Shown here: piece by piece, positions 1 to 64,000 of the stretch | How the letters are laid out: each line of letters opens with the position of its first letter | Position numbering within the stretch: the first letter of the stretch is position 1 | Sequence record: NC_048170.1 | Reading direction: 5' to 3' (one strand) | DNA: 64,000 nt | DNA from: Escherichia phage vB_EcoM_Goslar | Program-made: the position numbers and the translations under genes | The notes under the pieces: model-generated | The model's input: only the letters and a program-made list of their open reading frames with translations | What the model was told of the DNA's origin: nothing | Database searches by the model: none

Positions 1-726
1 ATCGCGTACGGCGAGACGGCGGACGATGGCTTGTGAACGCAACCAGCCGGGCACTTTCTCCGTCGACATGTAATCCACGGTCATCGACAGCGTGATCTTT
101 TTATCACCCGTCTGTGCGCGGATATAGTCTTCCAGTCGGTCGTAAGCGGCGATATCATGAATGCATGTTTTATACATCAACGACATAGCCACTTCTTCTT
201 TACGGACTGTCCCGTACGTTTTCCCTGCGTCAATCAGAAACTCCGCCCAAATCGGCACCATCAGACGGACGTAGATCGCTAACGCCGTTAACTCAACGTA
301 ATCATTTCGTAAATAGGTTTTCTCAGGTATGTCATCCTCACCTAATGTTGTTTTCATGTCCGGTGGTAATTTTACCCAACCTGGGGTATTACACAACGCC
401 AGAATCTCTTCATACACAACCGGTTTGTAAATTTCACCAACAGCGCGACTCAACTCCTCCATTTGTTGTTGTGGAGCAATGTAGTTATCCATCGCTTCAC
501 GTGCTTTAACGAACCCTTCGAAGATGTCGTCAATTCGACGTGGGTTCTTTTGTTCTATCCAGGCGAGATACTTGTTAATCTCCCGCATCTGATTGCTAGC
601 CATATCCCCATCAATCTTGATGTAACCCTGGCCTGAAAATTCCACAGTACGTCCATCACGATGTTTGATGAGATAGTGATCCAGCTTTTCTTTTCCTTGC
701 GTCGTAATGACGGGCACTATGTGCAT
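1..726 (-). CDS. hypothetical protein, N-terminal 242 codons; gene continues past window start
   Basis: Open minus-strand frame from ATG at 726 to the window edge (MHIVPVITTQGKEKLDHY...); not in the ORF track because no stop lies in the window. Confidence 0.5.
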   Translation of the reverse strand, partial: MHIVPVITTQGKEKLDHYLIKHRDGRTVEFSGQGYIKIDGDMASNQMREINKYLAWIEQKNPRRIDDIFEGFVKAREAMDNYIAPQQQMEELSRAVGEIYKPVVYEEILALCNTPGWVKLPPDMKTTLGEDDIPEKTYLRNDYVELTALAIYVRLMVPIWAEFLIDAGKTYGTVRKEEVAMSLMYKTCIHDIAAYDRLEDYIRAQTGDKKITLSMTVDYMSTEKVPGWLRSQAIVRRLAVRD

Positions 727-930
727 AACAACCTCTTTTCGCGGTTCCCTGTTAAAACGTCTTCTGTGACGTCTACCACAAAGGTAATATAAGCGTGAAT
801 AATTTTGGATTCCGGCTGAGTTATCGCTCAGCATGCAAGGCATCCCGCCGAAGCGAGACACCTTGCACTAACGGAAAATATTCGCGTTACCTTCTGAATC
901 GAAGACTCAGAATGCGATGCTAAAGCATTA

Positions 931-1719
931 TTAGAACGCTAAGCCATCAAAGGCTACGGACGGATCATCATCGTCGTTTGCGCTTGGCGCATCCCAACGG
1001 GTATCAGGGGCCGCTGAAGCCGAACTTGATGCGTTAGAGTTACCGTTGTACTGGCCGTTACCAGCATTACGGTTACCGCCGCCGTTGTTATTGTTACGGT
1101 TATAGCTATTGTTGCCATTACTTACGCTACGGCTTTCACCGTCGAAATTGGTTGCGAGGATGCTCGGCAACACCGCACGATGAATACGTACAAATTCCAA
1201 CGCACAAAGCGGAGAAACAACCCCGATCTGTAAAGGTTGCCCAGACTCATCAACCAGAGCGTGGAAGCGCGGTGGCTTGAATACGAATTGGATGTTCGGT
1301 TTTTGGTACGCCGTTACAGCGATATATACCGAACCATCATCGTTCTTACCAACCCATGTTGTACTTTCGGTAATCTGTTTCTTCTTACCTGGGTTATTGC
1401 GATCGTCGATAACCTTTTCGTTCTTCATCGCAAAACGTTGGCCTGGTTTACCCTTAGCAACCTGCTCGAGGATCGCAAGCAGGTTATAGAACGCGTATGA
1501 GCTCATGCGTGCCCAAATGCTTTCAGCGCGACCCTGCTGGTCTTTACGACCGGTGTAAACCGTGATACGCGGTTGATTCTTAGCAACGCTAATTTTCAAT
1601 GAGGGGATTGAATTACCGCCCTCAACCTTTTCGTCCGCCCACAGTTTCCAGTTGTTGTCGTCATACGCTGTAGGAATAATGTTTCCTTGTGGTTTACTGC
1701 CCGAATTCCAATTGCTCAT
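931..1719 (-). CDS. hypothetical protein, possibly ssDNA-binding (N/G-rich linker and acidic C-terminal tail)
   Basis: 262-aa ORF with GAGG RBS upstream; C-terminus NNNNGGGNRNAGNGQYNGNS...DDDDPSVAFDGLAF resembles the flexible linker plus acidic tip of SSB-type proteins. Fold not verified. Confidence 0.4.
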   Translation of the reverse strand: MSNWNSGSKPQGNIIPTAYDDNNWKLWADEKVEGGNSIPSLKISVAKNQPRITVYTGRKDQQGRAESIWARMSSYAFYNLLAILEQVAKGKPGQRFAMKNEKVIDDRNNPGKKKQITESTTWVGKNDDGSVYIAVTAYQKPNIQFVFKPPRFHALVDESGQPLQIGVVSPLCALEFVRIHRAVLPSILATNFDGESRSVSNGNNSYNRNNNNGGGNRNAGNGQYNGNSNASSSASAAPDTRWDAPSANDDDDPSVAFDGLAF

Positions 1720-1791
1720 TTTCAGCCTCGTTACGTAGTTGAATCAATTTCTGGTTCAGATGATAGTTAATATTAGTTAAAAATTACAGCC

Positions 1792-2625
1792 TCAGCGGAA
1801 CATGTCCAACAGAAAACGTTTTGCAAAGGGGTCGCGTAACTGGTTGACACCGAAGCGTGTACGGTCTTCCGTTGTTAATGGATTCCACTGACTCTGTTTC
1901 GCAAGATCTAACAGCATCCTTTTTATTTTCACCGGCCCACTGTTAAACTGTACGGCTTGGTCACCGAACGTTCCCAAGGTCATCTTTGTAAATGGAAGAT
2001 TCGCAACCTCTGGACGATCCCCACCAGTAAGTTTAGTCGACCACTGATGTTTTCGTTTCAAGGTTCCGGTATGGCTCTCTACCAAAATAAGTTCACCAAA
2101 ACCGGTTCTTGCCAACAAGTCAGAAACATAGTGCGTGGTGATATACGATGTCTTGGTTATCGCGGGTAATTTACAATCCATCGATTCGATATTAGGGAGT
2201 CGATCTACAGACGCCATCAACCCACGATAAAGTGTAGCGAGTCCTTTTTGTTTTTCGGTGTGTGGCTCCTTATGTATAGCGTGCGGATAAACACGCTTTA
2301 TTGACGCATAGGTTGGCGCATATATCCGCAAGCGAATGTGGGGAACGAGTTCATTCACCAACTGTCTTAGCTGCAGTAACTCGTTTTGAAAATCCCCTGT
2401 TATCATCGATAACGGTAATTTATGTTGTTCAACGTCTTCAAAGCTTTCAACGAAATTGCGTGCTAAAGTACGCAGGTTGAACAACCAATCCATCGGTGTT
2501 TCTGGCTGTTGCTGTACTGCTGATAATGTTGCTGACGTCCCTACCGATAAAGGATAATCACCTAACGTGCGGGCGTACATATCGCTCATACCCCACAACT
2601 CCTTCTTATCATGGCAACGTATCAA
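1792..2625 (-). CDS. hypothetical protein
   Basis: 277-aa ORF in the minus-strand gene array, short overlap with the downstream gene. Confidence 0.6.
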   Translation of the reverse strand: MIRCHDKKELWGMSDMYARTLGDYPLSVGTSATLSAVQQQPETPMDWLFNLRTLARNFVESFEDVEQHKLPLSMITGDFQNELLQLRQLVNELVPHIRLRIYAPTYASIKRVYPHAIHKEPHTEKQKGLATLYRGLMASVDRLPNIESMDCKLPAITKTSYITTHYVSDLLARTGFGELILVESHTGTLKRKHQWSTKLTGGDRPEVANLPFTKMTLGTFGDQAVQFNSGPVKIKRMLLDLAKQSQWNPLTTEDRTRFGVNQLRDPFAKRFLLDMFR

Positions 2626-3751
2626 GCCAAGCAGAAACCTTTAAGGCATCAACGTTCGGGTATTTATTACGAATGCGTTCGACCAACAAACGCTTAACGT
2701 TGTCCTTTGTCAAGTCTCCACCTTTCTCGATAACGTTATTGACAAAACTGTTCTTTAATAGCGACTGGTTGTTCTTGGCATCCGTTTTAATTGACCAGAC
2801 AAAACCTGGATACAAAGAAGGAATAGAACGAAACGTTTTCGCCGCATCGTCTTCCTTATCGCAGCGTATTCGAATATGATCGCCCTTCTTCAGTGGAGCC
2901 AATTCCCGTTCCAACACACGGACAATTTCATCTCCAACAAGACCATGCAGTTTTATCGTCTTATAGACATCTGCTTTCTTGTTCTCAACAAATTCCCACT
3001 GGTCGTTAAACGATTCTGTTAACGTATAACGGAGATACCCCTTTGGACCTTCTTCGCCGTGCGCCAAGCGACCAAACGAACCGCCAACCATGATACGTCC
3101 TTTCTGGGATTGTAAGTGGATGTGCCCGCTCACAATCCATCCCTGGGTCTTCTCTACCATTGCGTTATACGCATCACTGCTATGAACACATGTTGCTTTT
3201 AACGCTTCTGGTGGAAGCTGATATTCGAACGCGCCATGCATCAGAATAAAGTCTGGCGATCCCTTCTCATCAATAAGTCGGTTCACGGCCGACAACGTCA
3301 CATCCGGATCGTGGCTGTAGTTATCTGGAAGATAAAGCACTTTTAAACCAAAGTCTTCATCAACCATGCAGAGGTCATCGTAATAACGAACTTTCGCTCC
3401 TATCTCCATGACCTCGTTCTGTTCAACGAACCACTGACTTTGCTTCTGGTCGTGTAAATTGGTACCCTCAAGAAAGATCAACGTAATATCGTGTTTTCTC
3501 GCATACCGTAACAACCAGGTACCCCAGGCACGAACAGCAACCACATCACTCGTCACAAATGTCGTAATACGATCGAAGACATCGCCACTGAACGTAATCA
3601 CATCAAGCAGCGCAGGATCTTCTTTTGTAATGTAATAACGCAGTTGGCTAATCAGGTTTACTGTCGGTGTTTGACGATGGATAAAGTGAATATCCGACAA
3701 ATTGATTCCACGTAATACCCCAGGCGTTTTATTTCGACTGAAGTCTCGCAT
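2609..3751 (-). CDS. calcineurin-like metallophosphoesterase, SbcD/Mre11 (T4 gp47-like) nuclease family
   Basis: Ordered phosphoesterase motifs in the translation: INLSDIHF (D-x-H), FSGDVFD (GD), EGTNLHD (GNH-D-like), LMHGAF (H), VSGHIHL (GH-x-H). Confidence 0.6.
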   Translation of the reverse strand: MRDFSRNKTPGVLRGINLSDIHFIHRQTPTVNLISQLRYYITKEDPALLDVITFSGDVFDRITTFVTSDVVAVRAWGTWLLRYARKHDITLIFLEGTNLHDQKQSQWFVEQNEVMEIGAKVRYYDDLCMVDEDFGLKVLYLPDNYSHDPDVTLSAVNRLIDEKGSPDFILMHGAFEYQLPPEALKATCVHSSDAYNAMVEKTQGWIVSGHIHLQSQKGRIMVGGSFGRLAHGEEGPKGYLRYTLTESFNDQWEFVENKKADVYKTIKLHGLVGDEIVRVLERELAPLKKGDHIRIRCDKEDDAAKTFRSIPSLYPGFVWSIKTDAKNNQSLLKNSFVNNVIEKGGDLTKDNVKRLLVERIRNKYPNVDALKVSAWLDTLP

Positions 3752-4533
3752 CAGAATTCCTCTAGGTTGCTGCTGCTAATAGTCCCCGTCGTAGACGGCA
3801 TGTTTCTACTGCTCGCTGACGCTGTTGTTGAAGAAGTTCTGGCTAGATTCAATCCATTTAATAACCCACGCTCTTTTACCGTACGACGTGAACCATCACG
3901 AACGTCGTAAAGGGGTACGTTATAATGGTCAAAAATCCGAAGCCATTGCACGTAATCAGCAACAACATGGTCTTTGCTTTCATTCGGGGCAAAGCGATCA
4001 AGCTGATGGTCGACGTAAGCTTTAGCGCTTTCAGGATTGAAGTTATACTGTCGACGTGCTTTGTCCACCATCGCGAGGAAACATGTGTTGGGGTCACGAT
4101 TGATGTATGAACGTGTCCGGATAAAGATAGCCGGTACCGTAAACAGAACCTTGTTGTTATTCCCATCAGCAACGATGTTAACCGCGCGATGTGGTTGGCC
4201 TGCTATCTTGCACCAATCGTGAACAATGGTACTATTACTCAGCATCTCCGCGTATTCAGGATCCTGTGAAAACATTCCTGCGAACGGATACAAGAAATGT
4301 TTAACAAACAGCGACTCAGGCAGGATGTTGGGACGCGTCATCTCTTGTAAACCTTTTCGTAGAAGCTCGCTGTTGTCTACCAGCTCCTGCCACATGTCTG
4401 GTCGTGTTTTCGGGATGGACGGATCCTGAGCGCGGCGAATGCGCTCTTCCTCATTTACAACCACTACCCCAGCCGGATACCCCAATAAATCCGTTCCTTC
4501 GCTAACGTTGCTGTTAGTTTGGCGCGCCTTCAT
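3751..4533 (-). CDS. hypothetical protein
   Basis: 260-aa ORF, start overlaps stop of upstream gene, same strand array. Confidence 0.6.
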   Translation of the reverse strand: MKARQTNSNVSEGTDLLGYPAGVVVVNEEERIRRAQDPSIPKTRPDMWQELVDNSELLRKGLQEMTRPNILPESLFVKHFLYPFAGMFSQDPEYAEMLSNSTIVHDWCKIAGQPHRAVNIVADGNNNKVLFTVPAIFIRTRSYINRDPNTCFLAMVDKARRQYNFNPESAKAYVDHQLDRFAPNESKDHVVADYVQWLRIFDHYNVPLYDVRDGSRRTVKERGLLNGLNLARTSSTTASASSRNMPSTTGTISSSNLEEF

Positions 4534-4921
4534 TTACTTCCTCCTGCCACTTGATAAAATTACCACGCTCGGATCGCAGAACACCACCCAAATCGTACGA
4601 TATACCTTTCTCTGTGACAATCCCACCAATCTGGAGATCAACACGTTCCGTCGTCGGATCGATATACTTGACGCGGACTTTCAATTCCACGCGATCGTAA
4701 TAACGCATTAAATAATCATACAACATCCGGTATGTCGCATCTTCCAATTTGGGTGCGCTATACTGCGATGTTGCAATGAGGTACGGTAATGAAACGATAG
4801 AGCCTTGGTAGCAATACGACTGGGAATAATTCGATATTGCAAAATTGGTCATTAACCCATCCAGCTTTTTTCCCGACGCGGTTAAAAAGCTTGACAGCCC
4901 AGGTAATGGATTCGATGCCAT
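4514..4921 (-). CDS. hypothetical protein
   Basis: 135-aa ORF in the minus-strand array. Confidence 0.55.
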   Translation of the reverse strand: MASNPLPGLSSFLTASGKKLDGLMTNFAISNYSQSYCYQGSIVSLPYLIATSQYSAPKLEDATYRMLYDYLMRYYDRVELKVRVKYIDPTTERVDLQIGGIVTEKGISYDLGGVLRSERGNFIKWQEEVNEGAPN

Positions 4922-4934
4922 GAGGAACTCCTCT

Positions 4935-5384
4935 TTAAGCGTAATTCATTCCAACCAATCTATCGTAGTTAGGCATATGTCCTAACTCCAGTTCGACAGG
5001 CATGGATACATTGGTGCGCGGCGCGTAAAATGTTCGCGTATGCATATCGATATACCCACAGTCCAAATAAACAATATCGGACAACTCCGTCGGATGTTTA
5101 GGCGCGGGAATCTTTAATCGATTATAACACTCAAGCTGCCACCAGGCGTGAAAAAAGTTATTGTAGGCGTACGATTTACTGTTAGCAATTTTAAGACCGT
5201 AGATCACCCATAACGCCGCCATGAAGTTGGTCGCGTTAATTCGCATCGGTTGTTCATTATTGAGCATGTACGTGTAGGTAAATAACGGTGTGTTACCATC
5301 ACCGAAACGTCCGACCAGGGTATTGTTCGTGTGTTCGACCTCAAAGGAAAAATGCTGGCTGCTATTGCCATCAAAATGGATCAT
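4935..5384 (-). CDS. hypothetical protein (start trimmed relative to ORF track)
   Basis: ORF track gives 4935..5474, but its first 30 codons translate the upstream terminator hairpin and U-tract (GRGCPFFFIFV). An internal ATG at 5384 is preceded by GAGGAG at 6-nt spacing. Confidence 0.5.
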   Translation of the reverse strand: MIHFDGNSSQHFSFEVEHTNNTLVGRFGDGNTPLFTYTYMLNNEQPMRINATNFMAALWVIYGLKIANSKSYAYNNFFHAWWQLECYNRLKIPAPKHPTELSDIVYLDCGYIDMHTRTFYAPRTNVSMPVELELGHMPNYDRLVGMNYA

Positions 5385-5440
5385 TCCGTTCTCCTCAAGC
5401 TTTTTCATTTCATAGAGTGGTGGAAATTCGTAGAAAGTTA

Positions 5441-5490
5441 CAAAAATAAAAAAGAATGGGCAGCCCCTCCCCACCCGAAGGTAGGGAGGG
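5441..5490 (-). terminator. rho-independent terminator (CCCTCCC..GGGAGGG hairpin plus U-tract)
   Basis: Hairpin at 5464..5490 followed on the minus strand by a run of U (plus-strand caaaaataaaaaag at 5441..5454), just downstream of the gene ending at 5504. Confidence 0.5.
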
Positions 5491-5503
5491 ACCGCAAATA
5501 TAC

Positions 5504-5989
5504 TTAAACCAAAGCTGCGATAACGTCGTTAACATTACGGCCTCGCAACTCTGCCGCTAAACGAATAACTTCATCCAGGGAACGGTTTGTACGAATCTTG
5601 GCCACTTTCCAATTTTCAGGATACTGTTCGAAGTTAAGCAACCAAGTCATTACCTTTGCTTGTTCCATACCGTTGAGTTTGATTGTCGTGCGCGGATTGG
5701 CTTTGAACCACTTCTTGCTCAGCTGTGCCATACGGCGAACAGGGTAAGCGTAAGCGCGAGTCCAGTCTTTGGACAGATTGTCGAGTAATTCACAGTAGCT
5801 GTTGTCGTAGTCTTTGTTGATACGACGTAATAACCAGTTGGCGGTCATCTGATAAAGTTTATCATCTTCACGTAACCGCATACCCGCTACTGCTAAATAA
5901 ACGATAAGACCTGCGCCCAGGATGAGAGACAGGATAAACAGAATTTGGGTTTCTTGTGCTAAAGTCATTTTACTATCCTCGGATTTCAT
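5504..5989 (-). CDS. hypothetical membrane protein
   Basis: 161-aa ORF with one N-terminal hydrophobic helix (ILFILSLILGAGLIVYLAVAGM). Confidence 0.55.
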   Translation of the reverse strand: MKSEDSKMTLAQETQILFILSLILGAGLIVYLAVAGMRLREDDKLYQMTANWLLRRINKDYDNSYCELLDNLSKDWTRAYAYPVRRMAQLSKKWFKANPRTTIKLNGMEQAKVMTWLLNFEQYPENWKVAKIRTNRSLDEVIRLAAELRGRNVNDVIAALV

Positions 5990-6087
5990 TAGGATTTAAT
6001 TTCCAATATAAGGGCAATGTGATATGCCTTATACAGTCGATTGATGTTGTACATCACGTAAGTAATATAGCCGTGAAAAATGTTGGA

Positions 6088-6885
6088 TTAACGTGTTCTC
6101 CTATCACGATGCGTATACGACTGAAGACCGATGTCCATATGCGGTAACGTCAGCGTCTGCCAGATCTGTCGTGCGTAACGATCGAGCGTATGATCATCAG
6201 TAACACAATCGACGGGTTCGATGAGGTGAGTCGTATACTGGCTTTTCTCAGAGAAAGGTTCGATGTTAGCTGTATCTCCTAATCCGCTTTTCACCGTGAA
6301 GACAAGACGTGTGACTACCATCGCCTTATGCTGCTGTTCATTATAGCGAAGGCTACGATATACCGCATAGCTCCCTCCTTTTAGGCTTCGGGTATAACGA
6401 AGGTCGGAGGTCGTCTCGGAAATCTGATACAGCATCCAGTCCAACGTATCACGCCAGTACGCATCATCCACATCAGGAACTGTAATACCATACCGCGTAG
6501 GCAGCAGTTCTAAAAGCAATTTATAAAGTCCGCGACGCAAGCCATGCTCTTCTGTTTCCGATAAACCGTTTCCAACATAACGTGAAATACGCGTACGTAA
6601 ATACGTACGGATGAACATATTCGCCATCAGTGTTTTCACTCTGCTACTGGTATCCTCAAAGCGATCAACGCTGAAACTCGTTTCAATCAGCCGTCCATTA
6701 AAATACAATGCGGCAACATACATCGCATTACTGCTATCACGTTCAATGTTTAAACGTCCGCAGATATTGGCTGCGTCGTTCATGGTAAATTCTAACTTAT
6801 CGTGTTCGATACGATAGATAATATCCTCTTGGGTTGCTAGGCTCGCAATACGACGATAGCCCGGAGAAGTACGTTTTACACTCAT
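6088..6885 (-). CDS. hypothetical protein (start trimmed to internal ATG with RBS)
   Basis: ORF track start 6924 abuts the terminator hairpin; ATG at 6885 is preceded by AAAACGAGGACAAUC (GAGGA RBS). Confidence 0.55.
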   Translation of the reverse strand: MSVKRTSPGYRRIASLATQEDIIYRIEHDKLEFTMNDAANICGRLNIERDSSNAMYVAALYFNGRLIETSFSVDRFEDTSSRVKTLMANMFIRTYLRTRISRYVGNGLSETEEHGLRRGLYKLLLELLPTRYGITVPDVDDAYWRDTLDWMLYQISETTSDLRYTRSLKGGSYAVYRSLRYNEQQHKAMVVTRLVFTVKSGLGDTANIEPFSEKSQYTTHLIEPVDCVTDDHTLDRYARQIWQTLTLPHMDIGLQSYTHRDRRTR

Positions 6886-6927
6886 GATTGTCCTCGTTTT
6901 CAATTTTAAGATTGCATGCGGCATAAA

Positions 6928-6952
6928 CCCTCCCCGCCTTATGCAGGGAGGG
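6928..6952 (-). terminator. GC-rich hairpin terminator (CCCTCCC..GGGAGGG family)
   Basis: ccctccc(6928-6934) pairs with gggaggg(6946-6952); followed on the minus strand by UUUAUGCC; sits after the gene ending at 6968. Confidence 0.45.
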
Positions 6953-6967
6953 TAGCCATTAAATGGA

Positions 6968-7606
6968 TTAACCTAATTTACCACCGGCGATGTTGGTGAA
7001 ATCTTCGCCATCAGGAACTTGCAGTAGGATACGTGCCATGTCCCAGTTGGTTAATGTGATTGCTTTATCATCGATACTCAGTTCTGGTAGGTCGAGTTCA
7101 TGATCATCAAACTCGTAGGAAATACTCCACGTTTCGTCTGTTTTAGGATCGGTTATCAACACACCGTCTGTTACACGCATGTAGTCCGGATGCAGTTCAT
7201 TACTGAATGTGCTGAACGGATCGGTGTAACATTCAGCATACCCCTCGATCTGCTGACGCTGTGCCTTCGTACGTAATTCAGGGCATGCCATGATCAGTTG
7301 TCGAGATATGCCGTTTGCGGCACGGAAGTCTTCCACGGTGTTACATGGCATAACCACATCGTCATGGAAGATGTTCTCCGATTGTCTCAGCAAAGTCTTA
7401 CGGAGTTCAGCATAGTTTATCTGATTGAATGCATCGAACGTTGCTAACGATTCAGCGTAAAAATGCTTTACGTGTTCGCTTGCACCGCCGAGACTATTCA
7501 TCAACTTGTGACCGTACTCCATGAAACTTTTATCGAGACCGGAGGACATTTCTCCGAACCTCAGTGCACGATAACTGTCTCGTCCACCTGTAAATATTTG
7601 CGCCAT
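6968..7606 (-). CDS. hypothetical protein
   Basis: 212-aa ORF in the minus-strand array. Confidence 0.6.
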   Translation of the reverse strand: MAQIFTGGRDSYRALRFGEMSSGLDKSFMEYGHKLMNSLGGASEHVKHFYAESLATFDAFNQINYAELRKTLLRQSENIFHDDVVMPCNTVEDFRAANGISRQLIMACPELRTKAQRQQIEGYAECYTDPFSTFSNELHPDYMRVTDGVLITDPKTDETWSISYEFDDHELDLPELSIDDKAITLTNWDMARILLQVPDGEDFTNIAGGKLG

Positions 7607-7621
7607 TACAGGCGTCCTCCT

Positions 7622-7846
7622 TTAGCAATGGGTGTTAGTTGCTTCTATTTCGTCAAGATAAGGTTCTACGTCATCGCCCTCCACGAATTCGTTGAACCAG
7701 CAGTCAATGGTAGAAATAACCGGTGACTGGTGTTCACATTTCTTAGATACCTTAAAAGGTACGTTATTATCCATCATACCGAGTTCGGGTCGAAAACGCC
7801 CGAAATGTTTCGCAGTCCAAATGTCTGGGACGATATGGTTGTTCAT
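7622..7846 (-). CDS. non-virion-type RNAP beta' N-terminal subunit, proposed exon 3 (post-catalytic segment)
   Basis: Translation MNNHIVPDIWTAKHFGRFRPELGMMDNNVPFKVS... aligns with the E. coli beta' segment just after NADFDGD (QMAVHVPL...ALMMSTNNILSP). Proposed 3' splice site after G at 7847. ORF track reports 7622..7861. Confidence 0.5.
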   Translation of the reverse strand: MNNHIVPDIWTAKHFGRFRPELGMMDNNVPFKVSKKCEHQSPVISTIDCWFNEFVEGDDVEPYLDEIEATNTHC

Positions 7847-8201
7847 CGTGGTGTTCAGCATGAGTCGCTACCTCATACCCGCAGCTTTACCTGCAGCTTC
7901 CGGTGTTACCGGAATGTCCAGAATACATCTTATCCATATTCCAAATGGAACGTAGGACTTCCGCGCTGGATCTCGCTTGAGACCACGTATTCGTTGAACG
8001 TTCTCCTGAACGGAGCTTCGCTGCTGATCGAACATTGTCGCGTACGGTAGGCGTCCCCGAAGGGATTGTCATTGAAGCCGCGTACATCCGCTACCTTGTT
8101 TCTACCTTATCGGTTCCTCTTACGAGGCGTAGCGGCCTTAGCCCTTCCCAGCAATTCACGGAATCCAAGCTCTTCCTTTCGGAAGGCAGGGCCTATGATT
8201 A
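7847..8201 (-). mobile_element. group I intron 2 (ORF-less, about 355 nt) in the nvRNAP beta' gene
   Basis: Minus-strand core elements: P AAUUGCUGGGAA (plus 8144..8157), Q AUCAGCAGCG (8019..8028), R GUUCAACGAAUACG (7986..7999), S AAGAUGUAUUCUGG (7918..7931). R and S carry compensatory changes keeping the P7 pairing GAAUAC/GUAUUC. Boundaries obey exon-ends-in-U and intron-ends-in-G. Confidence 0.5.
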
Positions 8202-8214
8202 AGCGTCACCGTCG
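8202..8214 (-). CDS. proposed 13-nt micro-exon (C GAC GGU GAC GCU) supplying the DGD of the beta' NADFDGD motif
   Basis: Joining exon 1 (...AAU GCC GAC UU) + micro-exon + exon 3 (AUG AAC AAC CAU...) gives in-frame ...GYNADFDGDAMNNHIVPDIW..., matching E. coli NADFDGDQMAVHVPL in length. Both flanks obey the U/G splice rules. Hypothesis only. Confidence 0.35.
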
Positions 8215-9654
8215 CTTACGTGCACCGACGTTTATTAACTCATGGTTATCCACTGAAATACGGCGTTAGGGAAATAATCCTTCTTGCCGCGTTTTGAGAT
8301 TTGCAATGCCATATTACTCGGAGACAATCTGTAATGCCATGCTGCTTCATCGATAGAACTAAACTTCTTTGTTTCACCGTTATCAAAGATGATTTTCAAC
8401 GCCAGTTTAGGTAAATCGTCTTCCGTTTCTACTAATTCGAAAGAATCGATATTCTCTGCCAGCGTCAACGGATCAACTGGTAATATCAGCCAACCAGCAC
8501 GCTGCAATCCTCCACGTAGACTAATTTGTTTATTCAACGCAGGGGTAGCCATGCCAACTAACTTAGCAGCCAGCTTGCGGTCTTTAATATAAAGACGATA
8601 ATCTCCGGTATTATTAATAGCATACACACCAAAGTTATTGAACGATACCTTTCCAGCATCGGAACTAGTAAAGCCTACAAAGTCGTGGCTGTCGGTAGCC
8701 ACGTCGTATTTAAATGCTAATGGCTTGTTTCGACTGCCGCTAAGATACTTCTTGGCTGTAGATACCGATATGTTGAGATATCGTCCAATAGCATTCAAAC
8801 TTTCTAGTTCGATGATTTCTCCTGTCAATATGTCCTTTAACCGAACATTACCCATCGGTATTGGTGGTTTACCGACATAACCCAATTCACGATATGCGTG
8901 TTTCAAGTTATCTGAATCAGTAGCCCATTCCAAATTTTCTAGTCTGTTATCCCAACGCACCCCATTAAGATGATTAGGGACACGACGGATTATACCTGAC
9001 GTCGGATCTGGGTTAAATGTTTCAAGGACAATCTGATGATGGTATTTCACTTTATTGTTCCTAGTGAAAGCGCGATAGTTGTTTTTGCCCGACTTGGGTG
9101 GTTCAGTACGAAACAACACTGTCAGACTAGACACATCTACTATCGTACCGTTCTTATTAACAACGATACCATCAAAACCATTAACAGGACGATAATCAGA
9201 CAAACAATCTTCAGAAATTGCCTGTCCAACTAAAGGTTCACTCAATTTGACCTCCTTTATAAAAGAAGTCGGTGCACGTAATTATCGACTATATCTTCAT
9301 CCTCGTTGCGAGGAGTCTCCCGTTTTGGTCTGTGTTTAACAGAGCCTACTCTACTCGACATCGCGTCTTTCGATAGTCTGTGAGCACACATCTTAACGAA
9401 CATTCGTGGATTCCTAAACAGGTGAACGTTCTTGTTGAGATGCTTCGCTGCGGATTATTCCCGTCCTACCTCTTTTACCCTACCCAGTTCATTACGCTGG
9501 CCCTCATCTGTGTCACCACGATGAGTTGGTGTGTAGTCCGATTACAGAAACTTCCCGTCAATTAGAGAGTTTTAACTACGTTCCTGTTACCAGAAACCCG
9601 ACTCCGACGATATCAATAAATCAACGTAAGTTATTGATTTAATTGAAGAAACTG
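8215..9654 (-). mobile_element. group I intron 1 (about 1440 nt) in the nvRNAP beta' gene, carrying an HNH homing endonuclease ORF
   Basis: Minus-strand elements: IGS GAGUCGG (plus 9598..9604) pairs with exon end CCGACUU (U-G wobble at the splice site); P AAUUGACGGGAA (9552..9563); Q AAUCCGCAGC (9447..9456); R GUGCUCACAGACUAUCG (9371..9387); S AAGAUAUAGUCG (9286..9297). The HNH ORF sits in the loop of a perfect 10-bp stem (9268..9277 / 8220..8229); the intron ends GUAAG at 8215. Confidence 0.6.
8235..9245 (-). CDS. HNH homing endonuclease (intron-encoded)
   Basis: 336-aa ORF with HNH motif RRVPNHLNGVRWDNRLENLEWATDSDN and a helix-turn-helix-like DNA-binding segment (SLNAIGRYLNISVSTAKKYL). TTG start 4-5 nt after AAGGAGGU. 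Confidence 0.8.
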   Translation of the reverse strand: MSEPLVGQAISEDCLSDYRPVNGFDGIVVNKNGTIVDVSSLTVLFRTEPPKSGKNNYRAFTRNNKVKYHHQIVLETFNPDPTSGIIRRVPNHLNGVRWDNRLENLEWATDSDNLKHAYRELGYVGKPPIPMGNVRLKDILTGEIIELESLNAIGRYLNISVSTAKKYLSGSRNKPLAFKYDVATDSHDFVGFTSSDAGKVSFNNFGVYAINNTGDYRLYIKDRKLAAKLVGMATPALNKQISLRGGLQRAGWLILPVDPLTLAENIDSFELVETEDDLPKLALKIIFDNGETKKFSSIDEAAWHYRLSPSNMALQISKRGKKDYFPNAVFQWITMS

Positions 9655-10910
9655 AAGTCGGCATTATAACCTTTGAGGATCATCACGCTTAACCCGATGG
9701 TGTTATCCTGCGGATCGCGTTTAACCTTGGTGATTTCAAGACATTGGTTACTGCTTCGGTCAAGTGATGGGTTTCGAACAAAGCCACACACAATCCCATC
9801 GAACGGTGTATCAGCAATAAGCTCATCGTGCAGCTCGCTCATCATCGGATGATAATTACGGACATGTTCCGCAACGAACGCACGTGCTGCTCTCGGTGAA
9901 TAACCACGATGGAATAACTTGGATTGGATATGTTCTTTATTGGTTAAAGTAAATGGTGCGTATGGGAAATGCAGATGATAATAACGATGGTTCGCTGTTA
10001 TCGAACTGATTACAGTACGCGTGGTGAATGGATGTAATGTACCTAATATGTTTTTACGTGTAATACCTTTCTTCTTACCGATGAACTCATCGAAAATCGC
10101 CGCGTGGTATTGCAGCAGCTTCAATTGCACTTTCGCCATCCAGTTTTCTTTCTTTCTGGCGCTCAAAGGTGTTGTTGGATGATAGATACTATTCAACGTA
10201 CCGATAGCATCGATCGCACCTTCCATTTTGCTATCTGCATAACGACCGGTCGGCGTATTTTCGATAACGAACATCATGGCCGCAGGAAAGCTGATATACT
10301 GACTGAAGAACTTATCACGATGGATTCGGATGAATTCTCGTAGCGTGTCAACTTTCTCCGTGTTCTTCGGTCCACGTAACGTAGGTCCTTTATACAAGAT
10401 CTCCATGATGCGATCGAAGTTCTGTATAAAGCTATTTACGCCACGACGTATCCCGAATACATCGAATTGCTGCTCCAGATAGTTCTTGAGTTCGATGGGT
10501 CGTTTTACATTTGGACGGTAACTGGCATCAATGAGCCACGTCATCGTTTCAAAGCTTTTGATATTCAACTCGCTTGCCAGCACGAGATGGACCAACGGGT
10601 TAATGAACGCATCGATTCCTTCAGGAACACGCGCCCAAACCGTCGAACGAATCTCTTGTTCTGCTGGGTAGGTTACAACCGTTTTACAGTTTGGACACAC
10701 CGTGCCGAGTAGCTCACCACGATTGTAGAAACCACAACCACATTGTGGTGTGATATCCAACGTATCGCTGGAATAAACACGGGTGATAAAACTGTTTAAT
10801 TTCTTCTTCTCTTCGACGACTTTTGTATCGTAATCGTTCAACAAAATCGGCGTAAAAGGAAGTTCTGCGAGCTGTCTATCGAAACTCACGATATCGAGCA
10901 TGATGGCCAT
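9655..10910 (-). CDS. non-virion-type RNAP beta' N-terminal subunit, exon 1 (phiKZ gp55-like by position)
   Basis: Zn-binding CGCGFYNRGELLGTVCPNCK, beta' motif FIGKKKGITRKNILGTLHPFTTRTVISSI (cf. [23 protein letters not shown]), and the genomic ORF stops inside the catalytic motif (...ILKGYNADF-SFFN*). AGGAGA RBS before ATG at 10910. ORF track reports 9639..10910. Confidence 0.8.
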
Positions 10911-10952
10911 GGGGTATCTCCTACAAATGAAAAAGAACGTTAGGACGTATAA

Positions 10953-10976
10953 GGGAGGGAGGTTGCCCTCCCTCCC
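10953..10976 (-). terminator. GC-rich hairpin terminator
   Basis: Perfect hairpin gggagggagg-ttgc-cctccctccc followed on the minus strand by a U-rich stretch; lies between the 631-aa gene and the RNAP beta' gene. Confidence 0.55.
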
Positions 10977-11002
10977 GTCAGATTACATCGAACGTTCTTC
11001 CA

Positions 11003-12898
11003 TTAGAACAGGTTGAATGCCCCACCCATGTTGTTAACGCCAACATTCGGACGATCGCTACGTGCGTAGATGTTACCGGAGATGTTACCCAGACCACGAG
11101 CACGTGCTGCCATGTTACCACGAACAGCGGTACCTGCCAGATGCTGGATGTTCTCAGGACGGATGGTGAAGCCAGCATCAGCAGCGGCTTCGATCAGCGC
11201 CTGCAGTGCTAACGGATCGAAGTCGTAACGCATTGCCCAGCCGGTTTGTTCCCAGCTACCAGACAGAACACGATCGATGATTTCGTGACGAGCGACAACA
11301 CGCTGAGACATCGTCATATCGGTACGGTCGAAGCTGTCTTCCCAAGCTTCTACGGTATCCGGGTTAGTGATGTTCATCATGTACAGATCGTCCATATCAC
11401 GAATATCGTGACGGTGACCATCCTGGTGGTTGTAGTGACCCAGCGGGATACGGTTACCGGTAGCGTAGACCAGCGGTAAGCCGTATTGATATTTCTTGCT
11501 GAAGCAACCCAGGGTAACATCATCGAACGCACGGTAAAGCGCTTTGTAACCTTCGGAGATTTCACGGACTTCACCTTCAACTTTGCCCGTATAGATCTTC
11601 TCAGCCGCCGGGATCATACGCAGCAGCCAGCTGTACTCACCTTCTTCCGGTACGTCGATAGAAATCAGCAGAGACGGATACAGTACCTGTTGCAGGAACT
11701 TGTAAATCTGCTCGTTGGTTTGAGTGGACAGATCCAGCGGTGCGGTAACTTCCGGATCCAGTACCATCGCCAGAGCACCCGGGTTATGCGGACCAATACC
11801 ACGGGCAGCGTTGCTGATTAAAGACTGTGCCCACGCCATACCGCTGTTCAGCGTAGCGATGGTGCCAATCAGCCCCAACACGAAAGTGTTCGGCGTGAAC
11901 GCATCCAGCTCCAGCGGGTAAGCGCTGGTCATCACGTAACGCGGCTGGTATTGTACAGTCGGCGGTACCGGATAACCGTTAACCAGAACAGGGCCTTGGT
12001 TGAAGGTCGGGTTCTGCGGGCTGTAGGTCAGGTCGATGTAACCGGTGGTGGCGACCAGACGCTGTTGACTATCGTAATCGCTCATCGCTTGACGGATACG
12101 GTTAGAGATAGTTACAGTGATGTCAGAACGCACAGGGTTACCAACAATATCGCTGTCCTGCATACCGCTGGTGTTATACTGAACGCTGCTGATTGGCTGA
12201 TCGCTTGCCATCATGCCCAGGTTGAACTGCGGCAGACCCAGTTTATCACCGAGACGGATTTCGATCGCGGTTTGGATTGCGTTATCTGCAGCAGACAGCA
12301 GGGTGGTTGCCAGATGCGCAGATTCAGCGGTGATTTCATTGGTCACCACAGCCAGACCAGCGATACGAGCAGTACCATTAGACTTACCGCCAATAGCTGC
12401 ATACATTGCCGCCATGACTTCGTTGATGAACGTACCGTTCAGGTTATCAACCCAGGTACGCGGTACCAGAATGTTACCATGCGGACCTTGTTCTTCACGA
12501 CGCGGCAGCGGAGCCAAACCGGCAACCAGCGGAAGCACATAACCAAAGAAGTGGTTATGGTCACCAACTTTTGCACCACTCATAACGACCAGGGTCGGAT
12601 ACGGTACGCTGTACTGGTTCGGGTCAACCGCAACAAAGATGAAGTCGTCTTTGAACCGGGTATCTTCCAGATATTTCTCCATCAGACGACGGAGATTCAG
12701 TACCTGCTCGGAGCCAGTATTACGGCTAATACGACGGCTCAGTGTACGGTTGATCGTACGCATCGTATGAGTTACTTTAGGCTGGCCAGCAAAATCTGCA
12801 GCGGTTTCCAGCGCCTCATCAGCACGTTGTGCGGTGCGGGTTTCAGCTGCACGAATTTCTACATTATCGTTACCGTTATTACGTACGTCTAAGCCCAT
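11003..12898 (-). CDS. probable phage-nucleus shell protein (chimallin/ChmA-like); highly expressed structural-type gene
   Basis: 631-aa ORF immediately upstream of, and co-oriented with, the nvRNAP beta' gene, as phiKZ gp54 is to gp55; strong terminator after it. Identity is inferred from size and synteny, not from motifs. Confidence 0.45.
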   Translation of the reverse strand: MGLDVRNNGNDNVEIRAAETRTAQRADEALETAADFAGQPKVTHTMRTINRTLSRRISRNTGSEQVLNLRRLMEKYLEDTRFKDDFIFVAVDPNQYSVPYPTLVVMSGAKVGDHNHFFGYVLPLVAGLAPLPRREEQGPHGNILVPRTWVDNLNGTFINEVMAAMYAAIGGKSNGTARIAGLAVVTNEITAESAHLATTLLSAADNAIQTAIEIRLGDKLGLPQFNLGMMASDQPISSVQYNTSGMQDSDIVGNPVRSDITVTISNRIRQAMSDYDSQQRLVATTGYIDLTYSPQNPTFNQGPVLVNGYPVPPTVQYQPRYVMTSAYPLELDAFTPNTFVLGLIGTIATLNSGMAWAQSLISNAARGIGPHNPGALAMVLDPEVTAPLDLSTQTNEQIYKFLQQVLYPSLLISIDVPEEGEYSWLLRMIPAAEKIYTGKVEGEVREISEGYKALYRAFDDVTLGCFSKKYQYGLPLVYATGNRIPLGHYNHQDGHRHDIRDMDDLYMMNITNPDTVEAWEDSFDRTDMTMSQRVVARHEIIDRVLSGSWEQTGWAMRYDFDPLALQALIEAAADAGFTIRPENIQHLAGTAVRGNMAARARGLGNISGNIYARSDRPNVGVNNMGGAFNLF

Positions 12899-13152
12899 TT
12901 GGGATTCCTCTTTTCTTAAACTTTATTAAATGACGTCATTGAATCAGCTTCTACTCGCTCATTCACCTAGGTAATATAACCCTGAAATTTTTTTCAATAT
13001 TGGTGTAACCACATTGAACGATATAAACCCCTAGGCGAACGCTGCCGAGAAGCAACATTCTTTCTACATATAATCAGGATATGTCTGTAAACTTTTACTT
13101 CTCTTATTGAGAGTAATGTCATATCCGTTTACTACCTTCTTACGGAGTTCGT

Positions 13153-14247
13153 ATGTTTCGTGTTTTAAATAACCTCCCGCGAACATCATCGGGTGTGCAA
13201 CCCGTCCCTCAGAAAGACTATCTAATACGCGAAGTTCAAAGAAACCTACAGACAATCCAGAACCACTATCAAGGTTTTACCTTCGCGGTTCAGAGCGATC
13301 ACATCCTTGCGTTGCTGCTCGCACAGCTCCCTATGAGATACGACATCTCAGTACAAACTTACTACGACATGATTCTCGATCTTACCCCAGAATTGGGTAA
13401 TCGTGTCAAGTTGACAACATCAAGATACGCGGGTAAGTTATTCGACGGTGCTTTCTATCCGGGACTGCACGAAGCTATTATCGCAACCGGTGAAAGTCGT
13501 CTTATTTCACGTGATGTTCTTGACAACTGGCGTAATTGGTCACCAGTTAGAATCGTGACGCACCCATACGCAAATCTTCGTTACATTCCTCTTCACCAAA
13601 AGCAGGTTGAAGAAGGACGAGGTTTTGCGGTCATTATGGTTGATGTGCCTTTGTTAGCGCTACAGTATCGAATGTGGTCTTTGGTCATGGGTCATAACGT
13701 CGACGGTAAATGGGTGGTTAAAGAACCGGTTACAAGCTTCCTTGCGAGTTTTCCGTTGGTTAACGCATTATACTCACACAACGATGTTGTTATACGCAAT
13801 CGTTGTTTGTGGGTATCACCGGCTAAGAATCCACTCAAATCACCAATTTACGTTAACGACCTTGATAACGTATTCAGCCAAGTCGTTCTGTCCGTACAGC
13901 ATCATTTATTACGAAGAAGACGAAGCTACACCGATATGCTTAAACAGATACCGAGTTTATACGGGGATCAGTACCAAGCAACCCGAATGGGTTACACCGT
14001 CGATCTTCGACAAACACGATGGGCAAGGGATCTGGGTTGTCTGTCATTATGGCAACAACTCGTCACATTGCAAAACGTATCTGAAAGCGTCGGGTTCAGC
14101 AGTCAAATCGATAACGACCTGTACCGTGCTGCTGACCGTAGTCTAAAAGAAGGTAACTGGGAGTCCTCTCCGTTACCTGGCGATTTAAGACGTGAAGTTA
14201 TCGCACAGGTTGCCGACCTCTTAAAAATTCTTCCCGCCGGTGCATAA
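13153..14247 (+). CDS. hypothetical protein
   Basis: 364-aa plus-strand ORF, divergent from the 631-aa gene and convergent with the 717-aa gene. Confidence 0.6.
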   Translation: MFRVLNNLPRTSSGVQPVPQKDYLIREVQRNLQTIQNHYQGFTFAVQSDHILALLLAQLPMRYDISVQTYYDMILDLTPELGNRVKLTTSRYAGKLFDGAFYPGLHEAIIATGESRLISRDVLDNWRNWSPVRIVTHPYANLRYIPLHQKQVEEGRGFAVIMVDVPLLALQYRMWSLVMGHNVDGKWVVKEPVTSFLASFPLVNALYSHNDVVIRNRCLWVSPAKNPLKSPIYVNDLDNVFSQVVLSVQHHLLRRRRSYTDMLKQIPSLYGDQYQATRMGYTVDLRQTRWARDLGCLSLWQQLVTLQNVSESVGFSSQIDNDLYRAADRSLKEGNWESSPLPGDLRREVIAQVADLLKILPAGA

Positions 14248-14257
14248 TCACCCCCCT

Positions 14258-14297
14258 CTTCCCTTGCATCCTCCCAACCCGTAAGGGAAGGGAGGAT
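14258..14297. terminator. bidirectional GC-rich hairpin between convergent genes
   Basis: atcctccc...gggaggat and cttccctt...aagggaag pairings within the 66-bp gap between the plus gene ending 14247 and the minus gene ending 14314. Confidence 0.45.
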
Positions 14298-14313
14298 GGG
14301 GTGGTGGGTTATG

Positions 14314-16467
14314 TTATTCTGCGGTTTCTTGCTTCGGTAAATAACTTGCTGCAATGTCTTGGGCTAACAATGTATTGTTTTTATTCGAGATGAAAATACC
14401 GTAACTTTCCATTAACGCGTAATACGAACGAACGAGCGTAGAGATCAATCGACGAATATCCATACCTTGAATAAAGATATCAGGAAGCCCGGAGGCTTCG
14501 ATCACCGGTAATGGTATCGTTAAGTTGCTTATCGTTTTCTTATCGTTACGTACAATCCAATCACGGAAACGTTGTTGTAACCCTTTATCCTCCCAGGAAT
14601 CAATCCAATCGTTAAGAAGCGTTTTGTTCTTCGTCGCCAACGGCACACGAACCCCAACATAGGGCGGTTCCTGGCAATGGCCGTACGATTGAGCAAACAC
14701 CTCTTCCCACATATCGTAAGACTGTTTCGTTACCGCAACATGTGGCTTCACTTTAACACGTGTTAAGAAATCGGGATCACCTCGTTTCATGGACTCAACG
14801 ATTTCGTTTTCTAACGAGATAATATCATCAAGAACCAATCGAATGCTGATCTTCTCGTTACGTAACAGCTTATCCATGATACCACACATCATGCGTTCAA
14901 CACGTTTGACGATCATTTTTGGTGCTGACGCGTCACGCATAACCGGACCTTTCAATTCCAGCTTCGGTGGGTTGATAGGAACCCCCTCACGCATGGTCAT
15001 GTAACCGTAATAGTTTTTACCCATCGAGGTTAACGACAGAATCAAGAACATATATTCGTTCTTCATTTCCATCACGTACATATGCTCTTTCGCTACACCG
15101 ATATTACCAGAACACATCGCCATCAGATGAACCGTAATCTGCGTAACCAGATAGATAAGCGTATTTGCTAAGCGCGTCGAAACTGGATTGATCTCCATAT
15201 TTCCAAATCGCCACTGCACCCACTCCTGGCAGGTAAACACCGTCGAGTCGGTATCAGACAACACACCCACTTCACGGATTGCTGATGGGAAAGCATAAAC
15301 GCCAGCCGGTTGGTTCTCGGTACGCCAGAATGCCATAATCAAATCTGCGTAGCTTTGAATACGCTGTAGCATTAATTTTGTCGTCGCCGCAGTAAGACGA
15401 TAACCAAGTTCATTTCCTTTTTCTAGCGCTACGTAAATCGCTTCCCCGTTCAAGAACTCCGTGCATTGTGCTGTAATCCAAGCGACCGTGTTGTTATCCA
15501 TGGAAGCAATAATGGCTTTAGCCTCTTCCATCGTTTCAACAGGTTCGGATGCCAGCTCACATAACGAGTCAAGAAAATCTCGAACAAATTCAGGATTAAG
15601 CTCACGTAACGAGTACAGGTTATTGCTGTACATGTAGCAGGCACGTTCCAACGGTGTTAAACCGGTAATTAACTCCCGGATAGTCAGTTCTTTCTCTGGG
15701 TCGAAAGTATATCGATGCAAGCATTTCGATACGTTAGCCCAAACCTCTTCCGGCGTAGGGTAATGTAGTTTGTATTTTACCATTACCTGCTCAATGGCTT
15801 TGCGATCGCTGTTACGAACAATACTTACGATGTTTTCAATTGCGATATCACAATCGTAATAATGGAAATTGCCCGCAAGGAAGCGTTCGTTGTTCGCATT
15901 GGCTGAACCTGAAGCACAGCGACATGTTGTCGTTAAACTTGGATGCGCGATCGGATTATAAAAAGGGTTAAACTTGGACGCCTGGGTTCCTGACAAACTG
16001 TTGTTGTCTAACTTGGTGTTGGTTTGTCGTTTATCGTGTAACTCAGCTTCGTCTTTACGTCCGTGTGCTTGCGCTATCGACATTTGTTTCTTTTGTTTCT
16101 TACGCAACTTACCGTTTTCAACCGCGAAGTCGCTTAGCACACTGGAACGTGTTTCACGTGGATAACAGTTAGCCCATACCGGCGTGATAATTAAATTATT
16201 TTCTTTAATATCATTGAAGTATTGGCTGAACTTGATGACTTCTTTTTCACGATTTCCTTCGGTACGCTGTGTTAATACAAGACAGTCGGGATCAACCATC
16301 CCGTATTTTCCACCGGGACGAACCGTATCAAGGACAAACTGCAACGCTTCCTGCTGTGATATCCCACGCATGCGCATTAAGAACAGGGTATAATCCTGTA
16401 CCGCTTCTTTGGTCATATCCAACGTACGACCATATCCGTTTTCATCGTAAAAGAACGGATTTTCCAT
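14314..16467 (-). CDS. hypothetical protein with weak polymerase/nucleotidyltransferase-like motifs
   Basis: 717-aa ORF with GGAGGA RBS. Contains KLDNNSLSG (KxxxNSx[Y/S]G-like), MYSNNLYSL and VLSDTDS (cf. pol B YGDTDS), but the motif order is not canonical. Confidence 0.6.
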   Translation of the reverse strand: MENPFFYDENGYGRTLDMTKEAVQDYTLFLMRMRGISQQEALQFVLDTVRPGGKYGMVDPDCLVLTQRTEGNREKEVIKFSQYFNDIKENNLIITPVWANCYPRETRSSVLSDFAVENGKLRKKQKKQMSIAQAHGRKDEAELHDKRQTNTKLDNNSLSGTQASKFNPFYNPIAHPSLTTTCRCASGSANANNERFLAGNFHYYDCDIAIENIVSIVRNSDRKAIEQVMVKYKLHYPTPEEVWANVSKCLHRYTFDPEKELTIRELITGLTPLERACYMYSNNLYSLRELNPEFVRDFLDSLCELASEPVETMEEAKAIIASMDNNTVAWITAQCTEFLNGEAIYVALEKGNELGYRLTAATTKLMLQRIQSYADLIMAFWRTENQPAGVYAFPSAIREVGVLSDTDSTVFTCQEWVQWRFGNMEINPVSTRLANTLIYLVTQITVHLMAMCSGNIGVAKEHMYVMEMKNEYMFLILSLTSMGKNYYGYMTMREGVPINPPKLELKGPVMRDASAPKMIVKRVERMMCGIMDKLLRNEKISIRLVLDDIISLENEIVESMKRGDPDFLTRVKVKPHVAVTKQSYDMWEEVFAQSYGHCQEPPYVGVRVPLATKNKTLLNDWIDSWEDKGLQQRFRDWIVRNDKKTISNLTIPLPVIEASGLPDIFIQGMDIRRLISTLVRSYYALMESYGIFISNKNNTLLAQDIAASYLPKQETAE

Positions 16468-16765
16468 AAATCCTCCAAAAGTTATTTAGTCTGTCTACAT
16501 CATCTCGTATATCTGTTAAAAAAGAAGGACGGCATAAAAAAGAACCGATCCAGCCGAAGCCAGATCGGTTAAAAAGGATAATAACTGACAGAAAGATATC
16601 GATGATGTTCGTGAAACAAGATCTTCTCTCGTGTACAATGATGCTAGATCAGAGGGAGGTTGTAACACGAGAGGTGGTTCGCCAAAGAAGGAATAAAAAC
16701 ACGAACCTATCTTATTTCACTGATGGCACTAACCACTCAAAATATATAGTACTGTATGTAAAAGT

Positions 16766-17179
16766 TTACTGATTAATCAAGTCGTTAGCAACAATCTTGG
16801 TGTAACCTGCCTGATTAAGAATCTGATTAATTTTCGTTACGTCGGTCGCATCCTCAATAACGATGCTGGGTTTATAGATCAGCGTCTTGGTAACGACGAT
16901 TGTACTCTCCTTAATCCAAGGAATCCCTAGAATCACATACTCGCCATCGGCTGTAATGACCTCGACGTAATTGTATTTCGTCGGATCGTTCGGTACACTA
17001 GACGGGAGCCGGGAATAAATCTGTTGGTGAATGGCGTCTACATCACGGCCGTTGCGCACAGCCGTACGATAGTTGTACACGGCGCTAATTTCTACTCCGT
17101 TGAAGTTAACCCCAAGTTCTGGGGCGTATACATCAAAACTCACAACAGAGCCAATCTTTTCTAAATCAGAAGCTGGCAT
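16766..17179 (-). CDS. hypothetical protein
   Basis: 137-aa ORF. Confidence 0.55.
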   Translation of the reverse strand: MPASDLEKIGSVVSFDVYAPELGVNFNGVEISAVYNYRTAVRNGRDVDAIHQQIYSRLPSSVPNDPTKYNYVEVITADGEYVILGIPWIKESTIVVTKTLIYKPSIVIEDATDVTKINQILNQAGYTKIVANDLINQ

Positions 17180-17190
17180 AATAGCATCCT

Positions 17191-17712
17191 TTATTTAAAA
17201 ATGTATTCGTATCCGAAGGTCGTCGCCGACCAGACCCGGATAGATGATAGTGTTCCGCCACGATAAAACGTTTTTGTGAATTCCATATCCTGGGCAACAC
17301 GATAATAAACACGTCCGATAATACGCACGATAAGGTTTCGTGATAACGATCTCTCCTCGCAGTATTCATCGATAAAGTCATCGTCGATATCCGATAAGAC
17401 AACATCCGCAATTTCTTGCAGTAGGTTCCTCATCAGCATCTGCCTTCCTTCGGTACCCCACCCAGACAAACAGTAATCGTCTTCTGCCTGACTATAGATG
17501 TCGTTAACCGCCTGTTCGAGCAGTTGCTCAAGATAGTAGTCATCGCGTTTTATAACGTGGCGACGGCGCTCAGTGGCGTATTTTTCCATCCTGTGTTTCT
17601 CTTGTTCGGCGTATGTATTAACGACGCCACAGTCTTTTCTGGATCGTCCCACAATGCACGACGAAAACTGGATACTACCATAACGGTAGGATAGATTTGT
17701 ACAACCTCCCAT
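17191..17712 (-). CDS. hypothetical protein (true start probably internal, near 17589)
   Basis: 173-aa ORF; its N-terminal 40 codons overlap the upstream gene and look non-protein-like; MEKYATERRRHV is a plausible start. Confidence 0.4.
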   Translation of the reverse strand: MGGCTNLSYRYGSIQFSSCIVGRSRKDCGVVNTYAEQEKHRMEKYATERRRHVIKRDDYYLEQLLEQAVNDIYSQAEDDYCLSGWGTEGRQMLMRNLLQEIADVVLSDIDDDFIDEYCEERSLSRNLIVRIIGRVYYRVAQDMEFTKTFYRGGTLSSIRVWSATTFGYEYIFK

Positions 17713-18038
17713 CCGTAACGATGTGCGTTAGTCGTACGTCCGACATTGAACAGACATAGCTGATTTAAGAAACAGAGCTGCATCTTCGTAAACAACACCA
17801 TGTCTTCACGTTTAACGTATCCGAGGATATACGCATTCTCGAACGCCTCGCGTGACAAGACGGGACGATTAAGATACCGCAACGACAGTACCAACAACGT
17901 TGTTATGCGCAACGGATCTTCTGGGTCATTCATGGTGCTCAGCTCTGCTTGTAACCAGTCAGGGATAGTAACCGTCAGACGATAGGTATCTGTTCCACGA
18001 TCAACCACATTCAATGTTGAAAAAGGCAACATATCCAT
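17550..18038 (-). CDS. hypothetical protein
   Basis: 162-aa ORF; C-terminal overlap with the next ORF. Confidence 0.45.
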   Translation of the reverse strand: MDMLPFSTLNVVDRGTDTYRLTVTIPDWLQAELSTMNDPEDPLRITTLLVLSLRYLNRPVLSREAFENAYILGYVKREDMVLFTKMQLCFLNQLCLFNVGRTTNAHRYGWEVVQIYPTVMVVSSFRRALWDDPEKTVASLIHTPNKRNTGWKNTPLSAVATL

Positions 18039-18495
18039 GAATTCCTTCTAGCTCGAGGTTGTTCTCGCCGGTCTTCGGTAATAACCCACTGGCCGTTAAC
18101 ATCTGCGTCATCGAGTAGTCAAAGCACGGAAATATCAGGTTAACGGTTTCCTGGATCGCGTCAACATAACTATAAATGGCTTCATAATACTCACCGTCAT
18201 GATCTACGCTAACCAGTTCCTGACACAGTTCTTCGCTTATCATTTCATATACCGGTGGATACCACGATTGAAATGGTCGCTGCATACGTAACGACCAATA
18301 CTCGTACGTCGTATACTGAAGCACGTCATAAGCCGATACGTTAATGCGGTCGAAGAAAGCATACTTGTCCATATGCTGATACAACATCGCCAGCACGGTT
18401 TCCAAGCACACCGATATCCGCACGCCGTCATCTTTCCCGTTAAGAAAATTAGGTTTCTGCCGATAACGCACAAATGCCGACGGCTTTGATTGCAT
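18001..18495 (-). CDS. hypothetical protein (start trimmed to ATG overlapping upstream stop)
   Basis: ORF track 18001..18576; the internal ATG at 18495 (MQSKPSAF...) overlaps the stop codon of the upstream gene. Confidence 0.5.
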   Translation of the reverse strand: MQSKPSAFVRYRQKPNFLNGKDDGVRISVCLETVLAMLYQHMDKYAFFDRINVSAYDVLQYTTYEYWSLRMQRPFQSWYPPVYEMISEELCQELVSVDHDGEYYEAIYSYVDAIQETVNLIFPCFDYSMTQMLTASGLLPKTGENNLELEGIHGYVAFFNIECG

Positions 18496-19046
18496 TATTC
18501 CACCACCAACCATAACGTCATACTCGTATCTAACGTAAAATTGAAATGCCACCAATCTTCTACACGTGGAATCCACGTACGAAGGATTTGGTTAACTTCG
18601 CTTCGCATCACCGATAAACGACAACGAAAATCGAACTTCTCATCATGACCGTAGTCTTCATGCATGAAAACTTCATCCAAAACGAACTCAAGTTGCATGT
18701 CGACATCACGGCCAGAGATATTCCGTTTGTACAAATACAACTCAATCGTGTCGTAAAGCAACGTATGAATATCATAATTTCCGTTCGGTGAGAAATAAGG
18801 TAATCGCTCATCGAGCATCGAAAACAGATATTCACTGTAGTTTAATAACGGGATGATGTACCGACGCCCTGTCTGTGGTGTGCGAATATGTATCGAAACC
18901 TGACTTGGGCGCGGAATAACCGACGGCTTAGAATCGTCTCTCTGAAATTGCTCTAAAGATCGCAACAAAGGTGGCCGCATTGTAACTCTCCAACGCCCAA
19001 TTGTAAGGCCCTTCCAACATGTGTTCCCATACGTGAATAAACTCAC
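18495..19046 (-). CDS. hypothetical protein (start uncertain)
   Basis: 183-aa ORF; N-terminus overlaps the upstream ORF by 118 nt, so the real start is probably internal (e.g. MRPPLL at 18980). Confidence 0.45.
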   Translation of the reverse strand: MSLFTYGNTCWKGLTIGRWRVTMRPPLLRSLEQFQRDDSKPSVIPRPSQVSIHIRTPQTGRRYIIPLLNYSEYLFSMLDERLPYFSPNGNYDIHTLLYDTIELYLYKRNISGRDVDMQLEFVLDEVFMHEDYGHDEKFDFRCRLSVMRSEVNQILRTWIPRVEDWWHFNFTLDTSMTLWLVVE

Positions 19047-19557
19047 TACCGAAGACAGGCTCTAGTGCCATAGTGAGATTCGTAAGTTCTGACGCGGCCG
19101 CATGGTAAGCATCAACATGTCTTTCCATTGACGGATCGTCTTCATTGAAAATACGTTCTGTATCGCCAGCGCGCTCAATAAGTTCGGTAATGAGATCTGT
19201 CCATGTCTCGTGACACGTCATCATTTCCTGTTCTCGACTTAGTATGCCGATGTCTGCGTGGACGCTGGACTCGAACCGGTCTAAAAGGACCCGAAGAACG
19301 TGCACCTTGTCGATGTATTTCACCGTTATCCAGGAAAGCGGTTGCCACCGACTCAGCATCCATCCGGTACTCGGGAACCCCAAACTCATATAGTACGGGT
19401 TGCACCGGACCGAAGACGGAGCGACGTTGTTTAAATCGCTCCTTAAGGGCAAGGCCTTGTTTAATATAAACGGGTTCATTGGCGAGCTGTTCCGCTTTTC
19501 GTTTTGCGTGAGCCAATCGAAGTTCTTCCAATTGCCCAAGCCATTCAAATTGTTCAT
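18928..19557 (-). CDS. hypothetical protein, 3' part of a possible frameshifted gene
   Basis: Protein-like from about WITVKYIDKVHVLRVLLDRF (near 19332) onward; the N-terminal 76 codons look like out-of-frame translation. Confidence 0.45.
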   Translation of the reverse strand: MNNLNGLGNWKNFDWLTQNEKRNSSPMNPFILNKALPLRSDLNNVAPSSVRCNPYYMSLGFPSTGWMLSRWQPLSWITVKYIDKVHVLRVLLDRFESSVHADIGILSREQEMMTCHETWTDLITELIERAGDTERIFNEDDPSMERHVDAYHAAASELTNLTMALEPVFGSEFIHVWEHMLEGPYNWALESYNAATFVAIFRAISERRF

Positions 19558-20152
19558 CTGTTAGCTCCTGGGGACGTTCAACAATCGCGCCAGATGGGCA
19601 GACATTGATCGTGATGTTAATTGACGGCATCGCCATCACTCGAGGATTACTATTACGTACGCGGACAACGTGTTCGGTTGCTGATTTACGATCGACGCAA
19701 TACTCTGTTTCTTGGAACTCAAATGCTTTTAACGGTGTTGGTTTTGTTTGACGTTTAGGAACGCGGCCAAGATCGACAATATAGGCATAATCGCACACAC
19801 GTTCTATTCCGTAAATACGGTTATCCGACCAGTTCTTACCAAACAGCTTGTTGTGATGATAAGACAAATATTCGGTTACCATACCCTGGACAACATCGAA
19901 GTCTTCTCGAAATTCAGGTTGGTACCAAATCGGGCCGAGAATATCTGCGAACGATTCATGACGATATCGAGGATCATGTCGAGTCCAGGTCATTCTCTGA
20001 TTAAGATCGAAATCCACCAACAACTCGGTTAATTGCAATTTTTCCTTCGGAGAAAGCTGGCGTTGATGATGCAAACTCAGGCAATCGATAAGCGGTAATG
20101 AAACCCACGATGCTAATGTGTACAAATCGATCCTGGCTAATCTCTTGGTCAT
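19175..20152 (-). CDS. hypothetical protein, 5' part of a possible frameshifted gene
   Basis: 325-aa ORF; protein-like to about ...VATAFLDNGE, then an Arg-rich tail (RPVRVQRPRRHRHTKSR) typical of out-of-frame reading. Confidence 0.5.
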   Translation of the reverse strand: MTKRLARIDLYTLASWVSLPLIDCLSLHHQRQLSPKEKLQLTELLVDFDLNQRMTWTRHDPRYRHESFADILGPIWYQPEFREDFDVVQGMVTEYLSYHHNKLFGKNWSDNRIYGIERVCDYAYIVDLGRVPKRQTKPTPLKAFEFQETEYCVDRKSATEHVVRVRNSNPRVMAMPSINITINVCPSGAIVERPQELTDEQFEWLGQLEELRLAHAKRKAEQLANEPVYIKQGLALKERFKQRRSVFGPVQPVLYEFGVPEYRMDAESVATAFLDNGEIHRQGARSSGPFRPVRVQRPRRHRHTKSRTGNDDVSRDMDRSHYRTY

Positions 20153-20243
20153 ACTCTTTTCCTAAGTCCCCATTGTTTATACACACGATATCTGGGAATA
20201 GTTAAAATATACGGCGTAAAACGAAGCAGGAGAGTTTCTGACG

Positions 20244-20564
20244 TCATTTTCTCCCTCTTCGAATACCACCGATACCTCTTTCGTCTAAGACGTCCCAAGC
20301 ACGCTTTATTTCATCCTCCGTTGCTCTGGTATCTGGAGGGACAACCATAACACAGTCGTGGAATGGCCAATGTGTAGGTCTGGGGTTAGCGAACAAATCA
20401 TCCCATTCAAATGTCCATTCTTTCTTTGAGCGATTGTAGTAGAGCGTAAGGTACGTGTTGGTATACGCCGGATAACCACGCATAACTTCAATATCCTTAC
20501 GATCTTGCCGTTCCTGATTCCAATCGTTAAACCGCTTTCTTATTTTCTCCCACCACTTTCCCAT
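20244..20564 (-). CDS. hypothetical protein
   Basis: 106-aa ORF. Confidence 0.55.
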   Translation of the reverse strand: MGKWWEKIRKRFNDWNQERQDRKDIEVMRGYPAYTNTYLTLYYNRSKKEWTFEWDDLFANPRPTHWPFHDCVMVVPPDTRATEDEIKRAWDVLDERGIGGIRRGRK

Positions 20565-20617
20565 GCTTTCTCCTACACGGCATAAAAGCCTGCCCCGAAG
20601 GACAGGCTCGATAGAAC

Positions 20618-20818
20618 TTAATAACCATCCAATTTCAATGAAGGATGGTTGACGATATGTGCGTGTTTTGCTGGGTCATATAGCTGATATGGAAAATAGC
20701 CATGCCATTGACGGCCTTGGCATTTCGTACACAGGAACTGACCAACACCTTGTCGATTCTCGTAAGCGAGTTCGGTACTATCAACATGTCCGCAACGTTC
20801 GCAGATAAACAGCGACAT
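20618..20818 (-). CDS. small zinc-ribbon protein
   Basis: 66-aa ORF with CERCGH...CTKCQG (two CxxC pairs). Confidence 0.5.
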   Translation of the reverse strand: MSLFICERCGHVDSTELAYENRQGVGQFLCTKCQGRQWHGYFPYQLYDPAKHAHIVNHPSLKLDGY

Positions 20819-20855
20819 AGCGCATCCCCATTCACTTGAACCTTTTGGTTCGGCA

Positions 20856-21836
20856 TTAGAAAAGCAAGAAACCGCTATTCTTCGCTTCCGCTACAGTTTC
20901 GTCACCAACTTTCGGTGCTTGTTGACGTGCGTTACGATGTTCGATGTAACGTTTCGCTTCGTCAGCGATTTGTTTGATAATACCCCCTAAACGATCGGTA
21001 CTTAAAACAAACGACGTCGCTTCACGAATCGGGCTGCTTTCAGGCACAAAACCATCACAGCTATAAATAGCGCTAACACCCATGACTTTTGTCGCGTCTT
21101 TCGGATAAAGCGTACAGAAAGCAATCGGGCTATCGTTCTCTTTCGTCCATTCGTATCCCATGAACGTATTCAGTTCGGTGATCGTCGGTTCCAAACCGGT
21201 AACACGTGGATGGTTTAAGAAGTTTTCCAGGTCGGCGCTGTCAAGACGACGGTTCTCGCCAGAAAACAGAACACAAAGCTGGCTAATAACAACCTGCACG
21301 TCCAGGTTGACATCCTGCTCCGATTTCCCATTTTCGCCATTCATGTGATAGCTAACAATCACTGGACGTTTCAACCCTTCTGCAGCCGCCATCAGTCCTT
21401 TGAAGGTGCGATCGGCGTTGATCGTCTGGCGCTCATCATCGAACGAGGCAACGATACAACACACCACACGTTCACCGCGTTCCAGCAGGTTAGCAACCAA
21501 CGCAGGACCGGCAACAGAACCTGAACCACCGCTCAAACTAAAGACCACGATATTAAATTTACCTGGCGTATGCTTATTGAGAATACCTGGGATTTGTGAA
21601 CAGATCAGTTCAGCGTTCTCATCACGCTTCTTACCAGAACCGTCTAACTCACGACCAGCTGCATCTTTAAAGATGTAAATATGATCGTCGCCCAGTGTGC
21701 TATCGCGTAGGTTAGCGCGGCTGGTATCAACATACGTCATGCTGTGTAATCCTTTCGCGACTTCGCCTTCAAATGCTGAGCCGATTTCGCCACCACAACC
21801 ACCGACAGCCCAAATATGTACTTGGTTCTCTTGCAT
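20856..21836 (-). CDS. phuZ: PhuZ-like phage tubulin (FtsZ/tubulin superfamily)
   Basis: 326-aa ORF with nucleotide-binding loop VGGCGGEIGSAF and tubulin signature FSLSGGSGSVAG (GGGTGSG-type), plus a C-terminal tail; size matches PhuZ (about 315 aa). Confidence 0.7.
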   Translation of the reverse strand: MQENQVHIWAVGGCGGEIGSAFEGEVAKGLHSMTYVDTSRANLRDSTLGDDHIYIFKDAAGRELDGSGKKRDENAELICSQIPGILNKHTPGKFNIVVFSLSGGSGSVAGPALVANLLERGERVVCCIVASFDDERQTINADRTFKGLMAAAEGLKRPVIVSYHMNGENGKSEQDVNLDVQVVISQLCVLFSGENRRLDSADLENFLNHPRVTGLEPTITELNTFMGYEWTKENDSPIAFCTLYPKDATKVMGVSAIYSCDGFVPESSPIREATSFVLSTDRLGGIIKQIADEAKRYIEHRNARQQAPKVGDETVAEAKNSGFLLF

Positions 21837-21900
21837 GTGAACTCCTAATTTAATATGTATTTAACGCACAATGAATCTTTCTTTGCTAAAGGGGTGACCC

Positions 21901-22743
21901 ATGGGTGCTATTGACTACAGTGTAGATCGTATCTGTCGTACAATACCGGCAGACATCCTACAGTATTGCTATATCGATCGCTACGACTGGCGTAATCGCT
22001 ATCCTCGTTCCGTAGAAGACATCATTACCGATTGGGTAATCCGTAAACGGGTTATCGGCGACATCGATATCTACGGGGGACTACAAACCGTTATTCCCCT
22101 TGATGATGCCGGTGTCACTATCGAAGAAGTCACCATCAACTGTTATGTTTTCCACATTCCGTTGGAAGCCACGCAGGGACGTTATATCACGTCTGCATTA
22201 TCCATTATCTCAGGGAGCGTGAACAACTACGGAATAAACTATAACGGGCAATGGGGCGCTTTCAACCAAACCCAATTTCAACGTCAGCTTTGTGGGTGGA
22301 ACCCCGCAAGCAACACGTTACAGCAAGGGATGAACGCGTTCGGTCCCATGAACGTTCTTAGTACAGCCAACGTTGATATCATCGCACCTAACACCATCAT
22401 GGTGAACAACGTCACGCCGGTACAATTTCCCCTGAGCCTACGCTGTTTCCTTGCCCACGATCCGGAACTTACCAACCTCAGCATGGAGGTTTGGAACGAC
22501 TTCTACAAACTCTGTTTATACGCCACACAAAGTGACATCTACAACAGAACCGTTATCCGTCTCGATAGAGGTGTTACAGCACAAGGACAAGAAGTCGGTG
22601 CATTCAAGGAATACATCGATCGCTTTGCCGATGCTGAAAACACATATCAGGAATTCCTGAACGAAACGTGGGCTGGCGTTGCTGCCTGGAACGATCCACA
22701 AACTAAACGTCGCGCCATTCGACTACAAACCGGTTACTTCTGA
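21901..22743 (+). CDS. hypothetical protein
   Basis: 280-aa plus-strand ORF. Confidence 0.6.
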   Translation: MGAIDYSVDRICRTIPADILQYCYIDRYDWRNRYPRSVEDIITDWVIRKRVIGDIDIYGGLQTVIPLDDAGVTIEEVTINCYVFHIPLEATQGRYITSALSIISGSVNNYGINYNGQWGAFNQTQFQRQLCGWNPASNTLQQGMNAFGPMNVLSTANVDIIAPNTIMVNNVTPVQFPLSLRCFLAHDPELTNLSMEVWNDFYKLCLYATQSDIYNRTVIRLDRGVTAQGQEVGAFKEYIDRFADAENTYQEFLNETWAGVAAWNDPQTKRRAIRLQTGYF

Positions 22744-23270
22744 TTAACGACAGCTTCCTCCCTCGGCGTTTTCGAGGGAGGTATTTGCCGTTTGAACACT
22801 TTCAGCATGTTCGCAAAATCAGCAGCAATAATACAGGCCGAGCTTGATAGCTTATTGCTGAAAATGAGATCGTCCGGTAAACAATCGAACTGAATACCGT
22901 ATTGCGTCTTTGTCTCATCAACGATCAATGATGGTGTCGATCTTGTCTTCGCGATGTCGGTGATATACAAACGTAAAAATAATTCACCGTCTTCGCTATC
23001 CATAAAACGATAAGCGTTACCAGAAAACGCAGCATGCGGCGTAACGATAAATTGAACACGATCGTCGGTCGGATGGATATTTAACCAACGTTCGATATCA
23101 TTACTACTCACATTTCGCATATTTACTACGGTAAAAGCAAATAGCGTATCGTGATGTTTGGAATAATGCAGCACATACGCCGCATCTTTCTTTCCGTGAA
23201 TCCCTTCAATGTATTCTATTGTCGTATAGCCGGATTTATATAGCTTTACTTGCGGTTTATCACTCATCAT
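22734..23270 (-). CDS. hypothetical protein (start trimmed to ATGATGA overlap)
   Basis: ORF track 22734..23351; tandem ATGs at 23270/23267 overlap the TGA stop of the upstream gene (minus strand reads ATGATGA). Confidence 0.55.
   Translation of the reverse strand: MMSDKPQVKLYKSGYTTIEYIEGIHGKKDAAYVLHYSKHHDTLFAFTVVNMRNVSSNDIERWLNIHPTDDRVQFIVTPHAAFSGNAYRFMDSEDGELFLRLYITDIAKTRSTPSLIVDETKTQYGIQFDCLPDDLIFSNKLSSSACIIAADFANMLKVFKRQIPPSKTPREEAVVNQK
22757..22781. terminator. GC-rich hairpin at convergent gene ends
   Basis: cctccctcg-gcgtttt-cgagggagg; overlaps the last codons of the minus gene and follows the plus gene ending at 22743. Confidence 0.4.
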
Positions 23271-23566
23271 AACAACCCTTCCCGTTTCATCGCGGCACGC
23301 ATACTTGCGTAAAGCGCATTCTTCATTGCACCCGGACGCAACGGATAACAAATCTCATATCGACGTCCTTGTTTTACAGCAATTTTCCTTCCGTTCAGAA
23401 ACAACGTGCCGTTATCCAGCAACAACTCACCTTGTAGTACCATGAGTCCTGCTTTAACATGACGTCCTTCTTCTTTAGTTAAGACCTTATAGCCGTGTTT
23501 ATCCAATAACCACAATTCGTAGATACCGTGCGCAGCCTTCGGCATTACTTTCTTCTTCGTCGTCAT
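23267..23566 (-). CDS. hypothetical protein
   Basis: 99-aa ORF. Confidence 0.55.
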   Translation of the reverse strand: MTTKKKVMPKAAHGIYELWLLDKHGYKVLTKEEGRHVKAGLMVLQGELLLDNGTLFLNGRKIAVKQGRRYEICYPLRPGAMKNALYASMRAAMKREGLL

Positions 23567-23578
23567 GGAAGATCCTCC

Positions 23579-23953
23579 TTAAACTCCTTGTCGGATCATC
23601 ACCAACCGGAGCATGTTGTATTCCAATGTAGCGCTTTCTAATTCGAATTCATATCGATACCAGAAATTCGGCTCTAATTGACCTACAACACATTTACGAA
23701 CATCTGTCTGCACCTTCCTCGACAACACCTGTAACAGTTGTGTTATCTCCGGCTTGAAGTAATACGCCAAACCTAACTGATCAGAATAAAACAGGCCACA
23801 ATCAAAGATGGCCTGTAAAATAACATATTCAACCATCAGGTGACGCGCATCGGGGTCAGGGAATGGCGAACGTAAAGCGAGGTCTAACACATCGACAATT
23901 GGGCCGACATAAATGGCGGCACGGTACTCACGAATAACACTGATGTTATCCAT
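23579..23953 (-). CDS. hypothetical protein
   Basis: 124-aa ORF. Confidence 0.55.
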   Translation of the reverse strand: MDNISVIREYRAAIYVGPIVDVLDLALRSPFPDPDARHLMVEYVILQAIFDCGLFYSDQLGLAYYFKPEITQLLQVLSRKVQTDVRKCVVGQLEPNFWYRYEFELESATLEYNMLRLVMIRQGV

Positions 23954-23966
23954 GATAACCTATTCG

Positions 23967-24791
23967 TTAACTGTCGCTTTCTGATGTATCGACGTAGTTG
24001 AAAATACGATCCCGTAAACACTCGTAACGAGGCAACGCACTAAGAATGATCATCTTCAGCTGCATCGCGATCGATACACGTTCTTCATCCGACGCATCGT
24101 CTCCCCATTTACCCGGCTTAACCTGAATGGGTTCGTGCGGATCCTGCGGGAATATAAAACTTAACAACAGATAATCCGTACGGAACTCCCATACTTCTCG
24201 ACCGTCGTTATCGGTTTCTTTACGCAACGTGAAGAGTTGGCGTTCGGTGGTTGGATCCAGCATCAGCGGTCGGCCACGAACAATCTCCAGTTTACGTGGG
24301 CTGACGAACGTCGTACGTTCAGGAAGGTATTTTTCAACATCATCCGTATCCAACAAGAACAAAATGATATCGTCGAAATACTTCGGTGCGTACGTGTGTA
24401 TCGGTTCGCCGTCGCTATACGAAGAGATCTCTTGAAGTATTGGTGTCTTACACGAAAAGTTCTGGCACGAACCACGGGTTATCGGTAAGGTGGTCCATTG
24501 ATGTTCTGTAGACAATTCAACAGGCACCAACGGATAATCATCGATGAAGACCACGCACGTTGTACTAATGGGTATTCTTCCATCATTACCTGGTTCAAAA
24601 ACCAAACGTATCTTACCGGTAATCAGCGCCATCTCATCTGGCATTAAATGGCTTGCTGAACGAGCAAGTCTGAAACCGCTCGCCTGTTTATAAGGTTCGG
24701 GTTTATAGCCACGGACAATAAGAGAGACATCCGCAAGTTCAACGCTCACGAATACATCTTTGGTGTCTTCATTGTTCGTCGTTAACGTCAT
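23967..24791 (-). CDS. hypothetical protein
   Basis: 274-aa ORF. Confidence 0.6.
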   Translation of the reverse strand: MTLTTNNEDTKDVFVSVELADVSLIVRGYKPEPYKQASGFRLARSASHLMPDEMALITGKIRLVFEPGNDGRIPISTTCVVFIDDYPLVPVELSTEHQWTTLPITRGSCQNFSCKTPILQEISSYSDGEPIHTYAPKYFDDIILFLLDTDDVEKYLPERTTFVSPRKLEIVRGRPLMLDPTTERQLFTLRKETDNDGREVWEFRTDYLLLSFIFPQDPHEPIQVKPGKWGDDASDEERVSIAMQLKMIILSALPRYECLRDRIFNYVDTSESDS

Positions 24792-25806
24792 TGTTCATTT
24801 TCTCCATTGCAACAAATCGTTCAAGCTCGCGTAATAAACGCTCTTTTAACGCAGTATCAACTTCCGGAGCATGTTTATCACGATACCACTCTGTCCCGTT
24901 GTATTGCAGGCTAACGTGCCATGTTCCTAACGGGCTTTCCTCTGCAGCAGCAATGAAATTCTTAACGCCGGTTTTGGTAGGATACTCCATGATAGGAACA
25001 GCCTGCTTCAGATCCATTACGGTAAGATCCTGGAAGTTATAATCCAGAAGCGTTAATGCACGTTTGTCGCGTAACAGTAACCCGCAATCTAAGATAGTGA
25101 AATCGATACCCCAAAATTGTAGCTTACCACCCGTACTGATAGGAATATGACCGCGATAGACCGCGAGATAGATCTCCCCTTTATCGGTTTCTTTATTGTA
25201 TCCTGCGATGAATGCTGCGGTAATTAACGGCTGATCGCCTTTCGCAAAGAAAACAGGATGCGTACGATAAAGCCAATCATTACGAATTAAATCTGATACT
25301 TGACCTAAACGTGCCGTAGGCACCATTGTCGATCCTAAGTCACCATTACTAACTTCGAATTGGTAATATTCAAACAGAACACCGTCGACTTCTTCTTTGG
25401 CGTATGGCTCACGAGCCGGGTTAGCGAGTAGGTAACGCAACTTGCTATCGATTTCGGTTACGCGTTCCTCATGGGTATCCATACGACTAGCGACGACGAA
25501 AGCGGCCAGATTACGTACGCTAAGGAACACGTCGTCTTTCTCTTGGTCAGTTAGCCCTTCTTCATCTGCTATCGTTGTCCAATGCAGTGGTCCCTCCACC
25601 ATCTTTAACCATTTGTCTTCACGTTCTGGGTAAACAAAGGGTTTATGTACAGGAACATTGGTATGCTGAACGCGCAATAGTAACGAACAAGGGGATTGCA
25701 TTATCGACTCCCATGGCACTATACCACTCGTGACAGCGATGACGTGACGATTAAGAACAAGAGAAGCTGAATAGGTGATGTTATCTAATCCTGGTAATTG
25801 ATCCAT
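24769..25806 (-). CDS. hypothetical protein
   Basis: 345-aa ORF; AAGGA RBS; AT-rich region upstream. Confidence 0.6.
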   Translation of the reverse strand: MDQLPGLDNITYSASLVLNRHVIAVTSGIVPWESIMQSPCSLLLRVQHTNVPVHKPFVYPEREDKWLKMVEGPLHWTTIADEEGLTDQEKDDVFLSVRNLAAFVVASRMDTHEERVTEIDSKLRYLLANPAREPYAKEEVDGVLFEYYQFEVSNGDLGSTMVPTARLGQVSDLIRNDWLYRTHPVFFAKGDQPLITAAFIAGYNKETDKGEIYLAVYRGHIPISTGGKLQFWGIDFTILDCGLLLRDKRALTLLDYNFQDLTVMDLKQAVPIMEYPTKTGVKNFIAAAEESPLGTWHVSLQYNGTEWYRDKHAPEVDTALKERLLRELERFVAMEKMNNDVNDEQ

Positions 25807-26040
25807 GATAGGAATCCTTAGTATGTTTGATATGTTGTTTAATTGACATATTAAGTTTAAAAGAGGTTATGTTTTACGTAATGTTAATAACGTATTCTTA
25901 TCTCTATTAAGTTATGTTCTATCTAAAGATAGTAAACAGATATAATGCTCCCCACCTCCCCATTCTCCCAAGTAATACTGGCCTACCGGCCCTCTCCTTT
26001 TTAAGGGAGAGAGTAAGCATTCAGTATTGCTCAAATGAAT
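25807..26040 (-). promoter_or_regulatory. AT-rich intergenic region, putative promoter region for the 24769..25806 operon
   Basis: About 230 nt of AT-rich non-coding sequence with repeated ttaagtt/taatg motifs immediately upstream (minus sense) of a gene start and downstream of a terminator hairpin. No consensus asserted. Confidence 0.3.
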
Positions 26041-26085
26041 AAGCAAAACAGTATAAACTTACCGTCTCGAGACAACTCGAGACGG
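26041..26085 (-). terminator. rho-independent terminator
   Basis: Perfect hairpin ccgtctcgag-acaa-ctcgagacgg (26062..26085) followed on the minus strand by UAAGUUUAUACUGUUUUGCUU; downstream of the gene ending at 26115. Confidence 0.55.
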
Positions 26086-26114
26086 CGTAGTAGTATCTGT
26101 TTATCTCTTTTATG

Positions 26115-26468
26115 CTAACAGCCTATTTCTGCATGAACCTTTAACGATTCGAATACATCTTCCTTCTTTGTCATCGTCTTGTATAAACGCGATTGAGCGA
26201 TGATCTTTATCCATTGTTGGGGATCGTGTAAATTCACATTTTCAAAACGGGGTGGGGTATTATCTCCGTCGAGTCGGATATACCCTAAGAGCAATCCTTC
26301 ATGGTCTCCTCGACGGATTTCGATATGTGGTTTGAGGAAGACACGATTGTCTGGTGGATACCAGCTTACGGTGTAGTAATGGTTTCCTGAAACAACGAAT
26401 TCGTGAACGATTTTTGTCTCATCGTCAATGACCGCATTTACGCTGGGAATCATTAATTTTTGAAGCAT
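26115..26468 (-). CDS. hypothetical protein
   Basis: 117-aa ORF. Confidence 0.6.
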   Translation of the reverse strand: MLQKLMIPSVNAVIDDETKIVHEFVVSGNHYYTVSWYPPDNRVFLKPHIEIRRGDHEGLLLGYIRLDGDNTPPRFENVNLHDPQQWIKIIAQSRLYKTMTKKEDVFESLKVHAEIGC

Positions 26469-27052
26469 GGGACATAAACCTCCATCAACATCGCATAAAG
26501 CGCACCAAGCCCATGCAGGACTTGGTTAGGTGCAAAGGTCGGAGTGTAACATACTTGTTCGGTTGGTGCTTGTTGACGTAAGTCTAACGGATCTCCGTTG
26601 ATAAGCATCTGCAGGAGATCAGCATCATCTTGCAATGTGTCTTCATCGATATACGCATCAACACAAAGCAGTCGGTGTAACTGTTCGGGTTTAATTGAAA
26701 TACCTACAACCATGCAGTTGTTGTAGGTGGCGTTGTCCAGAAAGAAGTGGATGACGCCTGCTTGAGGATCGCCACCGTAGTGAAGCCAACGCGTAAAACC
26801 AGCCGACATCATCCATAGCGGGTTGTGTTGTAACGCACTGACGACACGGGTCTCGAAATCCAAACCAAACTTCTGGAAGATTGCACCCATCTGGAAACGA
26901 TCTTCATCGAGACGGTAGCGGAATATACAGGCATCCGATCCCGTTGAGTTATCGTACACCGAAAGATACCCACGATGGATTTCCACGGTAACATTGTTAT
27001 CGTCAAGCGTAGCGCTCGCAACGCCGTTAGAAAAGGTTGGAACAAAGCTCAT
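26453..27052 (-). CDS. hypothetical protein
   Basis: 199-aa ORF. Confidence 0.6.
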   Translation of the reverse strand: MSFVPTFSNGVASATLDDNNVTVEIHRGYLSVYDNSTGSDACIFRYRLDEDRFQMGAIFQKFGLDFETRVVSALQHNPLWMMSAGFTRWLHYGGDPQAGVIHFFLDNATYNNCMVVGISIKPEQLHRLLCVDAYIDEDTLQDDADLLQMLINGDPLDLRQQAPTEQVCYTPTFAPNQVLHGLGALYAMLMEVYVPCFKN

Positions 27053-27600
27053 CTTGTAATCCTTAATTTACCTGAATGAATTATCGTTGATGGGTCCACG
27101 ACGCGACCATATTTCGCGTTACGTAATACACGATGCCCAAAGAAGTCAGCGGTTTCCAAAACAACCGTATAACAACCCAGCTGATGTTGATGTCCCCAAA
27201 ACCGTTCAATGGGAATCCAGCAGGGCGACATGCCTTTGTGTCGCCAATCCGTAACACAGCCGAATTCAGCAAACTGTTCAGTAAACCACTCGTCAATGTC
27301 GGTATCCGTAAAGAGAAACACGTGGTTTTTAACCAGATAAGCGAACCCAGGATAAAAAAGCTGAGGGTCATCTGGGTCACGGAGATAAACACGAAGTTTG
27401 TCTAGCGTACCCTCGACAACGATCGTATCGGGTAATCCCGGCGGCGTGAACCGAAGTTGGAAGTTATCCTCGTTTGCCGAGGCGTTAACCAAATACCCCA
27501 ATTGAAGGGGCCGATGCAATTCGAAAAGGTTAAACGTTAATGCATATTCGATATACTCTAATCCTATATTCATGTCTGACCTATGTGGTATGGACGGCAT
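27049..27600 (-). CDS. hypothetical protein
   Basis: 183-aa ORF; ATGA start/stop overlap with the downstream gene. Confidence 0.6.
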   Translation of the reverse strand: MPSIPHRSDMNIGLEYIEYALTFNLFELHRPLQLGYLVNASANEDNFQLRFTPPGLPDTIVVEGTLDKLRVYLRDPDDPQLFYPGFAYLVKNHVFLFTDTDIDEWFTEQFAEFGCVTDWRHKGMSPCWIPIERFWGHQHQLGCYTVVLETADFFGHRVLRNAKYGRVVDPSTIIHSGKLRITR

Positions 27601-27705
27601 TGCATTGCCTTCCGCGAGTGTAATCAGGAAGGTAATGTAGGTTTATTTTAATCTCCATTTCGCGATGATATGACAGTCTTTATTACGTTTACCATCTGAG
27701 GGAGC

Positions 27706-28950
27706 ATGCTCATGTCTTCTATTTTACAGGTGTTTAATGCGCATGCGGAAGGCATTGACATCGACGAGTATTTTGTTAATCAGGTTATCCGTTACGCGAC
27801 ACGCTTCCGTACGCAAGACCAAGAACACATGCGTTTTTTCGGTGGGGTTCTGTTAGGTGTACAGAAAATCCGATTCACAACAAGACATAACGATACATGG
27901 TTTTCAGACGTCTTGATGATGGATGAAGAAAGCTTACGACGCGATTTGAGTAAACTACCCTTCTACAATACGCAGACCAACCGTGTTGCCTCAAACGCCT
28001 TTAACCTAAGTTGCTGTTGGTTGCTTTATGCGATCTTCCACAGCAAACAAATCAAAAAAGAAAAGGTTCGTGAAGCCGGGATGCTTGCAGCAATGCAAGT
28101 CCTCCATTATAAATTCATTTGCGGTCTGGTAGCACGACGTTATCCTTATAACGCTGATCCGGCTATCGCTATTAAAGCGTACGATGAGTTAACCCTCAAA
28201 TCAGGCATCAAGCGCATGAATAGCTGGAATGAGTACATCGACGAACGCTGTAATGCCATCATTGCGCGTAATAGTACACATTTCAGTCGTTGGTCAACCC
28301 TGGAACCTGATAGCGTCGCCGAACGTTTTGTGCGTGATGTGAATACCGGAATCCGTAAGGTTATCAACCGTATCACCGATACGTACTACGCGATGTACGA
28401 AGAAGGTAAGAAGATAGGCACGTCTTCTCAAACTGTAGAGTTAGACGATGGTCTCGCTGTCCGCGATATTAAACGCAACGAAACCACTTATCGTCAATAT
28501 CTGTTCGAAATCGCTTATGACCGAACGAGTTTCGTTAAACGCGAACTCATGGTCGTCATCCTTGACGTACACCATACTACCAATCTTTTATCCCTTGAGC
28601 GAGCGTTAAGCTATATCAGCGCTAACGTAGAACGACCGACAAGAGACGGAAAACAGGTCTCTCAGATGTTGCGGCTTGTAATGGAGCATGCTATCGAGTA
28701 TATCATCTTGAATAAGGTCGATATGCGCGATCTTACGTTCTTATTCTACATGCGTAACGTGTACACGTCTAACCGCACTAGCAACCCGAAACTGTTAGAA
28801 CTGCGTAAAATTGGCTCTGAAGTCATTAAGAAAGCAACCAATGCGAGAAATGACGCTGAGGCTGCGGCGACACGCACCGGTGTCTTTCTGTATATCCTGC
28901 TTCGTGTGTTTAGCCGTAACTATTACGTTCGACGTGCGATGTCACGTTAA
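27706..28950 (+). CDS. hypothetical protein
   Basis: 414-aa plus-strand ORF, divergent from the preceding minus array. Confidence 0.65.
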   Translation: MLMSSILQVFNAHAEGIDIDEYFVNQVIRYATRFRTQDQEHMRFFGGVLLGVQKIRFTTRHNDTWFSDVLMMDEESLRRDLSKLPFYNTQTNRVASNAFNLSCCWLLYAIFHSKQIKKEKVREAGMLAAMQVLHYKFICGLVARRYPYNADPAIAIKAYDELTLKSGIKRMNSWNEYIDERCNAIIARNSTHFSRWSTLEPDSVAERFVRDVNTGIRKVINRITDTYYAMYEEGKKIGTSSQTVELDDGLAVRDIKRNETTYRQYLFEIAYDRTSFVKRELMVVILDVHHTTNLLSLERALSYISANVERPTRDGKQVSQMLRLVMEHAIEYIILNKVDMRDLTFLFYMRNVYTSNRTSNPKLLELRKIGSEVIKKATNARNDAEAAATRTGVFLYILLRVFSRNYYVRRAMSR

Positions 28951-29102
28951 CAATGTAACGGTAAAACTTTACTGACGTTGGTTATTATTTGAAGCATAGG
29001 GCTTCACCCAGGAGTACCATCCCTTTAAGTCGTTTGTCCTCTCCTGGTTAACTGTCGTTCTCTCACAGTGCTCGACAGACCAAAAATGCTCAGGCCTCAT
29101 AG

Positions 29103-29131
29103 CCTCCTCTGGGAATGGAACCCAGAGGAGG
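29103..29131. terminator. bidirectional hairpin between convergent genes
   Basis: cctcctctggg-aatggaa-cccagaggagg, between the plus gene ending 28950 and the minus gene ending 29144. Confidence 0.5.
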
Positions 29132-29143
29132 ACTATGTTTGCC

Positions 29144-29464
29144 TTAAAATTCAATGCGACCTTTTGTCGTAAACAATACACCTCTTTGCCAACAGAAAAG
29201 ATCCTCCGATTGAGCGCAAACACGAATACCCGCATCGAATAGATGTTTTGTTCTAGCGCTTAAACAATCAGGATCTTCTACATACAACAGAAGACGTTGG
29301 CATTTATTTTGAATGCGTTCGACAAGGATGTTCTTATCGCTTAAAATAAAATGCGCGTTATCTGTTAAGTTATCGTCGGTTTCCAGCTGCTTGACAAGTT
29401 TGATTAAAATACGTAATTGCTCAAGTGTGTCATGATCAAGTGAATCACCCATGGCGTACCTCAA
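29144..29464 (-). CDS. hypothetical protein
   Basis: 106-aa ORF. Confidence 0.55.
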   Translation of the reverse strand: MRYAMGDSLDHDTLEQLRILIKLVKQLETDDNLTDNAHFILSDKNILVERIQNKCQRLLLYVEDPDCLSARTKHLFDAGIRVCAQSEDLFCWQRGVLFTTKGRIEF

Positions 29465-29499
29465 CGTTATACGTCGTTTGTATTATAATACGCTATCGT

Positions 29500-29523
29500 C
29501 TCCCCGCCTGTATTAACGGGGAG
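29500..29523 (-). terminator. hairpin terminator after the terminase gene
   Basis: ctccccg-cctgtattaa-cggggag, followed on the minus strand by an AU-rich stretch. Confidence 0.4.
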
Positions 29524-29537
29524 TCTGCAAACTACTC

Positions 29538-31769
29538 TTAGAAAAAACCGCCCGGACGGTATTGACCCATCGTCATCCACGCATTACGAGAAATATTCCG
29601 TTCATTCGAAGAGCGGCTTATTTGACGATAAGTATTCGCTCGTTCCTCCCTTGCTTTCGTGATCATCGCATCAATAGAAACAGCCGCTGAATCTTCCCCA
29701 CGTATTTTTCCTTTATACGTAAGAAGCTCTGCCTCCAATCGATCCAAGATAAGGCCGTTGGTTTCGGTCTTAAGCAACTCATAGATTTCAGCAACGCGTT
29801 GACGAAGCTTCGCCTGCTGTTGGTTAAGATAAGCTTCATACGGATCGATTTCACCCGTCACAGATGCCGGTAAACGACTCATGACTTTAAGCGGATCGAT
29901 ACCATAATGAATCTGTTTCTTAGCGCGCTTGATGAACCACATCGCTAACATCCAGGCGAACGTCATGTCGTCGTGCATTCCATCCTGGTGATCGACACGC
30001 CCATCTTTGATAACCAATCCAAGGATCTCGGAACACAACATCTTATCACGTAATTGCCCGCGGGTTTCTACAATACCTTCCATCAAGATGTCGGAATACA
30101 ACTCCATACGTTTGCGTGCATCCGTTGTGAAGCCCAAATGCCGTTTACGTTGAGCATACCAACTTTCATCACGCATGCTCAATGGTAATTTCAGGTCTTC
30201 GAACATCGCTGGGTTATCAGCATGTCTGTCCACAATTGTGTTGTATACGCGTTTGAATACGTCGATGCCCGCTTGTCTCAGGAACTCTTCAATTGCGTCT
30301 AACAACATGATTGCGCTGCTTTTACGTTCAGGAATCAACGTAACGTTCTTAAAACGCATCATGAAGTTGGCCATCCAACGAGCAAAAGAAAGCAAGCTCA
30401 GTTTATTAAAACGTCCTGTCGCAACAACTTCTGCTGTTTCTACATCCACCATCACCAAACCGATAGCGTCACGACCTATTGCATCGCTGGTGTCTAAACC
30501 AGCAACCACCTTATTGTTCTGCATGTATGTCTCGATTTGACCTCGAGGTATATACCAGTTAATGCAGTAGCCTTCAGGTGAGATCTCGATGTGGTCGATT
30601 TCACGTTGTCCTGCCATGATCATCTCAACCATCTCAGCGGTTAACGGGCTTTCTGCTGAACCGTTGGTCCAGATGTTCATGTAGTCGCGGTCTTTCTGAA
30701 GTTTATCACCTTCCGTTTCGTTCATGGTTTTTGCTAACCATTCATCACTGAATCCCAACTGAGCATGGTTCCATTGTGCCCCGATCCTGACGGTCGCTTT
30801 GCTGAGCTCGCACGGTACGTTGTTCAATACCGTCTGATGCAGATGCTTTTCGTTACGGCAGTCAAAGAAACTTTCAGAGAACGGCGCGGAACGCATGAAA
30901 ACTTCATAAGCCCATTTGCCTTCGCGTTTATCCAATTCACCTGCTGTTGTCGTATAGATGATACTTGTCAGGTCGCCGTTGCTTAATGCTTCATCGCGTG
31001 CCGCACCCATCGCACCGATACCAGCAGGAACAATAATTTCGATGTATTTCGTAAACGCGGTTTCGTCGCTATGGAATAGCGGGGTTGTTAGACCACGGCC
31101 GATGTTTGTTGCTTGTTTCTTATCCGAACGTGGAATCTTTACCGATAACTTGTTCTTGAAACGTGTGTAGGTTACGTTCTCTTTGTTCGATGAATCCCGA
31201 CTATCCAGCGTCCAGAGATACGCAGGTAACAGATCGCGTATACTACGCACGTCTTCTACCGTTTTCGTACGGGCGTCACCGTCTTTTGTTAATTGAATAA
31301 CCTCGGTGTTTCGACTACGAACATAGGTTAGATAACAGAACAGTCCTAACATGGTCATGGATTTACCGGTCTGACGTATCTGTATCTGATACCAGTTCGT
31401 TCGGGTAAATATCCCCCAGAGCATCGGAATGTTACCGCGGTTAGCACGGAATGAAATTTTGTTATCACCCGCTTTAGCCGGAACACGCATCACTTCACGG
31501 AAGAAGTACCATGGATTAAGATAGCATTCCGCACTGATCATCTGAATCTGTTCTGACGTCAAATTCGGTGCGTGGGGATCAACACCAATCAATCTTGGGT
31601 TTAATAACGCCATGAAAAACGCAGAGTTCCGGACACCGAATTCACGACGATACAAGATCGCTAAATCACGCCAACTTGTGTTTGTTGTTTCCCAGTGTGG
31701 AACAGCCTGAGGAAAATAATCCCAATCTTCCTCAAACAGGATGATTTTCTTCGGATCGACAATCGACAT
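29538..31769 (-). CDS. terL: terminase large subunit (T4 gp17-like ATPase plus nuclease)
   Basis: 743-aa ORF; Walker A-like QIRQTGKSMT (cf. T4 gp17 SRQLGKT) and acidic RNase H-like nuclease residues (VDHQDGMHDDMTFAW); GGAGGAG RBS. Confidence 0.75.
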   Translation of the reverse strand: MSIVDPKKIILFEEDWDYFPQAVPHWETTNTSWRDLAILYRREFGVRNSAFFMALLNPRLIGVDPHAPNLTSEQIQMISAECYLNPWYFFREVMRVPAKAGDNKISFRANRGNIPMLWGIFTRTNWYQIQIRQTGKSMTMLGLFCYLTYVRSRNTEVIQLTKDGDARTKTVEDVRSIRDLLPAYLWTLDSRDSSNKENVTYTRFKNKLSVKIPRSDKKQATNIGRGLTTPLFHSDETAFTKYIEIIVPAGIGAMGAARDEALSNGDLTSIIYTTTAGELDKREGKWAYEVFMRSAPFSESFFDCRNEKHLHQTVLNNVPCELSKATVRIGAQWNHAQLGFSDEWLAKTMNETEGDKLQKDRDYMNIWTNGSAESPLTAEMVEMIMAGQREIDHIEISPEGYCINWYIPRGQIETYMQNNKVVAGLDTSDAIGRDAIGLVMVDVETAEVVATGRFNKLSLLSFARWMANFMMRFKNVTLIPERKSSAIMLLDAIEEFLRQAGIDVFKRVYNTIVDRHADNPAMFEDLKLPLSMRDESWYAQRKRHLGFTTDARKRMELYSDILMEGIVETRGQLRDKMLCSEILGLVIKDGRVDHQDGMHDDMTFAWMLAMWFIKRAKKQIHYGIDPLKVMSRLPASVTGEIDPYEAYLNQQQAKLRQRVAEIYELLKTETNGLILDRLEAELLTYKGKIRGEDSAAVSIDAMITKAREERANTYRQISRSSNERNISRNAWMTMGQYRPGGFF

Positions 31770-31780
31770 ATAAACTCCTC

Positions 31781-31809
31781 CGATGGAGGGTGCCGGGCAC
31801 CCTCCATCG
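31781..31809 (-). terminator. GC-rich hairpin (13-bp stem) between genes
   Basis: cgatggagggtgc-cgg-gcaccctccatcg, between the 579-aa gene and the terminase start; its 5' arm includes the terminase RBS. Confidence 0.5.
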
Positions 31810-31819
31810 TTGTATTACC

Positions 31820-33559
31820 TTATGCGACTTTACTAATAACGACTGCAGTGATACCAAGATGTAGGTCGACGCCATTCTGTACTTTAATCCAGCGGATATA
31901 CAGGTTAGCGTTATCCTGTCCCGTACCACCTGGGACGTTATTGTTCCTATTCCATTGCGAGATTTCGAAACGTTTCTGCACGTTAGGACCAACCATGATT
32001 TCAAAGTGAGTCGGTTCTGGTGCTTTCGATTCCGTCTTCTCAAGATAGAGTGGATGTGTCGGGTAGTAAAGTTGGTTCAACCATTCACCCAGATCTGAGT
32101 GTTTGTTCGTCAAGTCAACATACGCGTTACCAGCAACATCGTAAGTAAACAACGCTTTCGTGTTACGACCGTACACATCCGTTGTCGTCGGTGTTGTTTG
32201 CGAGCTGAACGTTACTGTCCAGTAATCACCGGATGTCGCCGAACCTGCTTGCAGTAACGTCATTCGAATAGTCTGCGTATGACGTACGCGTTTGTAAACA
32301 GTAGGATCGACTTCATCTAACCAGATGTTGTACGCAAATTCCTGAGGTTGTCCGTATTTCTTCGGATTAAACTCAGGGCTGTTCAGCGCCAATTGTACTT
32401 TATCGGTTACGTTGTAGTATCGTTCACGGTCAACGTTGTACAACCAGAACACCAGCTCGTATCCCACCGCATCAGATACCCATTGTGGATAGCAGAACAG
32501 TTTAACACTGTATGCCCCTTTCGCTTCTTTAGAAACGACGGTATAAGGTACGCTGATGTGTTTCACTGCGCCAGGTAACGCGTAGGATGTGTCCTCATCA
32601 TCGTCCAGGTAGTAGTGTAACGCCAGCGGGTGTTTGCTGTTGATAACCTGGGACGTGAAGACGTTAAGGCCATCCAACACAACCTTGTTGCCAGTAACCG
32701 GCCAATGTTTAATGGATCCGTCGCTGTAGGTGACTTCAGCTTGAAGGTCAACGGAATCCAGGTTGACGTTGATCGGCAACTCAAGCAGTTTGGTATCGCT
32801 GCTGTTCAGCCACGTTGATTTCAGTCGTACCCCGTCTTCCAGAATATATTTAATACCCTGGTCTGGTGTGCGTACATAGTCGGTGATACGAACGATCATA
32901 CGTTTCATGGATAGCGGCTGTGGACCATCGCCATAACCTACCACCATCACCTGCTCAAAATCTTCGACGGGCTTAATGCAGTAACCTTCGCGGGGTGCCC
33001 AGATAGCTTTATTCGTTCCGTCTTTGTAAGCGATAAGCTGACACGGAATAAAGTCACTGATCTTATTCCCACTGTTGTCATACATCGCACTGATGATTTC
33101 GCCTTTGGCGCTGATATCAGAACCACGGAACACGGCGATACGTCGAATATCCGAACCATGCAGATGGAAACGGCGATCGATATTCATCGTAGCAGGGATC
33201 GTGTTCGTATTAATCAATACGCGCCATGTATCGTACGACCATGTCGGATCAATACCCTCAAAGGTTGTCGTCCCATCGTCCTGACCATCGAACGGAGCAG
33301 AAAGCTGACCGATAAGTTTAAGGGTACTTAGTTTAGTGCGATCGTCTACGGCGATAACACGATATACTGCGTTGGTATCCCAGTCTTCAACTTTATCGTC
33401 CACGTTGGGAACGTAAAGTTTCCAGTCTTCTTCAACGCCATTATAGATCTCTTTATACGCATAGGTGGTATAGCGTCTGTCGAGATCCTGAATAGCGAGT
33501 TTATCCGGATGCTGTTGTGCATAAAGCACCGGATTGGTAATCTCTCTTCCCATTATCAC
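31820..33559 (-). CDS. hypothetical protein (likely virion-associated)
   Basis: 579-aa ORF in a run of large structural-type genes. Confidence 0.6.
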   Translation of the reverse strand: MIMGREITNPVLYAQQHPDKLAIQDLDRRYTTYAYKEIYNGVEEDWKLYVPNVDDKVEDWDTNAVYRVIAVDDRTKLSTLKLIGQLSAPFDGQDDGTTTFEGIDPTWSYDTWRVLINTNTIPATMNIDRRFHLHGSDIRRIAVFRGSDISAKGEIISAMYDNSGNKISDFIPCQLIAYKDGTNKAIWAPREGYCIKPVEDFEQVMVVGYGDGPQPLSMKRMIVRITDYVRTPDQGIKYILEDGVRLKSTWLNSSDTKLLELPINVNLDSVDLQAEVTYSDGSIKHWPVTGNKVVLDGLNVFTSQVINSKHPLALHYYLDDDEDTSYALPGAVKHISVPYTVVSKEAKGAYSVKLFCYPQWVSDAVGYELVFWLYNVDRERYYNVTDKVQLALNSPEFNPKKYGQPQEFAYNIWLDEVDPTVYKRVRHTQTIRMTLLQAGSATSGDYWTVTFSSQTTPTTTDVYGRNTKALFTYDVAGNAYVDLTNKHSDLGEWLNQLYYPTHPLYLEKTESKAPEPTHFEIMVGPNVQKRFEISQWNRNNNVPGGTGQDNANLYIRWIKVQNGVDLHLGITAVVISKVA

Positions 33560-36150
33560 TCACCTTTGATTGTGTAAAACTTCGTGAAGTCCACGCGATC
33601 TTTCAAGAACTCACGACTGACACGTTCTAAGAACCGCAGTTGTTTAACCGTAACTTCGAGCGGCGTCCAACTGTCATGTGGATGAATAGAAACCATACGC
33701 CAATCGTAATTACATAACGCAGGATCGTAGTCATAGAACCATTTATACGGCTCCATGAAATCCATCAGTTTAACGTCCTGCATATCAGGATCGGGATCGA
33801 TAACACCATTGATAAGATCGTACGTTACGGCCATCAGCGTTGGACTGATAAGCTGGTATTTGTTTTCAATCGTTACCGGCGTATCGTACTTCACACGAGG
33901 GAAATACAAGGACATATAGTCTTCAACGCGTTTATCGGTTTCAAGACTTTTGTCGCGTAGATAATACGTGTCTGTGTTCACGAGACCACGGATAGGGGCA
34001 ATAACGTGGTAGATCGCATAAGGCACCCCATCGTTGACTTTGATGTCGGCAGGGTATTGCGTGTCCTCAGCTGTAACCACTTCGCTACGATCGTAAATAC
34101 GTCCACCAACCACAATACGAACAACATGATCGTCACGAACATTAAACACATCGTCGTAAGAAAGCTGGTTATGCATCGTCCAACCGGTATCGTAAACGGT
34201 TTCACCGGTTAAGTCCGTACGTGGAAAACCAGTACATCTCACGGTAACCGTGTGCGTGTTCCCTTCACCGAAATACCGTTTCGCGTTGATCACGATCGTT
34301 GGCCATTTTACGATATAATCGATATCGCGTACCAAGCTGTAGCTTTTGGTTGCTTGCTCGTCACCTAACCATACTTCGATTTGACCGGGTTCGAAAGGCA
34401 GCGGATATTCAACATCAATACCCGTCGTAACATCCAACCATACAGTGTGATTACGATGTTGTATCGTGGTCTTATACGCTAAGAAGTAGGTGTCGAACAA
34501 TACTAAACCGGTTTGCTTTCTTCCATCCAGCGACCATTTTATTACCCCGTTCTCTTCCGTTACCACAGAAGCATCGTCGGTAACATCCTTCCAGGTGTTC
34601 GCAACAGGTTGTCCGTTACGAAGGTTTACGCTATAACAGCGGTAACTCGCCCATTCACGGATTGGGACGTCGGCAACACCCATTACGTAATCAAGCGTTC
34701 TCCCACCAACACCCGATCGACCCTCAACATAGGACGTGGTTTCATATTGCGGATAAAAATGTCGGCCCGCCGGATGTTGCGTGATACCCAATAATAGACC
34801 GTCACTGTCGTACTCAAAGAACGTCGCATTTGCACGCAATCCCCATGGTACTTCAGCAGTAGGTGTACCCATATCGTCAGTAACGCGTTGTGGGCTATCT
34901 GCAACCAGTTTTGCCATCGCGTTATACCCGTAAGCGGAGGTCACCATGTCGATCGTGATATTGCTTTCCTTATTACGCATGATGCGCGTATAATCACTGG
35001 CTTCAAGGGTACGTGCAAAGAACTCAGGTATATTAGCGTTCTGTTCTAACATTGCACCGACGATGACGTCGTCTGGAAGTTTATACAATTCGTGGATGCG
35101 GTTATGTTCGAAGGTTAACTGCGTTTTCAGCCCACTATCGCGGACAACCACTTCCAGGGTTAAATCACGAAGCGATTCTGCTCCATCAACCCGTTCAACG
35201 AAGTAGCTGACATAATCAACAGGAATCCCGTAATCACGATGCGTGAGCATGCGGATACTATTTTCCTGGTTGGTGTGGTAATAACGCCCTTTTCCGTTAG
35301 GCCCTTTCACGTAGATATCAACGTCATCACGATACCGGATTTTAGTATCCGCTTCATCTTTCGGCGGATGAATAAGATACTTCACTTTTTTGTCCAGATC
35401 GCTGTTGTATGTTTTAAGATCTTCTACACGGAAACTATAACGATGAACAACTGTGCCATCATAGATGACCTGAATGCTATCGCCGATCTTAAAACTTGAC
35501 GGTGGGATGTCTTCAACCGCTTCACCATTGATGCTACAGTGCGTCCAACCGATCCCGGTTTCTTGGATCTTTTTACGCCAAGCGTATAGCTGACGCTGCC
35601 ACTGTAGAACCTGCGTTGAACTGGTTACAATCCCGCCAAGGACATGCACCTCGCGTCCCGTCGGTTTCGTGTATGACGGATAGCCTTCCGCGAAGTCAGC
35701 ATTGAGATAGGTGCGCCAGTAATAATTGCCAACGCCAAGGTCAGCGATATTCGGTTGGTCGAGCACACAGACCAGCATCGTTTCGTTTTCCAGATTACCC
35801 GTCCACGTTAATGTCAACGGGAATTCTTTACCGTCCTCGGTATAGATATTGTAATACGATCCCTTCACTTCACAGAACTTGCTGAGTTCTCGCCACCATA
35901 ACCGCCCAGCCCCGACATTAAAATCCTCCCCCATATGTCGTCCAATAACAAACACATGGAACGTATTCGTATCGTCAGGAAGATTGAATGTACGATGCCA
36001 AGCCGTAAAGTTTTTTACTGCGCCGGTCTTTCCGGTAATACGACGCATCTTGATACGATGCTGGTTGTCCATTAATGGACGGCAGTTCACATTCAGCGCA
36101 GCATGATTTATCAAGTATTGCGCTGTAGGATTAGAAGCGTTCAACACCAC
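33556..36150 (-). CDS. hypothetical large protein (likely virion structural)
   Basis: 864-aa ORF; 4-nt overlap with the downstream gene. Confidence 0.65.
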   Translation of the reverse strand: MVLNASNPTAQYLINHAALNVNCRPLMDNQHRIKMRRITGKTGAVKNFTAWHRTFNLPDDTNTFHVFVIGRHMGEDFNVGAGRLWWRELSKFCEVKGSYYNIYTEDGKEFPLTLTWTGNLENETMLVCVLDQPNIADLGVGNYYWRTYLNADFAEGYPSYTKPTGREVHVLGGIVTSSTQVLQWQRQLYAWRKKIQETGIGWTHCSINGEAVEDIPPSSFKIGDSIQVIYDGTVVHRYSFRVEDLKTYNSDLDKKVKYLIHPPKDEADTKIRYRDDVDIYVKGPNGKGRYYHTNQENSIRMLTHRDYGIPVDYVSYFVERVDGAESLRDLTLEVVVRDSGLKTQLTFEHNRIHELYKLPDDVIVGAMLEQNANIPEFFARTLEASDYTRIMRNKESNITIDMVTSAYGYNAMAKLVADSPQRVTDDMGTPTAEVPWGLRANATFFEYDSDGLLLGITQHPAGRHFYPQYETTSYVEGRSGVGGRTLDYVMGVADVPIREWASYRCYSVNLRNGQPVANTWKDVTDDASVVTEENGVIKWSLDGRKQTGLVLFDTYFLAYKTTIQHRNHTVWLDVTTGIDVEYPLPFEPGQIEVWLGDEQATKSYSLVRDIDYIVKWPTIVINAKRYFGEGNTHTVTVRCTGFPRTDLTGETVYDTGWTMHNQLSYDDVFNVRDDHVVRIVVGGRIYDRSEVVTAEDTQYPADIKVNDGVPYAIYHVIAPIRGLVNTDTYYLRDKSLETDKRVEDYMSLYFPRVKYDTPVTIENKYQLISPTLMAVTYDLINGVIDPDPDMQDVKLMDFMEPYKWFYDYDPALCNYDWRMVSIHPHDSWTPLEVTVKQLRFLERVSREFLKDRVDFTKFYTIKGE

Positions 36151-37078
36151 GGCATGCCTCCAGGAGGTATTTCATGTTGGCTTGGAAATCATTGACATCA
36201 CGCGCCATACGACGCTGATCTGCCATGAGACGAGCCAACACGGTATCACGGTAACCACGATCGTGGTCAGCAGCAGAGCATAAAAGAATAAATGTTGGTG
36301 GGTGCTCTAAAGCAATCCCGGCAACTTCTTTACTATAACCCCCAACCCAACTGTAAGCGGTGATTTCAAACAACAACGCCTGGGTTAACGTGTTCAAACG
36401 GGGACTGATATTACTTTCTTTTAACGCTGTTACAAAAGCTGCCATGTTAGGGATGTAACCCAGGTTTTCGGTTGCGATACCGATGCTCGCAAAATCGTAA
36501 CGAAGCGTTGTCTGGATGGTGCGCACCATAGTTAGTCTTTCATTATTTGTAAGGCTATCTTTAAACAAGCAAAGATAATACCATGCTGTTATGATGGCAA
36601 CATCACGACGTTGTTGAAGGTCCAACCCTAAACGCTGTGTGATTTGTCCGCTAATCCAATCACAAAAGACACGCATCGGGATAGGGCCAAGACGTTCAAA
36701 AGGGCGTGTGCCCAAGGATTCCCATCCTACCTGAAGATACGCACGTGATTGAAGAAAGTTATATTCACGTTCGTTAACAACGGTAGTACGCGATCCTGGG
36801 CGTGAAGTGTCTGTTGGGGTGCGTGCGTAAGCGCGTTGGTCGATAACAACGCGCTGTCCGTCCATCACTGTTTTAATGACCAGCGGATGGCCGAAAGAAG
36901 GGATATCGTCCAACGTATTTTTGTTGCCGATGACTTCGAGAACGGGAGTGTTTACGCCACTTTCTTCACCGGGTGCACTTAACAATCCGCCGACGTAAGC
37001 AACTTCGATAGCGGTTCGGATACGGTCAATGCCTTTTAGTTTTGTTCCAACAGTTGTGTCGTAAGGAGAGATGAACAT
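36131..37078 (-). CDS. hypothetical protein
   Basis: 315-aa ORF. Confidence 0.6.
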   Translation of the reverse strand: MFISPYDTTVGTKLKGIDRIRTAIEVAYVGGLLSAPGEESGVNTPVLEVIGNKNTLDDIPSFGHPLVIKTVMDGQRVVIDQRAYARTPTDTSRPGSRTTVVNEREYNFLQSRAYLQVGWESLGTRPFERLGPIPMRVFCDWISGQITQRLGLDLQQRRDVAIITAWYYLCLFKDSLTNNERLTMVRTIQTTLRYDFASIGIATENLGYIPNMAAFVTALKESNISPRLNTLTQALLFEITAYSWVGGYSKEVAGIALEHPPTFILLCSAADHDRGYRDTVLARLMADQRRMARDVNDFQANMKYLLEACRGVERF

Positions 37079-37221
37079 ATGTAATTCCTTTATTACGGCA
37101 TATAAGAAAACGGGTTAAGCACACAGATTTACGCATAATTGTAATATTTTACGTTATGCCTATGACATTGTGTCACGTGTGCAATTATGTCATACAATTT
37201 CCTTAAATTAAGGAGAGTTCC

Positions 37222-39294
37222 ATGAGGCTTAAGAATAGCACGCCTCGCGCGATTTTTACGGGCTTTAAAGAGGGTCTTACCACGGATCCGGTTACAGCCC
37301 CAGAGATCACGCCCATTCACCTCCCGTATGTTTTCATTCAGGGTGGTCGTGGTAAAGAGGACACCTTGCTGTTAACAGGGGACGCCCTGTCTACAGTCTA
37401 CGGTGAAGATATGCTGAACTACCGCAGTAAGTACGCTTCTCCAGCAACACTGATTGCTCGTCAGGCTGCTTCTACAGGTAGCGCGATCTTCACAAAACGT
37501 TTGGTTGCGCCGGATGCAACGGCAGCACGCATCCGTATCGGTGTTGAAGTGGTCGCCGATAAACTGGTCGTTTACCAGCGTAACGCTGACGGGTCCTTTG
37601 TGAAGGACACGCTCGGCAACAAAATCCCTGACGGCGATAAAACCGTTGACGGGTTGAAAATGCGTTGGGTTGTTAACCACGACAAAGATGCCGAAACACC
37701 TAATGCTTTCGGTAAAGATGAAGTGGTTCTCGGACAACTGACTGCAACTGGTGGTGCCCAGAGCAACTACTATCCTATTCTGGATGGATTGGTGAGCTGG
37801 CGTGGTGCTGAAGGGGACAACATCGGCATACGTCTGGAAGCACCGACCGCGCTGAGCAGTAACCCTACCCGTACCGATATTATCGAACGTATCGGTGCTT
37901 TCCTGTACCGCATTCAGTTCGTGGAACGCAAGTCTTCACGTACTGCGCCGACGGTCATTCGTACGATCAGCGGTATGGAACAAGAAACCTTCGCGTTGCA
38001 GGAAGGTGTTATCCAGCCTGATGACGAAACCGATCTGTCCTTCGGTAAAGTGGTCGTTGACGCCTACGAGTATAATGAGACGGGTAATACCCCGATCTTT
38101 GCTCCGATGGATCAGATGCATCTTTATCAGAAGAACATCGATGACGTCGTCAAGATGCTGTACGAATCTGAACGCAAAGTTAACAACGATCTGTTAACCG
38201 ACGTTGAATTCGTCGAAGGCCAGATGAACATCTTCACCGGTGTTGATTACAACGGCATCCCGTATCAAACCATCGAAGTTCTCGATGCGGATCAGGGCGG
38301 TGCTATCTTCGACGGTACCAGCACCTTCTACGCGATCGATGGTAGTGACGGTGACGTAAACTGGGATACCTTCGATGCGTTAGCGAAGCAGCAGTTCGAA
38401 TCGTTCGGCAACATGGGCGAAGATCTGGAAGACATGGCTTTCTATCCGTTCTCCATCGTGTATGACATTGGTTACAAAGTCGACACGAAGAAAGCGATGG
38501 CAAACGTCTTGTCTCTGCGTCCGGATGTCATGATCATTGCGTCAACCCATACCTGGAAGGGTGTGGAACTGAATGTCGATGAAGAAAGCTCCATGGGCGC
38601 AATGCTGCGTAACTACTACCGTCTGCATCCAGAAAGCGTGCTTTACAATACCCCAGCTTGCCGTGCTGCTGTATTCATGCAATACGGTGAAAGCATCGAA
38701 GCGCCAAGCCTGGGTAAAGTTCCGTTGACGCTGGAAGTTGCTAATAAACTCGCAACTTACATGGGTGCTTCGGATGGTGTTATCCGCGGTACTCGCATCG
38801 ATAACAACCCTGGTAACGTTGTCACAACGATGCGTAAAATCAACAAGACGTATCGTAACGCAACGGTCCGCGATCGTGATTGGGAAAACGGCTTGAACTA
38901 TGTTCAGACCTACAACCGTAATTCCAACTTCTTCCCGGCTTGGGGCACGATCTACAATAACGACCGTTCGGTATGGCGTTCGTTGATCAACGTGATCATC
39001 GGTTGCGATCTGACGCGTGTCTGCTATCGTCTCTGGGCAGAAACCACCGGTACTACAGGAATGGATGAAACGCTGTTCCTGAAACTGATGGGTGAACGCT
39101 TCCTGGAATACACCACGGGTCGTTACAACGACCACGTGACTGTTAAGGGACGTTTCTACCTGGATAAAGAAGACGGCTATAACGGCTTCAGCTATCACGG
39201 CGATATCAGCCTGATCGGCGATCCAGGCATGACCGTGGGTACGTTTACCATCACCGGGCTGCGTCGTAACACCGAAGCAGCAGAAGCGGCGTAA
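37222..39294 (+). CDS. probable tail sheath protein
   Basis: 690-aa ORF with AAGGAGAG RBS, directly followed by a 296-aa ORF and a strong terminator; size and sheath-then-tube arrangement match contractile-tail phages (phiKZ gp29 is about 695 aa). Inference from size and synteny. Confidence 0.5.
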   Translation: MRLKNSTPRAIFTGFKEGLTTDPVTAPEITPIHLPYVFIQGGRGKEDTLLLTGDALSTVYGEDMLNYRSKYASPATLIARQAASTGSAIFTKRLVAPDATAARIRIGVEVVADKLVVYQRNADGSFVKDTLGNKIPDGDKTVDGLKMRWVVNHDKDAETPNAFGKDEVVLGQLTATGGAQSNYYPILDGLVSWRGAEGDNIGIRLEAPTALSSNPTRTDIIERIGAFLYRIQFVERKSSRTAPTVIRTISGMEQETFALQEGVIQPDDETDLSFGKVVVDAYEYNETGNTPIFAPMDQMHLYQKNIDDVVKMLYESERKVNNDLLTDVEFVEGQMNIFTGVDYNGIPYQTIEVLDADQGGAIFDGTSTFYAIDGSDGDVNWDTFDALAKQQFESFGNMGEDLEDMAFYPFSIVYDIGYKVDTKKAMANVLSLRPDVMIIASTHTWKGVELNVDEESSMGAMLRNYYRLHPESVLYNTPACRAAVFMQYGESIEAPSLGKVPLTLEVANKLATYMGASDGVIRGTRIDNNPGNVVTTMRKINKTYRNATVRDRDWENGLNYVQTYNRNSNFFPAWGTIYNNDRSVWRSLINVIIGCDLTRVCYRLWAETTGTTGMDETLFLKLMGERFLEYTTGRYNDHVTVKGRFYLDKEDGYNGFSYHGDISLIGDPGMTVGTFTITGLRRNTEAAEAA

Positions 39295-39309
39295 TGAGAG
39301 GAGTCCATA

Positions 39310-40200
39310 ATGCGTCCTGATAATACCCTACTCGGTGAACAGGGTGTTGGTGCTCTTAGCAACGCGGCTATGGTCGATATTCGTGCAGGTGCCCAAAACG
39401 GGTACATCAGCAATATCGGTACGTACGTTGCTAACGCCAACTACATTCCGAACCAAATGTTCTGTCTCCTGCTGGAGGCACCACGTGGTTTCAACTATCT
39501 ACCTAACCCGGATGTACAGATTGGTTATCTGAAGGCGCTGGTAGAAGAGGTTGCGCATTCGATTACCGGTCTGCAACGCGGATTGGAAGTTGAATTCGTT
39601 AGCGTCCCGGTTTCTGGTTCCGGTGAAATCCAGGAAGAAGTTTCTGACGTTAAACGTCCTCGCTCTAACCCGACTTTCGGGATCTATGAGAAAGAAGGTC
39701 GTTCCGTTAGTTACTTCCTGGAACAATGGATCACGTATCTGTTGATGGATCCGGATGCCAAATATCCGATGTTGTCGTCTATCGTATCCACCGGTGGTCC
39801 AACCGACCTGCTGGCGGATTATCGTAGCGCAACAATGCTGTTCGTTGAACCAGACCGTCAACACAAGAAAGTGGTTAACGCCTGGCTGTGCACGAACATG
39901 ATGCCTCACGGTACCGGTGACTGGACATCACGTCGTAACAAGAACGATGCGCCAAACGTGGTAGAATTGAGCATTCAGTTCACAGCGTTAACACAGACCA
40001 ACTACGGTGTGCGTGCTTTTGCACAACGTCTGCTGGATAAGATGAACCTGCTCAAAGTGAACCCGGATTTCCGTCCGGCTTATCTGAGCGACATCGATCC
40101 TGCTGTGGCAGCGCAGAAGGTTGGCTATACCTTCGACTTTGATAACAACGATACCTTTGAGGTACCGAATACTTATCAAAACGTAACACCTCGCGTGTAA
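39310..40200 (+). CDS. probable tail tube protein
   Basis: 296-aa ORF 15 nt after the sheath-like gene, GAGAGGAG RBS, terminator immediately after. Confidence 0.4.
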   Translation: MRPDNTLLGEQGVGALSNAAMVDIRAGAQNGYISNIGTYVANANYIPNQMFCLLLEAPRGFNYLPNPDVQIGYLKALVEEVAHSITGLQRGLEVEFVSVPVSGSGEIQEEVSDVKRPRSNPTFGIYEKEGRSVSYFLEQWITYLLMDPDAKYPMLSSIVSTGGPTDLLADYRSATMLFVEPDRQHKKVVNAWLCTNMMPHGTGDWTSRRNKNDAPNVVELSIQFTALTQTNYGVRAFAQRLLDKMNLLKVNPDFRPAYLSDIDPAVAAQKVGYTFDFDNNDTFEVPNTYQNVTPRV

Positions 40201-40203
40201 CGT

Positions 40204-40275
40204 AAAAAAAAAAAAGCATATTAACCTCCCTTCCTTCCCTAGCCGTCAAGGCCGGGGAAGGAAGGTTTATGGTTT
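40204..40275. terminator. bidirectional rho-independent terminator
   Basis: A(11) run, hairpin ccttccttccc(40229-40239)/gggaaggaagg(40255-40265), then tttatggtttattt; serves the plus sheath/tube operon and the convergent minus gene ending at 40278. Confidence 0.6.
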
Positions 40276-40277
40276 AT

Positions 40278-40817
40278 TTACTGTTTGTTCGTGGCTTCAC
40301 GAATGAAAATGACATCAGGATATTCTTGAGATTCAATGAATTCAGGATTACGATAACGACGAATATGACGCATCGTTGTACAAGCAAGTTTGTAAAGATG
40401 TTCCTCCTCACGTTGTGTTAATAACATCAGTTGCGCGTCTGGAATCACGAATGGGAGTCTTTCATTCACATATTCTCGAAGGTCATCGAGATCATCGTGA
40501 TGAATGCCCTCTGAGAGCTTATATAACGCTTCCAGCAATTCTAATCCGCCGAACTGGTAACTTCCTATTGTCGTCGTAAACAATGCGCCAGAACGCGTGG
40601 TGGATGCTCTATCGGCGACATCGTATTGTTCTAACATATATCCGTAGACCATGCTACGTCGATCCAGTGTATCCGTAACGAGATTACGCCACCGTTCCAG
40701 TCTTTCGAGCGCTTTGTCGATAGAGTAAACGATCATGCCATGTTCATCCAACTCTTCCGCAATACCCAATAGTTCGTTGTTGTTAGGTTTTGCTGCACCG
40801 ATAAGAAAAACACTCAT
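40278..40817 (-). CDS. hypothetical protein
   Basis: 179-aa ORF. Confidence 0.6.
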   Translation of the reverse strand: MSVFLIGAAKPNNNELLGIAEELDEHGMIVYSIDKALERLERWRNLVTDTLDRRSMVYGYMLEQYDVADRASTTRSGALFTTTIGSYQFGGLELLEALYKLSEGIHHDDLDDLREYVNERLPFVIPDAQLMLLTQREEEHLYKLACTTMRHIRRYRNPEFIESQEYPDVIFIREATNKQ

Positions 40818-41230
40818 TACTCAAACTCCTTATTCCAAAACTCGATTAATGAATCGAGCTGTTCCTTACTGGTTATCTCACCTCCCCTAACAAAATGAAA
40901 TCGTTCTTGAATGGCGATCTTTTCAAGGATATCGGTAAGCAAATGACGGTGACAGAAATTTCCTGCAGGACAATAACACCCTAACACCACAACCGGATGG
41001 GAGAATAAAGCCAACCATTCCGGTGTATGATCAACAAAGCTTTTACGCATAAGCGTGTAGTAGCCTGCGGTATATTCATCCTCGGTTAACGTTTTTGATT
41101 TGATTCCTGTAACAAGTTCCCATGAAGGTGCGAAGAGCGGGTTACCTGTTTTCACCGTCGTGTCCAGTAGGAACGCTCGTGTGTCTGAAAGCCAACGATA
41201 TTTGGCTAATTGAAGGGTGTATAAAAACAC
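40817..41230 (-). CDS. hypothetical protein
   Basis: 137-aa ORF; 1-nt overlap with the downstream gene. Confidence 0.6.
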   Translation of the reverse strand: MFLYTLQLAKYRWLSDTRAFLLDTTVKTGNPLFAPSWELVTGIKSKTLTEDEYTAGYYTLMRKSFVDHTPEWLALFSHPVVVLGCYCPAGNFCHRHLLTDILEKIAIQERFHFVRGGEITSKEQLDSLIEFWNKEFE

Positions 41231-41273
41231 AGCGCTAACCCCAAAGGATAAAAATAAAACCTTGACATAACCA

Positions 41274-41303
41274 CCACCGTAGCCCTGTATGGGGCTACGG
41301 TGG
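41274..41303 (-). terminator. hairpin terminator (12-bp stem)
   Basis: ccaccgtagccc-tgtat-gggctacggtgg, followed on the minus strand by UGGUUAUGUCAAGGUUUUAUUUU. Confidence 0.55.
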
Positions 41304-41333
41304 GGTCATACAGAGAGACGTGTTAAGTTACAA

Positions 41334-41813
41334 TCAGTCTTTCAGCAGCTCAGCCGCATACGCGCTGATGTTGTCGCGAATATGCTTAACCTGAGTTGTC
41401 GGGAAAGATTTCTTATACGCGGTAGTCAGGCGTCCGTAAACCTGTTTCTTCTCGTTAGAGCCGAAACCAACTTCAGCGCTGCGTTGAACCGTTGCAGACA
41501 CAACGTCTTTGCCCAGCGGCAGGGTTACAGAAACAACGTCAACCTGTTTGTTATCCGCCATGAACTGCGCGCCAACGCGACCTACCGCCAGACCATGAGC
41601 CAGACCGATATCGGTGGTCAGTTTCTGTGCTTTTTCCAGGATTTCTTTTTCTTCCGGCGTTACCAGAGTACCCAGGAAATCACTACCTAACTTCTGGCTA
41701 CCAGATTCGTCCAGTTTAATACCAGCGGCGATTTTATCAGAAAGAGCCTGAACTTCCGGACGTACGTTAGAAGTGGTTTCAGTCGCTACGGTGGTTTCTA
41801 CAGCTTCAGACAT
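41334..41813 (-). CDS. hypothetical protein (possibly abundant; flanked by a terminator)
   Basis: 159-aa ORF. Confidence 0.6.
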   Translation of the reverse strand: MSEAVETTVATETTSNVRPEVQALSDKIAAGIKLDESGSQKLGSDFLGTLVTPEEKEILEKAQKLTTDIGLAHGLAVGRVGAQFMADNKQVDVVSVTLPLGKDVVSATVQRSAEVGFGSNEKKQVYGRLTTAYKKSFPTTQVKHIRDNISAYAAELLKD

Positions 41814-41948
41814 GTTAATACTCCAATTAGTTTTTTCGATCGATCAAAAGGATAAAATCAGAAGATTCTTTCTTCATAGGGAAAACACAAGTCGGTTAAG
41901 GTTTACTTCTTAAACTCCTTGCGTTCTATCAGTTAGGTAATATAGACC

Positions 41949-42749
41949 TCAACTTTTTTCCAATAATGCCGCAACGTTCCGTGCGAAACGAATTACCTTG
42001 TAATTGCGGGTCTGTTTGATATCTTCTTCCCCATCACTGTCACCTTCAGACGGATCTTCCCACATGAAGTCTTGTTCGTCCGCTTTCTGTAAATAGCGGT
42101 ATAACTGCACCATGCTGCGTGCGGTCGGAGAGATAGCGCGAAGCTCATCCAATTCTTCATCAGTCAACAGAACATGCGGTGAACGCAGTGGTTCCATTGT
42201 TGTATTACACAACAGACGAATCAGCAGATCGACGCACGGAATAACCGAACCTGGTGAGGCGATTTCTGGGTGTAACGTATAACCCCAATATACGGTGTTA
42301 AAATACGTCAAAACAGCAGGTAGTGACGGATGTTCCATCGCACGGCCAATTTGTTGTCTTACGATAGATGCACGATCGTTCAATACATCGAAAGTAATCT
42401 GTTGCGGTTCCATAACCGCAAGTGAAATACCGTACGCGTCAGCCACACCCAGGATTTCATGAAGGGTCGAACGTTCTTCTTCGGTGGATATTGTCCCGAT
42501 CGCCTTACGCCCCGCAAGGTCAATCAGCATCGGTGAAACAGCTTCTTTAACCGCATTAAAAGAAGCCTGGTAAGCGTGTTTATGAATATACAGTGTCCAC
42601 GCTAATGCGCGCTCAGCCGCATGAAGCAGATCGACATAAGACAGTTCTTGATGGCATGGGCCATACACACTCACAGCAAGCTTGGTGGCTTTCTCAGAGG
42701 CTTGCATAATAACATCTGGTGATTTAGGCATATCGCGTTCTTCTTGCAT
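41949..42749 (-). CDS. hypothetical protein
   Basis: 266-aa ORF. Confidence 0.6.
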   Translation of the reverse strand: MQEERDMPKSPDVIMQASEKATKLAVSVYGPCHQELSYVDLLHAAERALAWTLYIHKHAYQASFNAVKEAVSPMLIDLAGRKAIGTISTEEERSTLHEILGVADAYGISLAVMEPQQITFDVLNDRASIVRQQIGRAMEHPSLPAVLTYFNTVYWGYTLHPEIASPGSVIPCVDLLIRLLCNTTMEPLRSPHVLLTDEELDELRAISPTARSMVQLYRYLQKADEQDFMWEDPSEGDSDGEEDIKQTRNYKVIRFARNVAALLEKS

Positions 42750-42854
42750 CTTTTTAAATTCCTACTTAACAATAAAGTTCATATACGGCGTATGTATCCG
42801 TAGAATAATGGGTTCTGGTAAGATCTTACATCAAAATGACGGCATAAAAAGTAC

Positions 42855-42879
42855 CTCCTTACCCATGTGGGTAAGGAGG
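42855..42879 (-). terminator. hairpin terminator
   Basis: cctccttaccc-atg-gggtaaggagg followed on the minus strand by GUACUUUUUAUGCC. Confidence 0.5.
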
Positions 42880-43032
42880 TTCGTCCATCACGACGAAAGG
42901 ACGTTATGTGACGCGGTGTCCATAACGGCCCTGGTAGCAGGCATTAAAGATAACAAAAAGGATGTAAGTTGAGCTAAACCACCTAAATACGGTAACGATT
43001 ACTTCCGTACACAATATAACGCAACATCTTTT

Positions 43033-43842
43033 TTACCAATGATTAAAGCTGCCCGCTTTAACGACGTCACAGCGCAGATGGTTACGTAACTGATCCAGGA
43101 AGACAACCGGACTGTCACCAGACAACATAGCCAGCGCGTGTTGGCCACCGGAACGAACAACAAGCTCATCAACCATTGGTGCTGTAATCGGGAGATCATA
43201 CGCATCCATGATTGCCTTGGCTTCCTGTTCTACGTCTTTCTGGAACCCTTCCATCGTCGGAGAGTCATATTTGGTTGCAAACTCGATCCCAGGTAAGTTA
43301 ACGTAATCGTAAGTCATGACACGGGTCATAACACGACGGCGCTCACGTTGCCAGATCTGAGGATCGGTTAACGCGCGAACCGAAAAACATACGTTCACTA
43401 GCGGTGTTTCAAAATCTTTACGTAATGGATCACCGTACGGTCCGCAAGGAATAACATCCCCCATCACCATCACGACAGGACGACCACGACGATCACGTCC
43501 AGCTTCCTCTAACCAAATCTTAGAAAAGCAATGGCTTACCTTCGTTTCTTCGATTCGTAATGCCCGCTGCAAAAAGCTGGTTGCATCCTGACCGATCTCT
43601 GGTTTAGGGTGACCGTATTCACCTTTCAACGAACGATTGCGTGCGTTTGTTTGCAATAAACTGTTTTCCAGGAACAGCGGTTTCGAACGCTCAAGTTCGT
43701 AATATTCTTCGGTATTGTTAAAACAGTTAAACCCGCCTATAACACAGGTGTAGGCACCGTCAGCATTAGGACGGATAATACCTTTCTTATTCACACCAAG
43801 ATAACTGGTGCAAACAAGATTACTAATTGGTGGTTGCATCAT
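43033..43842 (-). CDS. hypothetical protein
   Basis: 269-aa ORF. Confidence 0.6.
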   Translation of the reverse strand: MMQPPISNLVCTSYLGVNKKGIIRPNADGAYTCVIGGFNCFNNTEEYYELERSKPLFLENSLLQTNARNRSLKGEYGHPKPEIGQDATSFLQRALRIEETKVSHCFSKIWLEEAGRDRRGRPVVMVMGDVIPCGPYGDPLRKDFETPLVNVCFSVRALTDPQIWQRERRRVMTRVMTYDYVNLPGIEFATKYDSPTMEGFQKDVEQEAKAIMDAYDLPITAPMVDELVVRSGGQHALAMLSGDSPVVFLDQLRNHLRCDVVKAGSFNHW

Positions 43843-43921
43843 AACCCCTTTATAAGCAACTGAATGAAAAAAGCGTTACATTCCCGCTTTTACGTCAAGA
43901 AGGTGACGCGTAAGCGTTATA

Positions 43922-44653
43922 TCACCATTCATACGATCCGGCGCACTGATGCCCCAACAGTACCAACGCGTCGTCTTTGGCAGCTAGGTATTTCTCTAAC
44001 GTTATCCGTGAAACAGACACATTAGAGAAATCCATCACACCTAAGCGATGATCGTAATGGTTAATTTGCATCCGGTAGTAACCTTTCTTTACCACCAGAA
44101 ACTCGCCTTGACGCAACCATAGCGGAACGTTGTCAACCTCCGCATGGATATAAAACACTGGACATTCTGTCGTAACGGAGTTTTCCTTCCCATCGCTATC
44201 TGTAATCTTCCCTTTGGGAACAGCCGCGATAAAACATTCTCCGATACGCTCGGTTTGATACCCGTTTGGATAGCGCGGATCGTGAAATAACCAGTGCTCA
44301 TCGCTAATATCAACATCGGATAATAACGTACGATGTGGACGTAAGGCGATATCAAACGGAACACGATAAATAACGTACCCGCCTAACCAATGGGCTAAGT
44401 GACCGCCAGAAAAATACTGCTTGATTGCGGTACTGTAACCGTATATACAACCCATCAAACTGCTGGATACACAGATCCTTGGAAACGACCCGTCTTCCAT
44501 ACGCAAAGTACGTTGAGGGATACGTGGCATCATCGTTTTCAGTTCGGTATCGGTGCTGATGTGCAATAAACCGAAAGGAAGCGTTTTACTCGGCACCCAC
44601 GCACAACGTTCCATAATCGCTCTTGGGACAATAGTCTCGATAGACGATAACAT
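43922..44653 (-). CDS. hypothetical protein
   Basis: 243-aa ORF. Confidence 0.6.
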   Translation of the reverse strand: MLSSIETIVPRAIMERCAWVPSKTLPFGLLHISTDTELKTMMPRIPQRTLRMEDGSFPRICVSSSLMGCIYGYSTAIKQYFSGGHLAHWLGGYVIYRVPFDIALRPHRTLLSDVDISDEHWLFHDPRYPNGYQTERIGECFIAAVPKGKITDSDGKENSVTTECPVFYIHAEVDNVPLWLRQGEFLVVKKGYYRMQINHYDHRLGVMDFSNVSVSRITLEKYLAAKDDALVLLGHQCAGSYEW

Positions 44654-44654
44654 A

Positions 44655-45365
44655 TCACCCCCTCAGAATCGCTTCTGTTTCGCTGATCGTATCCGCAGGA
44701 TAAACCAAACTACTATCGATTGCGTTATTCACGTAACCACCCATTAAGTTGGTGATGGTGTTTGTGCCGCTATCGATAATGTTTCGTAATCCGATGTCGA
44801 TGGCTTTTAAGGTGCTGCGTTCCTCATCCGAAAGCAAACGCCATGCTCGACGACGATCGTTGGGGTCACGTGTGGTGATAGAAGCCAGAACAGAATAGAT
44901 GCTGCTATCCGCATTCAGTTTAACGCCTGCCAATTTCGCTGACGTGTAGAGCAGCTGATATTTTTCTTTCTCAGTGTACCACCATGGCACCTTACCGAGC
45001 GTATAGATCTCGTTATACATCAGCCATGGGAAAGAGTTTCGCATCACGACATCGGTCGACACCAACACCGTGTCGCCGGGAAGAAACACAAATTCATAAA
45101 ACGGCTGGCCATCCATGGTAATTTCACGGATGTCAGAAGGGTCGATATGGAGCTGGGTCAATGCGTGGCTGACACCATACTGACCATCAGGAAGAATAAT
45201 CGGGCAGCACGCACAAACCCGGTTCTCACTCCCGATGATAGATAAACCCAATCCCTCGTAACGGACGGGTGTCAGAATCGAACACCCGCCACGAGTAACA
45301 ACAGATTTATCTTCTTGTATGTCCCAGTCCGCAAGCACCGCAGCACCGTTGCGGACAAGCGCCAT
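44655..45365 (-). CDS. hypothetical protein
   Basis: 236-aa ORF tightly packed with neighbours. Confidence 0.6.
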   Translation of the reverse strand: MALVRNGAAVLADWDIQEDKSVVTRGGCSILTPVRYEGLGLSIIGSENRVCACCPIILPDGQYGVSHALTQLHIDPSDIREITMDGQPFYEFVFLPGDTVLVSTDVVMRNSFPWLMYNEIYTLGKVPWWYTEKEKYQLLYTSAKLAGVKLNADSSIYSVLASITTRDPNDRRRAWRLLSDEERSTLKAIDIGLRNIIDSGTNTITNLMGGYVNNAIDSSLVYPADTISETEAILRG

Positions 45366-46889
45366 TTACACCTCGCTAATCTGGATAACGTAAAGCTGCT
45401 GGACCACGTAATCGGTGGTCAGATGCATCGTTGCGATGGTTGCTGCTTCGAACACCGTGAGTTCAGGACGTTCACGCATAATCAAATCGATCTCATCGAT
45501 AAGACGGTTAACGCCTTGAGCGTCTTCATGATGCATCGTTTTCACGTACAGCGTACGGAAATACTGCTGGAAATTAGCTACGTCGGTATCGGTAAGGGTA
45601 GCAACTTCACCACGCACAATTTCCATGACCTTCTTACGGGTATCTTCATCGAGGTCCACAGTAATCAGATCAGCAAATACACCCTGCAATGCCAGCGCAT
45701 ATGCACGTAAGCGGTTTGCGGCTTGCTGGCTGGCTTTCATGTTGATGTAGTTACGGTAATGCTGCATGAAGCCTGCGCCGTTAGCCAGCAGCTCATCTTT
45801 ACTGATGAGTTCGCGCTCTAACAGGACAGCTGCGGTTAGTGCTTCCGGTGAACCGCCTTCTTGCAGATAACCCATGTAGACATCCGCGTTAACGAAAATC
45901 GTCATCGTTGACGCATCTTCAGCACGTTGAATCTGAGAAGCTGACGGTGCAGAAAGAATCAGTTCACCACGCTCCATACGCAGAATACGATCACGACCGA
46001 CGCGTGCCATCCCGTTGATCGCCGCAGCACGAGCTTGTTGCATTTTAGCGCGGTAGTTTTCAAGCATCATGTCGTTGCCGTCCTGGATGTCTTCCAGCAG
46101 GTTAACGGCCCACATATAGCAGAGGAATGCAGGAGTTGCCGCAGCGCGGGAACCGTGGAATGCAACGTTATCGCTATCCGGATATGTAATCAGATAAGCG
46201 GTGTTGTTCGAAGAAGGAGCGGAACCACGGAAGAAATAGTTGTAGATGTCTTCCAGTGCCTGATCGCTCATCCCTTCCGTCGCTTGCTGTACAAAACGAT
46301 CCAGGTTTTCATTACCGGTATACAGCAACGTACGCAGCTTGTCACCAGTGATAAACGCAAGCTTTTCGGTTGGGGTGAAATCGTTATTAATCGAAATCAA
46401 GCCATTGAGATCGTAATCGCTAACTAAGGCCTGGTACTCTTCGGAGTTATAAAACTCAGGATAGTAACTCAGACTTACCGTCGGGATCAGTTTCGGTGCC
46501 AGGATGATCGAATCGATACGTTTTTCCAGTTCCGGGTACAGCGCACGGCATTTCGGCAGGATGGTATTACGCGCCAACTCTTTGGCATACACCACTTTTT
46601 CCACCACGTCTTGAACTGCGGTCTGTAAAACTTCATCGTGGATATAAACCTCGCGTTCGCTGGCAGGTGCTACAACGCCATCTTCGGTTTCATCGAGTGT
46701 TTCAGCAACAACCATACGTTCAGCACTAAGTTGCACCAACGCATCCGCGTCTTCCGGTGGCTGGTTCCAATGCATGGTTTCACAAACCGCGGCTAACGGG
46801 GTACCTGGAATCGCAGCGACGATTTGGTTACGTTTGATAAACCCTTCGACAATAGGCTCAACAGCATAAACGGTTTTATTGGTGATCAT
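45366..46889 (-). CDS. hypothetical protein
   Basis: 507-aa ORF immediately downstream (minus sense) of the RNAP beta-like gene. Confidence 0.65.
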   Translation of the reverse strand: MITNKTVYAVEPIVEGFIKRNQIVAAIPGTPLAAVCETMHWNQPPEDADALVQLSAERMVVAETLDETEDGVVAPASEREVYIHDEVLQTAVQDVVEKVVYAKELARNTILPKCRALYPELEKRIDSIILAPKLIPTVSLSYYPEFYNSEEYQALVSDYDLNGLISINNDFTPTEKLAFITGDKLRTLLYTGNENLDRFVQQATEGMSDQALEDIYNYFFRGSAPSSNNTAYLITYPDSDNVAFHGSRAAATPAFLCYMWAVNLLEDIQDGNDMMLENYRAKMQQARAAAINGMARVGRDRILRMERGELILSAPSASQIQRAEDASTMTIFVNADVYMGYLQEGGSPEALTAAVLLERELISKDELLANGAGFMQHYRNYINMKASQQAANRLRAYALALQGVFADLITVDLDEDTRKKVMEIVRGEVATLTDTDVANFQQYFRTLYVKTMHHEDAQGVNRLIDEIDLIMRERPELTVFEAATIATMHLTTDYVVQQLYVIQISEV

Positions 46890-47122
46890 TACTGCGCTCC
46901 CTCCAACGCATTACTACCTACGGGTTCTTTGGTTTCCAGACGGCTGTTTAGGCGCGCAGCAACCGCATCTTCCAATCCCAACGGCATAACCTTTTTGTTC
47001 ACGTCAGGATCGGCGGCATCATTACCAACGGTTTGACGTACGACCTCAGCAACCAACGTTACCGCGTTCGTCAGCGCAACAAAGCTCGCTGCCCGAGCCG
47101 TGTTAAGTTGTTCTTGGTTCAT
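46889..47122 (-). CDS. hypothetical small protein
   Basis: 77-aa ORF. Confidence 0.45.
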   Translation of the reverse strand: MNQEQLNTARAASFVALTNAVTLVAEVVRQTVGNDAADPDVNKKVMPLGLEDAVAARLNSRLETKEPVGSNALEGAQ

Positions 47123-47197
47123 TCACTTTTCCTTTTAATGTCAGAGCATCGCATTCTTGACATACGTCAAGAAGGTACTGCGTTCAGCGAAATAAAC

Positions 47198-47223
47198 GAG
47201 CAGGGGCATGAAGCCCCCTGCTC
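47198..47223 (-). terminator. hairpin terminator after the RNAP beta-like gene
   Basis: gagcaggggc-atgaa-gccccctgctc directly after the stop at 47224. Confidence 0.5.
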
Positions 47224-50200
47224 TTATTTGGCGTCGTTAAAATAAATATCAACAGCTCGTTCCGTTGCGTAGAGGAGACCAAGATTCACAGTCCCAACCA
47301 CTTCCGGTGAACCGATGATACGGTTAGCGATACTGGTGCCACTGAAGATAGCATCAAGGGTGTGCCCGTCTTCGGTTTTGTTCACACCATGACCCACGGA
47401 AGAGACAACGGATTTCGCTTGTGCTGCGAAGGTACCTTTATCACCCATCCCCGCACCAAGGTCGTAACGCATGAAAATACGGATGGCGATCTGGTTCTCG
47501 CCTAACGGATTACCGTCTATTCTTACGTTACTGTTGTTGATACGCCCCGTTGTTGCTTCGTTGAGTTTCAGTTCCTTAACGCGTTTAGCTCGTGCTTTAT
47601 CCGCATCGCCGACGAGCGCTGCCATGGTTTCACTCATATCCTCAATCTGAGCGCGGTACAATACATCGATCTGTACAACTTCACCATGAACGTCAGCACG
47701 TGGGTTATACTGACTCATACGCCGTAATGCTTCAACGGCTTCCTGACTCTCATCACTCAGATCGGTCGCAATCGGTTCTTCCAGTGTTGCAAGGATCGTT
47801 CGTGGTTCAACATGATCGCCGATTTTCACGAGACCACGAATGTTGAGATGGGCGTCAACGATGAGTGTACGACTCTTAATCGATGGTGTTACGAGACGAT
47901 CGGCAAGATTGTCGAAGATATACGAACTGTCCTCGTGCGTCTCTGGAATATCCAGAATACCGACAAGAGACAGAACACCTGCGCGCCAAACAACCTGACC
48001 TGGGTTCCACCAATCGCGTTTAAAATAAAGACGATGGAAAACCACCACATCCTGATCCTTAACGCGATCCCCGACTTTATAATCGGTAATGAGATCGTGA
48101 GGATAATACTTACCTGGTCCTTTCCCGATTATCGTGCCGAGTTGGAAAACCTCTTCTCCTAACTCTGGATCGTCGTATTGTATCGTAAGCGCAGTTTTGG
48201 TGACCTTCTTAACAACACCATCGCCTTGGGCAGCTGCTGCGAAGAGTTTACCAACACGATGCGCGATGACTGTCTCGCCACCCGTACGCCATGGTTGTAC
48301 ATCGTAACCTTCAGCAGCAATCATGCGGTTGTGTTGGATTCCGACAAAAACCAGACGTTTTCCATCGTCACGGTCTACAGCCGGAACAGCTAACGCCGAC
48401 GTACTCATTACCGATGAGATACCATCTGTCTTTTCATCGAATGGTCGTGTTTCACCATACACCGACACGATATTAGCATTAGGTGCAAGGTAAGCAGAGA
48501 TACCCACATCCCCACTATCTTTCGTACCCTCTGACACAATACCAACATCAGACTTGTCGTATTCACGATCGCGTGCGCGTCGAAGCGATGTCTTTGAACG
48601 ACCTCCGATACCGGTCATCGTTGCTTCTTCACCTTGCTTGATATCCAGCATTGGGTTGGTTTCATCAATGACGATAGAAGCACTGTCGTCAAGGATTTGG
48701 TTCCAAACGCTCACCGGACTGATTGAGATCTTCTGTCGGTTGCCTTGGCTGCTGTTCTCATTCTGACGAATAGCGCCAACCAGGTCCTTATACACCAATT
48801 CAGCGAACTTATCGTACGTTTTAAAACGTTGGTAGTTCACATCGTTCGTGTTAGGTGCCCAATCATCCAGAAGCAGTTCAACAGCACGCAGTAGCAACAT
48901 GGCGAAATCAGTAGGTTCTCCCATGTTCTGTAATAGCGTACGGCTTACCGGATCAACGAAAAGACGCTCCATGAGTTCAAGTTCGCGTAAATGGCGAACC
49001 TTAAGTCCAGCACCATCGACAACGTTAAAATAGATATCACGATTGTCAAAAGCGCCGCGAGCGTAACCGATGTAGTTACGGTACTCGTTAAACCCACCCA
49101 GCAACAACGTCGTCATGCGATCGTCTTTACTGAAAATCAAACTTTCATCGTCAAAGCTCACCGCGAATTCATCTGCTGCTAACCCCATACGAGAACCACG
49201 AGGTACCGTACGATAGTTTGCTTTAAGATGTTCTAATAACGGGGTAAGTCCGCCCAGATAACTTAGAACAACGCCAACCGGAATACGTACACCCATGAAT
49301 TCAAGATCGGCGGCTTCGATCGGCATCTTAGCCGCATTGATACCGAAGAAATCAGGGAACGTCCCTACAGGTGTTGGTGTTTGTCCTGACTGACAGATAT
49401 AGAGCTGATTGCGTTCATCGATCGCTAGGAACTCACCCGATGTGTTACGTGCGAACGTCAGGAGTCCTTCGGCTAACTGTTCGTTGAACCGATCTTCCCC
49501 AATGAACTCCGGCAATGTTTTTATATCGAGACGTATATCCCAATCAGCAAATTGGATTTGGGTATAGTTGCGTGCAAGCACAGCGAAGTAATACGGGACT
49601 TTGACAGCCGGATCAAAGACGTTACCACGTTTTAACGTTGTTAAGGGTGAGGACTTATCGTAATACATCGCCGTAAGTTGACGTGTTAGCCAACGACCGG
49701 CGTTATTAACGACGCGCTCTGAACGTTTAACAAACACCTTACCGTAGGCGGTACTTAATGCAACTTCGGATGATGATACCTTTCTAATAGGTTTATCAAC
49801 ACGTTGTTTACGCATCCGGTACTTGATGCCGTTAACAACATAAATGCCATCCTTACGAACCTTCGGCAACATCACCGGGAACGTGGTTGGGACACCGCCT
49901 ACAGGGGCCAGTTTAATCGTGATGACTTGATAATCCCCCATCACGTCAACAACATCTTCGACTTTATATCCCGTAACAGGGTAACCTGCTTGCTGTACCG
50001 CAACAACGGCAGCTGCGATGTCCTTTTGCATTACATGCTCAACGTAATGTTTATCCCACACCGCAAGCGTCGATTTACATAGGCTCTTATCGACGATAAC
50101 ATCCGCTTCCGGCATAACCTTTGCGGGAGCTAATTTTGCGGCTTTTGGTTTAACTTCAACATACTCGGCAAGCGTGAGTCCAGAACCGTCGGGCGCTTCG

Positions 50201-51570
50201 ATTTCATGAATAGCGTCGGCATTACGCATCGCTGCTTTATATTGGACGCCGCTTAACTGACCCGCATCCGCCAGATCGCTCGCGCGCACCAACACCGCAT
50301 CCGATAACGACTGAATATATTCACCGTGCGTTTTTGGTAACGTTGCCGCGTCAAAGACATCAACCTTTTCTTCTTCGGTATCGTCGGTAACGACTTCGAA
50401 GAGATCGTCGGTAATGTCCTGATCTTCATCGGGTTGGAAATCTGGTTGTACTTCTACCCCGGGTACTTCACGGACATCTTCGAACGCGCGTTCTACAATG
50501 GCGTTCCACGCATCAGCGTCATCGTCTTCATCCGACCCACCGACCAACTCCGCTTCTAACTCGTCGGGGTCAAGAACAGTGGCCAGATCCTCCCCGTTAG
50601 GAAGCATGACGTCACGATCATCGTACTCCGCATCCGGGCTGTCCGCAAGAATATCTCGCTCTTGACGAAGAACCTGTTCCTCTTCTTGTTTCTGTTCTTC
50701 TTCATTCGCACTCTGCGACCACAGACGTGTTACCGCCATCATCCAACGACGCTGGAAGGTTTCAAGTGTCGTTTTATCGAGTTCTTCCCCTTCCTTTACA
50801 AGTCCGGTACGCCATTCTTCCAGTAGACCAAGATTCAGCGTAAAGAAGTACACACCGTCTGTAAATACAACGTTAAGCTTATCCAGCGTGGCTCTGTCTA
50901 ACGAAGCCATCGTGCTGTTCTCACGATCGACGCCCAGCCAGCGGAAGAAGTCAAAGAACGACAGCTCCTCCGGCGTGGCGAAATTCATGAGGTTGTTACG
51001 GGTCGGTGCCTGTTGCGTGGTACGCATCAACGAAATCTTCGGCAATGTTGACGGTATACGGAACAACAAAAAGTGTTGACGATCGCTTTGCTGTGCGATT
51101 TCGTTGGCTTTCGACCAAATTGTTTTACGCACGTTGAACCATTCATCATACCAACGGGTGAGCGTTGGACGATAGATGTACATGTGGTTAAGATGTGCGT
51201 AGTTAGCAACGATCTGAGCGTTGATGTTTTTCTCCACCGTACTTAGATCGGTAACCAAACGAAAACGACGATGCGATGCACGATAATCCAATTTCGCTCG
51301 TGGAAGTTGGAATCGTTGATCGCGTCGAGGTGCACCCTGTTTGGTTGCGAGATCATCAGCAAACGAAATCCATAGTTGAGCACTTTCTTTACTCAGCATG
51401 TATTCGTTTTCTGGAGGACCTATCAATGAAGGATCCGTTGCGGTGTAATGATAGACAGCATAACGCGGCAGCTGCAATAGCTGCACTAAACGTAATCTCG
51501 GTGACAATAGCTCTTGGTAGCGTCTGACACCAAACTGTCGGTAGTAATCAAGGTATTTAAGTTTTGCCAT
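47224..51570 (-). CDS. virion-type RNA polymerase beta-like subunit (N-terminal extension plus beta core; phiKZ gp180-like by position)
   Basis: 1448-aa ORF. Beta motifs: DGIYVVNGIKYRMRKQ (cf. DNGTFVINGTERVIVSQ), TGIGGRSKTSLRRARD...SEGTKDSGDVGISAYLA (cf. GPGGLTRERAGFEVRD...PEGPNIGLINSLSVYA), GAGMGDKGTF...EDGHTLDAIFSGTSIANR (cf. AGRHGNKGVIS...[20 protein letters not shown]). The first 480 aa or so are non-homologous and include an acidic stretch. Confidence 0.75.
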   Translation of the reverse strand: MAKLKYLDYYRQFGVRRYQELLSPRLRLVQLLQLPRYAVYHYTATDPSLIGPPENEYMLSKESAQLWISFADDLATKQGAPRRDQRFQLPRAKLDYRASHRRFRLVTDLSTVEKNINAQIVANYAHLNHMYIYRPTLTRWYDEWFNVRKTIWSKANEIAQQSDRQHFLLFRIPSTLPKISLMRTTQQAPTRNNLMNFATPEELSFFDFFRWLGVDRENSTMASLDRATLDKLNVVFTDGVYFFTLNLGLLEEWRTGLVKEGEELDKTTLETFQRRWMMAVTRLWSQSANEEEQKQEEEQVLRQERDILADSPDAEYDDRDVMLPNGEDLATVLDPDELEAELVGGSDEDDDADAWNAIVERAFEDVREVPGVEVQPDFQPDEDQDITDDLFEVVTDDTEEEKVDVFDAATLPKTHGEYIQSLSDAVLVRASDLADAGQLSGVQYKAAMRNADAIHEIEAPDGSGLTLAEYVEVKPKAAKLAPAKVMPEADVIVDKSLCKSTLAVWDKHYVEHVMQKDIAAAVVAVQQAGYPVTGYKVEDVVDVMGDYQVITIKLAPVGGVPTTFPVMLPKVRKDGIYVVNGIKYRMRKQRVDKPIRKVSSSEVALSTAYGKVFVKRSERVVNNAGRWLTRQLTAMYYDKSSPLTTLKRGNVFDPAVKVPYYFAVLARNYTQIQFADWDIRLDIKTLPEFIGEDRFNEQLAEGLLTFARNTSGEFLAIDERNQLYICQSGQTPTPVGTFPDFFGINAAKMPIEAADLEFMGVRIPVGVVLSYLGGLTPLLEHLKANYRTVPRGSRMGLAADEFAVSFDDESLIFSKDDRMTTLLLGGFNEYRNYIGYARGAFDNRDIYFNVVDGAGLKVRHLRELELMERLFVDPVSRTLLQNMGEPTDFAMLLLRAVELLLDDWAPNTNDVNYQRFKTYDKFAELVYKDLVGAIRQNENSSQGNRQKISISPVSVWNQILDDSASIVIDETNPMLDIKQGEEATMTGIGGRSKTSLRRARDREYDKSDVGIVSEGTKDSGDVGISAYLAPNANIVSVYGETRPFDEKTDGISSVMSTSALAVPAVDRDDGKRLVFVGIQHNRMIAAEGYDVQPWRTGGETVIAHRVGKLFAAAAQGDGVVKKVTKTALTIQYDDPELGEEVFQLGTIIGKGPGKYYPHDLITDYKVGDRVKDQDVVVFHRLYFKRDWWNPGQVVWRAGVLSLVGILDIPETHEDSSYIFDNLADRLVTPSIKSRTLIVDAHLNIRGLVKIGDHVEPRTILATLEEPIATDLSDESQEAVEALRRMSQYNPRADVHGEVVQIDVLYRAQIEDMSETMAALVGDADKARAKRVKELKLNEATTGRINNSNVRIDGNPLGENQIAIRIFMRYDLGAGMGDKGTFAAQAKSVVSSVGHGVNKTEDGHTLDAIFSGTSIANRIIGSPEVVGTVNLGLLYATERAVDIYFNDAK

Positions 51571-51573
51571 GGG

Positions 51574-51754
51574 TTAGGCTCCACGAGGTCCCGTTAAGTT
51601 GCGTAATAGGAACGCAACCGTATCGTAACCAATATCAATGTTGAATTTATTTTTACCACTTACCCAGAAAGCTCGCTTCTTGTGCGAGTTGGTAATTTCG
51701 TCAATAGCTTCCATGGAATAAAGAACGTTAACCGAGACCGTATCACCGTCGAAC
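51574..51754 (-). CDS. virion-type RNAP beta' N-terminal subunit, proposed exon 2
   Basis: In-frame segment (G)FDGDTVSVNVLYSMEAIDEITNSHKK...GPRGA* aligns with E. coli [20 protein letters not shown]; a stop lies 3 codons upstream, so the exon must begin here; it ends 3 nt before the beta gene ATG. Confidence 0.5.
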
Positions 51755-53807
51755 CTTGTCTTCGCCTCAGGTCGCTACGCTGAGACCGCCTGCATGGATA
51801 CGTACATCACAGGCTGCTTGCACTTTCATGCAAGAGGAGACTATATCAAACCGTCAGCTTCACTTTCTCGATCATATCGAGAATGCGGCGCTGAAGTATT
51901 CTTCAGCAGCACCTGTTACGGTAACCTACACTTCGAAGACGCTTGTCCTCTACAGGGTGGTAAATCCCTTAGTCGTTGAACCTGCGTTGTTTCACATTCT
52001 TACAACCAAGAATGCCGTATTGCTACGCAATAACCAGGCTGCTGATTGCCCATTGTCTCGCACCTTAGCACCGCTTACGCGGCTTTTCTTTCAGCCTAAG
52101 CCTCTTACGGAGGTAGTGCATCTCAACTGTTGTTTCTGCCTTTCGGCACCTCATGGGTCGTTGAGCTTTAGGGGTTCCCAGCAATTCGTAGGTTTTTCAA
52201 GCACTCCCTTTCAGGAATACCGGACCTTATAGAAAAGCTATTTATTCAAGTATCTGAAATCCCACTTATCCTTACGTCTATTATCGCACTTGATGTCAGG
52301 ATGTCTAACACGGTGTTGAATCGTAGTCGCTGGTAATTGACTCACATTCACAGCCGATTTCGCGCCAAGAACAATTGTTTTTGTGTTGTCCGGACGAGTA
52401 ACTTCTACCGCTCGATGATGTTTACGTAACACATCACGCCAATACTCACGCCGTTCCGGTTCCGCGTATTCGAGCATATAACCGTTGGTATCGACCAGAC
52501 CGTAACTCTCGTTTAAACGAGAGGTGGCGGCTGGTCTACTAATACCAATCGCTTTAGCCGCGTCAACCACGGTTTTATACGGGGTCTCATTACCGTCTCT
52601 ATCTACAACCACAATAAAATCTGGACGCGAATCGAGCAGCTGCTGTCTTCGTTCAAGGGCTTGTTGATGAAGCACCTTATTAACATGTTCGAACCCGTAA
52701 CCTTCTGGACCGTGCCACCCTGGATTGTTATTCGCTCGATAAAGTATCGTCGCAGATTTCACTCCCGTCTGACGTGACGCCTCGTTCGCACTATGGACAA
52801 CCGTGGTAGTGCCATCAGGGTGATATATCCGTATCTGGTTCATTATACCAGAACCAACGAAATTACCATCAGCTGATTTAATGTCCGGCCAGGGTTGTGG
52901 ATCATCTTTGAATTTAACCACCCAACGGTTGTTAAACAATTTGACTTTCCGAGCATGTTTACCTAATGTCGTGTCTGTAACACCGGCTACAGCAGAGGCT
53001 TGCGCGATACTAGGATATTCCGTGACCACATCTTCTTCAGTATCCCAAAGGAGAACCGGTTTGTTATCATCACGTAGTCCGGTCTCAACCGCATGTAGAA
53101 TATTTCTAAGGCGGGTTGCCCATTCTAGATTGTCTAACGCGTAATTCCACTTATCGCCATCAAGATGGTTAACGTCCATCCTATCGACATCAGCCGGATA
53201 ATCTTTCCACGCTAAGAGCAGACAGCGATGAAGCGATCTTCTCTGGGATTTAAATCGGCAATCATGCTGCATACTAACGAAAACATAGCTATCGTCAACA
53301 CACCAGTGAGGACACTGACGGCCAGTAATACGGTTGATGATTCTACCTTTCCGGTTGGCCAAATAACGAGTGTGTCCGGGAATGACACGATAACCTGGGT
53401 ACTTAGCGATTTCGTAAGCAGGCTCGAACCGATAGGATAAATTATCAACATCCCAGTTAGATTCGTCACCATCAACAAACATCGCTTTGACGTATTTCTG
53501 TGTTTCAATATCAACCAGGATGTTTTTGTGTGCGATACAAATCAATGCTGGGATATTGAATTCGCGACCGGCTATGATAACCGTGTCGCCATTTCTCGGT
53601 ACCTCGACGTGGGTATCGCGATACCGTAAGTTTCCATAGCCGTCTATTTCAATCCAGCTTAAAAACGGAATGGGTATAAACTCTTTTTCAGATACTCGCC
53701 ATTTAAACATTTCAATACCTATTAATTACCACTTTCATATTAATAGGTTTAAAAGTTAAATTTGCCAGAAAACTGGCATTTTGTTAGCCTTTCCTTGATC
53801 ACCGCCA
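51755..53807 (-). mobile_element. group I intron (about 2.05 kb) in the vRNAP beta' gene, HNH ORF in the P1 loop
   Basis: Minus-strand elements: exon end CCGGACU (plus 53808..53814) pairs with IGS GGUCCGG (52220..52226) with U-G at the splice site; P AAUUGCUGGGAA (52175..52186); Q AAUCAGCAGCC (52037..52047); R GUUCAACGACUAAG (51968..51981); S UUGAUAUAGUCUCC (51836..51849). Intron ends in G at 51755. 5' splice site could instead be at 53798. Confidence 0.55.
52238..53710 (-). CDS. HNH homing endonuclease (intron-encoded)
   Basis: 490-aa ORF with HNH motif DRMDVNHLDGDKWNYALDNLEWATRLRNILH, similar to the HNH in the other RNAP intron; lies between the beta' exon 1 and the intron core. Confidence 0.8.
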   Translation of the reverse strand: MFKWRVSEKEFIPIPFLSWIEIDGYGNLRYRDTHVEVPRNGDTVIIAGREFNIPALICIAHKNILVDIETQKYVKAMFVDGDESNWDVDNLSYRFEPAYEIAKYPGYRVIPGHTRYLANRKGRIINRITGRQCPHWCVDDSYVFVSMQHDCRFKSQRRSLHRCLLLAWKDYPADVDRMDVNHLDGDKWNYALDNLEWATRLRNILHAVETGLRDDNKPVLLWDTEEDVVTEYPSIAQASAVAGVTDTTLGKHARKVKLFNNRWVVKFKDDPQPWPDIKSADGNFVGSGIMNQIRIYHPDGTTTVVHSANEASRQTGVKSATILYRANNNPGWHGPEGYGFEHVNKVLHQQALERRQQLLDSRPDFIVVVDRDGNETPYKTVVDAAKAIGISRPAATSRLNESYGLVDTNGYMLEYAEPERREYWRDVLRKHHRAVEVTRPDNTKTIVLGAKSAVNVSQLPATTIQHRVRHPDIKCDNRRKDKWDFRYLNK

Positions 53808-55264
53808 AGTCCGGCGAGGTATGGCGCAGGGACAATAGTAGTTTCTACGAACGAGGCATTAGGTAACCAGTCGGGGTATTCCCACGCAATAAATCGCTCA
53901 TCCGTTATTGGTTCCCAGTTACTATCAAGTTCAGTTTTCGGTTTTGCTGCAACGGTCGTACGCGCGTAACAGGTTAACGGAATGACGGATTGCATACCCG
54001 ATACCGGATAACGTGTTACCATTGCAGCCAGGTTATTCCAGTATTTATATCCTGCGATATACACTAATTCGGTATACGTGATAGGGTGAACATCTGCACC
54101 AGGTTTGTTAAGCATCTCCGGAGGTAATTCACTCATACCACGGAATAACCGAAACGAATCATTGTTCACATAGACAAGACAAAGATATCGTCCATTAACC
54201 ATGATAGGTTCGTTACGCACACCCGGATCGCTTAAGGTGTTCAGTAAGCGTTCTATTCCGTCCCAGGTTGTAAAGTCATCGATGGTGTCTGGATCAAGCG
54301 TGACGCGTTCACGTTCCATCGTTTCGGTATCAATAAGTTCAACTTCTGTAACATCACGGACAAATATTTCCTGCAAAATCCCCGTACGTAATGCATGTTG
54401 CGTTACAGGGAGAGCAGCTTTACTCATCTGGTATAACCCTAACTGAACCGCGGTACAGGAAGGCTGGTTAGGCGACCCTAGTACCTCCGTTGTGGGGTTA
54501 ATTGCTGAAATAACGTTACGGGTTGAGTTCCAAACGCGACGTGAACCAAACTTACCTTGGAAGATCCCTTTCTTACCTTGGAACATATCCAACAACAAAG
54601 CGTAGATATCGTTAAATGTTCTCTGTAAGCTCCAGCGCTGGCCGTCGTAAACGGGATCAGAATAATCTTTTAATCCATCGGGGACGGTGTTAGAAATTGC
54701 AAGGAAACGACGATACAACTCTGTAATCTCTTGCTCGCTTTCATACCCGCCTTCTTTTACTTCTATTTCACGTAAGCCTGCAGGCAATACCAGTAAGTGA
54801 CGGGTCATCGCTTTGAACATGTTCTCTTCGACAACTTTAATTCGTAGCTCTCGTTGAGCTGAGCCCGTTGAAACGAACTTGATATCCGCGACGTGTTGTG
54901 CAAAGAACCCGTATCCTGTTTGTCCTGTTAACGCATCAGACGCAACGAAGTCGCGTTGTTCAGGATCCCAACGAGCGTACGCCTTCCCCGACATGATATC
55001 ACCATAGAGGTGTTTTAGTCGAATGAGGCGGTCGTAAATGACAGGGTGCAGGATTTCAACTTTACATTCAATCACCGCAAATCGACGGTCTCGATCTTCA
55101 CTACCCGCACTACCAAAGATGGTGTAAGAATAGAAACCATCATCGTGGAAATTACCGGTGCTTGGGTCACGAATGCTCATGCTCGTGATCTTGGGGAGAA
55201 AACGTAACTGCTGTTTATCGAGGTGTAAAATGCTAATGTTAAACGGCTCTCTGACTTTAGCCAT
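53808..55264 (-). CDS. virion-type RNAP beta' N-terminal subunit, exon 1 (phiKZ gp178-like by position); start trimmed
   Basis: Beta' motifs RFAVIECKVEILHPVIY (cf. RMGHIELAAPVAHIWF) and FQGKKGIFQGKFGSRRVWNSTRNVISAINP (cf. [27 protein letters not shown]). ORF track gives 53756..55306; ATG at 55264 has an AGAGGAG RBS; 3' end set at the P1-predicted splice site. Confidence 0.65.
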
Positions 55265-55509
55265 GGAGACACTCCTCTTTACCACCACCGGCTGCGGCGG
55301 TATCATCTGAACACACGAGAGACGTAATGGGTGATGGCGTCACCCATCGCTTCCTTGCTTGAGGCGAGGAAGTTATTAGGTTACGTACCTGCGTGATAAA
55401 ATCAAGCAGGCGATGTGTGAAGTTACGCTTCAACATTATCAATGCCGAAGGTAAACTTCGTGCATCACGTTCCAACGTAACATGGGAACGTATCGAACTG
55501 GAGGTATAC

Positions 55510-58500
55510 ATGGTAGATAAAACCCGTGTTGAGGGTGATGATAATTGGGATAACTGGGATGAAGACTTCTCCCTGGATCTCGATTTTAACGAACCCAAAG
55601 ACGATCGTAAACCGATAACACGCTTTGCGATAGGAGCGGTTAAAGGTGCTGCTGAGGATCTTACTTCCTACGAAAGAATGAAGGAGATCGCCAGAAACGC
55701 ATTGCCTAAGGGCTACAGCGACGGTATGGATCTTATCGATTCCGCCGTCGGATCCACGAAGGAACTATACAATGAAGCCGTTCGTGACGTTCTTCCTAAG
55801 GTCCAAAGCTCAAAACGGTTAGCAGCACAACTGACCAAGAAATACCGTGCGAGCATGCCCGATTTCTCGAAGAAAATTCTTGAGCAATGGGAGCGAGAAG
55901 CCAAGGAAGAAGACGAACGTAAACAAGCTGAAGAAGCCCTTCGTCAACGCATGGCGAGCGCGGGGGACGATGAGATCGCCCGCAAGGTTGCCGAGGCATT
56001 AGGCGAATCAGCAAACCAAAGCGCGGATCAGTTTGCTGAACAGCAAGCGAAAGAAAGTATCCGTGACGATATCGCTGACAAACGGTACGCTGTAACCAAC
56101 AAACAAATGAGTGCGATGCAAGAAGGCGTCGCCAAGATGGTTGGTTTCAACAATGAATTCGCTGCACGCTACATGCGTAAAAGCCTGGAACTGAAATATC
56201 GTTCCTTAGCGATTCAACGTGCAAGTTTCGATCAGCATAAAAAGTTAGCCGAAGTCTATATCGGTCTATTACAAAACATCCAGAAGAATACGGCTTTACC
56301 TGATGCAGCTAAAGCGAAGATGTCGGAAGAATTCCGTCGTAGTGCATACCAACGTTTCTTTGGTAATGCGTTAGATGCGATGGGTTCTTTCGAGAACCGT
56401 TTCTTTGCCGATGTTAAGAAGAACCTCGCCACCAACGCATTAGGTGCTTTAAAAGGCGTCGTGTCTGGCGCAAACGATGCGTTATACGGTTTAAACGAAG
56501 CACGTGACTCGATGTCCATGATGGACGGGATGGGGTCAGAAGGCGATATTAAGGAAATGCAAGGAAGGATGTTGGGTCAGTTCATTGGCTCAACTGTCGC
56601 GCCGTGGATGGCTAATAAAGGCAGGATGGCGTTACGCGATTTAGCAAAACGTCACCCCAATGCTAAATTCGCAGGTGCGTTAAAAGCCGTGGATCAAGGT
56701 GGTGAGGCTGCCGCTTACACGACGCGTAATCTCGGTAAACTGCTCCAGGAAGATATTCGTAAGAACGAATTCAATCTTAGCGATCCATTTTACAAGCAAT
56801 TGTTACGCGGCGCAGGGCGTTGGGCGTTCAACATGGACAGCGGACGTAACTTCCGTGTGATGAACGACACCGCTGAAACACTGGCAGAGCAAACATCTTT
56901 CGACGGTTTAACCTACCGCAGCATCAACGAGGTTATTCCGGGCTTTCTTGCACGCATTCTGAAAAGCAGTGAGGGTATCCGCACCGGAAACAGCGATCCT
57001 GACTACGAGGTCTATGACGGCATCAGCGGGCAATTCGTGGCTCAGCGCACGCGCGAACAAAGCGTCAACGACACGCTGTTTAACAAACGTTCGTTTGGTT
57101 ATTACGCAAGCCGTTTCAATGAGGTTATCTCGGTCATCGATCCCGATAAACAATTATCGGAAAAAGCCAGAAAGGCGCTGGCCAAGCAGTTGGCACGAGA
57201 TAGCGACGCAAACATTGCATTCGACCCAGCTCGTTTTACGGATGAAAGCAACTTCGATCGTAGTATCGACCGTGACGCTATTAAGGAACTTTCCACATAC
57301 TTTCGAGACCGTTACGGTATTCGTGATGATGTCAACGATAAGGGCGAACGTCATCAGGTCATTGGAAACCGCGGGCAATATTACACGGAACGTAACCGAG
57401 CTGACCTTCGCTACGGAAATCTGAAATCGTTACAACCGGATATTCAGCGTAACCTTAACCTACTGAAACGTACTGGTGACGTCCAATATCTGGAACGTAT
57501 CGGTATCGTAACGAGAAATAGCGACGGAAGCTACTCAGTTAATCACGATCGGTATTTCTCTGAAATCGATCGATACATCGACCGACCGGAGTACGCTGAC
57601 CGCGGCGATGTTAATACGCGATTAACCGCTCAGGAAACAAGAGCGCTGGCGTTGGGTTATCGTGACGCAAAACCATCAACTGGTGACGTCCAAAATGCGG
57701 GTCTGCCGAACATCGATCGTAAGGCTGCTGGAACAGTAACCGTTGATGAAAACATCGGCTACGATAAATGGTGGAACGACGCTGGCGTTATCACTACATC
57801 GCTTGAAGAACAGAATCGAGCATGGCAAGAACTCTATCTCGAAGCGTTATCTGAAGCATCCGAACAACGTGTCGAAATGCTTGCGTTGCTGAAAGCCATT
57901 TCTGAGAAAGACTGGTCTAATAACGTTTCGCTGGATGGTGAAGACGTACCTGAAGGTGCAGCGCCCATTTCATTTATCGATCGCGCCAAACAAAAACTCG
58001 GCGGACGCAACCTCTTTAAAGGTGGCCGTAATCTCCTCTGGAAAGGAATTAAAAATACCGCACGATTGGGTGTTAAAGGCGCACGTTGGGGTGCAGAACG
58101 TACATTAGGTAGTTTGGTAAATTCCGGCCGACGTATTATCAATTTCAACCGTTTTGTGTTCGGCGCATTATCCAAGGTCGATCAGGTTCCGTTTGACATT
58201 TACGTTAAAGGGGAATCCCAACCACGCATACTGGCTGCCAAACTTCGTCAGGGGTTATACTTCGACGAGGCGACAGGAAAAGCCGTAAAACGGATGAAGG
58301 ATATCAAAGGCCCACTCGTTGATGCGGATGGAAACGTCGTAATCAGCAACGAGGATATCGAGAAAGGGCTGGTCACTCGCGCTGGTCGTGCCTTTGAGAA
58401 TTCAGGACTTAAGGCGTGGGCGCATGAAGGTCTTAATGGAATAACGACGGTATTAAGTCTGCCACGGATGTTAAAACGCGGTGCGGTTGAGATCTACAAA

Positions 58501-61500
58501 CAGCTTGACAGAACACCCGACGTTTACGTCAAGGGAGAATCAACGCCTCGTCTATTATCCATGGTGTTAGCAGCGGGTGGGTATTTCCGTCGCTCTGATG
58601 GGCAAGTCATCAAAAATCTTGAAGACATCGATGGTGATGTTGTTGATGCACAAGGTAACGTCGTACTTACGCTTGCCGACATGCAGAAAGGACTTGTCGA
58701 TAAATACGGTAAAGCGATTCGTCGCTTAAAAGAAAAGCTCATCAACTTCGGTGTGAAAGCTTTCACGTTACCGTTAACCTTACTACGCAAGACAAAGGAC
58801 ATCCTTAAAGCCCTTCCAGGTAAAACCGTTAACGGTCTACGACGGATGGGATTAAATTTCCAATCACCTGACGCATTACTGGTGGGAACAACGTCGAGCA
58901 TGGTAGATCGGCTCGATGCGATTTACCAGCTTCTTGACCAGCGTATGCCGGGTGGTGATAAGGATTACCGCGATTGGGATGGCGATGGTGTTCGAGAAGG
59001 ATCGTTGGAAGACCTGAAACGTAAACGTGCAGCCAAGGAAAACGGTGAGGATGACGCAGGCAAAGATTCCAATAAAGGGGAAGAAAAGGAGAAGAAACGA
59101 GGATTACTCGGAAGCCTTTTCGATATGCTCGGCGATACCGCATTAGGTAAACGCCTCATGGCGAGTCCGCTTGGAAAAATTCTAGGTGGTCTTGGGGCGG
59201 TGTTAAGCGGCGGTGCATCGTTAACCGGGTTGTTGGGCAAAGGTCTCATTAGAGGAACCGGTGCACTGGTCAAGGGAGGACTAAGTGCGGCAGGATGGTT
59301 AGGACGTGGTGCGTTAATGGCGGGCGGGGCCGCATTGAACGCCGTTGGTGGGTTATCGGGATTAGGTGCATTCCTCATCTCACCTGTTGGGCTTGCTATC
59401 GCTGGCGGCGCATTGGCTGCTTATGCTGGATGGAAGATCTATCAGCATTTCGCCGAGAAGCCTGACCCGATGCAGAAGCTCCGTCTTATCGCATACGGTG
59501 TAAAAGGTGACGATAAAGACTTCAATAAGAAGCTGCTTGCGACAGAAACATACCTCACCGACCATGTGGTTATGACCGGGGATACCATCGGATTCGATCC
59601 GAAAGCCGATTCTGAAAAGATTCTCGAAATCTGGGAATTGTCCCTGGAAGATTCCGACCGAATGAACGAATGGAAACGTTGGTATCTACATCGTTTTATT
59701 CCTGTTTTCGCTCGTGCGTACAAACTCTGGAAAGAGCATATGCCGGACGAGAAGAAATACATGGAAATGGATAAATATCCAAACGGTGAGAACAAAGTGA
59801 AATGGTCGGAAGCGTTTATCTGGCCTTCCGATAGTCCTGATGGTCCGTATTACGTCGAAGCTAACCCGTTGGGTTCTTCTGGTGCGACGCGTTATATTGC
59901 TGGTCAAGACGTCAAAACCTTGATGCTGAAACAACTCGAAGCCATCAAGAAAGAGTACCAGAATCAGATTAAGCAATACTCTCATGATGAGGCTATTGCT
60001 GATTGGTCACGGATGTCTGACACACAACGTAAATCCGTTGCGCCTAACGCATTACGCGGTCAGAAAGCGTCGTTACGTTTTAACGATAAACGTTACAACA
60101 GTGCTGGCGCTAAAGGACGACAGAAACTGGATGCAACCGCGGTTATTGAAAGCGTAGACCGCCGCGGCAGGAAATGGGTTGCCGGTGGATACATCGATGA
60201 ACTCACCAGTCTCCGTGTTCGCGCGTACGGTATCAAGGTTCCGTTGTTAAGCCAGATAAAAGTGCTGATGGAACTTGAAGACGCTGTAGAACCTGGCGTT
60301 GTCGCTGAAGGTAAAGGTGTTAAATACGGTGGCGATCTTGTCGCGCTCTACAAGAAATTCGCGACGAAGTTCGGAAGAGACGTTAACAGCAAGCATGATC
60401 AGGATATCTGGTTTGCTTGGATGAATAACCGTTTCCTGCCCGTCTTTTTAACCTATTACCAACAAGTTAGCGAAATGGGCGGTCAAGGACTTCTGTCCGA
60501 CGTGGTACAGAACCTGAAAGACAGCCAGCGTTGGGAAATCGGTGAAGCACTTGTCGCAACGCAATACCGTGATGAGAAAGGTGCATTACAGCCTGTATGG
60601 TCGTGGAACAGTTGTGGTTTCTCCGGTACTGAAGCTAACACCACCAGCAGTTCAACAAAGAGCCAACTCGATCTGTTAAAAGAATATGCGGATAAAGAGA
60701 AGGTTCGTGAGAAGAACGCGGAAGCATCGCAAGAGGATACCGATAAATTATCGAAGATCCAAGAGCTGATGATGAAGCAGGCTGGGTACGAGAAGAAAGA
60801 CGGTGTCTGGCAGAAGAAATCTCGCATTACTGGTGGGATGAGTAACTCCGAAGCGAATTACAACCCCAATGGGAATAAGGTCGGTGCAAGCAGCTTTACT
60901 GCTTCGGCTACTTCCAATGCGGGATTGGGATCAACCGGCGATCTTACTGGATTGCCTAACATGGGCTTACAGAAACCGGCAACGGGACCGGGTCCTGAAG
61001 CTGGACGTCGTGCGCTTGTTAAATCCGCTGTAAAACGCGGTATTACCGATCCAATGGAAATGGCGATGTTCCTTGCGAACATCGAACATGAATCGGGGAA
61101 CTACACTCACGTACGTGAGGGGAACTATAAGACACCTGAGCGTCTTAAACAGGTCTTCCCTTACAAATTCCGTGATGTGCAGGATGCCGCACAGACGATC
61201 AGCATGGGGCCGGAAGCGGTATTCGAACGTGTGTATGGTAATCGTAAAGACCTAGGAAACACACAGAAAGGAGACGGGGCGAAGTATTTAGGACGTGGAT
61301 TCATTCAGGTTACCGGTAAAGCTAACTACGCTCGTCTGTCTAAGACCTTGAATAAGGATCTTGTCAGCGATCCGACATACCTGGAAACGCCGGAAGGTGC
61401 AGCGGAAGGTAGTGTTGCATGGTGGCTCAACCGAGGTAACGTATTACGCGATCCCGCAAAACGGGGTGACGTGCGCCAAGTTCGTTATCTGGTTAATGGT

Positions 61501-62175
61501 GGCTATAACGGATTACGTGATGTTGAACAACGTTCTGCATATTGGATTCAGGCGGCTAAGAATGGCACCCTGAAGAAAATGATGGACGAGTTATCAGGGT
61601 CAACATCAGACGATCAAGCTGAAGGACCGACCACTGCCGAACAGGTGAAGAACGAAGCAGCACAAGAGGCAAACGGAACACCAGCTGTAAGCAACGATCC
61701 GCAAGCCCCAGTATCTTCTACTACCCCTGAAGCTAAACCGTCTGCAGCTGCCGGGACGGCCCCAGCACCTGGAGAAGCATCACCAACGCCTGGAAGTTTC
61801 GAAACAGCAAAAGCCGCGGCAGGACAACCGACATCAACTCCAGCACCTAGCGATTTGCCGTCAAACCCGGGCGCAAATCGAGGGATATCGGTTCCGAATA
61901 CGCCTGCACAGGTTGCACAGTCTGCGACACAAACGTCGGCTGCAAGTGAGAACTTCTACGGTAGCGCAGGTGAAATTCTCCGACAGCAGCTGACCACGCA
62001 GCAGAACATCGAGAAGAACACCGGTAGAACGAATGAACTTATTTCGGAATTAATCCAAGCCGTTAAGGGTTCTTCTATCGGTAAGGGTTCTGCAGGTCCT
62101 TCTCAACAACAGACGATGTCGCTACCTAATCGTCCGCAAGGAATCTCTCCAACACGGACAAGGTACGCACAGTAG
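55510..62175 (+). CDS. giant virion-associated peptidoglycan hydrolase with C-terminal GH19 domain (phiKZ gp181-like); start trimmed
   Basis: ORF track 55393..62175 (2260 aa); ATG at 55510 follows CUGGAGGUAUAC. C-terminal GH19 signatures FLANIEHESGNY, YLGRGFIQVTGKANY, VAWWLNRG (about 61000..61570); Gly/Ala-rich hydrophobic segment (about 59160..59450). Confidence 0.8.
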   Translation: MVDKTRVEGDDNWDNWDEDFSLDLDFNEPKDDRKPITRFAIGAVKGAAEDLTSYERMKEIARNALPKGYSDGMDLIDSAVGSTKELYNEAVRDVLPKVQSSKRLAAQLTKKYRASMPDFSKKILEQWEREAKEEDERKQAEEALRQRMASAGDDEIARKVAEALGESANQSADQFAEQQAKESIRDDIADKRYAVTNKQMSAMQEGVAKMVGFNNEFAARYMRKSLELKYRSLAIQRASFDQHKKLAEVYIGLLQNIQKNTALPDAAKAKMSEEFRRSAYQRFFGNALDAMGSFENRFFADVKKNLATNALGALKGVVSGANDALYGLNEARDSMSMMDGMGSEGDIKEMQGRMLGQFIGSTVAPWMANKGRMALRDLAKRHPNAKFAGALKAVDQGGEAAAYTTRNLGKLLQEDIRKNEFNLSDPFYKQLLRGAGRWAFNMDSGRNFRVMNDTAETLAEQTSFDGLTYRSINEVIPGFLARILKSSEGIRTGNSDPDYEVYDGISGQFVAQRTREQSVNDTLFNKRSFGYYASRFNEVISVIDPDKQLSEKARKALAKQLARDSDANIAFDPARFTDESNFDRSIDRDAIKELSTYFRDRYGIRDDVNDKGERHQVIGNRGQYYTERNRADLRYGNLKSLQPDIQRNLNLLKRTGDVQYLERIGIVTRNSDGSYSVNHDRYFSEIDRYIDRPEYADRGDVNTRLTAQETRALALGYRDAKPSTGDVQNAGLPNIDRKAAGTVTVDENIGYDKWWNDAGVITTSLEEQNRAWQELYLEALSEASEQRVEMLALLKAISEKDWSNNVSLDGEDVPEGAAPISFIDRAKQKLGGRNLFKGGRNLLWKGIKNTARLGVKGARWGAERTLGSLVNSGRRIINFNRFVFGALSKVDQVPFDIYVKGESQPRILAAKLRQGLYFDEATGKAVKRMKDIKGPLVDADGNVVISNEDIEKGLVTRAGRAFENSGLKAWAHEGLNGITTVLSLPRMLKRGAVEIYKQLDRTPDVYVKGESTPRLLSMVLAAGGYFRRSDGQVIKNLEDIDGDVVDAQGNVVLTLADMQKGLVDKYGKAIRRLKEKLINFGVKAFTLPLTLLRKTKDILKALPGKTVNGLRRMGLNFQSPDALLVGTTSSMVDRLDAIYQLLDQRMPGGDKDYRDWDGDGVREGSLEDLKRKRAAKENGEDDAGKDSNKGEEKEKKRGLLGSLFDMLGDTALGKRLMASPLGKILGGLGAVLSGGASLTGLLGKGLIRGTGALVKGGLSAAGWLGRGALMAGGAALNAVGGLSGLGAFLISPVGLAIAGGALAAYAGWKIYQHFAEKPDPMQKLRLIAYGVKGDDKDFNKKLLATETYLTDHVVMTGDTIGFDPKADSEKILEIWELSLEDSDRMNEWKRWYLHRFIPVFARAYKLWKEHMPDEKKYMEMDKYPNGENKVKWSEAFIWPSDSPDGPYYVEANPLGSSGATRYIAGQDVKTLMLKQLEAIKKEYQNQIKQYSHDEAIADWSRMSDTQRKSVAPNALRGQKASLRFNDKRYNSAGAKGRQKLDATAVIESVDRRGRKWVAGGYIDELTSLRVRAYGIKVPLLSQIKVLMELEDAVEPGVVAEGKGVKYGGDLVALYKKFATKFGRDVNSKHDQDIWFAWMNNRFLPVFLTYYQQVSEMGGQGLLSDVVQNLKDSQRWEIGEALVATQYRDEKGALQPVWSWNSCGFSGTEANTTSSSTKSQLDLLKEYADKEKVREKNAEASQEDTDKLSKIQELMMKQAGYEKKDGVWQKKSRITGGMSNSEANYNPNGNKVGASSFTASATSNAGLGSTGDLTGLPNMGLQKPATGPGPEAGRRALVKSAVKRGITDPMEMAMFLANIEHESGNYTHVREGNYKTPERLKQVFPYKFRDVQDAAQTISMGPEAVFERVYGNRKDLGNTQKGDGAKYLGRGFIQVTGKANYARLSKTLNKDLVSDPTYLETPEGAAEGSVAWWLNRGNVLRDPAKRGDVRQVRYLVNGGYNGLRDVEQRSAYWIQAAKNGTLKKMMDELSGSTSDDQAEGPTTAEQVKNEAAQEANGTPAVSNDPQAPVSSTTPEAKPSAAAGTAPAPGEASPTPGSFETAKAAAGQPTSTPAPSDLPSNPGANRGISVPNTPAQVAQSATQTSAASENFYGSAGEILRQQLTTQQNIEKNTGRTNELISELIQAVKGSSIGKGSAGPSQQQTMSLPNRPQGISPTRTRYAQ

Positions 62176-62185
62176 TCATTAGTTA

Positions 62186-62206
62186 AGGGCGGGAATCTCC
62201 CGCCCT
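62186..62206 (+). terminator. hairpin terminator after the giant virion protein gene
   Basis: agggcggga-atc-tcccgccct followed by cttcttg. Confidence 0.45.
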
Positions 62207-62224
62207 CTTCTTGAGGAATGTTAC

Positions 62225-64000
62225 ATGGGTATTCTTGTTCAAAACGCCCTAATTACCAAACAAGCGTTTTTATTACCAGGCGATAGCAGCACGCTTAGTG
62301 CCGACATGATTAAAGCGAGACATACACCGTATTCCTACGATAACGTCGATGATACCACCTTAGGTGGGAACTGGGTGCTTAACCCACCGCCGCAATATAC
62401 CAAATTTGCCGACATCAAAGAACGCCGACGTGCGGTTATGCCGGGATCAACGGGCATGGGTCGAGGCTATAGTGAAAGCATTAACAGCTTTAAAGAGGTC
62501 GTTACGTTACGATTCGGTAAACCTCGCTTTACAGGCGCAAGTATCTTCTTTACTGATTTCTACGATGCGGATGTTGCCGTAACGGTTAAAACCGGTCGCG
62601 ATCCCGGTATCCTTTATTACGCAGCCAAAGCGTATACCACCGTTCTTTCTTACCTCACACCTCTACCCTACTTGTATATGGTTGGACGTATTGGTCGATA
62701 TTTCCTGGGTAAGCCTACCAGTCAATATTACTATCAAGTACCAACCATGCATGTGTATTGGGCGTCTTTCCAGACGCTGGTAAACCAAACAGCGATAAAC
62801 ATGGGTCTTATCGCCGGTGCCGGTAAAGATAAAGGCTACGTGGAAGAAGGAGGTACCGTACTCCATCAATATTCAATCGGTGGTCAGAACGTTGAAGAAT
62901 TCATCAACTACGCGTCTAAGACGCTACCTGGGATTTATAAGAAAGGTGGTGGGATCGATATCTACCAGATTGCAACACGTCGTCAGCGTATACAGAACGC
63001 ATGGGTACGTCGTATTCAATCCATGATGGAAAACGATTACTCGTCTTACGAAGAATTCTGGAACGATCTTGATAAACGACTTGATAGCGGAGCGTTTCCA
63101 TCGGATGTAACCGGCCGTACGCTAACGCAGTATCTCGCCGACACACAGAAGTCTGCTGTTTACAGCGCGACAGCTGGTGATAATAAACAAACGATGGACG
63201 ACCTTTTATTCGGAAGGGCCTCGTACACCAATAAAGATGCTGACGCCAACTTCAATGTCTCAGCGGCTACCTCCGACGGAGGTACGTCAACACAGAGTCA
63301 GGGTACAACAGCCAATGTCGGTAATTCAACGTCAGGGACAACACAGGCTTCAACAGCAGCATCAACAGCTGGAGGCGCGAACGTACAGAGCAAAGGAATC
63401 GGGCAAACGAACGCAGCCGAAGAAGCTACGTTTCTTGATCTGATGGATGCTGAATTGGCCGACGGTGCTCAGTTCATCAGTTTTCGAGTCGATTCTGTCA
63501 CCAGTGTAACCGAAACGTTTTCAAACAGCGCTTCAGAAAGTTCTATCGCGCAGACGATGAACAGTCGTGCGCAAGCGAACATCGAACGTCGTTTCACCCT
63601 CTCCGGTGGTAATACCGGTTGGGCTGTACTGGACGAAGCCATCAAAGCCGGTTCCGACCTCGTCAATGGTGCTATTTCCGGGATGGGTCTGGATGGTATT
63701 TTTGGTGCCTTCATGGGTTCCGGCTTCGCTGACATTCCGAAATTCTATTCTGGTTCATCGGTAAGTCTTCCGCGTGCAGATCTGACGATGGAATTACGTT
63801 CCTGGAGTGGGGATCGCTGGTCGATCTTTACGAACCTCATGGTACCTCTTTTAGCGATCCTTGCAGGCGGTTTGCCTCAGGCTACCGGTAAATCGTCCTA
63901 CGGGATGCCGTTCATGTGTGAGTGTTATATTCCCGGTAAAGTCCAGATTAAAATGGGCCTTATCGACAACATCACTGTGACGCGTCATGTTGGAAACGTG
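62225..64000 (+). CDS. hypothetical protein (likely virion structural), N-terminal 592 codons; continues beyond window end
   Basis: Open frame from ATG at 62225 (MGILVQNALITKQAFLLPGD...) to the window edge without a stop; co-oriented with the giant virion protein. Confidence 0.6.
   Translation, partial: MGILVQNALITKQAFLLPGDSSTLSADMIKARHTPYSYDNVDDTTLGGNWVLNPPPQYTKFADIKERRRAVMPGSTGMGRGYSESINSFKEVVTLRFGKPRFTGASIFFTDFYDADVAVTVKTGRDPGILYYAAKAYTTVLSYLTPLPYLYMVGRIGRYFLGKPTSQYYYQVPTMHVYWASFQTLVNQTAINMGLIAGAGKDKGYVEEGGTVLHQYSIGGQNVEEFINYASKTLPGIYKKGGGIDIYQIATRRQRIQNAWVRRIQSMMENDYSSYEEFWNDLDKRLDSGAFPSDVTGRTLTQYLADTQKSAVYSATAGDNKQTMDDLLFGRASYTNKDADANFNVSAATSDGGTSTQSQGTTANVGNSTSGTTQASTAASTAGGANVQSKGIGQTNAAEEATFLDLMDAELADGAQFISFRVDSVTSVTETFSNSASESSIAQTMNSRAQANIERRFTLSGGNTGWAVLDEAIKAGSDLVNGAISGMGLDGIFGAFMGSGFADIPKFYSGSSVSLPRADLTMELRSWSGDRWSIFTNLMVPLLAILAGGLPQATGKSSYGMPFMCECYIPGKVQIKMGLIDNITVTRHVGNV

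Follow-up and report, generated by a model that had tools for sequence, protein, structure and literature searches.

A divergent family B DNA polymerase with collinear catalytic motifs in Escherichia phage vB_EcoM_Goslar

The 717-residue open reading frame at positions 14314-16467 on the minus strand of the window, the 64,000-nucleotide stretch of Escherichia phage vB_EcoM_Goslar (NC_048170.1) that we analysed, very probably (roughly 0.9) encodes the catalytic subunit of the phage's own replicative DNA polymerase, a member of the exonuclease-less PF20286 clade of the Chimalliviridae. The initial annotation had singled out this frame from the sequence alone because of three polymerase-like peptides, KLDNNSLSG (residues 152-160), MYSNNLYSL (residues 279-287) and VLSDTDS (residues 402-408), and we found the frame and all three peptides to be real. 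Its proposals of a highly divergent polymerase and of the replicative enzyme of phiKZ-like phages both stand, but the enzyme cannot be called missing, as the Pfam family PF20286 and a published description (PMC7824862) already exist.

The divergent family B DNA polymerase gene (divDNApol) runs from an ATG at 16467 to a TAA stop at 14314-14316; all feature coordinates given below likewise refer to the minus strand. A Shine-Dalgarno sequence, GGAGGA at 16471-16476, can be read 3 nt 5' of the ATG, and this start is supported by the alignments of homologs, which begin at residues 2-5. The assignment draws on the match to PF20286, 'Divergent Family B DNA polymerase' (score 681 bits, cut-off 25.7 bits, E = 2.4e-204, with residues 9-705 on profile positions 3-704/705), on PHROG 2927, 'DNA polymerase' (E = 2.5e-206), on tblastn matches in 304 phage records and on annotated orthologs. 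An identical sequence, WP_197904427.1, carries the name 'family B DNA polymerase' at NCBI. The cluster holding the protein comprises 328 member sequences from many assemblies, and 971 cluster representatives, nearly all 700-780 aa in length, were retrieved at E ≤ 1e-30. Neither the window nor the gene had a megablast match in collections of phages, plasmids or complete E. coli genomes, and among the phages of INPHARED (August 2025) the polymerase reaches an identity of only about 35%. The protein is an ortholog of phiKZ gp50, 201phi2-1 gp83 and RAY gp220, with which it shares collinear full-length homology at 34-36% identity, the invariant motifs, the helical insert, the lack of an exonuclease domain, an upstream SH3DP gene and an adjacent chimallin gene. 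It is a full-length and ordinary member of an already known phiKZ-type polymerase family, for which Iyer et al. (2021; PMC7824862) reported the insert, the lack of an exonuclease and the neighbouring SH3 gene.

A search of PF00136 with the 717-aa sequence alone returned nothing at E ≤ 1, and single-sequence phmmer against the PDB sequences gave 0 matches, so that the link to canonical family B polymerases needs profiles or structure. A word-index search found 112 homologs, many of which also match PF00136, and in 10 of 10 homologs tested the PF00136 gathering score was exceeded at the fingers and motif B, where profile positions 97-201 align to the fingers region. The AlphaFold2 model of the protein (pLDDT 91, pTM 0.87) shows the palm-fingers-thumb fold of family B. 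The Foldseek check proposed in the initial annotation was run on this model and returned a family B polymerase fold, with the best 50 matches in the PDB all being RB69 or T4 polymerase; the non-polymerase fold that would have spoken against the assignment was not seen. In BFVD, family members were matched with TM-scores of 0.91-0.94, and the next-nearest predicted viral structure was the DNA polymerase of Bacillus phage AR9 (Foldseek E = 5e-26, TM 0.70-0.77). The AR9 enzyme differs in being shorter, at 641 aa, and only 17% identical, and its model-wide TM-score, taken without domain assignment, suggests the same exonuclease-less architecture. Poxvirus DNA polymerases (vaccinia E9 and mpox F8) are also among the closest known systems.

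Unlike RB69 and T4 gp43, the chain begins directly in the palm, with neither the N-terminal domain nor a 3'-5' exonuclease; PF03104 has no match in the polymerase and one in the RB69-like control. According to the AlphaFold2 secondary structure, the N-terminal palm (residues 1-109; 16141-16467) consists of two helices, a β-hairpin (61-69/72-79) with G71-N72-R73 at its turn, a helix (80-90) and an (S/T)P strand (95-96). The HMM alignment to RB69 residues 437-465 begins at about residue 78. The fingers follow as two helices, 110-134 and 138-162 (15982-16140), identified from alignments and the model, which carry R122, K126 and motif B and are joined by a much shorter loop than in gp43. The palm helix is separated from the motif C hairpin by a family-specific multi-helical insert of about residues 199-397 (15277-15873), whose helices span residues 206-395 in the confident model and which has no counterpart before motif C of gp43. 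The C-terminal palm (14938-15234), with MKNE at 468-471, the KxY motif, E494-G495 and K506-G507, was delimited by hmmsearch, hhalign and invariance. The remainder, about residues 511-717 (14317-14937), forms the predicted thumb; the palm/thumb boundary is approximate, as the RB69 alignment extends to about residue 549.

KLDNNSLSG (15988-16014) is motif B, as the initial annotation had it. It corresponds to the canonical form KxxxNSxYG through K152, N156, S157 and G160, sits at the end of the modelled helix 138-162, and aligns to K560-G568 of RB69; PHROG 262, a DNA polymerase family, also matches on residues 104-210. VLSDTDS was likewise correctly read as motif C: S404-D405-T406-D407-S408 is found at the turn of a β-hairpin with strands 401-404 and 409-411 (15235-15267), a placement based on the model, alignment and invariance, and hhalign places it on GDTDS 620-624 (D621/D623) of an RB69-like gp43. 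The KxY motif, K484-N-Y486 (15010-15018), aligns to KKRY 705-708. When the family profile was searched against the PDB, hmmsearch matched RB69 residues 705-758 (KKRY-MGLETQKSSTP, E = 9e-7) and also aligned motif B. The hhalign comparison paired DTDS with DTDS, MKNE with MDRE (683-686) and KHY with KRY. Over the whole length it returned only the block from motif C to KxY, against either the RB69-like sequence or an alignment, and the fingers and motif B were recovered with N-terminal sub-alignments, in which R122/K126/K152 pair with R481/K485/K560 of the RB69-like gp43 (R482 and K486 being the RB69 equivalents of the two finger residues). Among 252 family sequences, mostly less than 50% identical, R122, K126, K152, N156, G160, D405, T406, D407, S408, K469, E471, K484, Y486, E494, K506 and G507 are all invariant. 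The chance resemblance considered in the initial annotation does not account for these matches, since a K...NS.[YSF]G pattern arose in a fraction of only 0.0016 of 5000 shuffles of the protein and DTD[SG] in 0.008, and the columns involved are invariant.

The third peptide, MYSNNLYSL (15607-15633), had been taken for motif A, and its position between motifs B and C gave rise to the idea of a scrambled or circularly permuted nucleotidyltransferase in which this segment was moved and supplies the first carboxylate. We regard such a permutation as exceedingly improbable. It would be in keeping with the absence of a conventional motif A aspartate upstream of motif B, and with the overlap of the peptide with a strongly conserved family motif, Y280-x-G-D283-L-Y-H-L...N291 (YxGDLYHL), in which Y280 is kept in 232, D283 in 241 and N291 in 249 of the 252 sequences. 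However, position 283 is Asn in ten of these, including this phage, and Ser in one, and the occurrence of the Asn283 form in a cluster of 328 members implies that an Asp is not required there. The segment is located inside the helical insert and is modelled as helix-loop-helix rather than as a strand with a terminal Asp and a helix behind it, and its D-L-Y spacing is unlike D-x-x-S-L-Y. The sole overlap with DxxSLYPS, the common tripeptide pattern LY[PS], arises in 24% of the shuffles. Being inside the insert, with the family Asp replaced by Asn here, MYSNNLYSL is not motif A. All other elements (the finger Arg and Lys, motif B, the palm helix, motif C, the MKNE strand and KxY) follow each other in the same order as in RB69 gp43. 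The catalytic motifs are in canonical order with nothing permuted, and the long distance from B to C is explained by the multi-helical insert published for the family (PMC7824862).

A canonical motif A should lie in residues 1-109, but it is not recognisable there. The 717-aa protein contains no DxxSLYPS string, unlike gp43, and has no counterpart of the invariant D410/D411. No invariant acidic column was found N-terminal of motif B (K152) among the 252 family members. The best acidic candidates are D59 (68% Asp or Glu) and position 72 (67% Asp or Glu, 29% Asn), and the Goslar polymerase differs from many of its relatives by having Asn at the latter, with GNR instead of GDR as in 73 of the 252 members; both N72 and N283 are Asp in most relatives. 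Placing motif A by the spacing of PF00136, by the order of secondary-structure elements in the RB69-like model and by conservation gave candidates that disagree (near residues 50-59, 66-72 or 79), and no candidate is universally acidic. An hhalign pairing of residues 24-40 with the SLYPS helix was set aside, having no posterior confidence. In all six frames of the 64-kb window, neither the profile of a T4-type exonuclease nor that of motif A nor the regular expression D..[ST][LMIV][YF]P found a match, giving no sign of a separately encoded motif A or exonuclease within the 64 kb. It is conceivable, though we rather doubt it, that the whole divDNApol family has no conserved motif A carboxylate; the literature that we searched does not discuss such an absence.

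The missing motif A aspartate, together with N72 and N283 in this phage and the report of a second 'DNA polymerase' protein, gp82, in phiKZ, could be read as signs of a catalytically dead homolog with a structural or scaffolding role, the genome being replicated by another enzyme. This reading is very unlikely, because the 16 residues from R122 to G507 listed above are invariant in 252 divergent sequences, the pattern expected if an active site is under selection, and because divDNApol belongs to the core genome of the Chimalliviridae. The other universal palm acids of family B are kept as E194, D405, D407, E471 and E494. The last four have counterparts in D621, D623, E686 and E716 of gp43, whereas E194 corresponds to E603 by position only (15 residues past the T179/T587 pair) and was aligned by no tool. 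The position of RB69 D684 is an invariant lysine, K469, in divDNApol.

The neighbourhood of the gene fits a replicative polymerase of this phage group. Upstream of it, the minus strand encodes a 137-aa SH3DP protein (16766-17179) that matches PF20287 with E = 1.3e-36 and is 36-40% identical to RAY gp219 and 201phi2-1 gp81. PF20287 bears the name 'SH3 fold domain associated with phage DNA polymerases', and the protein is possibly an accessory subunit of the polymerase. The order of SH3DP and polymerase genes is repeated on other contigs and in RAY, and a conserved SH3-polymerase neighbourhood was noted by Iyer et al. (PMC7824862). The gene order continues from SH3DP and the polymerase to a 364-aa ORF on the opposite strand, chimallin and the RNAP β subunit, which matches RAY gp219-222 and agrees with the phiKZ gp54 locus as described (10.1101/2024.03.27.586873). 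The window also encodes chimallin, β subunits of a multisubunit RNAP and PhuZ, a genome context that is typical of a chimallivirus. Within the 298-nt spacer between the SH3DP and polymerase genes, a pattern match alone indicates a terminator-like hairpin on the minus strand (16543-16570; 12-bp stem, 4-nt loop and a T-run). An osmY candidate from Rfam in the same spacer was rejected, its score of 18 bits being below the gathering threshold of 47.

Literature searches turned up no biochemical assay of any PF20286 member, and enzymatic activity is therefore inferred. K152 and N156 of motif B and the finger residues R122 and K126 lie where RB69 gp43 binds the incoming dNTP. The D405-T-D407 hairpin of motif C is the metal-binding catalytic centre, and K484-x-Y486 the KxY motif that binds the primer terminus; about 200 residues of helices separate motif C from the palm helix. 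Phage nuclei harbour phiKZ gp50 and RAY gp220, and the Goslar polymerase would catalyse nucleotidyl transfer by a two-metal mechanism within the phage nucleus. An exonuclease encoded by a gene of its own may proofread in trans, and the SH3DP protein and the helical insert could serve as accessory or processivity elements replacing a sliding clamp.

Whether the polymerase also primes, in the manner of a 'primpol', was raised by Iyer et al. on the grounds that their group 1 phages are without DnaG and AEP primases (PMC7824862). None of the scanned ORFs of the window matched a primase family, which agrees with this published speculation, but the window takes in no more than about a quarter of the roughly 238-kb genome. 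Priming could equally well be done by the phage's multisubunit RNAP (PMC7824862), and in one family member the polymerase is joined to a 5'-3' exonuclease/RNase H domain, a fusion that would suit the removal of RNA primers from another source. We consider a priming activity improbable.

Taken together, the motifs of this polymerase are not permuted, and their odd spacing reflects the known helical insert. The supposedly missing replicase of phiKZ was identified years ago and has a Pfam family, and the Goslar protein itself is already correctly named in RefSeq. What is of specialist interest is a chimallivirus polymerase that is at most about 35% identical to any other within INPHARED, in a family that appears biochemically uncharacterised and in which sequence comparison does not reveal the motif A carboxylate. 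Should its position in space be taken by no other residue, the catalytic metals would be bound by a re-wired set of ligands, for which both aspartates of DTD together with E471, or the Asp/Asn at position 72 or 59, are the candidates.

The 717-codon ORF proposed in the initial annotation (14314-16467) is present on the minus strand, reading from ATG at 16467 to TAA at 14314-14316 with GGAGGA 3 nt 5' of the ATG. All three peptides quoted from it were found: KLDNNSLSG at residues 152-160 (motif B), MYSNNLYSL at 279-287 (the string called motif A-like) and VLSDTDS at 402-408 (the motif C region). Among 5000 protein shuffles, the proportion containing the motif B pattern K...NS.[YSF]G was 0.0016 and that containing DTD[SG] was 0.008. 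The sole element common to MYSNNLYSL and canonical motif A (DxxSLYPS), LY[PS], occurred in 0.24 of 5000 shuffles, and a pattern search with a looser motif A including the Asp/Asn and Ser positions found no match in the 717-aa protein. The translation matched Pfam PF20286, 'Divergent Family B DNA polymerase' (divDNApol), along its full length (E 2.4e-204, 681 bits; residues 9-705, profile 3-704/705), as well as PHROG 2927 'DNA polymerase' (E 2.5e-206) and, more weakly over residues 104-210, PHROG 262 DNA polymerase. By tblastn, the polymerase was matched in 304 phage records, every one below 60% identity and many annotated 'DNA polymerase'. The best matches (34-36% over 97-98% of the length) were to Pseudomonas phages Viktualia and 201phi2-1, the Erwinia RAY/Ea35-70 group and Salmonella phage SA002; the ortholog in 201phi2-1 is gp83, annotated 'similar to phiKZ gp50 and EL gp21', and that in RAY is gp220. 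A word-index search returned 112 homologs, all with PF20286 and many also with PF00136, and when 1.84 billion cluster representatives were searched exhaustively with a profile, 971 matched at E<=1e-30, nearly all of 700-780 aa. The protein family is already known and the protein is already correctly named, the RefSeq name of the identical protein being 'family B DNA polymerase' (WP_197904427.1). Two family representatives carry additional domains: P0313 (967 aa, metagenomic) has an N-terminal 5'-3' exonuclease/T4 RNase H-like domain (PF02739, E 2.5e-16; PF09293) in a Pol I-like arrangement, and P0382 has DUF4326 at its C-terminus. These fusions could be real or gene-calling artefacts.

The AlphaFold2 model, built with a 60-sequence alignment, was confident (mean pLDDT 91.0, pTM 0.87). 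Because each of the top 50 Foldseek matches in the PDB was RB69 or T4 polymerase, the non-polymerase fold that the initial annotation had named as its counter-case can be set aside; the fold is that of a family B polymerase. Against BFVD, two divDNApol members came first (TM 0.91-0.94), followed by the Bacillus phage AR9 DNA polymerase (TM 0.70-0.77) and then canonical viral PolBs. The family profile aligned RB69 residues 437-570, including QINRKLLINSLYGA (motif B), to residues ~78-162, and RB69 705-758 (KKRYALNV...KLKIMGLETQKSSTP) to residues 484-537 (E 9e-7). With an RB69-like gp43, hhalign paired SDTDS with GDTDS (D621/D623), MKNE with MDRE (E686) and KHY with KRY, and a sub-alignment paired R122, K126 and K152 with R481, K485 and K560. 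The PF00136 gathering score was passed on the fingers and motif B stretch by 10/10 homologs tested. In the model, motif B forms the end of the second finger helix (138-162), D405-T-D407 lies at the turn of a β-hairpin (strands 401-404 and 409-411) and KxY is on the sheet after this hairpin. The family alignment of 252 divDNApol sequences, from which conservation was read, has R122, K126, K152, N156, G160, R398, D405, T406, D407 and S408 invariant, together with K469, E471, K484, Y486, E494, K506 and G507. The chain runs from the finger R/K through motif B, the palm helix (T179, R183, E194), motif C, MKNE and KxY to the thumb, which is the canonical family B order. The sequence features behind the initial annotation stand, but not its reading of them as scrambled; among the readings it offered, a divergent nucleotidyltransferase agrees with the PF20286 family B fold and permutation is not supported.

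Motifs B and C are ~245 residues apart here versus ~60 in RB69, an odd spacing due to a helical insert at residues ~199-397, modelled as a block of ~15 helices with pLDDT mostly >90. According to Iyer et al. 2021 (PMC7824862), this insert is the hallmark of the clade; they further noted a DXD motif, an SH3-fold gene upstream and that no 3'-5' exonuclease is fused to the polymerase. MYSNNLYSL falls inside the insert, in the helix-loop-helix formed by helices 272-280 and 284-290. The string is non-random, overlapping a motif specific to the family, with the consensus Y-T-G-D-L-Y-H-L...N, in which Y280 is conserved in 232/252 sequences, D283 in 241/252 and N291 in 249/252. As motif A, however, it fails on its spacing (D-L-Y versus D-x-x-S-L-Y), on having no preceding β-strand and on its Asp position, which is Asn in this phage and nine other members and Ser in one. 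Since N283 is found in a cluster that has 328 member sequences from many independent assemblies, an Asp at this position cannot be essential as a metal ligand.

The canonical motif A Asp was not identifiable across the 252 sequences, none of whose columns N-terminal of K152 is universally acidic. At position 59, the 252 sequences have D in 163 cases, E in 8 and N in 44. Position 72 belongs to a conserved G-[DN]-R hairpin turn and carries D in 166 sequences and N in 73, this phage among the latter; 20 sequences have an acid at neither position. Two approaches, spacing extrapolated from PF00136 coordinates and secondary-structure order set against that of an AlphaFold2-modelled RB69-like gp43, disagree on the placement of motif A. 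By the latter, position 79, which closes strand 72-79 ahead of helix 80-90 and is usually Thr, Pro or Ser, could plausibly correspond to the canonical Asp. The universally acidic columns (E194, D405, D407, E471 and E494) are all matched by acids invariant in T4-like polymerases (E603, D621, D623, E686 and E716), where E194, 15 residues after T179, is paired with E603 by helix position only and T179 with T587 by motif and helix position, neither pair being aligned by any tool. D684 of RB69 gp43, in contrast, corresponds to the invariant Lys K469 in divDNApol.

The neighbours of the polymerase gene are those of a chimallivirus. Immediately upstream lies the gene for the SH3-fold domain protein associated with phage DNA polymerases (SH3DP; 137 aa, 16766-17179, minus strand; PF20287, E 1.3e-36), 36-40% identical to RAY gp219 and 201phi2-1 gp81. 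On the strand opposite to the polymerase, a 364-aa ORF (13153-14247) is a homolog of RAY gp221, and the RAY gene order gp219-222 agrees with this locus. Chimallin (11003-12898, PF25677), an RNAP β-subunit piece (9639-10910) and PhuZ tubulin (20856-21836) are nearby, in agreement with phiKZ, where genes for DNA polymerase and an RNAP β subunit border the chimallin locus (10.1101/2024.03.27.586873). Large RNAP subunit, tail sheath, terminase and head protease genes lie further along the window. The 298-nt non-coding spacer between SH3DP and the polymerase (16468-16765, minus strand) contains a strong terminator-like hairpin (16570-16543, minus strand; 12-bp stem, 4-nt loop, T-run), with ~195 nt of untranslated sequence ahead of it. 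The only Rfam match to the spacer was sub-threshold, and the spacing is identical on four other contigs. Upstream of SH3DP, five short minus-strand ORFs that overlap in part (17191-17712, 17550-18038, 18001-18576, 18928-19557 and 19175-20152) had no PHROG match and, for the four scanned, no Pfam match; gene calls here vary slightly among related contigs. No 3'-5' exonuclease was detected within the 64-kb window, which fits its encoding elsewhere, as per Iyer et al. (PMC7824862). The only other DNA-metabolism nuclease detected was an SbcD-like subunit (2609-3751, minus strand; PHROG 100, E 1.8e-40), which is not a DnaQ-type proofreading exonuclease. Two minus-strand HNH/NUMOD homing-endonuclease-like ORFs (8235-9245 and 52238-53710) sit beside or between split multisubunit RNAP genes (9639-10910; 47224-51570 and 53756-55306). 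A plus-strand ORF of 2260 aa (55393-62175) probably encodes a virion-associated peptidoglycan hydrolase, with a tail-fibre-family region (PHROG 3201) and, towards the C-terminus (residues ~1875-2100), an endolysin/chitinase-like domain.

Contigs of ~235-247 kb carrying the identical 717-aa sequence come from isolate assemblies of Salmonella enterica and E. coli O157 and from metagenomes. Megablast of the window found no DNA-level match among INPHARED (Aug 2025) phages, PLSDB plasmids or complete E. coli genomes, and the polymerase is <=36% identical to that of any phage in the INPHARED listing. The source, a chimallin-encoding jumbo phage of ~238 kb found as single contigs in the S. enterica and E. 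coli O157 isolates and metagenomes, appears to represent an uncharacterised lineage of enterobacterial chimalliviruses that may be carried in cultures.

Fusions of RAY gp220 (PMC10299810) and phiKZ gp50 (10.1101/2024.03.24.586471) are found together with phage DNA, either in the phage nucleus or at it; literature searches found no published enzymology for any divDNApol member. Going by what the aligned residues are known to do in RB69, D405 and D407 would carry out two-metal catalysis, R122, K126, K152 and N156 would bind the dNTP, and K484 and Y486 the primer. The helical insert and SH3DP may act in processivity, and proofreading may occur in trans, as hypothesised in the literature (PMC7824862). 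The best-supported reading makes the 717-aa protein the catalytic subunit of the phage's replicase, as the initial annotation had suggested in naming it a candidate phiKZ-like replicative enzyme, albeit of a family already described. The sole residual curiosity is the absence of a recognisable motif A carboxylate, which is a property of the whole divDNApol family and not a peculiarity of this ORF.

Follow-up and report, generated by a model that had tools for sequence, protein, structure and literature searches.

The closest described systems are the virion-packaged RNA polymerases of the phiKZ-like jumbo phages SPN3US, phiKZ and 201phi2-1. In SPN3US, gp241 has been described with a long N-terminal region without homology to cellular beta subunits; an amber mutant in this gene produces heads without any virion-polymerase subunit, and the authors hypothesised that gp241 guides the already assembled polymerase into the head (Thomas et al. 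2016, PMC5105663). For the ortholog in 201phi2-1, Ali et al. (2017, PMC5694885) report that the N-terminal 275 residues, a propeptide, are cleaved off at TFE-275, whereas the SPN3US ortholog keeps its N-terminal region in the virion (PMC5694885). Phage proteins of the beta-DPBB type have also been noted to possess a "unique N-terminal region" absent from other RNA polymerases (Iyer et al. 2021, PMC7824862). For nucleus-forming jumbo phages it is an unsolved question how a five-subunit polymerase is loaded into the head, survives amid packed DNA, travels down the tail and resumes activity in the host; among the candidates for a loading handle, the N-terminal module of beta-N stands first. Both the extension and the role proposed for it have been in the literature since 2016-2017; our data add a very divergent family member and leave the current picture unchanged.

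Within the window, by which we mean the whole 64,000-nt stretch of DNA analysed, the complete gene of the virion RNA polymerase beta-N subunit occupies positions 47224..51570 on the minus strand as a 1448-aa ORF. Judged from its sequence, the product is the N-terminal beta fragment of a phiKZ-type (Chimalliviridae-like) virion-packaged RNA polymerase and the ortholog of phiKZ gp178, SPN3US gp241 and 201phi2-1 gp273/274. The original prediction of a beta-like subunit of such a polymerase is borne out by the phiKZ gene order, by profile matches to beta chains, and by a match to phrog_3148 ("RNA polymerase beta subunit") that spans residues 4-1443 (profile positions 2-1420 of 1424; 1389 bits, E = 0) and takes in the extension from end to end. 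Searched with tblastn, residues 1-501 matched 230 phage records, all of them phiKZ-like jumbo phages, and the phiKZ match is gp178, a protein of 1451 aa labelled "structural head protein". The order of genes is that of phiKZ gp181/180/179/178/177/176/175, with the neighbours of beta-N assigned by phrog_2986, phrog_3841, phrog_2926 and phrog_3014. A large tail lysin gene (55393..62175) lies upstream in divergent orientation on the strand opposite to beta-N, and the ORF of the gp180 ortholog (beta'-N; 53756..55306) directly upstream; downstream are found the gp177 ortholog (45366..46889), the gp176 ortholog, a candidate for beta'-C (44655..45365), and, three genes away as in the phiKZ order, the prohead protease orthologous to gp175 (43033..43842, minus strand; phrog_3014 head maturation protease, E 4.8e-58).

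A nucleotide-level search of the phage collection returned zero matches to this DNA. The beta-N protein is at most about 36% identical to those of deposited phages (53% to the nearest metagenomic representative), a level of identity by which the phage is to be regarded as a new, divergent member of the phiKZ-like group. Pfam gave zero families for the whole of beta-N or any part of it, even at E <= 10, and a single-sequence PDB search returned a chance match only. Set beside SPN3US gp241, phiKZ gp178 and 201phi2-1 gp273/274, the protein belongs to the same length class (1385-1527 aa), stands in the same neighbourhood and has the same N-terminal module, composed of four parts and succeeded by the beta lobes and the DPBB, and its N-domain can be aligned with theirs at 21-36% identity; it differs from them in being highly divergent and in having a linker more acidic than most. 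The first approximately 490 residues constitute a family-specific N-terminal module of virion beta-N, and we consider it probable that in this module the N-domain acts as a prohead-loading handle and the acidic linker as a flexible spacer.

The extension had been predicted to measure about 480 aa, and approximately 490 residues do stand ahead of the beta-like body; the whole extension corresponds to 50103..51570, and the originally reported interval, 50340..51570, to residues 1-410 of beta-N. An artefact of annotation, with the true start downstream of the acidic region or with a separate gene fused to beta-N by an error of sequencing or assembly, can practically be dismissed. The ORF is uninterrupted, its ATG is preceded by a Shine-Dalgarno sequence (GGAG, 8 nt upstream), the stop codon of the last beta'-N exon ends 4 nt ahead of this ATG, and gene calling on an independent Logan contig (run SRR32224759) gave the identical protein of 1448 aa. 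The orthologs of 11 diverse phages, 1385-1527 aa long, share the same aligned start position, and an internal start, which had been named as a possible objection, is contradicted by the conservation of the start codon across orthologs. When 1.84 billion representatives were searched exhaustively with HMMER, 1161 proteins were recovered at E <= 0.001, of which 700 reached E <= 1e-30, and the N-domain opens all of the best 150 of these 1161 matches. In the comparison with other phiKZ-like beta-N subunits that the original prediction had proposed, the extension was conserved in all orthologs examined; even in Aeromonas phage D3, the N-terminus of which was missed by tblastn, about 530 aa precede the lobes.

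The positions at which homologs are split argue against an artefact as well. Shorter homolog ORFs end at two exact sites, both within the beta body, after the equivalents of D592 (...RKQRxD) and of D1069 (...DRDD); the present gene is unbroken at both of these common sites, and in the split homologs examined no ORF break was found at the extension boundary. Likewise, the acidic part was a separate gene in no homolog examined, and the ORF immediately upstream of beta-N is the last exon of beta'-N, which disposes of the suggestion that the acidic region might belong to a separate upstream gene. Word-indexed protein searches with residues 1-501, with residues 1-295 and with the 11-phage N-domain alignment gave 1, 0 and 6 matches, respectively; four of the word-indexed matches (P0004-P0007) were left out, being SPFM-phage sequences that are scrambled or carry frameshifts. 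HHalign produced no usable alignment between the ortholog profile and phiKZ gp123, the non-virion paralog of 543 aa.

The beta-like body (47224..50103, minus strand; residues approximately 490-1448 plus stop) comprises the lobes, the fork-loop motif NPxxxIK...GxGGR and the DPBB motif GDKG...NQxK. Residues 574-589, DGIYVVNGIKYRMRKQ, resemble GTFVINGTERVIVSQ, a motif of E. coli beta at about residues 140-155, and by this likeness the beta body starts near residue 490-500. Residues 530-620 in addition weakly match chain 8que_E of the phiKZ non-virion polymerase (Foldseek, probability 0.87). By sequence statistics, however, homology to cellular beta becomes detectable only from about residue 970: a profile of 10 orthologs matches bacterial beta chains in three collinear segments (best E 1.9e-09, 1iw7_C), in which profile positions 965-1031, 1046-1169 and 1353-1411 correspond to Thermus beta 396-463, 536-655 and 821-881. 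A beginning of beta homology around residue 500, as originally proposed, is thus upheld by the reading of motifs but not by the statistics.

AlphaFold2 was run on beta-N residues 1-620 with a 77-sequence alignment, and residues 1-310 were also modelled alone. The shorter model reached a pLDDT of 95.6 and a pTM of 0.90, the longer one a pLDDT of 85.6 and a pTM of 0.76, with low confidence only at residues 311-419. The N-domain (50803..51570, minus strand; residues 1-256) appears in these models as a compact, basic alpha/beta domain with a pLDDT of about 96; it is found only in virion-polymerase beta-N subunits, and its net charge is positive in 75 of 76 homologs (mean +8.9). A Foldseek search of the PDB with the 620-residue model found nothing at E <= 0.001, and fold comparison detected no likeness of the N-domain to polymerase, sigma or gp68 structures. 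In BFVD the significant matches are virion-polymerase beta-N orthologs, and two more matches near E 7e-4 are a protein of Bacillus phage PBS1 and one from a metagenomic member of the Myoviridae, the latter bearing the annotation of an RNA polymerase subunit. On the predicted fold, the N-domain is specific to the family and shares with solved structures no more than a generic alpha/beta-sandwich architecture. The description of the extension as "non-homologous" is therefore apt in relation to cellular beta, but within the family it fails, since the extension carries a conserved, confidently folding domain.

Because the pTM of the 620-residue model amounts to 0.76, the model suggests that the N-domain packs against the region 420-620. 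Such packing would make the N-domain an integral part of the enzyme and not a free handle, which counts against the loading function that we favour, and it lends some appeal to a different reading, in which the N-terminal module acts in transcription as a factor for initiation or assembly at early promoters that is built into the enzyme. In that capacity the module could replace either gp68, the sigma-like fifth subunit in the non-virion polymerase and essential there for assembly and promoter binding (PMC8287921), or the missing alpha platform. The five polypeptides of the virion polymerase are all beta or beta' fragments and none is sigma-like, the N-domain stays in the virions of SPN3US, it is basic in nearly all homologs (75/76), and in the AlphaFold2 model it apparently lies on the first beta lobe. 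On the other hand, the N-domain has no fold similarity to sigma or gp68, and in 201phi2-1 the N-terminal region is removed. We consider a role of the module as an initiation or assembly factor unlikely.

Returning to the N-domain as a loading handle, its position corresponds to the propeptide region removed in 201phi2-1. The domain is followed by a loop (50761..50802, minus strand; residues 257-270, of which 257-265 precede the helix in the model) with a candidate prohead-protease site, T268-L-E270, and by a long helix (50644..50775, minus strand; residues 266-309 according to AlphaFold2), the first part of which, QRRWMMAVTRLW, is conserved. TFE-275 of 201phi2-1 aligns to the loop directly after the N-domain, and T268-L-E270 lies at the same place. 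A motif [STAG]-x-E occurs in the acidic post-domain loop of 43 of the 76 homologs and is missing in the closest relative. It is therefore not discriminating, the processing of beta-N is not predictable from it, and we rejected such a prediction; the weakness of the motif also counts against a scheme of a handle that is processed.

The N-domain resembles the capsid-targeting sequences of T4 and the propeptides of phiKZ-like head proteins in being N-terminal and in being carried by a protein bound for the prohead. As with cleaved propeptides, the prohead protease cuts the N-terminal region off in one relative at least, and an ortholog of this protease is encoded here. Unlike the T4 targeting sequences, which comprise 10-20 residues, the present element is a folded domain of 256 residues plus a helix; and unlike both the T4 sequences and the phiKZ-like propeptides, it is not always removed, being retained in SPN3US, while its targeting function is deduced by analogy.

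The linker that follows (50314..50700, minus strand; residues 291-419) is the acidic low-complexity stretch of about 120 residues which the original prediction had reported, and the acidic strings given there are present at residues 291-403, approximately. Residues 291-420 contain 47 D/E and 8 K/R in 130 aa (36% D/E), with a net charge of -39, and the densest stretch of 120 aa holds 47 D/E, compared with 27.5 +/- 2.1 and a maximum of 36 in 2000 shuffles of the same protein. The disorder that was to be checked is supported by the model: the linker is predicted to be disordered from about residue 311, with a pLDDT of 43-70 for residues 311-419. At the DNA level the linker contains only a 12-nt repeat in 2.4 copies, which encodes EEEQKQEEEQ. 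The original prediction had treated this stretch as the salient element of the extension; it is, on the contrary, its least conserved part in sequence, with high column entropy and low occupancy across 76 homologs, and it is conserved in charge only. The linker is net negative in all 76 (-5 to -57, median -21; length 54-222), that of the present protein being among the most acidic. One weak exception to the lack of sequence conservation is a semi-conserved acidic-hydrophobic island at residues 381-391. Next to the linker, a helical module (50137..50313, minus strand; residues 420-478; consensus LAxxGxLSxxEYxR...PxP) is kept in all aligned orthologs, reaches a pLDDT of 88-97 and leads, via a short linker, into the first strands of the beta lobe.

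The persistent negative charge can be explained in several ways. Acidic elements that act as mimics are represented by region 1.1 of sigma70 and by the acidic expander loop of RNA polymerase I, and the linker of beta-N is similar to these in being acidic and in being attached to the enzyme close to the DNA cleft. One could regard the linker, tied as it is to the beta lobe, as an auto-inhibitor or a mimic of DNA: amid densely packed DNA it would fill the DNA-binding cleft or neutralise the basic N-domain, and after ejection it would be displaced. Negative charge is the sole conserved property of the linker (76/76 homologs; here -39), the adjoining N-domain is almost invariably positive (75/76), the linker should be long enough to reach the main channel, and the semi-conserved acidic-hydrophobic island lies at 381-391. 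Beyond charge, however, nothing supports mimicry. The two known elements have been seen in the cleft in solved structures, whereas here the charge alone is known, in a stretch that is predicted to be disordered and not conserved in sequence; acidic disordered linkers are common, beta-N as a whole is acidic (15% D/E vs 11.6% K/R), and the roughly ten-fold spread of charge and length among homologs (-5 to -57) suits a spacer better than a calibrated mimic. Mimicry is thus quite unlikely in our view, whether directed at the cleft or at the N-domain.

More speculative, and very unlikely in our estimation, is a combination of the two charged elements into a conserved electrostatic switch. The always-acidic disordered loop (76/76), as a tethered DNA mimic, would keep the cleft or the basic domain (75/76) off the genome in the DNA-packed head; once ejected into the early infection vesicle, the loop would move aside, or be cleaved off where the phage processes the subunit, and early transcription would thereby be licensed.

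The role of the extension that is best supported, chiefly by analogy with published work on orthologs, is that in packaging, which the original prediction had also put forward and which is suggested by genetics and proteomics of SPN3US gp241 and the 201phi2-1 protein. The present protein has a long N-terminal region (about 400-500 aa) without cellular beta homology, as does SPN3US gp241. In the scheme that we favour, the N-domain would be the handle that takes the five-subunit polymerase, assembled beforehand, into the prohead, working like a very large capsid-targeting sequence; the prohead protease would cut it off at the post-domain loop in some phages, while in others it would be kept. The acidic linker would most likely be a flexible, protease-accessible spacer, and its negative charge may hold it in an extended form and off the DNA of the packed head. 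Nevertheless, the SPN3US mutant lacks the whole protein and not the N-domain alone; none of our results explains why the linker needs to be acidic, which counts against the scheme; and the N-domain, being retained in mature virions of SPN3US and probably of phiKZ, may also act after ejection.

In coliphage N4 the terminal regions of the virion RNA polymerase serve encapsidation and injection. Like the N4 enzyme, the polymerase considered here is packaged in the virion and ejected, and the non-catalytic terminal regions of the former have been studied for structural and regulatory roles (PMC13492108). The N4 enzyme is, however, a single-subunit, T7-like polymerase unrelated in sequence and fold, and the analogy is functional only. 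Three points could guide experiments: the basic, confidently folding N-domain without a known structural relative, the conservation of the linker, throughout the family, in negative charge only, and the conserved helical module.

The gene upstream of beta-N deserves separate mention. The ORF of beta'-N breaks off within the catalytic motif (...LAGLGGD, then read-through), as phiKZ gp180 ends in ...LAPLGAD, and what is missing of the motif (FDGDTVS...) lies 2 kb further downstream, just ahead of beta-N. Because the upstream ORF stops inside NADFDGD, we considered whether the extension of beta-N might be a displaced fragment of beta'; this was rejected, the missing FDGD... part being an exon of its own that follows a group I intron. 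An equivalent intron in phiKZ (gp179) was predicted in 2002, and a long-read transcriptome showed no splicing (PMC10914365). As read from the DNA, the catalytic motif of beta'-N is interrupted here by a group I intron that encodes an HNH endonuclease, and splicing of this intron is predicted. Exon 1 (53798..55306, minus strand), the ortholog of phiKZ gp180, has 503 codons, ends in ...LAGLGGD and matches phrog_2986 at E 3.1e-161. The intron (51754..53797, minus strand; 2044 nt) interrupts the motif as NAD|FDGD and contains an ORF for an HNH homing endonuclease (52238..53710; HNH_3 and phrog_59 matches), and its core is recognised by Rfam RF00028 at 51817..52245 on the minus strand (67.7 bits against a gathering score of 50, E 3.9e-16). 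The last exon (51574..51753, minus strand) comprises 59 codons plus stop and starts with FDGDTVS. The predicted splice sites lie after T 53798 and G 51754, with U before the 5' site and G before the 3' site, and the predicted spliced product of 562 aa aligns with intronless orthologs through LGGD|FDGDT.

The N-terminal module of the virion RNA polymerase subunit beta-N combines a positively charged N-domain (residues 1-256; 50803..51570, minus strand) with an acidic linker (residues 291-419; 50314..50700, minus strand), and this charge dipole is conserved family-wide: the net charge of the N-domain is positive in 75 of the 76 homologs aligned (mean +8.9), and that of the linker which follows it is negative in all 76 (mean -21.9). 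Within the linker, which otherwise lacks conservation, there is a semi-conserved acidic-hydrophobic island, DEDQDITDDLF (residues 381-391; 50398..50430, minus strand; family consensus D-x5-DL-x2-L), which could serve as a short binding motif.

A public Logan contig of 4801 nt (SRR32224759) encodes a 1448-aa protein identical to beta-N of the window, and the nearest distinct representative, likewise of 1448 aa, shares only ~53% identity with it across the N-terminal 620 residues. Four 'hypothetical proteins' among the database hits (P0004-P0007), from Salmonella SPFM phages and one E. coli record, resemble block-scrambled or frameshifted beta-N N-termini and are probably assembly or annotation artefacts of their source records.

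Further into the protein, the ORF ends right after the equivalent of D592 (...RKQRxD) in about 55 of the best 150 of 1161 family representatives, and right after the equivalent of D1069 (...DRDD) again in about 55 of these 150. The two sites (~49795..49797 and ~48364..48366, minus strand, in the ORF 47224..51570) look like insertion hot spots for an intron or homing endonuclease. The second corresponds to D1071/D1072 of phiKZ gp178, the position targeted by the PhiPA3 gp210 intron endonuclease (PMC11087766). In the window the beta-N gene is uninterrupted at both.

Directly upstream, the catalytic motif of beta'-N, the ortholog of phiKZ gp180, is split (NAD|FDGD) by a group I intron of 2044 nt (51754..53797, minus strand; Rfam RF00028, 67.7 bits), which contains a 490-aa HNH endonuclease ORF and is flanked by exons at 53798..55306 and 51574..51753 (minus strand). 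When the intron is spliced out in silico, the exons together encode 562 aa, and this product is collinear with orthologs that lack an intron. An intron (gp179) is predicted at the same site in phiKZ.

Downstream of beta-N, the genes at 43033..47122 (minus strand) correspond to the phiKZ block gp177.1, gp177, gp176 and gp175. Among their products are the 236-aa ortholog of phiKZ gp176 and SPN3US gp244, the proposed beta'-C subunit (44655..45365, minus strand; phrog_2926), and the prohead protease (43033..43842, minus strand; phrog_3014).

Follow-up and report, generated by a model that had tools for sequence, protein, structure and literature searches.

Mesyanzhinov et al. 2002 predicted a group I intron bearing gp179 in gene 180 of phage phiKZ (cited in PMC10914365 and PMC11512511). 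Gp180 has been described as carrying the essential DFDGD motif (PMC10612078), and in the phiKZ genome DFDGD exists only across the intron. A long-read transcriptome of phiKZ made no splicing of the gp179 intron evident under the conditions of that study (PMC10914365). A second described system is the mobile intron of PhiPA3 gp210, which interrupts gp211/209, the gene of the vRNAP beta subunit (Birkholz et al. 2024, PMC11620839), and whose biology includes homing and interference between co-infecting jumbo phages (PMC11620839).

In the window, the whole 64,000-nt stretch of DNA that we analysed, a gene of the gp180 type is interrupted by an element that is, on sequence comparison, an ordinary relative of the intron in phiKZ gene 180. 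The two lie in the same host gene and at the same point, between the D and FDGD codons, and share an architecture in which the homing endonuclease gene (HEG) occupies an extended P1 loop and P2 comes directly after the guide. The guide is AAGUCC in phiKZ, whose intron reads GCGGAU/UAAUUG...AACAUAACG/UUCGACGGG with gp179 inside (a slash marks a splice junction). The window endonuclease and gp179 are homologous (31% identity over 228 aa, E=2e-29, BLASTP), and both lineages have ORF-less derivatives: fMGyn-Pae01 and OMKO1 carry an ORF-less copy of the phiKZ-lineage intron, and L006, L015 and L016 are their equivalents on the window side. The two systems also differ. Identity between the host proteins is only ~39% over the compared region, the intron cores have diverged, that of the window having additional peripheral hairpins of P5/P6/P9 type, and the endonuclease has 490 aa versus 357 aa in phiKZ. 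The exon allele is GGUGAU instead of GCGGAU, so that P1 has one exon-side pair fewer, and the upstream decoy complementarity discussed below has no equivalent in phiKZ.

The PhiPA3 intron is also a group I intron with an HNH endonuclease, and it too adjoins conserved catalytic aspartates of a chimallivirus vRNAP gene, but it lies in the other subunit (the beta-like homologue of phiKZ gp178, here the neighbour at 51570..47224) and at another site. The self-splicing introns of T4 td, nrdB and sunY and those of the SPO1 type likewise sit at active-site codons of essential, highly conserved enzyme genes, with plus and minus alleles among related phages, as here. Their ORFs are found in P6, P8 and P9 loops instead of P1, and most of the endonucleases are GIY-YIG or other-family nicking HNH enzymes.

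The interrupted polymerase gene

The features of the locus are as follows.

53798..55306, minus strand: exon 1 of the vRNAP beta'-N-like gene, a phiKZ gp180 homologue (ORF list, tblastn, alignment)
53807..53815, minus strand: putative site-A decoy, GCCGGACU/U with wobble U53808, complementary to AGGUCCGGU (52227..52219)
51754..53797, minus strand: group I intron, 2044 nt (junction comparison; Rfam core match)
53785..53794, minus strand: P1 extension, 5' strand, GGAAAGGCUA, pairing with 52240..52231 (RNAduplex)
52238..53710, minus strand: HNH homing endonuclease ORF, 490 aa (Pfam, BLASTP)
52231..52240, minus strand: P1 extension, 3' strand, UAGCUUUUCU (RNAduplex)
52222..52226, minus strand: internal guide GGUCC (complementarity and pair counts)
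52200..52221, minus strand: P2 hairpin GGUAUUCCU-GAAA-GGGAGUGCU, directly 3' of the guide
51817..52245, minus strand: catalytic core (P3-P9), RF00028 match (Rfam group I model)
51574..51753, minus strand: exon 2, FDGDTVSVNVLYSMEAIDEITNSHKKRAFWVSGKNKFNIDIGYDTVAFLLRNLTGPRGA and then a stop codon
47224..51570, minus strand: next gene downstream, 1448 aa (ORF list)

By tblastn, exon 1 matched 284 jumbo-phage records, whose annotation is either RNA polymerase beta subunit or hypothetical protein; in 241 of them the match spans 80% or more of the query. Identity is ~39-42% to the genes that carry the polymerase annotation, the phiKZ gp180 family included. The exon-1 protein also matched the AR9 nvRNAP beta' by phmmer (E=5e-4). 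No Pfam family, RNA_pol_Rpb1 models included, matches exon 1 at E<=0.01, so that the motif and the homology to phage subunits carry the assignment to beta'; divergence at the level of Pfam is usual for jumbo-phage RNAP subunits. The tblastn homology and the motif bear out the initial annotation, which had identified a virion-RNAP beta' N-fragment. That the subunit belongs to the virion and not the non-virion enzyme we infer from its best matches, which are to the gp180 locus, and from conserved synteny, namely a large upstream divergent gene and a downstream beta-like gene. Gene order at the locus matches that of phiKZ, PA7 and fMGyn-Pae01, and by position the 1448-aa ORF corresponds to phiKZ gp178, annotated as an RNA polymerase beta subunit gene.

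Exon 1 ends ...APYLAGLGGD, with the GAU codon at 53800..53798, and likely begins at the ATG at 55264, which is preceded by AAAGAGGAG (read by eye). Its frame stays open for 14 codons inside the intron, to a TAA stop at 53758..53756 (ORF list). Might this frame be the whole gene? If no splicing took place, the product would be a truncated beta'-N fragment ending ...GGDQGKANKMPVFWQI, with the FDGD segment lost or made separately; the early stop fits such a view, the GenBank annotation of phiKZ gp180 and of fMGyn-Pae01 takes this form, and the phiKZ transcriptome mentioned above saw no splicing. Exon 2, however, is in frame, conserved, without a start codon of its own and collinear with the C-termini of intron-less homologues, the intron core is ~96% conserved and lies well above the Rfam threshold, and we know of no precedent for a DFDGD loop split between two chains. 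We regard the absence of splicing as barely credible. The beta'-N subunit would then be annotated as a joined CDS, 55264 (or 55306)..53798 + 51753..51574 on the minus strand. The equivalent genes of phiKZ, fMGyn-Pae01 and OMKO1, whose GenBank CDSs stop at ...LGAD, also need a joined CDS, the only form in which the complete DFDGD catalytic loop is present.

Intron core, guide and P1 extension

The initial annotation was right to read the intervening sequence as a group I intron: the match to RF00028 spans the full model (1-253) at 67.7 bits, above the gathering score of 50 (E=1.2e-15), and the sibling copy in L006 scores 64.9 bits. The intron RNA is presumably self-splicing. Its 3' end reads ...GACAAGG(51754)/UUCGAC, with G51754 as the terminal omega-G, and the 3' terminal G is kept in all nine intron copies. 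The first and the last bases of the intron are both CAAGG; we considered this repeat as a junction ambiguity and rejected it, alternative excisions not being equivalent. The ORF-less sibling introns start AAG[UC]CC, not CAAGG.

The GUCC of the guide is invariant in all nine intron copies, phiKZ included. In P2, five of the nine pairs differ in both partners when the window family is compared with the phiKZ family, and 96.8% of cells are paired. A P1-extension helix occurs in every lineage with differing sequence, as GGAAAGGCUA with UAGCUUUUCU in the window and as GCCC-UUUUAG with CUAAA-GGGU in L013, an HEG-bearing sister variant; the ORF-less copies have an 11-bp hairpin as its counterpart, and phiKZ has yet another helix. 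P10 is weak, ~2 bp by eye. Rfam's own P1 alignment was forced onto local sequence and is uninformative for a P1 that spans an ORF.

GenBank phages gave no Megablast match to the locus; the phage has no close cultured relative. In a distant blastn search with the intron core, the matches were confined to short core segments of unrelated phage introns. Scanning IMG/VR with a degenerate guide-P2-P3 pattern returned only the sibling contig and five chance matches in coding DNA, and a scan of bacterial and archaeal genomes found no relative.

Choice of the 5' splice site

On the minus strand the exon-1 tail reads ...CCA UAC CUC GCC GGA CU(53808) U GGC GGU GAU(53798)/CAAGGAAAGG..., and it holds two candidate U residues, U53808 (site A) and U53798 (site B), 10 nt apart and exactly where the initial annotation had placed them. 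That annotation described a disagreement between P1 length and active site, and the disagreement is a true property of the sequence. Site A does have the longest guide complementarity, longer indeed than claimed (GCCGGACUU with AGGUCCGGU): GCCGGACU/U (53815..53807) pairs with AGGUCCGGU (52227..52219) in 8 exon-side pairs and 1 intron-side pair, versus only 3+1 bp, GAU/C with GGUC, for the same guide at site B. The two predicted proteins are also as described, ...YLAGL-FDGD without the first Asp for a cut after 53808 with 3' G51755, and ...YLAGLGGD-FDGDTVSV with the triad restored for a cut after 53798 with 3' G51754.

In nucleotides, the site-A exon end CGCCGGACU would join (G)UUCGACGG, leaving an intron that begins UGGCGGUGAUCAAGG and a spliced junction of CGCCGGACTGTTCGACGG or CGCCGGACTTTCGACGG. 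The site-B exon end GGCGGUGAU would join UUCGACGG, with CAAGGAAAGG at the intron's 5' end, GGCGGTGATTTCGACGGTGAT as the spliced junction and ...YLAGLGGDFDGDTVSVNVLYSMEAIDEITNSHK as the product across it. The site-A product is in frame if the neighbouring G serves as the 3' terminal G, and frameshifted if the 3' splice site is the normal one. We also considered a one-nucleotide displacement of both splice sites in either direction and rejected it, because D-F-D would then no longer be encoded.

Which of the two is the functional site? The relatives favour site B, after U53798 (minus strand). In the intron-less metagenomic phage genomes L005 (IMG/VR) and L018 (ENA assembly), the exon-1 proteins are 99.8% and 98.8% identical to that of the window, exactly these 2044 nt are missing, and the protein is collinear across the junction, which reads CTCGCCGGACTTGGTGGGGAC/TTTGATGG.GATACGGTCTCGGTT, or LAGLGGD/FDGDTVSV, with the codons GGG GAC/TTT GAT. 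The intron-less alleles show silent differences, the L005-type site reading GGTGGGGAC/TTTGATGGTGAT. Among nine genomes the codons between the two sites (GGC/GGT/GGA, GGT/GGG and GAT/GAC) change only synonymously; the last is GAU in all intron-bearing alleles, where the U is needed for the wobble pair, and GAC in the intron-less ones. Alignment with intron-less homologues, a check that the initial annotation had itself proposed, is gapless for the site-B product alone: the proteins of Erwinia pEa_SNUABM_37, Salmonella SA002 and Pseudomonas PA7 all show LGGD[FY]DGDT. In the solved AR9 beta' chain 7S00_d, LSGDYDGD aligns with LGGDFDGD. D[FY]DGD stands at this position in every homologue examined, and the catalytic D-x-D-G-D motif arises only in the site-B spliced product, LGGDFDGDTVSV.

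This evidence bears directly on the alternative that splicing occurs after U53808, with G51755 terminal, to give ...YLAGLFDGD... and a non-canonical two-aspartate metal site. It would explain the long 8+1 bp helix with its U.G wobble (-13.8 kcal/mol as an isolated duplex), and the product keeps the reading frame with the adjacent G as the 3' terminal one, but it would delete a GGD that is kept in the intron-less siblings, whose codons vary only synonymously and whose Asp is present in all homologues. In the NADFDGD of multisubunit RNAPs all three aspartates coordinate the catalytic Mg2+. The helix is, moreover, missing in four of the seven intron-bearing sibling genomes, which share the guide or the intron core, requires two G's from the covarying P2, and moves the wobble G one position relative to P2, unlike every other family member. 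We judge splicing at site A to be very improbable. The non-canonical metal site entertained in the initial annotation is refuted by LGGDFDGD in the intron-less siblings, by the constraint on the GGD codons and by D[FY]DGD in the homologues. Its other suggestion, an unusual P1, was closer to the truth insofar as P1 is short (3 bp on the exon side), though not exotic, the guide being the one that the annotation had already found.

The further claim that site B lacks a matching guide was mistaken: the same GGUCC serves, in a register shifted by one nucleotide (U53798.G52225, A53799-U52224, G53800-C52223, C53797-G52226). A different guide, a full GUCACC-type complement of GGUGAU, was not seen by eye near the 5' end or in the stretch from the HEG stop to P3; the intron family as a whole uses the short GAU/GUC pairing. 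Five distinct sister introns, that of phiKZ gene 180/gp179 included, lie at the same codon boundary and keep a short P1, GAU/N with N'GUC; in the ORF-less sister copies L006, L015 and L016 the core is ~96% identical to that of the window. We counted pairs in a small alignment, with seven distinct rows drawn from two lineages and anchored by hand at the splice site and GUCC, a choice that favours the tested structure: the site-B core pairs G-C, A-U and U.G are invariant in 7/7 alleles, the +1/guide-1 pair is A-U in three, C-G in two and U-A in two, and P1 at site B together with P2 is 91.4% paired, versus at most 50.5% in slid registers. The covariation score is 0.470 versus 0.158 for shuffles, none of 500 reaching 0.470. 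Site-A pairing, at 61.9% across the family, is equal to that of shuffles (253/500).

Is so short a P1 plausible? In the Azoarcus tRNA-Ile intron the exon-side P1 is 3 bp, 5' exon CAU with guide GUG, so that a trio of exon nucleotides with a terminal U.G wobble is enough to set the 5' splice site. By analogy, the GAU/GUC P1 of the GGUGAU alleles, with its 3 exon-side pairs at site B, would fall within known practice. The analogy has its bounds: the Azoarcus intron is of the small IC3 type, in a tRNA anticodon loop and without an ORF, whereas the window intron is large, phage-type and endonuclease-bearing, with a long-range P1.

The long site-A match is unusual and, taken alone, not compelling: when the last 60 exon bases were shuffled 20,000 times and set against the 20-nt guide region, 3.9% of the shuffles formed 8 bp or more of helix with U.G at its end, and 10.8% formed 7 bp or more. 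Its exon half is ordinary coding sequence for L-A-G-L, present also in the intron-less L005 and L018 and absent from the intron-bearing L006, L015, L013 and L016; its guide half occurs in L013, where the exon has CCGGUUU. The complete helix, which needs the two G's 52221 and 52220 of P2, is found only in the sub-lineage of the window, L014 and L017. The match is, on this comparison, fortuitous, Leu-Ala-Gly-Leu codons meeting the conserved GUCC-GG of guide and P2, and site A is at most a potential cryptic site.

Might both sites be used, site B for the active enzyme and site A as a cryptic or competing site, or as a mispairing that slows folding, with less functional mRNA in the window, L014 and L017? 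The same guide can form either helix. As isolated duplexes site A is far the stronger (-13.8 vs -1.2 kcal/mol), but a mini-construct that combines exon tail, P1 extension, guide and P2 folds at minimum energy into the site-B structure (-32.3 kcal/mol), and enforcing site A, which unzips P2, gives -29.7 kcal/mol, a difference in context of only ~2.6 kcal/mol. Group I introns are known to use cryptic 5' splice sites in vitro through alternative P1 pairings, and the splicing of T4 introns is sensitive to exon-intron mispairing. The site-A helix, however, is neither conserved nor covarying, its halves occur independently, and a ribosome that reads exon 1 through both sites, as far as the stop at 53756, would be expected to melt its pairings. 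With the normal 3' splice site the site-A product would be frameshifted and useless, so that any use of site A would be noise, not function. We think dual use improbable, if less so than splicing at site A outright. The same small chance attaches to the idea that in the window, L014 and L017 the 9-bp upstream complement acts in vivo as an alternative P1, whether as a cryptic site, through a frameshifted or GGD-deleted product, or as a mispairing melted by ribosomes; were this true, it would couple the yield of active vRNAP to translation or growth state.

The account that we prefer, with a probability of about 0.9, is that an intron in the vRNAP beta'-N gene is spliced after U53798 and G51754 to give a canonical DFDGD. 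Its basis is the intron core, the junction as fixed by comparison, the conservation and covariation of P1 and P2, and homology to phiKZ gene 180/gp179, all of them properties of sequence. A mobile group I intron would separate the first Asp codon of the catalytic DFDGD from the Phe codon in the phiKZ-type beta'-like N-subunit gene, and the loop of its long P1 stem would house the gene for an HNH homing endonuclease. A short P1 would set the 5' splice site, exon G-A-U and intron C(+1) pairing with G-G-U-C at 52226..52223 and a U.G wobble lying at the point of cleavage; a 10-bp long-range extension (53794..53785 with 52240..52231) would span the endonuclease ORF and hold the P1 strands together, with P2 directly after. 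The cuts would join GAU to UUC, giving ...YLAGLGGDFDGDTVSV... and the canonical three-aspartate magnesium site. The longest guide complement thus appears an unsafe predictor of a group I 5' splice site, one for which intron-less alleles and covariation give the correct answer.

The endonuclease and the coexisting alleles

The endonuclease ORF sits in the terminal loop of the extended P1, and its UAG stop lies inside the 3' strand of the P1 extension. Residues 176-203 match Pfam PF13392 HNH_3 (E=3e-8, 33.6 bits versus a cutoff of 24.8), and a NUMOD1 match falls below its cutoff (21.2 vs 22.8 bits). Endonuclease activity has been demonstrated for PhiPA3 gp210 and is predicted for the window enzyme from its sequence. 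The ORF is intact in L013, L014 and L017, and we infer that the enzyme may be active in homing. Genomes with 85-96% nucleotide identity in exon 1 include intron-plus, ORF-less and intron-minus alleles side by side, circumstantial evidence at most that the enzyme may cleave or nick the intron-less allele at or near the insertion site. These near-identical HEG-plus, ORF-less and intron-less genomes may be read as a natural snapshot of the homing cycle, in a gene class shown to matter in competition between jumbo phages (PMC11620839).

Layout of the interrupted gene

The gene for the vRNAP beta'-N-like subunit, a homologue of phiKZ gp180, is split within its catalytic DFDGD motif by an intron that carries a homing-endonuclease gene (HEG). 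The parts of the locus are as follows; in sequences a vertical bar marks a splice junction.

55306..53756, minus strand: exon-1 ORF, whose product ends ...TTIVPAPYLAGLGGD-QGKANKMPVFWQI*
53797..51754, minus strand: whole intron, 2044 nt, as excised from site B
53794..53785 (intron positions 4-13, GGAAAGGCUA) with 52240..52231 (UAGCUUUUCU), minus strand: P1 extension
53710..52238, minus strand: HEG ORF, 490 aa; HNH_3 domain, E=3e-8; NUMOD1 match below threshold
52245..51817, minus strand: group I intron core, Rfam RF00028, 67.7 bits versus a gathering score of 50
ending at 51574, minus strand: exon 2, a 59-codon frame, where ...GACAAGG|UUCGACGGUGAUACGGUCUCGGUU opens FDGDTVSVNVLYS...PRGA*
51570..47224, minus strand: next gene, a 1448-aa ORF

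RF00028 is the only Rfam family at threshold within the 64-kb window. A sub-threshold ribosomal S15 leader match at 56241-56346 on the plus strand (25.6 bits versus a gathering score of 39.5, E=0.02) falls within a 2260-aa ORF (55393..62175) and is almost certainly due to chance. The pentamer CAAGG stands at both intron ends (53793-53797 and 51754-51758, minus strand), probably by coincidence, because the ORF-less sibling introns start AAG[UC]CC. One account describes CAAGG repeats bordering an unexplained 34-nt spliced fragment in phage LUZ24 (PMC10914365).

Alleles and homologues at the insertion point

Which of two uridines, 10 nt apart, marks the end of exon 1? The initial annotation correctly located both, U53808 in GGA CU (site A) and U53798 in GGU GAU (site B), and its conflict between P1 pairing, which favoured site A, and active-site logic, which favoured site B, is genuine: the longest guide helix does lie at site A, not site B. 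Scanning IMG/VR and metagenome assemblies with exon 1 yielded eight loci; their exon 1 shares 85-96% of its nucleotides with that of the window, and 97-99.8% of residues at the protein level. Two of them, L005 and L018, are intron-less and read ...CTC GCC GGA CTT GGT GGG GAC|TTT GAT GG. GAT ACG GTC..., or LAGLGGD|FDGDTV. At the same insertion point three others (L006, L015, L016) have an ORF-less intron of 462-546 nt, which in L006 is ~96% identical to the window from GUCC to the 3' end; L014 and L017 have the HEG-bearing version of the window, and L013 a HEG-bearing variant with a different 5' segment. Across all nine genomes the three codons between sites A and B (GGC/GGT/GGA, GGT/GGG, GAT/GAC) show synonymous changes only, as expected of exon and not of intron sequence. 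The last codon is GAU in all intron-bearing alleles and GAC in the intron-less ones, as would suit a 5' splice site that must follow a U. We regard the intron-less alleles as the primary evidence for site B.

The homologues agree. A 182-aa tblastn query that fuses the end of exon 1, cut at site B, to exon 2 has matches in 284 GenBank phage records, and in 241 of these the match spans 80% or more of the query. Jumbo phages predominate, with hosts such as Pseudomonas, Erwinia, Salmonella, Vibrio and Serratia; the matched gene is annotated as an RNA polymerase beta subunit or a hypothetical protein. Comparison with such intron-less homologues, which the initial annotation had suggested as a check, gives a gap-free alignment with the site-B product: at the junction the window has YLAGLGGDFDGDTVSV, Erwinia pEa_SNUABM_37 and Salmonella SA002 have RLGLLGGDYDGDTMGA, and Pseudomonas PA7 has ILAPLGADFDGDTVSF. 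The site-A product would, as had been noted, lack the first catalytic Asp, and would delete the conserved G-G/A-D. The spliced protein also matches 7S00_d, a solved beta' chain from the non-virion RNAP of phage AR9 (E=5e-4), with LSGDYDGD aligned to LGGDFDGD. We conclude from these sequence comparisons that site B is very probably the functional 5' splice site, which resolves the puzzle, and that the mature protein would carry the canonical DFDGD.

At this one site the nine jumbo-phage genomes between them display the homing cycle in each of its three states: HEG-bearing, ORF-less and intron-less. Silent differences flank the insertion (intron-less GGG GAC|TTT GAT versus GGT GAT|TTC GAC), and could be co-conversion tracts or endonuclease-resistant target variants. 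Peripheral hairpins are gained and lost as clean modules (window 51817-52160, aligned with L013-L017): a 33-36-nt hairpin (UGGCGAUGUCUGAUUAAAUCAGACAUUACCUCC) is an insertion in L013, L014 and L015; a 33-nt stem-loop following CCUGGUUGU is deleted in L013; and the stem preceding GAUAUAGUCU has a 28-nt deletion in L013 and L017 and a 49-nt deletion in L016. The module combinations are independent of HEG presence or absence, which suggests that intron copies have recombined with each other.

Base pairing at the two sites

What, then, of the guide? Each exon-tail U was tried against each G of the 20 nt that precede P2, the hairpin 3' of the guide. The best helix, GCCGGACU|U (53815..53807) with AGGUCCGGU (52227..52219), has eight exon-side pairs and one intron-side pair, and U53808 forms its U.G wobble; U53798 has only GAU|C / GGUC with the same guide. 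As isolated duplexes they score -13.8 (site A) and -1.2 kcal/mol (site B). When the last 60 exon bases were shuffled 20,000 times, helices of at least 8 bp arose in 3.9% of cases; the site-A match is noteworthy yet not beyond coincidence. A mini-construct that joins 30 exon nt to a GAAA-capped P1 extension, the guide and P2 is predicted to adopt the site-B structure as its minimum-energy fold when left unconstrained (-32.3 kcal/mol, versus -29.7 with site-A pairs enforced).

The initial annotation found no guide for site B, but GGUCC (52226..52222) serves, offset by one nucleotide relative to the pairing first considered. All window-family copies share ...GUCC-GGUAUUCC[U/C]GAAAGGGAGUGCU..., and the 22 nt after GUCC form P2, a 9-bp stem capped by a GAAA loop. 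Pairing for site B sets exon G-A-U against guide C-U-G, with a U.G wobble, and intron base +1 pairs with the base immediately 5' of the guide G. Three exon-side P1 pairs are within known group I practice, as with CAU/GUG in Azoarcus.

Site-B P1 by allele (exon|intron / guide)
Window, L013, L014, L017: GAU|C / GGUC
L006, L015: GGAU|AA / UUGUCC
L016: GAU|AA / UUGUC
phiKZ, fMGyn-Pae01: GGAU|U / AGUCC

Over seven distinct alleles, aligned on the splice site and GUCC, site-B P1 plus P2 is 91.4% paired, and its covariation score of 0.470 (0.158 for column shuffles) is reached by 0 of 500 shuffles; sliding the register by 1-3 columns leaves no more than 50.5% paired. None of the three core P1 pairs varies, the +1 pair is A-U (3), C-G (2) or U-A (2), and five P2 pairs are changed on both sides between the window and phiKZ families. 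With so few data, and an alignment constructed with the hypothesis in mind, we treat these counts as supporting evidence, not proof.

On the same alignment the site-A helix is 61.9% paired, the level of shuffles (253 of 500). Its halves are independent, since each also occurs without the other: the exon half CCGGACU, which codes for A-G-L, is unchanged in intron-less L005 and L018; the guide half AAGGUCCGG occurs in L013, where the exon is CCGGUUU; and in ORF-less copies UUGUCCGG occurs alongside exons CAGGGGCU or CCGGUUU. The window, L014 and L017 alone have both halves. The helix also uses G52221 and G52220, the first two P2 pairs. P2 begins right after GUCC in the window and phiKZ families and covaries between them; site A would put the wobble G one position farther from P2 than in all other family members. 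The site-A complement is in all likelihood fortuitous and confined to one sub-lineage, though it might, with low probability, permit minor cryptic splicing.

The endonuclease ORF is placed inside P1. The P1 extension, whose 3' strand contains the HEG stop codon, stops 4 nt short of the GGUCC guide and 5 nt short of its GUCC core. Helices of unrelated sequence sit at the equivalent place in L013 (GCCC-UUUUAG / CUAAA-GGGU), in ORF-less copies (an 11-bp hairpin, CCUUGAAAAA...UUUUUCAAGG) and in phiKZ. Because the helix sits alike but covaries across lineages, an extended P1 whose loop was colonised by the HEG is supported, and would explain how a 3+1-bp core P1 forms across 1.5 kb. Two hairpins (53762-53777 and 53718-53747, minus strand) fall in the stretch from the 5' splice site to the HEG AUG (53710), UGCCAG-UUUU-CUGGCA and CCUAUUAAU...AUUAAUAGG, the latter ending 7 nt upstream of the AUG. 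By eye, L013 has potential hairpins of different sequence at the same places (UCUGUAA-GAAU-UUACAGA and AAACCUCU...AGGGGUUU). The two may control endonuclease translation.

The phiKZ intron family

The arrangement is that of phiKZ. Its annotated gp180 ends ...SILAPLGAD* at GGGGCGGAU|UAAUUG, gp179 follows, and then an intron core that is 90.8% identical to positions 104-481 of the 481-nt ORF-less intron of fMGyn-Pae01/OMKO1; the intron ends ...AACAUAACG|UUCGACGGGGACACU, leading into FDGDTVSF.... The endonuclease of the window is homologous to phiKZ gp179 (31% identity, E=2e-29). The gp56, gp72 and gp179 introns of phiKZ go back to a 2002 prediction (cited in PMC10914365 and PMC11512511). An essential DFDGD motif is ascribed to Gp180 (PMC10612078); the phiKZ genome has that motif only across the intron. 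A related case is the HNH intron gp210 of PhiPA3, which lies in the neighbouring vRNAP beta gene and has been shown to act in phage-phage competition (PMC11620839). Direct RNA evidence for the gene-180/gp179 family remains thin, because a long-read study saw no evidence that the phiKZ introns are spliced under its conditions (PMC10914365).

The same ORF-less intron, at 100% identity, is present in OMKO1 (H5, H51). A 69-nt piece of the core, from the P3-P5 region (query positions 64-132), matches DNA at 80-84% identity in three jumbo phages of ~240 kb, Proteus phage 7 and Salmonella phages SaP7 and SPFM1 (H41, H42, H48); the matched DNA is unannotated, which suggests unannotated group I introns there. 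The GenBank CDSs for gp180 homologues of phiKZ (L019 1-1440) and fMGyn-Pae01 (L002 397-1866) stop at ...LGAD* inside the intron, so that the annotated proteins omit the FDGD-bearing exon 2 and are missing the full catalytic motif.

By sequence and arrangement, the present intron belongs to the known phiKZ gene-180/gp179 kind, in a jumbo phage of ~238 kb. The practical value lies in a correct joined-CDS annotation, with the caution that P1 length alone is an unsafe predictor of splice sites.

Follow-up and report, generated by a model that had tools for sequence, protein, structure and literature searches.

A giant gene of Escherichia phage Goslar encodes a gp181/gp239-type protein, probably a tail tape measure, with a putative GH19 muralytic domain

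The giant gene and its surroundings

The window analyzed here is a 64,000-nt stretch of DNA from Escherichia phage vB_EcoM_Goslar (NC_048170.1), which also encodes a nuclear shell protein, a tail sheath and a terminase; its source is a nucleus-forming, phiKZ-like jumbo phage. On the forward strand of this window, an open reading frame runs from an ATG at 55510 to a stop codon at 62173-62175, and its translation bore out the 2221-aa gene at 55510-62175 that had been called from the letters alone. The mechanically derived ORF is longer at the 5' end, beginning with GTG 55393; the family N-terminal consensus, however, fits the ATG at 55510. The features of the locus are as follows:

55500..55504, + strand: Shine-Dalgarno-like GGAGG, 5 nt 5' of the ATG (direct sequence reading)
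55510..62175, + strand: whole CDS, gp181/gp239-type giant tail protein (ORF and translation, phrog_3201, PA7 BLASTP)
55612..56829, + strand: very long predicted alpha-helices, tape-measure-like, aa 35-440 (AF2 model, conserved columns)
56905..57654, + strand: compact alpha/beta domain, aa 466-715, with the best-conserved family motif, IPGxLARI...IRTG
58186..58389, + strand: R1 copy 1, core aa 893-960; full 108-aa unit nt 58195-58518 (aa 896-1003); small beta-rich domain in AF2, pLDDT 80-86
58510..58713, + strand: R1 copy 2, core aa 1001-1068; full unit nt 58519-58824 (aa 1004 to about 1105); AF2 pLDDT 82-88
59152..59442, + strand: Gly/Ala/Leu-rich hydrophobic 'glycine-zipper' stretch, aa 1215-1311 (hydropathy, composition)
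59440..59979, + strand: D2 copy 1, aa 1311-1490; HMM core 1321-1420, motif LRxxAYG...WxxWxxxRFxPVF
60190..60819, + strand: D2 copy 2, aa 1561-1770; HMM core 1565-1661; AF2 pLDDT 85-98
61015..61551, + strand: putative GH19 endolysin-type muralytic domain, aa 1836-2014 (PDB sequence matches, alignment to 9eoi)
61552..61914, + strand: low-complexity linker rich in Ala, Pro, Thr and Ser, aa 2015-2135 (A 23, P 17, T 13, S 13 of 121 residues)
61915..62172, + strand: C-terminal tail, aa 2136-2221 (family alignment consensus; C-terminal alignment of 21 diverse members)
62186..62206, + strand: GC-rich hairpin followed by CUUCUU, 11 nt after the stop (fold -22.1 kcal/mol, z -3.06)
62225..64000, + strand: downstream gene, cut at the window end, a phiKZ gp182 orthologue (27% identity, E 1e-51 vs PA7 gp186; phrog_3181, 8e-140)

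The hairpin behind the giant gene is possibly a terminator or an RNA-stability element, and it was not flagged by a consensus terminator scan.

Family membership and gene order

The Goslar protein was compared with phiKZ gp181 through the orthologue of the latter in phage PA7 (YP_009617475), which at 2241 aa is of nearly equal length. The family profile phrog_3201 matches aa 11-1174 (6.1e-295), and the N-terminal 1200 aa are matched by 280 jumbo-phage records, with phiKZ-like Pseudomonas phages covering approximately 80% of that part. BLASTP against the PA7 orthologue returned two alignments, one over aa 35-693 (1e-45) and one from aa 887 onward (2e-36), and these put the R1 repeat, the hydrophobic stretch and the D2 domains in register. 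The order of modules is shared across the family and consists of R1, the Gly-rich hydrophobic stretch, two D2 domains, a muralytic slot and a C-terminal tail. Furthermore, Goslar, PA7 and SPN3US have a gene order in common, in which a protease gene, structural genes and two RNAP-beta genes come first, then the giant gene in divergent orientation, and last a gene of the gp182 type. The giant gene is oriented away from the split virion-RNA-polymerase genes and lies directly upstream of a central baseplate gene; in phiKZ, gp182 forms the 'spacer', a hexameric ring in the central baseplate (PMC13250141). Altogether, sequence, architecture and gene order identify the Goslar gene as an orthologue of phiKZ gp181 and SPN3US gp239.

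The modules other than the enzyme are conserved in the family, and the enzyme slot, located about 200 aa before the C-terminus here, is interchangeable: it holds an SLT domain in phiKZ and SPN3US, a GH19 domain in Goslar as in numerous jumbo phages of Erwinia, Ralstonia and Burkholderia, and an M23, CHAP or VanY domain elsewhere. The GH19 domain, the hydrophobic stretch and the R1 repeat are family-type features, none of them peculiar to Goslar, and the gene is an ordinary but poorly understood member of an already known family. The closest relatives of the Goslar protein are metagenomic, at 98%, 89%, 88% and 47% identity; no match to any isolate was found at the DNA level.

Anatomy of the protein

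Within aa 35-440, AF2 predicted helices of up to 90 residues (aa 67-115, 118-207, 214-260 and 266-314), for the most part at a pLDDT of 35-80 and hence at low confidence, and the same region carries the conserved motifs ALPKGY, KNTALPD and one resembling QRKSLELQYR. The fold of the aa 466-715 domain that follows was not recognised, and no Pfam family or solved structure matched the non-enzymatic 90% of the protein.

The sequence-only reading had reported two tandem units of 109 aa in the middle of the protein. The two-copy tandem repeat was recovered here as R1, with a period corrected to 108 aa. Residues 896-955 and 1004-1063 are 52% identical, and the extended pair aligns at 39% identity over 104 columns (E 8e-23); in the self-comparison, the best 40-residue diagonal window scored 105, whereas 20 shuffles reached 45 at most. 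The repeat is visible at the protein level only: the two DNA units are strongly diverged, and Tandem Repeats Finder returned no match. R1 was found in 95 of the 101 family members in one to six copies, each with a beta-rich core of approximately 65 aa and spaced approximately 119 aa apart. D2, a helical domain of roughly 180-210 aa, is present in 92 of the 101 members and is usually duplicated. Among the top profile matches, R1 and D2 are confined to the gp181/gp239 family, and no solved structural relative was found for either. The duplication of D2 is a second internal duplication in the Goslar protein, one that the sequence-only reading had overlooked.

Between R1 and D2 lies the only region of the whole protein (aa 1215-1311) in which the 19-residue Kyte-Doolittle mean is at least 1.0. 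This stretch contains 26 Gly, 18 Ala and 19 Leu in 96 aa and 24 [GAS]xxx[GAS] motifs, is preceded by a Lys/Glu-rich stretch, and includes uncharged runs at aa 1224-1243 and 1278-1308; two to three segments in it are candidates for spanning a membrane. It is kept at the equivalent position in 79 of the 101 family members. AF2 gave a pLDDT of about 30 across it, and the stretch could instead be a flexible linker, being of low complexity and interrupted by Lys and Arg. A glycine-zipper-like stretch of 90 aa had been noted earlier at some 600 aa before the GH19 domain; the stretch itself was recovered by hydropathy, and the gap was measured at 528 aa.

The assignment of the enzyme to GH19 was upheld. 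In a PDB sequence search, aa 1836-2014 (approximate limits) matched the solved GH19 endolysins 9eoi (1.2e-22), 7r6s (2.7e-21), 9ms6 (5.8e-20) and 4ok7 (1.1e-17), and PHROG 181 (phrog_181, 'endolysin') matched the domain at 3.8e-53. The Pfam GH19 model PF00182 ('Chitinase class I'), to which just about 40 core residues align, remained under its gathering threshold of 25.5 bits, scoring 18.3 bits on the whole protein and 23.7 bits when the domain was taken alone; a precomputed Pfam match is absent in close relatives of the Goslar protein as well. The active site of PaGH19Lys (9eoi) comprises H50, E51, E60, Y103, Q127, T129, I187, N188 and R197 (PMC12329726). In the alignment to 9eoi, all nine have equivalents in Goslar (H1860, E1861, E1870, Y1909, Q1933, T1935, V1995, N1996 and R2008), one of them with a conservative I-to-V change, and HESx7E is kept across the clade of the Goslar protein. 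The enzyme makes up about 8% of the protein and is not C-terminal as had been proposed, with approximately 207 aa following it. These end in the C-terminal tail, which carries the family pattern (Q/K)QLxVQ...helix...PxxPVxM-like end and, by analogy with T5 Pb2, is a candidate anchor to the baseplate hub.

A probable tape measure, and other roles considered

As the orthologue of phiKZ gp181 and SPN3US gp239, the Goslar protein is probably a giant tail protein that lies inside the tail tube as a tape measure until infection, when it is expelled. SPN3US gp239 is found in virions, where it falls into one group with sheath and baseplate proteins; its level is >10-fold depleted in tailless particles, and the SPN3US authors name it the tail tape measure protein. 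In phiKZ, which has a tail of 2000 Å, orf181 (6,714 bp) is essential, and a tape-measure role of gp181 is described only as 'likely'. The sequence-only reading of an ejected, cell-wall-degrading inner-tail protein finds support in this orthology; for Goslar, we infer virion location, ejection, enzymatic activity and membrane insertion from orthology or analogy. No tape-measure family of Pfam, NCBIfam or PHROG was matched, which weighs little because the class is not one homologous family. In no solved structure does gp181 occupy the tube lumen, and protein length counts against a ruler, since at 1.5 Å per residue a continuous helix of about 1300 aa would already span a tail of about 200 nm (the phiKZ tail length), fewer than the 2221 aa of the Goslar protein.

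In reviews and genome papers that cite Briers 2008 and Fokine, gp181 still appears as a 'needle-like cell-puncturing device, putative trimer'. This original proposal for phiKZ gp181, a device at the baseplate center, was made by analogy with T4 gp5, and a lysozyme-type domain is present here as it is in T4 gp5; however, the AF2 models of aa 1-1840 contain neither an OB-fold nor a trimeric beta-helix needle and consist of long helices and small globular domains, and a hydrophobic glycine-zipper is not a feature of spikes. The structural atlas of phiKZ models the spike as gp164, the tip as gp163.1, the hub as gp101 and the spacer as gp182, and does not model gp181. We regard a puncturing role for the Goslar protein as improbable. 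For phiKZ gp181 itself, a spike role is largely refuted by the atlas, in which the spike falls to gp164/gp163.1. Equally improbable is a lysin-bearing ejection protein of the inner-body type, packaged in the head rather than in the tail lumen. According to the SPN3US papers, phiKZ-like phages carry numerous large ejection proteins inside the head, and the giant gene adjoins the head-protease and virion-RNAP genes; yet it is directly followed by the gp182-type baseplate gene, and the >10-fold depletion of SPN3US gp239 was seen in tailless particles that are heads only.

Two further roles come from database labels, and we consider both highly improbable. The name 'tail fiber protein', borne by phrog_3201 and many RefSeq records, is an annotation and not a test; AF2 predicted no fiber-like beta-structure in aa 1-1840, a muralytic domain and a hydrophobic segment are part of the protein, gp181 goes unmentioned where the phiKZ atlas describes twelve peripheral fibers, and the curated record of Klebsiella phage Miami already says tape measure. 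Records of Aeromonas and Vibrio phages suggest an endolysin for lysis from within, several records read 'putative endolysin' or 'chitinase', and by sequence the GH19 domain appears to belong to the endolysin subfamily. Against this, the enzyme is only a small part of the protein (about 8%), the orthologues are structural tail proteins, and phiKZ has a separate endolysin, gp144.

Proposed mechanism and comparison with other tail proteins

As a tape measure, the protein would serve as scaffold and ruler for the tube during assembly through its N-terminal long helices and the aa 466-715 domain, and the C-terminal tail would anchor it at the baseplate hub, beside the spacer ring of gp182 type that the next gene encodes. 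Once the sheath has contracted, the GH19 domain near the C-terminus would exit the tube before the rest and hydrolyze peptidoglycan locally. The Gly/Ala-rich stretch would then probably enter a host membrane and help to form a conduit for DNA, as T5 Pb2 and T4 gp29 would suggest by analogy, and the R1 repeats and two D2 domains are possibly spacers or envelope-interaction modules. A bolder proposal, to which we give little credence, is that R1 and D2 may be new folds dedicated to crossing the Gram-negative envelope, that R1 copy number could tune periplasmic reach or tail length, and that in nucleus-forming phages the glycine-zipper could help to shape the inner-membrane-derived early infection vesicle and not just form a pore.

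On paper, T5 Pb2 has a similar design, in that it is a long tail-lumen protein in which a hydrophobic stretch fit for transmembrane helices precedes a muralytic domain, and the tip holds a short segment at the C-terminus; however, it is a protein of 1219 aa with a metallopeptidase as its enzyme, and the T5 tail is non-contractile. T4 gp29 belongs to a contractile tail and reportedly provides the inner-membrane channel through which the DNA enters, but it is far shorter and lacks a muralytic domain, the T4 lysozyme being carried by the spike protein gp5. The Goslar protein showed no sequence relationship to either of them. Glycine zippers are known in other tape measure proteins.

The PA7 protein resembles that of Goslar in gene neighborhood and in the order of its parts (helical N-terminus, domain at aa ~470-700, R1, hydrophobic stretch, two D2, enzyme slot, C-terminal tail), and in both proteins the slot lies about 200-350 aa from the protein end. 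The two differ in sequence (about 24% identity) and in R1, of which PA7 has three copies and Goslar two, and where Goslar has GH19, the PA7 slot contains an SLT lytic transglycosylase (aa 1889-1982). SPN3US gp239 (2372 aa), the family member that proteomics places directly in the tail, shares family and synteny with the Goslar protein but is more distant, with a tblastn match limited to aa 29-483, an SLT domain at aa 1983-2071 and a single R1 copy found by a simple HMM. A GH19 domain occupies the equivalent slot in the Erwinia Ea35-70 / Deimos-Minion group, Ralstonia RSL2, Burkholderia FLC9, Salmonella SA002 and Proteus phage 10; these isolates provide the best phage matches to the Goslar GH19 domain, at 40-45% identity, whereas the proteins as a whole are just about 25% identical. 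The Erwinia Ea35-70 / Deimos-Minion versions are annotated 'putative lysozyme domain protein'.

Orthology and gene context

Among the products encoded in the window are a nuclear shell protein, a tail sheath, a terminase, a DNA polymerase and several RNA-polymerase beta subunits of the phage type; this gene content identifies a nucleus-forming phiKZ-like jumbo phage. The landmark genes are as follows:

11003..12898 (-), nuclear shell protein (chimallin-type)
29538..31769 (-), terminase
37222..39294 (+), tail sheath
39310..40200 (+), tube-like virion protein

The giant gene (55510..62175, +) is the orthologue of phiKZ gp181 and SPN3US gp239, and it is a member of this family on every testable feature. 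Two RNAP-beta genes, with a head-protease block before them, are oriented divergently from it, and the gene that follows the giant gene is 27% identical (E 1e-51) to gp186 of PA7, a phiKZ-like Pseudomonas phage that was used here in place of phiKZ. A matching gene order is annotated in PA7 and in SPN3US; judged by order and size, the PA7 giant gene is the counterpart of phiKZ gp181, and the gene next to it that of gp182. The giant protein matched PHROG 3201 over aa 11-1174 (6e-295), and its N-terminal 1200 aa were matched by 280 jumbo-phage records, with coverage of about 80% in the phiKZ-like Pseudomonas phages. BLASTP against the PA7 protein aligned aa 35-693 at 1e-45 and aa 887 onward at 2e-36, with repeat, Gly-rich stretch and subsequent domains all in register. 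No near-identical match to the 6.7-kb giant gene or to a 24-kb neighbouring stretch was returned by megablast among 50,697 phage records, the exact protein sequence was likewise absent from the contig index, and the nearest relatives of the giant protein (98%, 89%, 88% and 47% identity) are metagenomic.

A single long open frame on the + strand runs from 55393 to 62175, within which an ATG at 55510, preceded by GGAGG at 55500-55504, yields a product of 2221 aa. This ATG is the likely start because the N-terminus read from it (MVDKTRVEGDDNWDNWDEDF...KDDRKP) agrees with the N-terminal consensus of 51 homologues, and the GGAGG box also favours it. The frame holds 39 codons ahead of the ATG (55393..55509, +), and the relatives P0001 and P0002 (98% and 89% identical) were given 31-38 additional N-terminal residues by gene callers, from upstream GTG starts. 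The gp182-like gene starts at 62225, and the following element lies between it and the stop of the giant gene:

62186..62206 (+), GC-rich hairpin (GGGCGGGA/UCCCGCCC), then CUUCUU

A 61-nt stretch containing this hairpin folds at -22.1 kcal/mol (z -3.06), and the hairpin was not flagged by a simple terminator scan. Promoter and terminator scanning produced fewer hits than in shuffles and was uninformative, as the phage has its own RNA polymerases. An Rfam match to the S15 leader within the coding sequence (56241..56346, +) scored 25.6 bits (E 0.017), where the gathering score is 39.5, and is almost certainly due to chance.

The GH19 domain and the exchangeable enzyme slot

The sequence-only reading had placed a GH19 lysozyme domain in the C-terminal region, and profile comparison bore this out: aa 1836-2014 matched solved GH19 endolysins at E values from 1e-22 to 1e-16, and the region matched PHROG 181 ("endolysin") at 3.8e-53. 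The Pfam GH19 model, which is centred on chitinases, gave 18.3 and 23.7 bits, just short of the gathering threshold of 25.5. GH19 was the only credible match when the full-length protein and seven separate segments of it were scanned against Pfam and NCBIfam; the matches to Talin_R4 (19 bits against a cut-off of 27), DUF7173 and DfrA26 were noise. The active site of PaGH19Lys (9eoi) comprises H50, E51, E60, Y103, Q127, T129, I187, N188 and R197, and its E60Q variant is nearly inactive (PMC12329726). When this published list was carried over by alignment to 9eoi, the equivalents in the giant protein were H1860, E1861, E1870, Y1909, Q1933, T1935, V1995, N1996 and R2008, such that every position is conserved with a single conservative change, Ile to Val. 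The GH19 active site is thus intact.

The position near the C-terminus that holds this domain is an exchangeable part of the family architecture. Whereas the window protein carries GH19 there, PA7 and SPN3US gp239 carry a lytic transglycosylase (SLT; aa 1889-1982 and aa 1983-2071, respectively). GH19 occupies the slot in 29 of the 238 family members sampled, and precomputed Pfam assignments place M23, CHAP, phage-lysozyme-2 or VanY in others. The GH19 version is already common among isolates, since the nearest GH19 domains (40-45% identity) are found in the same giant protein of Erwinia Ea35-70-like phages, RSL2, FLC9, SA002 and Proteus phage 10.

Architecture of the giant protein

AlphaFold2 (AF2) modelling of aa 1-1200, from a 52-sequence alignment (mean pLDDT 59.7), predicted very long helices at low to moderate confidence for aa 35-440, and, at aa 466-715, a compact domain of the alpha/beta type (pLDDT 84-94), which contains the most conserved motif of the family, IPGxLARI...IRTG. 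Beyond these, a tandem repeat of two 109-aa units had been read from the sequence; the two units were recovered (R1; diagonal window score 105, with no shuffle above 45), but with a period of 108 aa. Their 60-aa cores are 52% identical, the extended alignment is 39% identical over 104 columns, and the cores were modelled as two small beta-rich domains (pLDDT 80-88). A tandem repeat at the DNA level was rejected, as Tandem Repeats Finder reported just three trivial arrays of 9-11 bp; R1 is invisible in the DNA, and the duplication is therefore old.

An HMM of the R1 core identified one to six copies in 95 of 101 family members, and the PA7 orthologue has three copies where the window protein has two. 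When a profile of 36 units was searched against 1.84 billion representative proteins, 1271 proteins were matched at E <= 0.001, so that R1 is present in 1271 or more clusters at 50% identity; nearly all of the best 150 of these 1271 matches are proteins of about 2000-3400 aa with two to six copies. Across 226 full-length members the median spacing was 119 aa, and copy number correlated weakly with total length (rho 0.24). Against PDB sequences, the best E value of the R1 profile was 0.26.

The Gly/Ala-rich hydrophobic segment recognized from the sequence is likewise present, and it is the sole hydrophobic region of the whole protein (aa 1215-1311). Its 96 residues include 26 Gly, 18 Ala and 19 Leu and form 24 small-xxx-small motifs, and two runs (1224-1243 and 1278-1308) are uncharged; a hydrophobic stretch occurs at the same relative position in 79 of the 101 members. 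In the AF2 model of aa 1201-1840 (mean pLDDT 69.5), the stretch is unstructured (pLDDT about 30). The same model contains two confidently predicted helical domains (pLDDT 85-98), which represent a second duplication (D2) that the sequence-only reading did not list:

59440..59979 (+), first D2 domain, aa ~1311-1490, inside the giant gene
60190..60819 (+), second D2 domain, aa ~1561-1770, inside the giant gene

The duplication aligns aa 1319-1405 with aa 1563-1651 at 28% identity (32.3 bits, the best shuffle reaching 23.1), bears the motif LRxxAYG...WxxWxxxRFxPVF, and was found in 92 of the 101 members, mostly twice; no structural relative of D2 was found in the PDB. By these counts, the hydrophobic stretch, R1 and D2 are features of the family, with none special to the window protein. 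A simple HMM of the C-terminal tail, built from close relatives, recovered the close clade and PA7 only, so that conservation of the tail across the family is suggested by the alignment pattern alone.

Proposed function

The functional reading leans on published studies of the orthologues gp239 and gp181. Mass spectrometry detected SPN3US gp239 in virions; tailless particles either lack it or contain it at a level reduced more than 10-fold, and the SPN3US authors treat it as the tail tape measure (PMC5105663, PMC10052503); muralytic activity of gp181 is recorded in a review (PMC5380687). An older assignment made gp181 the cell-puncturing needle. This does not fit the 2026 phiKZ atlas, in which the spike is gp164/gp163.1, the hub gp101 and the spacer ring gp182 (PMC13250141). 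The atlas does not mention gp181, as would be expected if the protein were symmetry-mismatched and lay within the tube lumen. In a rough estimate from phiKZ dimensions (2000 Å long, lumen about 68 Å), some 12-25% of the lumen volume would be taken up by three to six chains, each of about 244 kDa; therefore space is no obstacle, folded domains included.

The tape-measure reading can be extended by analogy. In T5 Pb2, a muralytic domain comes after a hydrophobic stretch that could form two transmembrane helices, processing takes place between these two parts, and the tip holds the final 35 residues; T4 gp29 is reported to form a channel in the inner membrane. The window protein would work like a muralytic tape measure of the Pb2 type, without sequence kinship to Pb2. 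On the analogy of Pb2 and gp29, its N-terminal helices would act as the ruler during assembly, and its C-terminal tail would be fixed where the tube meets the hub and gp182. Once the sheath has contracted, the GH19 domain would exit first and open the peptidoglycan, and the glycine-zipper stretch may then insert into a membrane and help to form a conduit for DNA. The orthology, the module architecture, the intact GH19 active site and the singleness of the hydrophobic stretch are demonstrated by the sequence analysis; the location of the protein, the order of exit, the membrane insertion and the ruler function are inferred.

A module map of the family

The giant gene itself adds little, because GH19-bearing proteins of the gp181 type are already found in many sequenced jumbo phages, and the exchange of GH19 for SLT is already represented in many isolates. 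As a by-product, the analysis yields a domain-by-domain map of a large family (at least 1271 R1-bearing clusters at 50% identity). In phiKZ this family is essential, but neither the published virion atlas nor Pfam includes it.

Module map of the gp181/gp239 family
Helical, ruler-like N-terminus
Conserved domain at aa 466-715
R1, variable copy number
One glycine-zipper segment
Two D2 domains
Exchangeable muralytic slot (SLT, GH19, M23, CHAP, VanY)
C-terminal tail, conserved by alignment pattern

Neither this map (variable-copy R1, duplicated D2, the aa 466-715 domain and the C-terminal tail) nor the modules' want of recognisable structural relatives was found in the literature searched; together they make a modest point, at the level of the family and not specific to the window. 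The map offers targets for the study of tail measurement and envelope breach by phiKZ-like phages, and suggests that the widespread labels "tail fiber protein", "endolysin" and "chitinase" are probably misleading.

A group I intron in the neighbouring RNAP gene

Just upstream of the giant gene, an RNAP subunit gene of the phiKZ gp180 type is split by a group I intron:

55306..53798 (-), exon 1
51754..53797 (-), group I intron
53710..52238 (-), HNH homing-endonuclease ORF within the intron
51753..51589 (-), exon 2

The intron core matched Rfam RF00028 at 52245..51817 (67.7 bits, E 1e-15). Residues 1-490 of the PA7 orthologue align to 55264..53798 and residues 491-545 to 51753..51589, and alignment to this uninterrupted gene places the break inside the catalytic motif, GAD|FDGD. 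In the mechanical ORF list, 53756..55306 represents exon 1 together with its read-through into the intron, and the intron endonuclease resembles that reported for other phiKZ-like phages.
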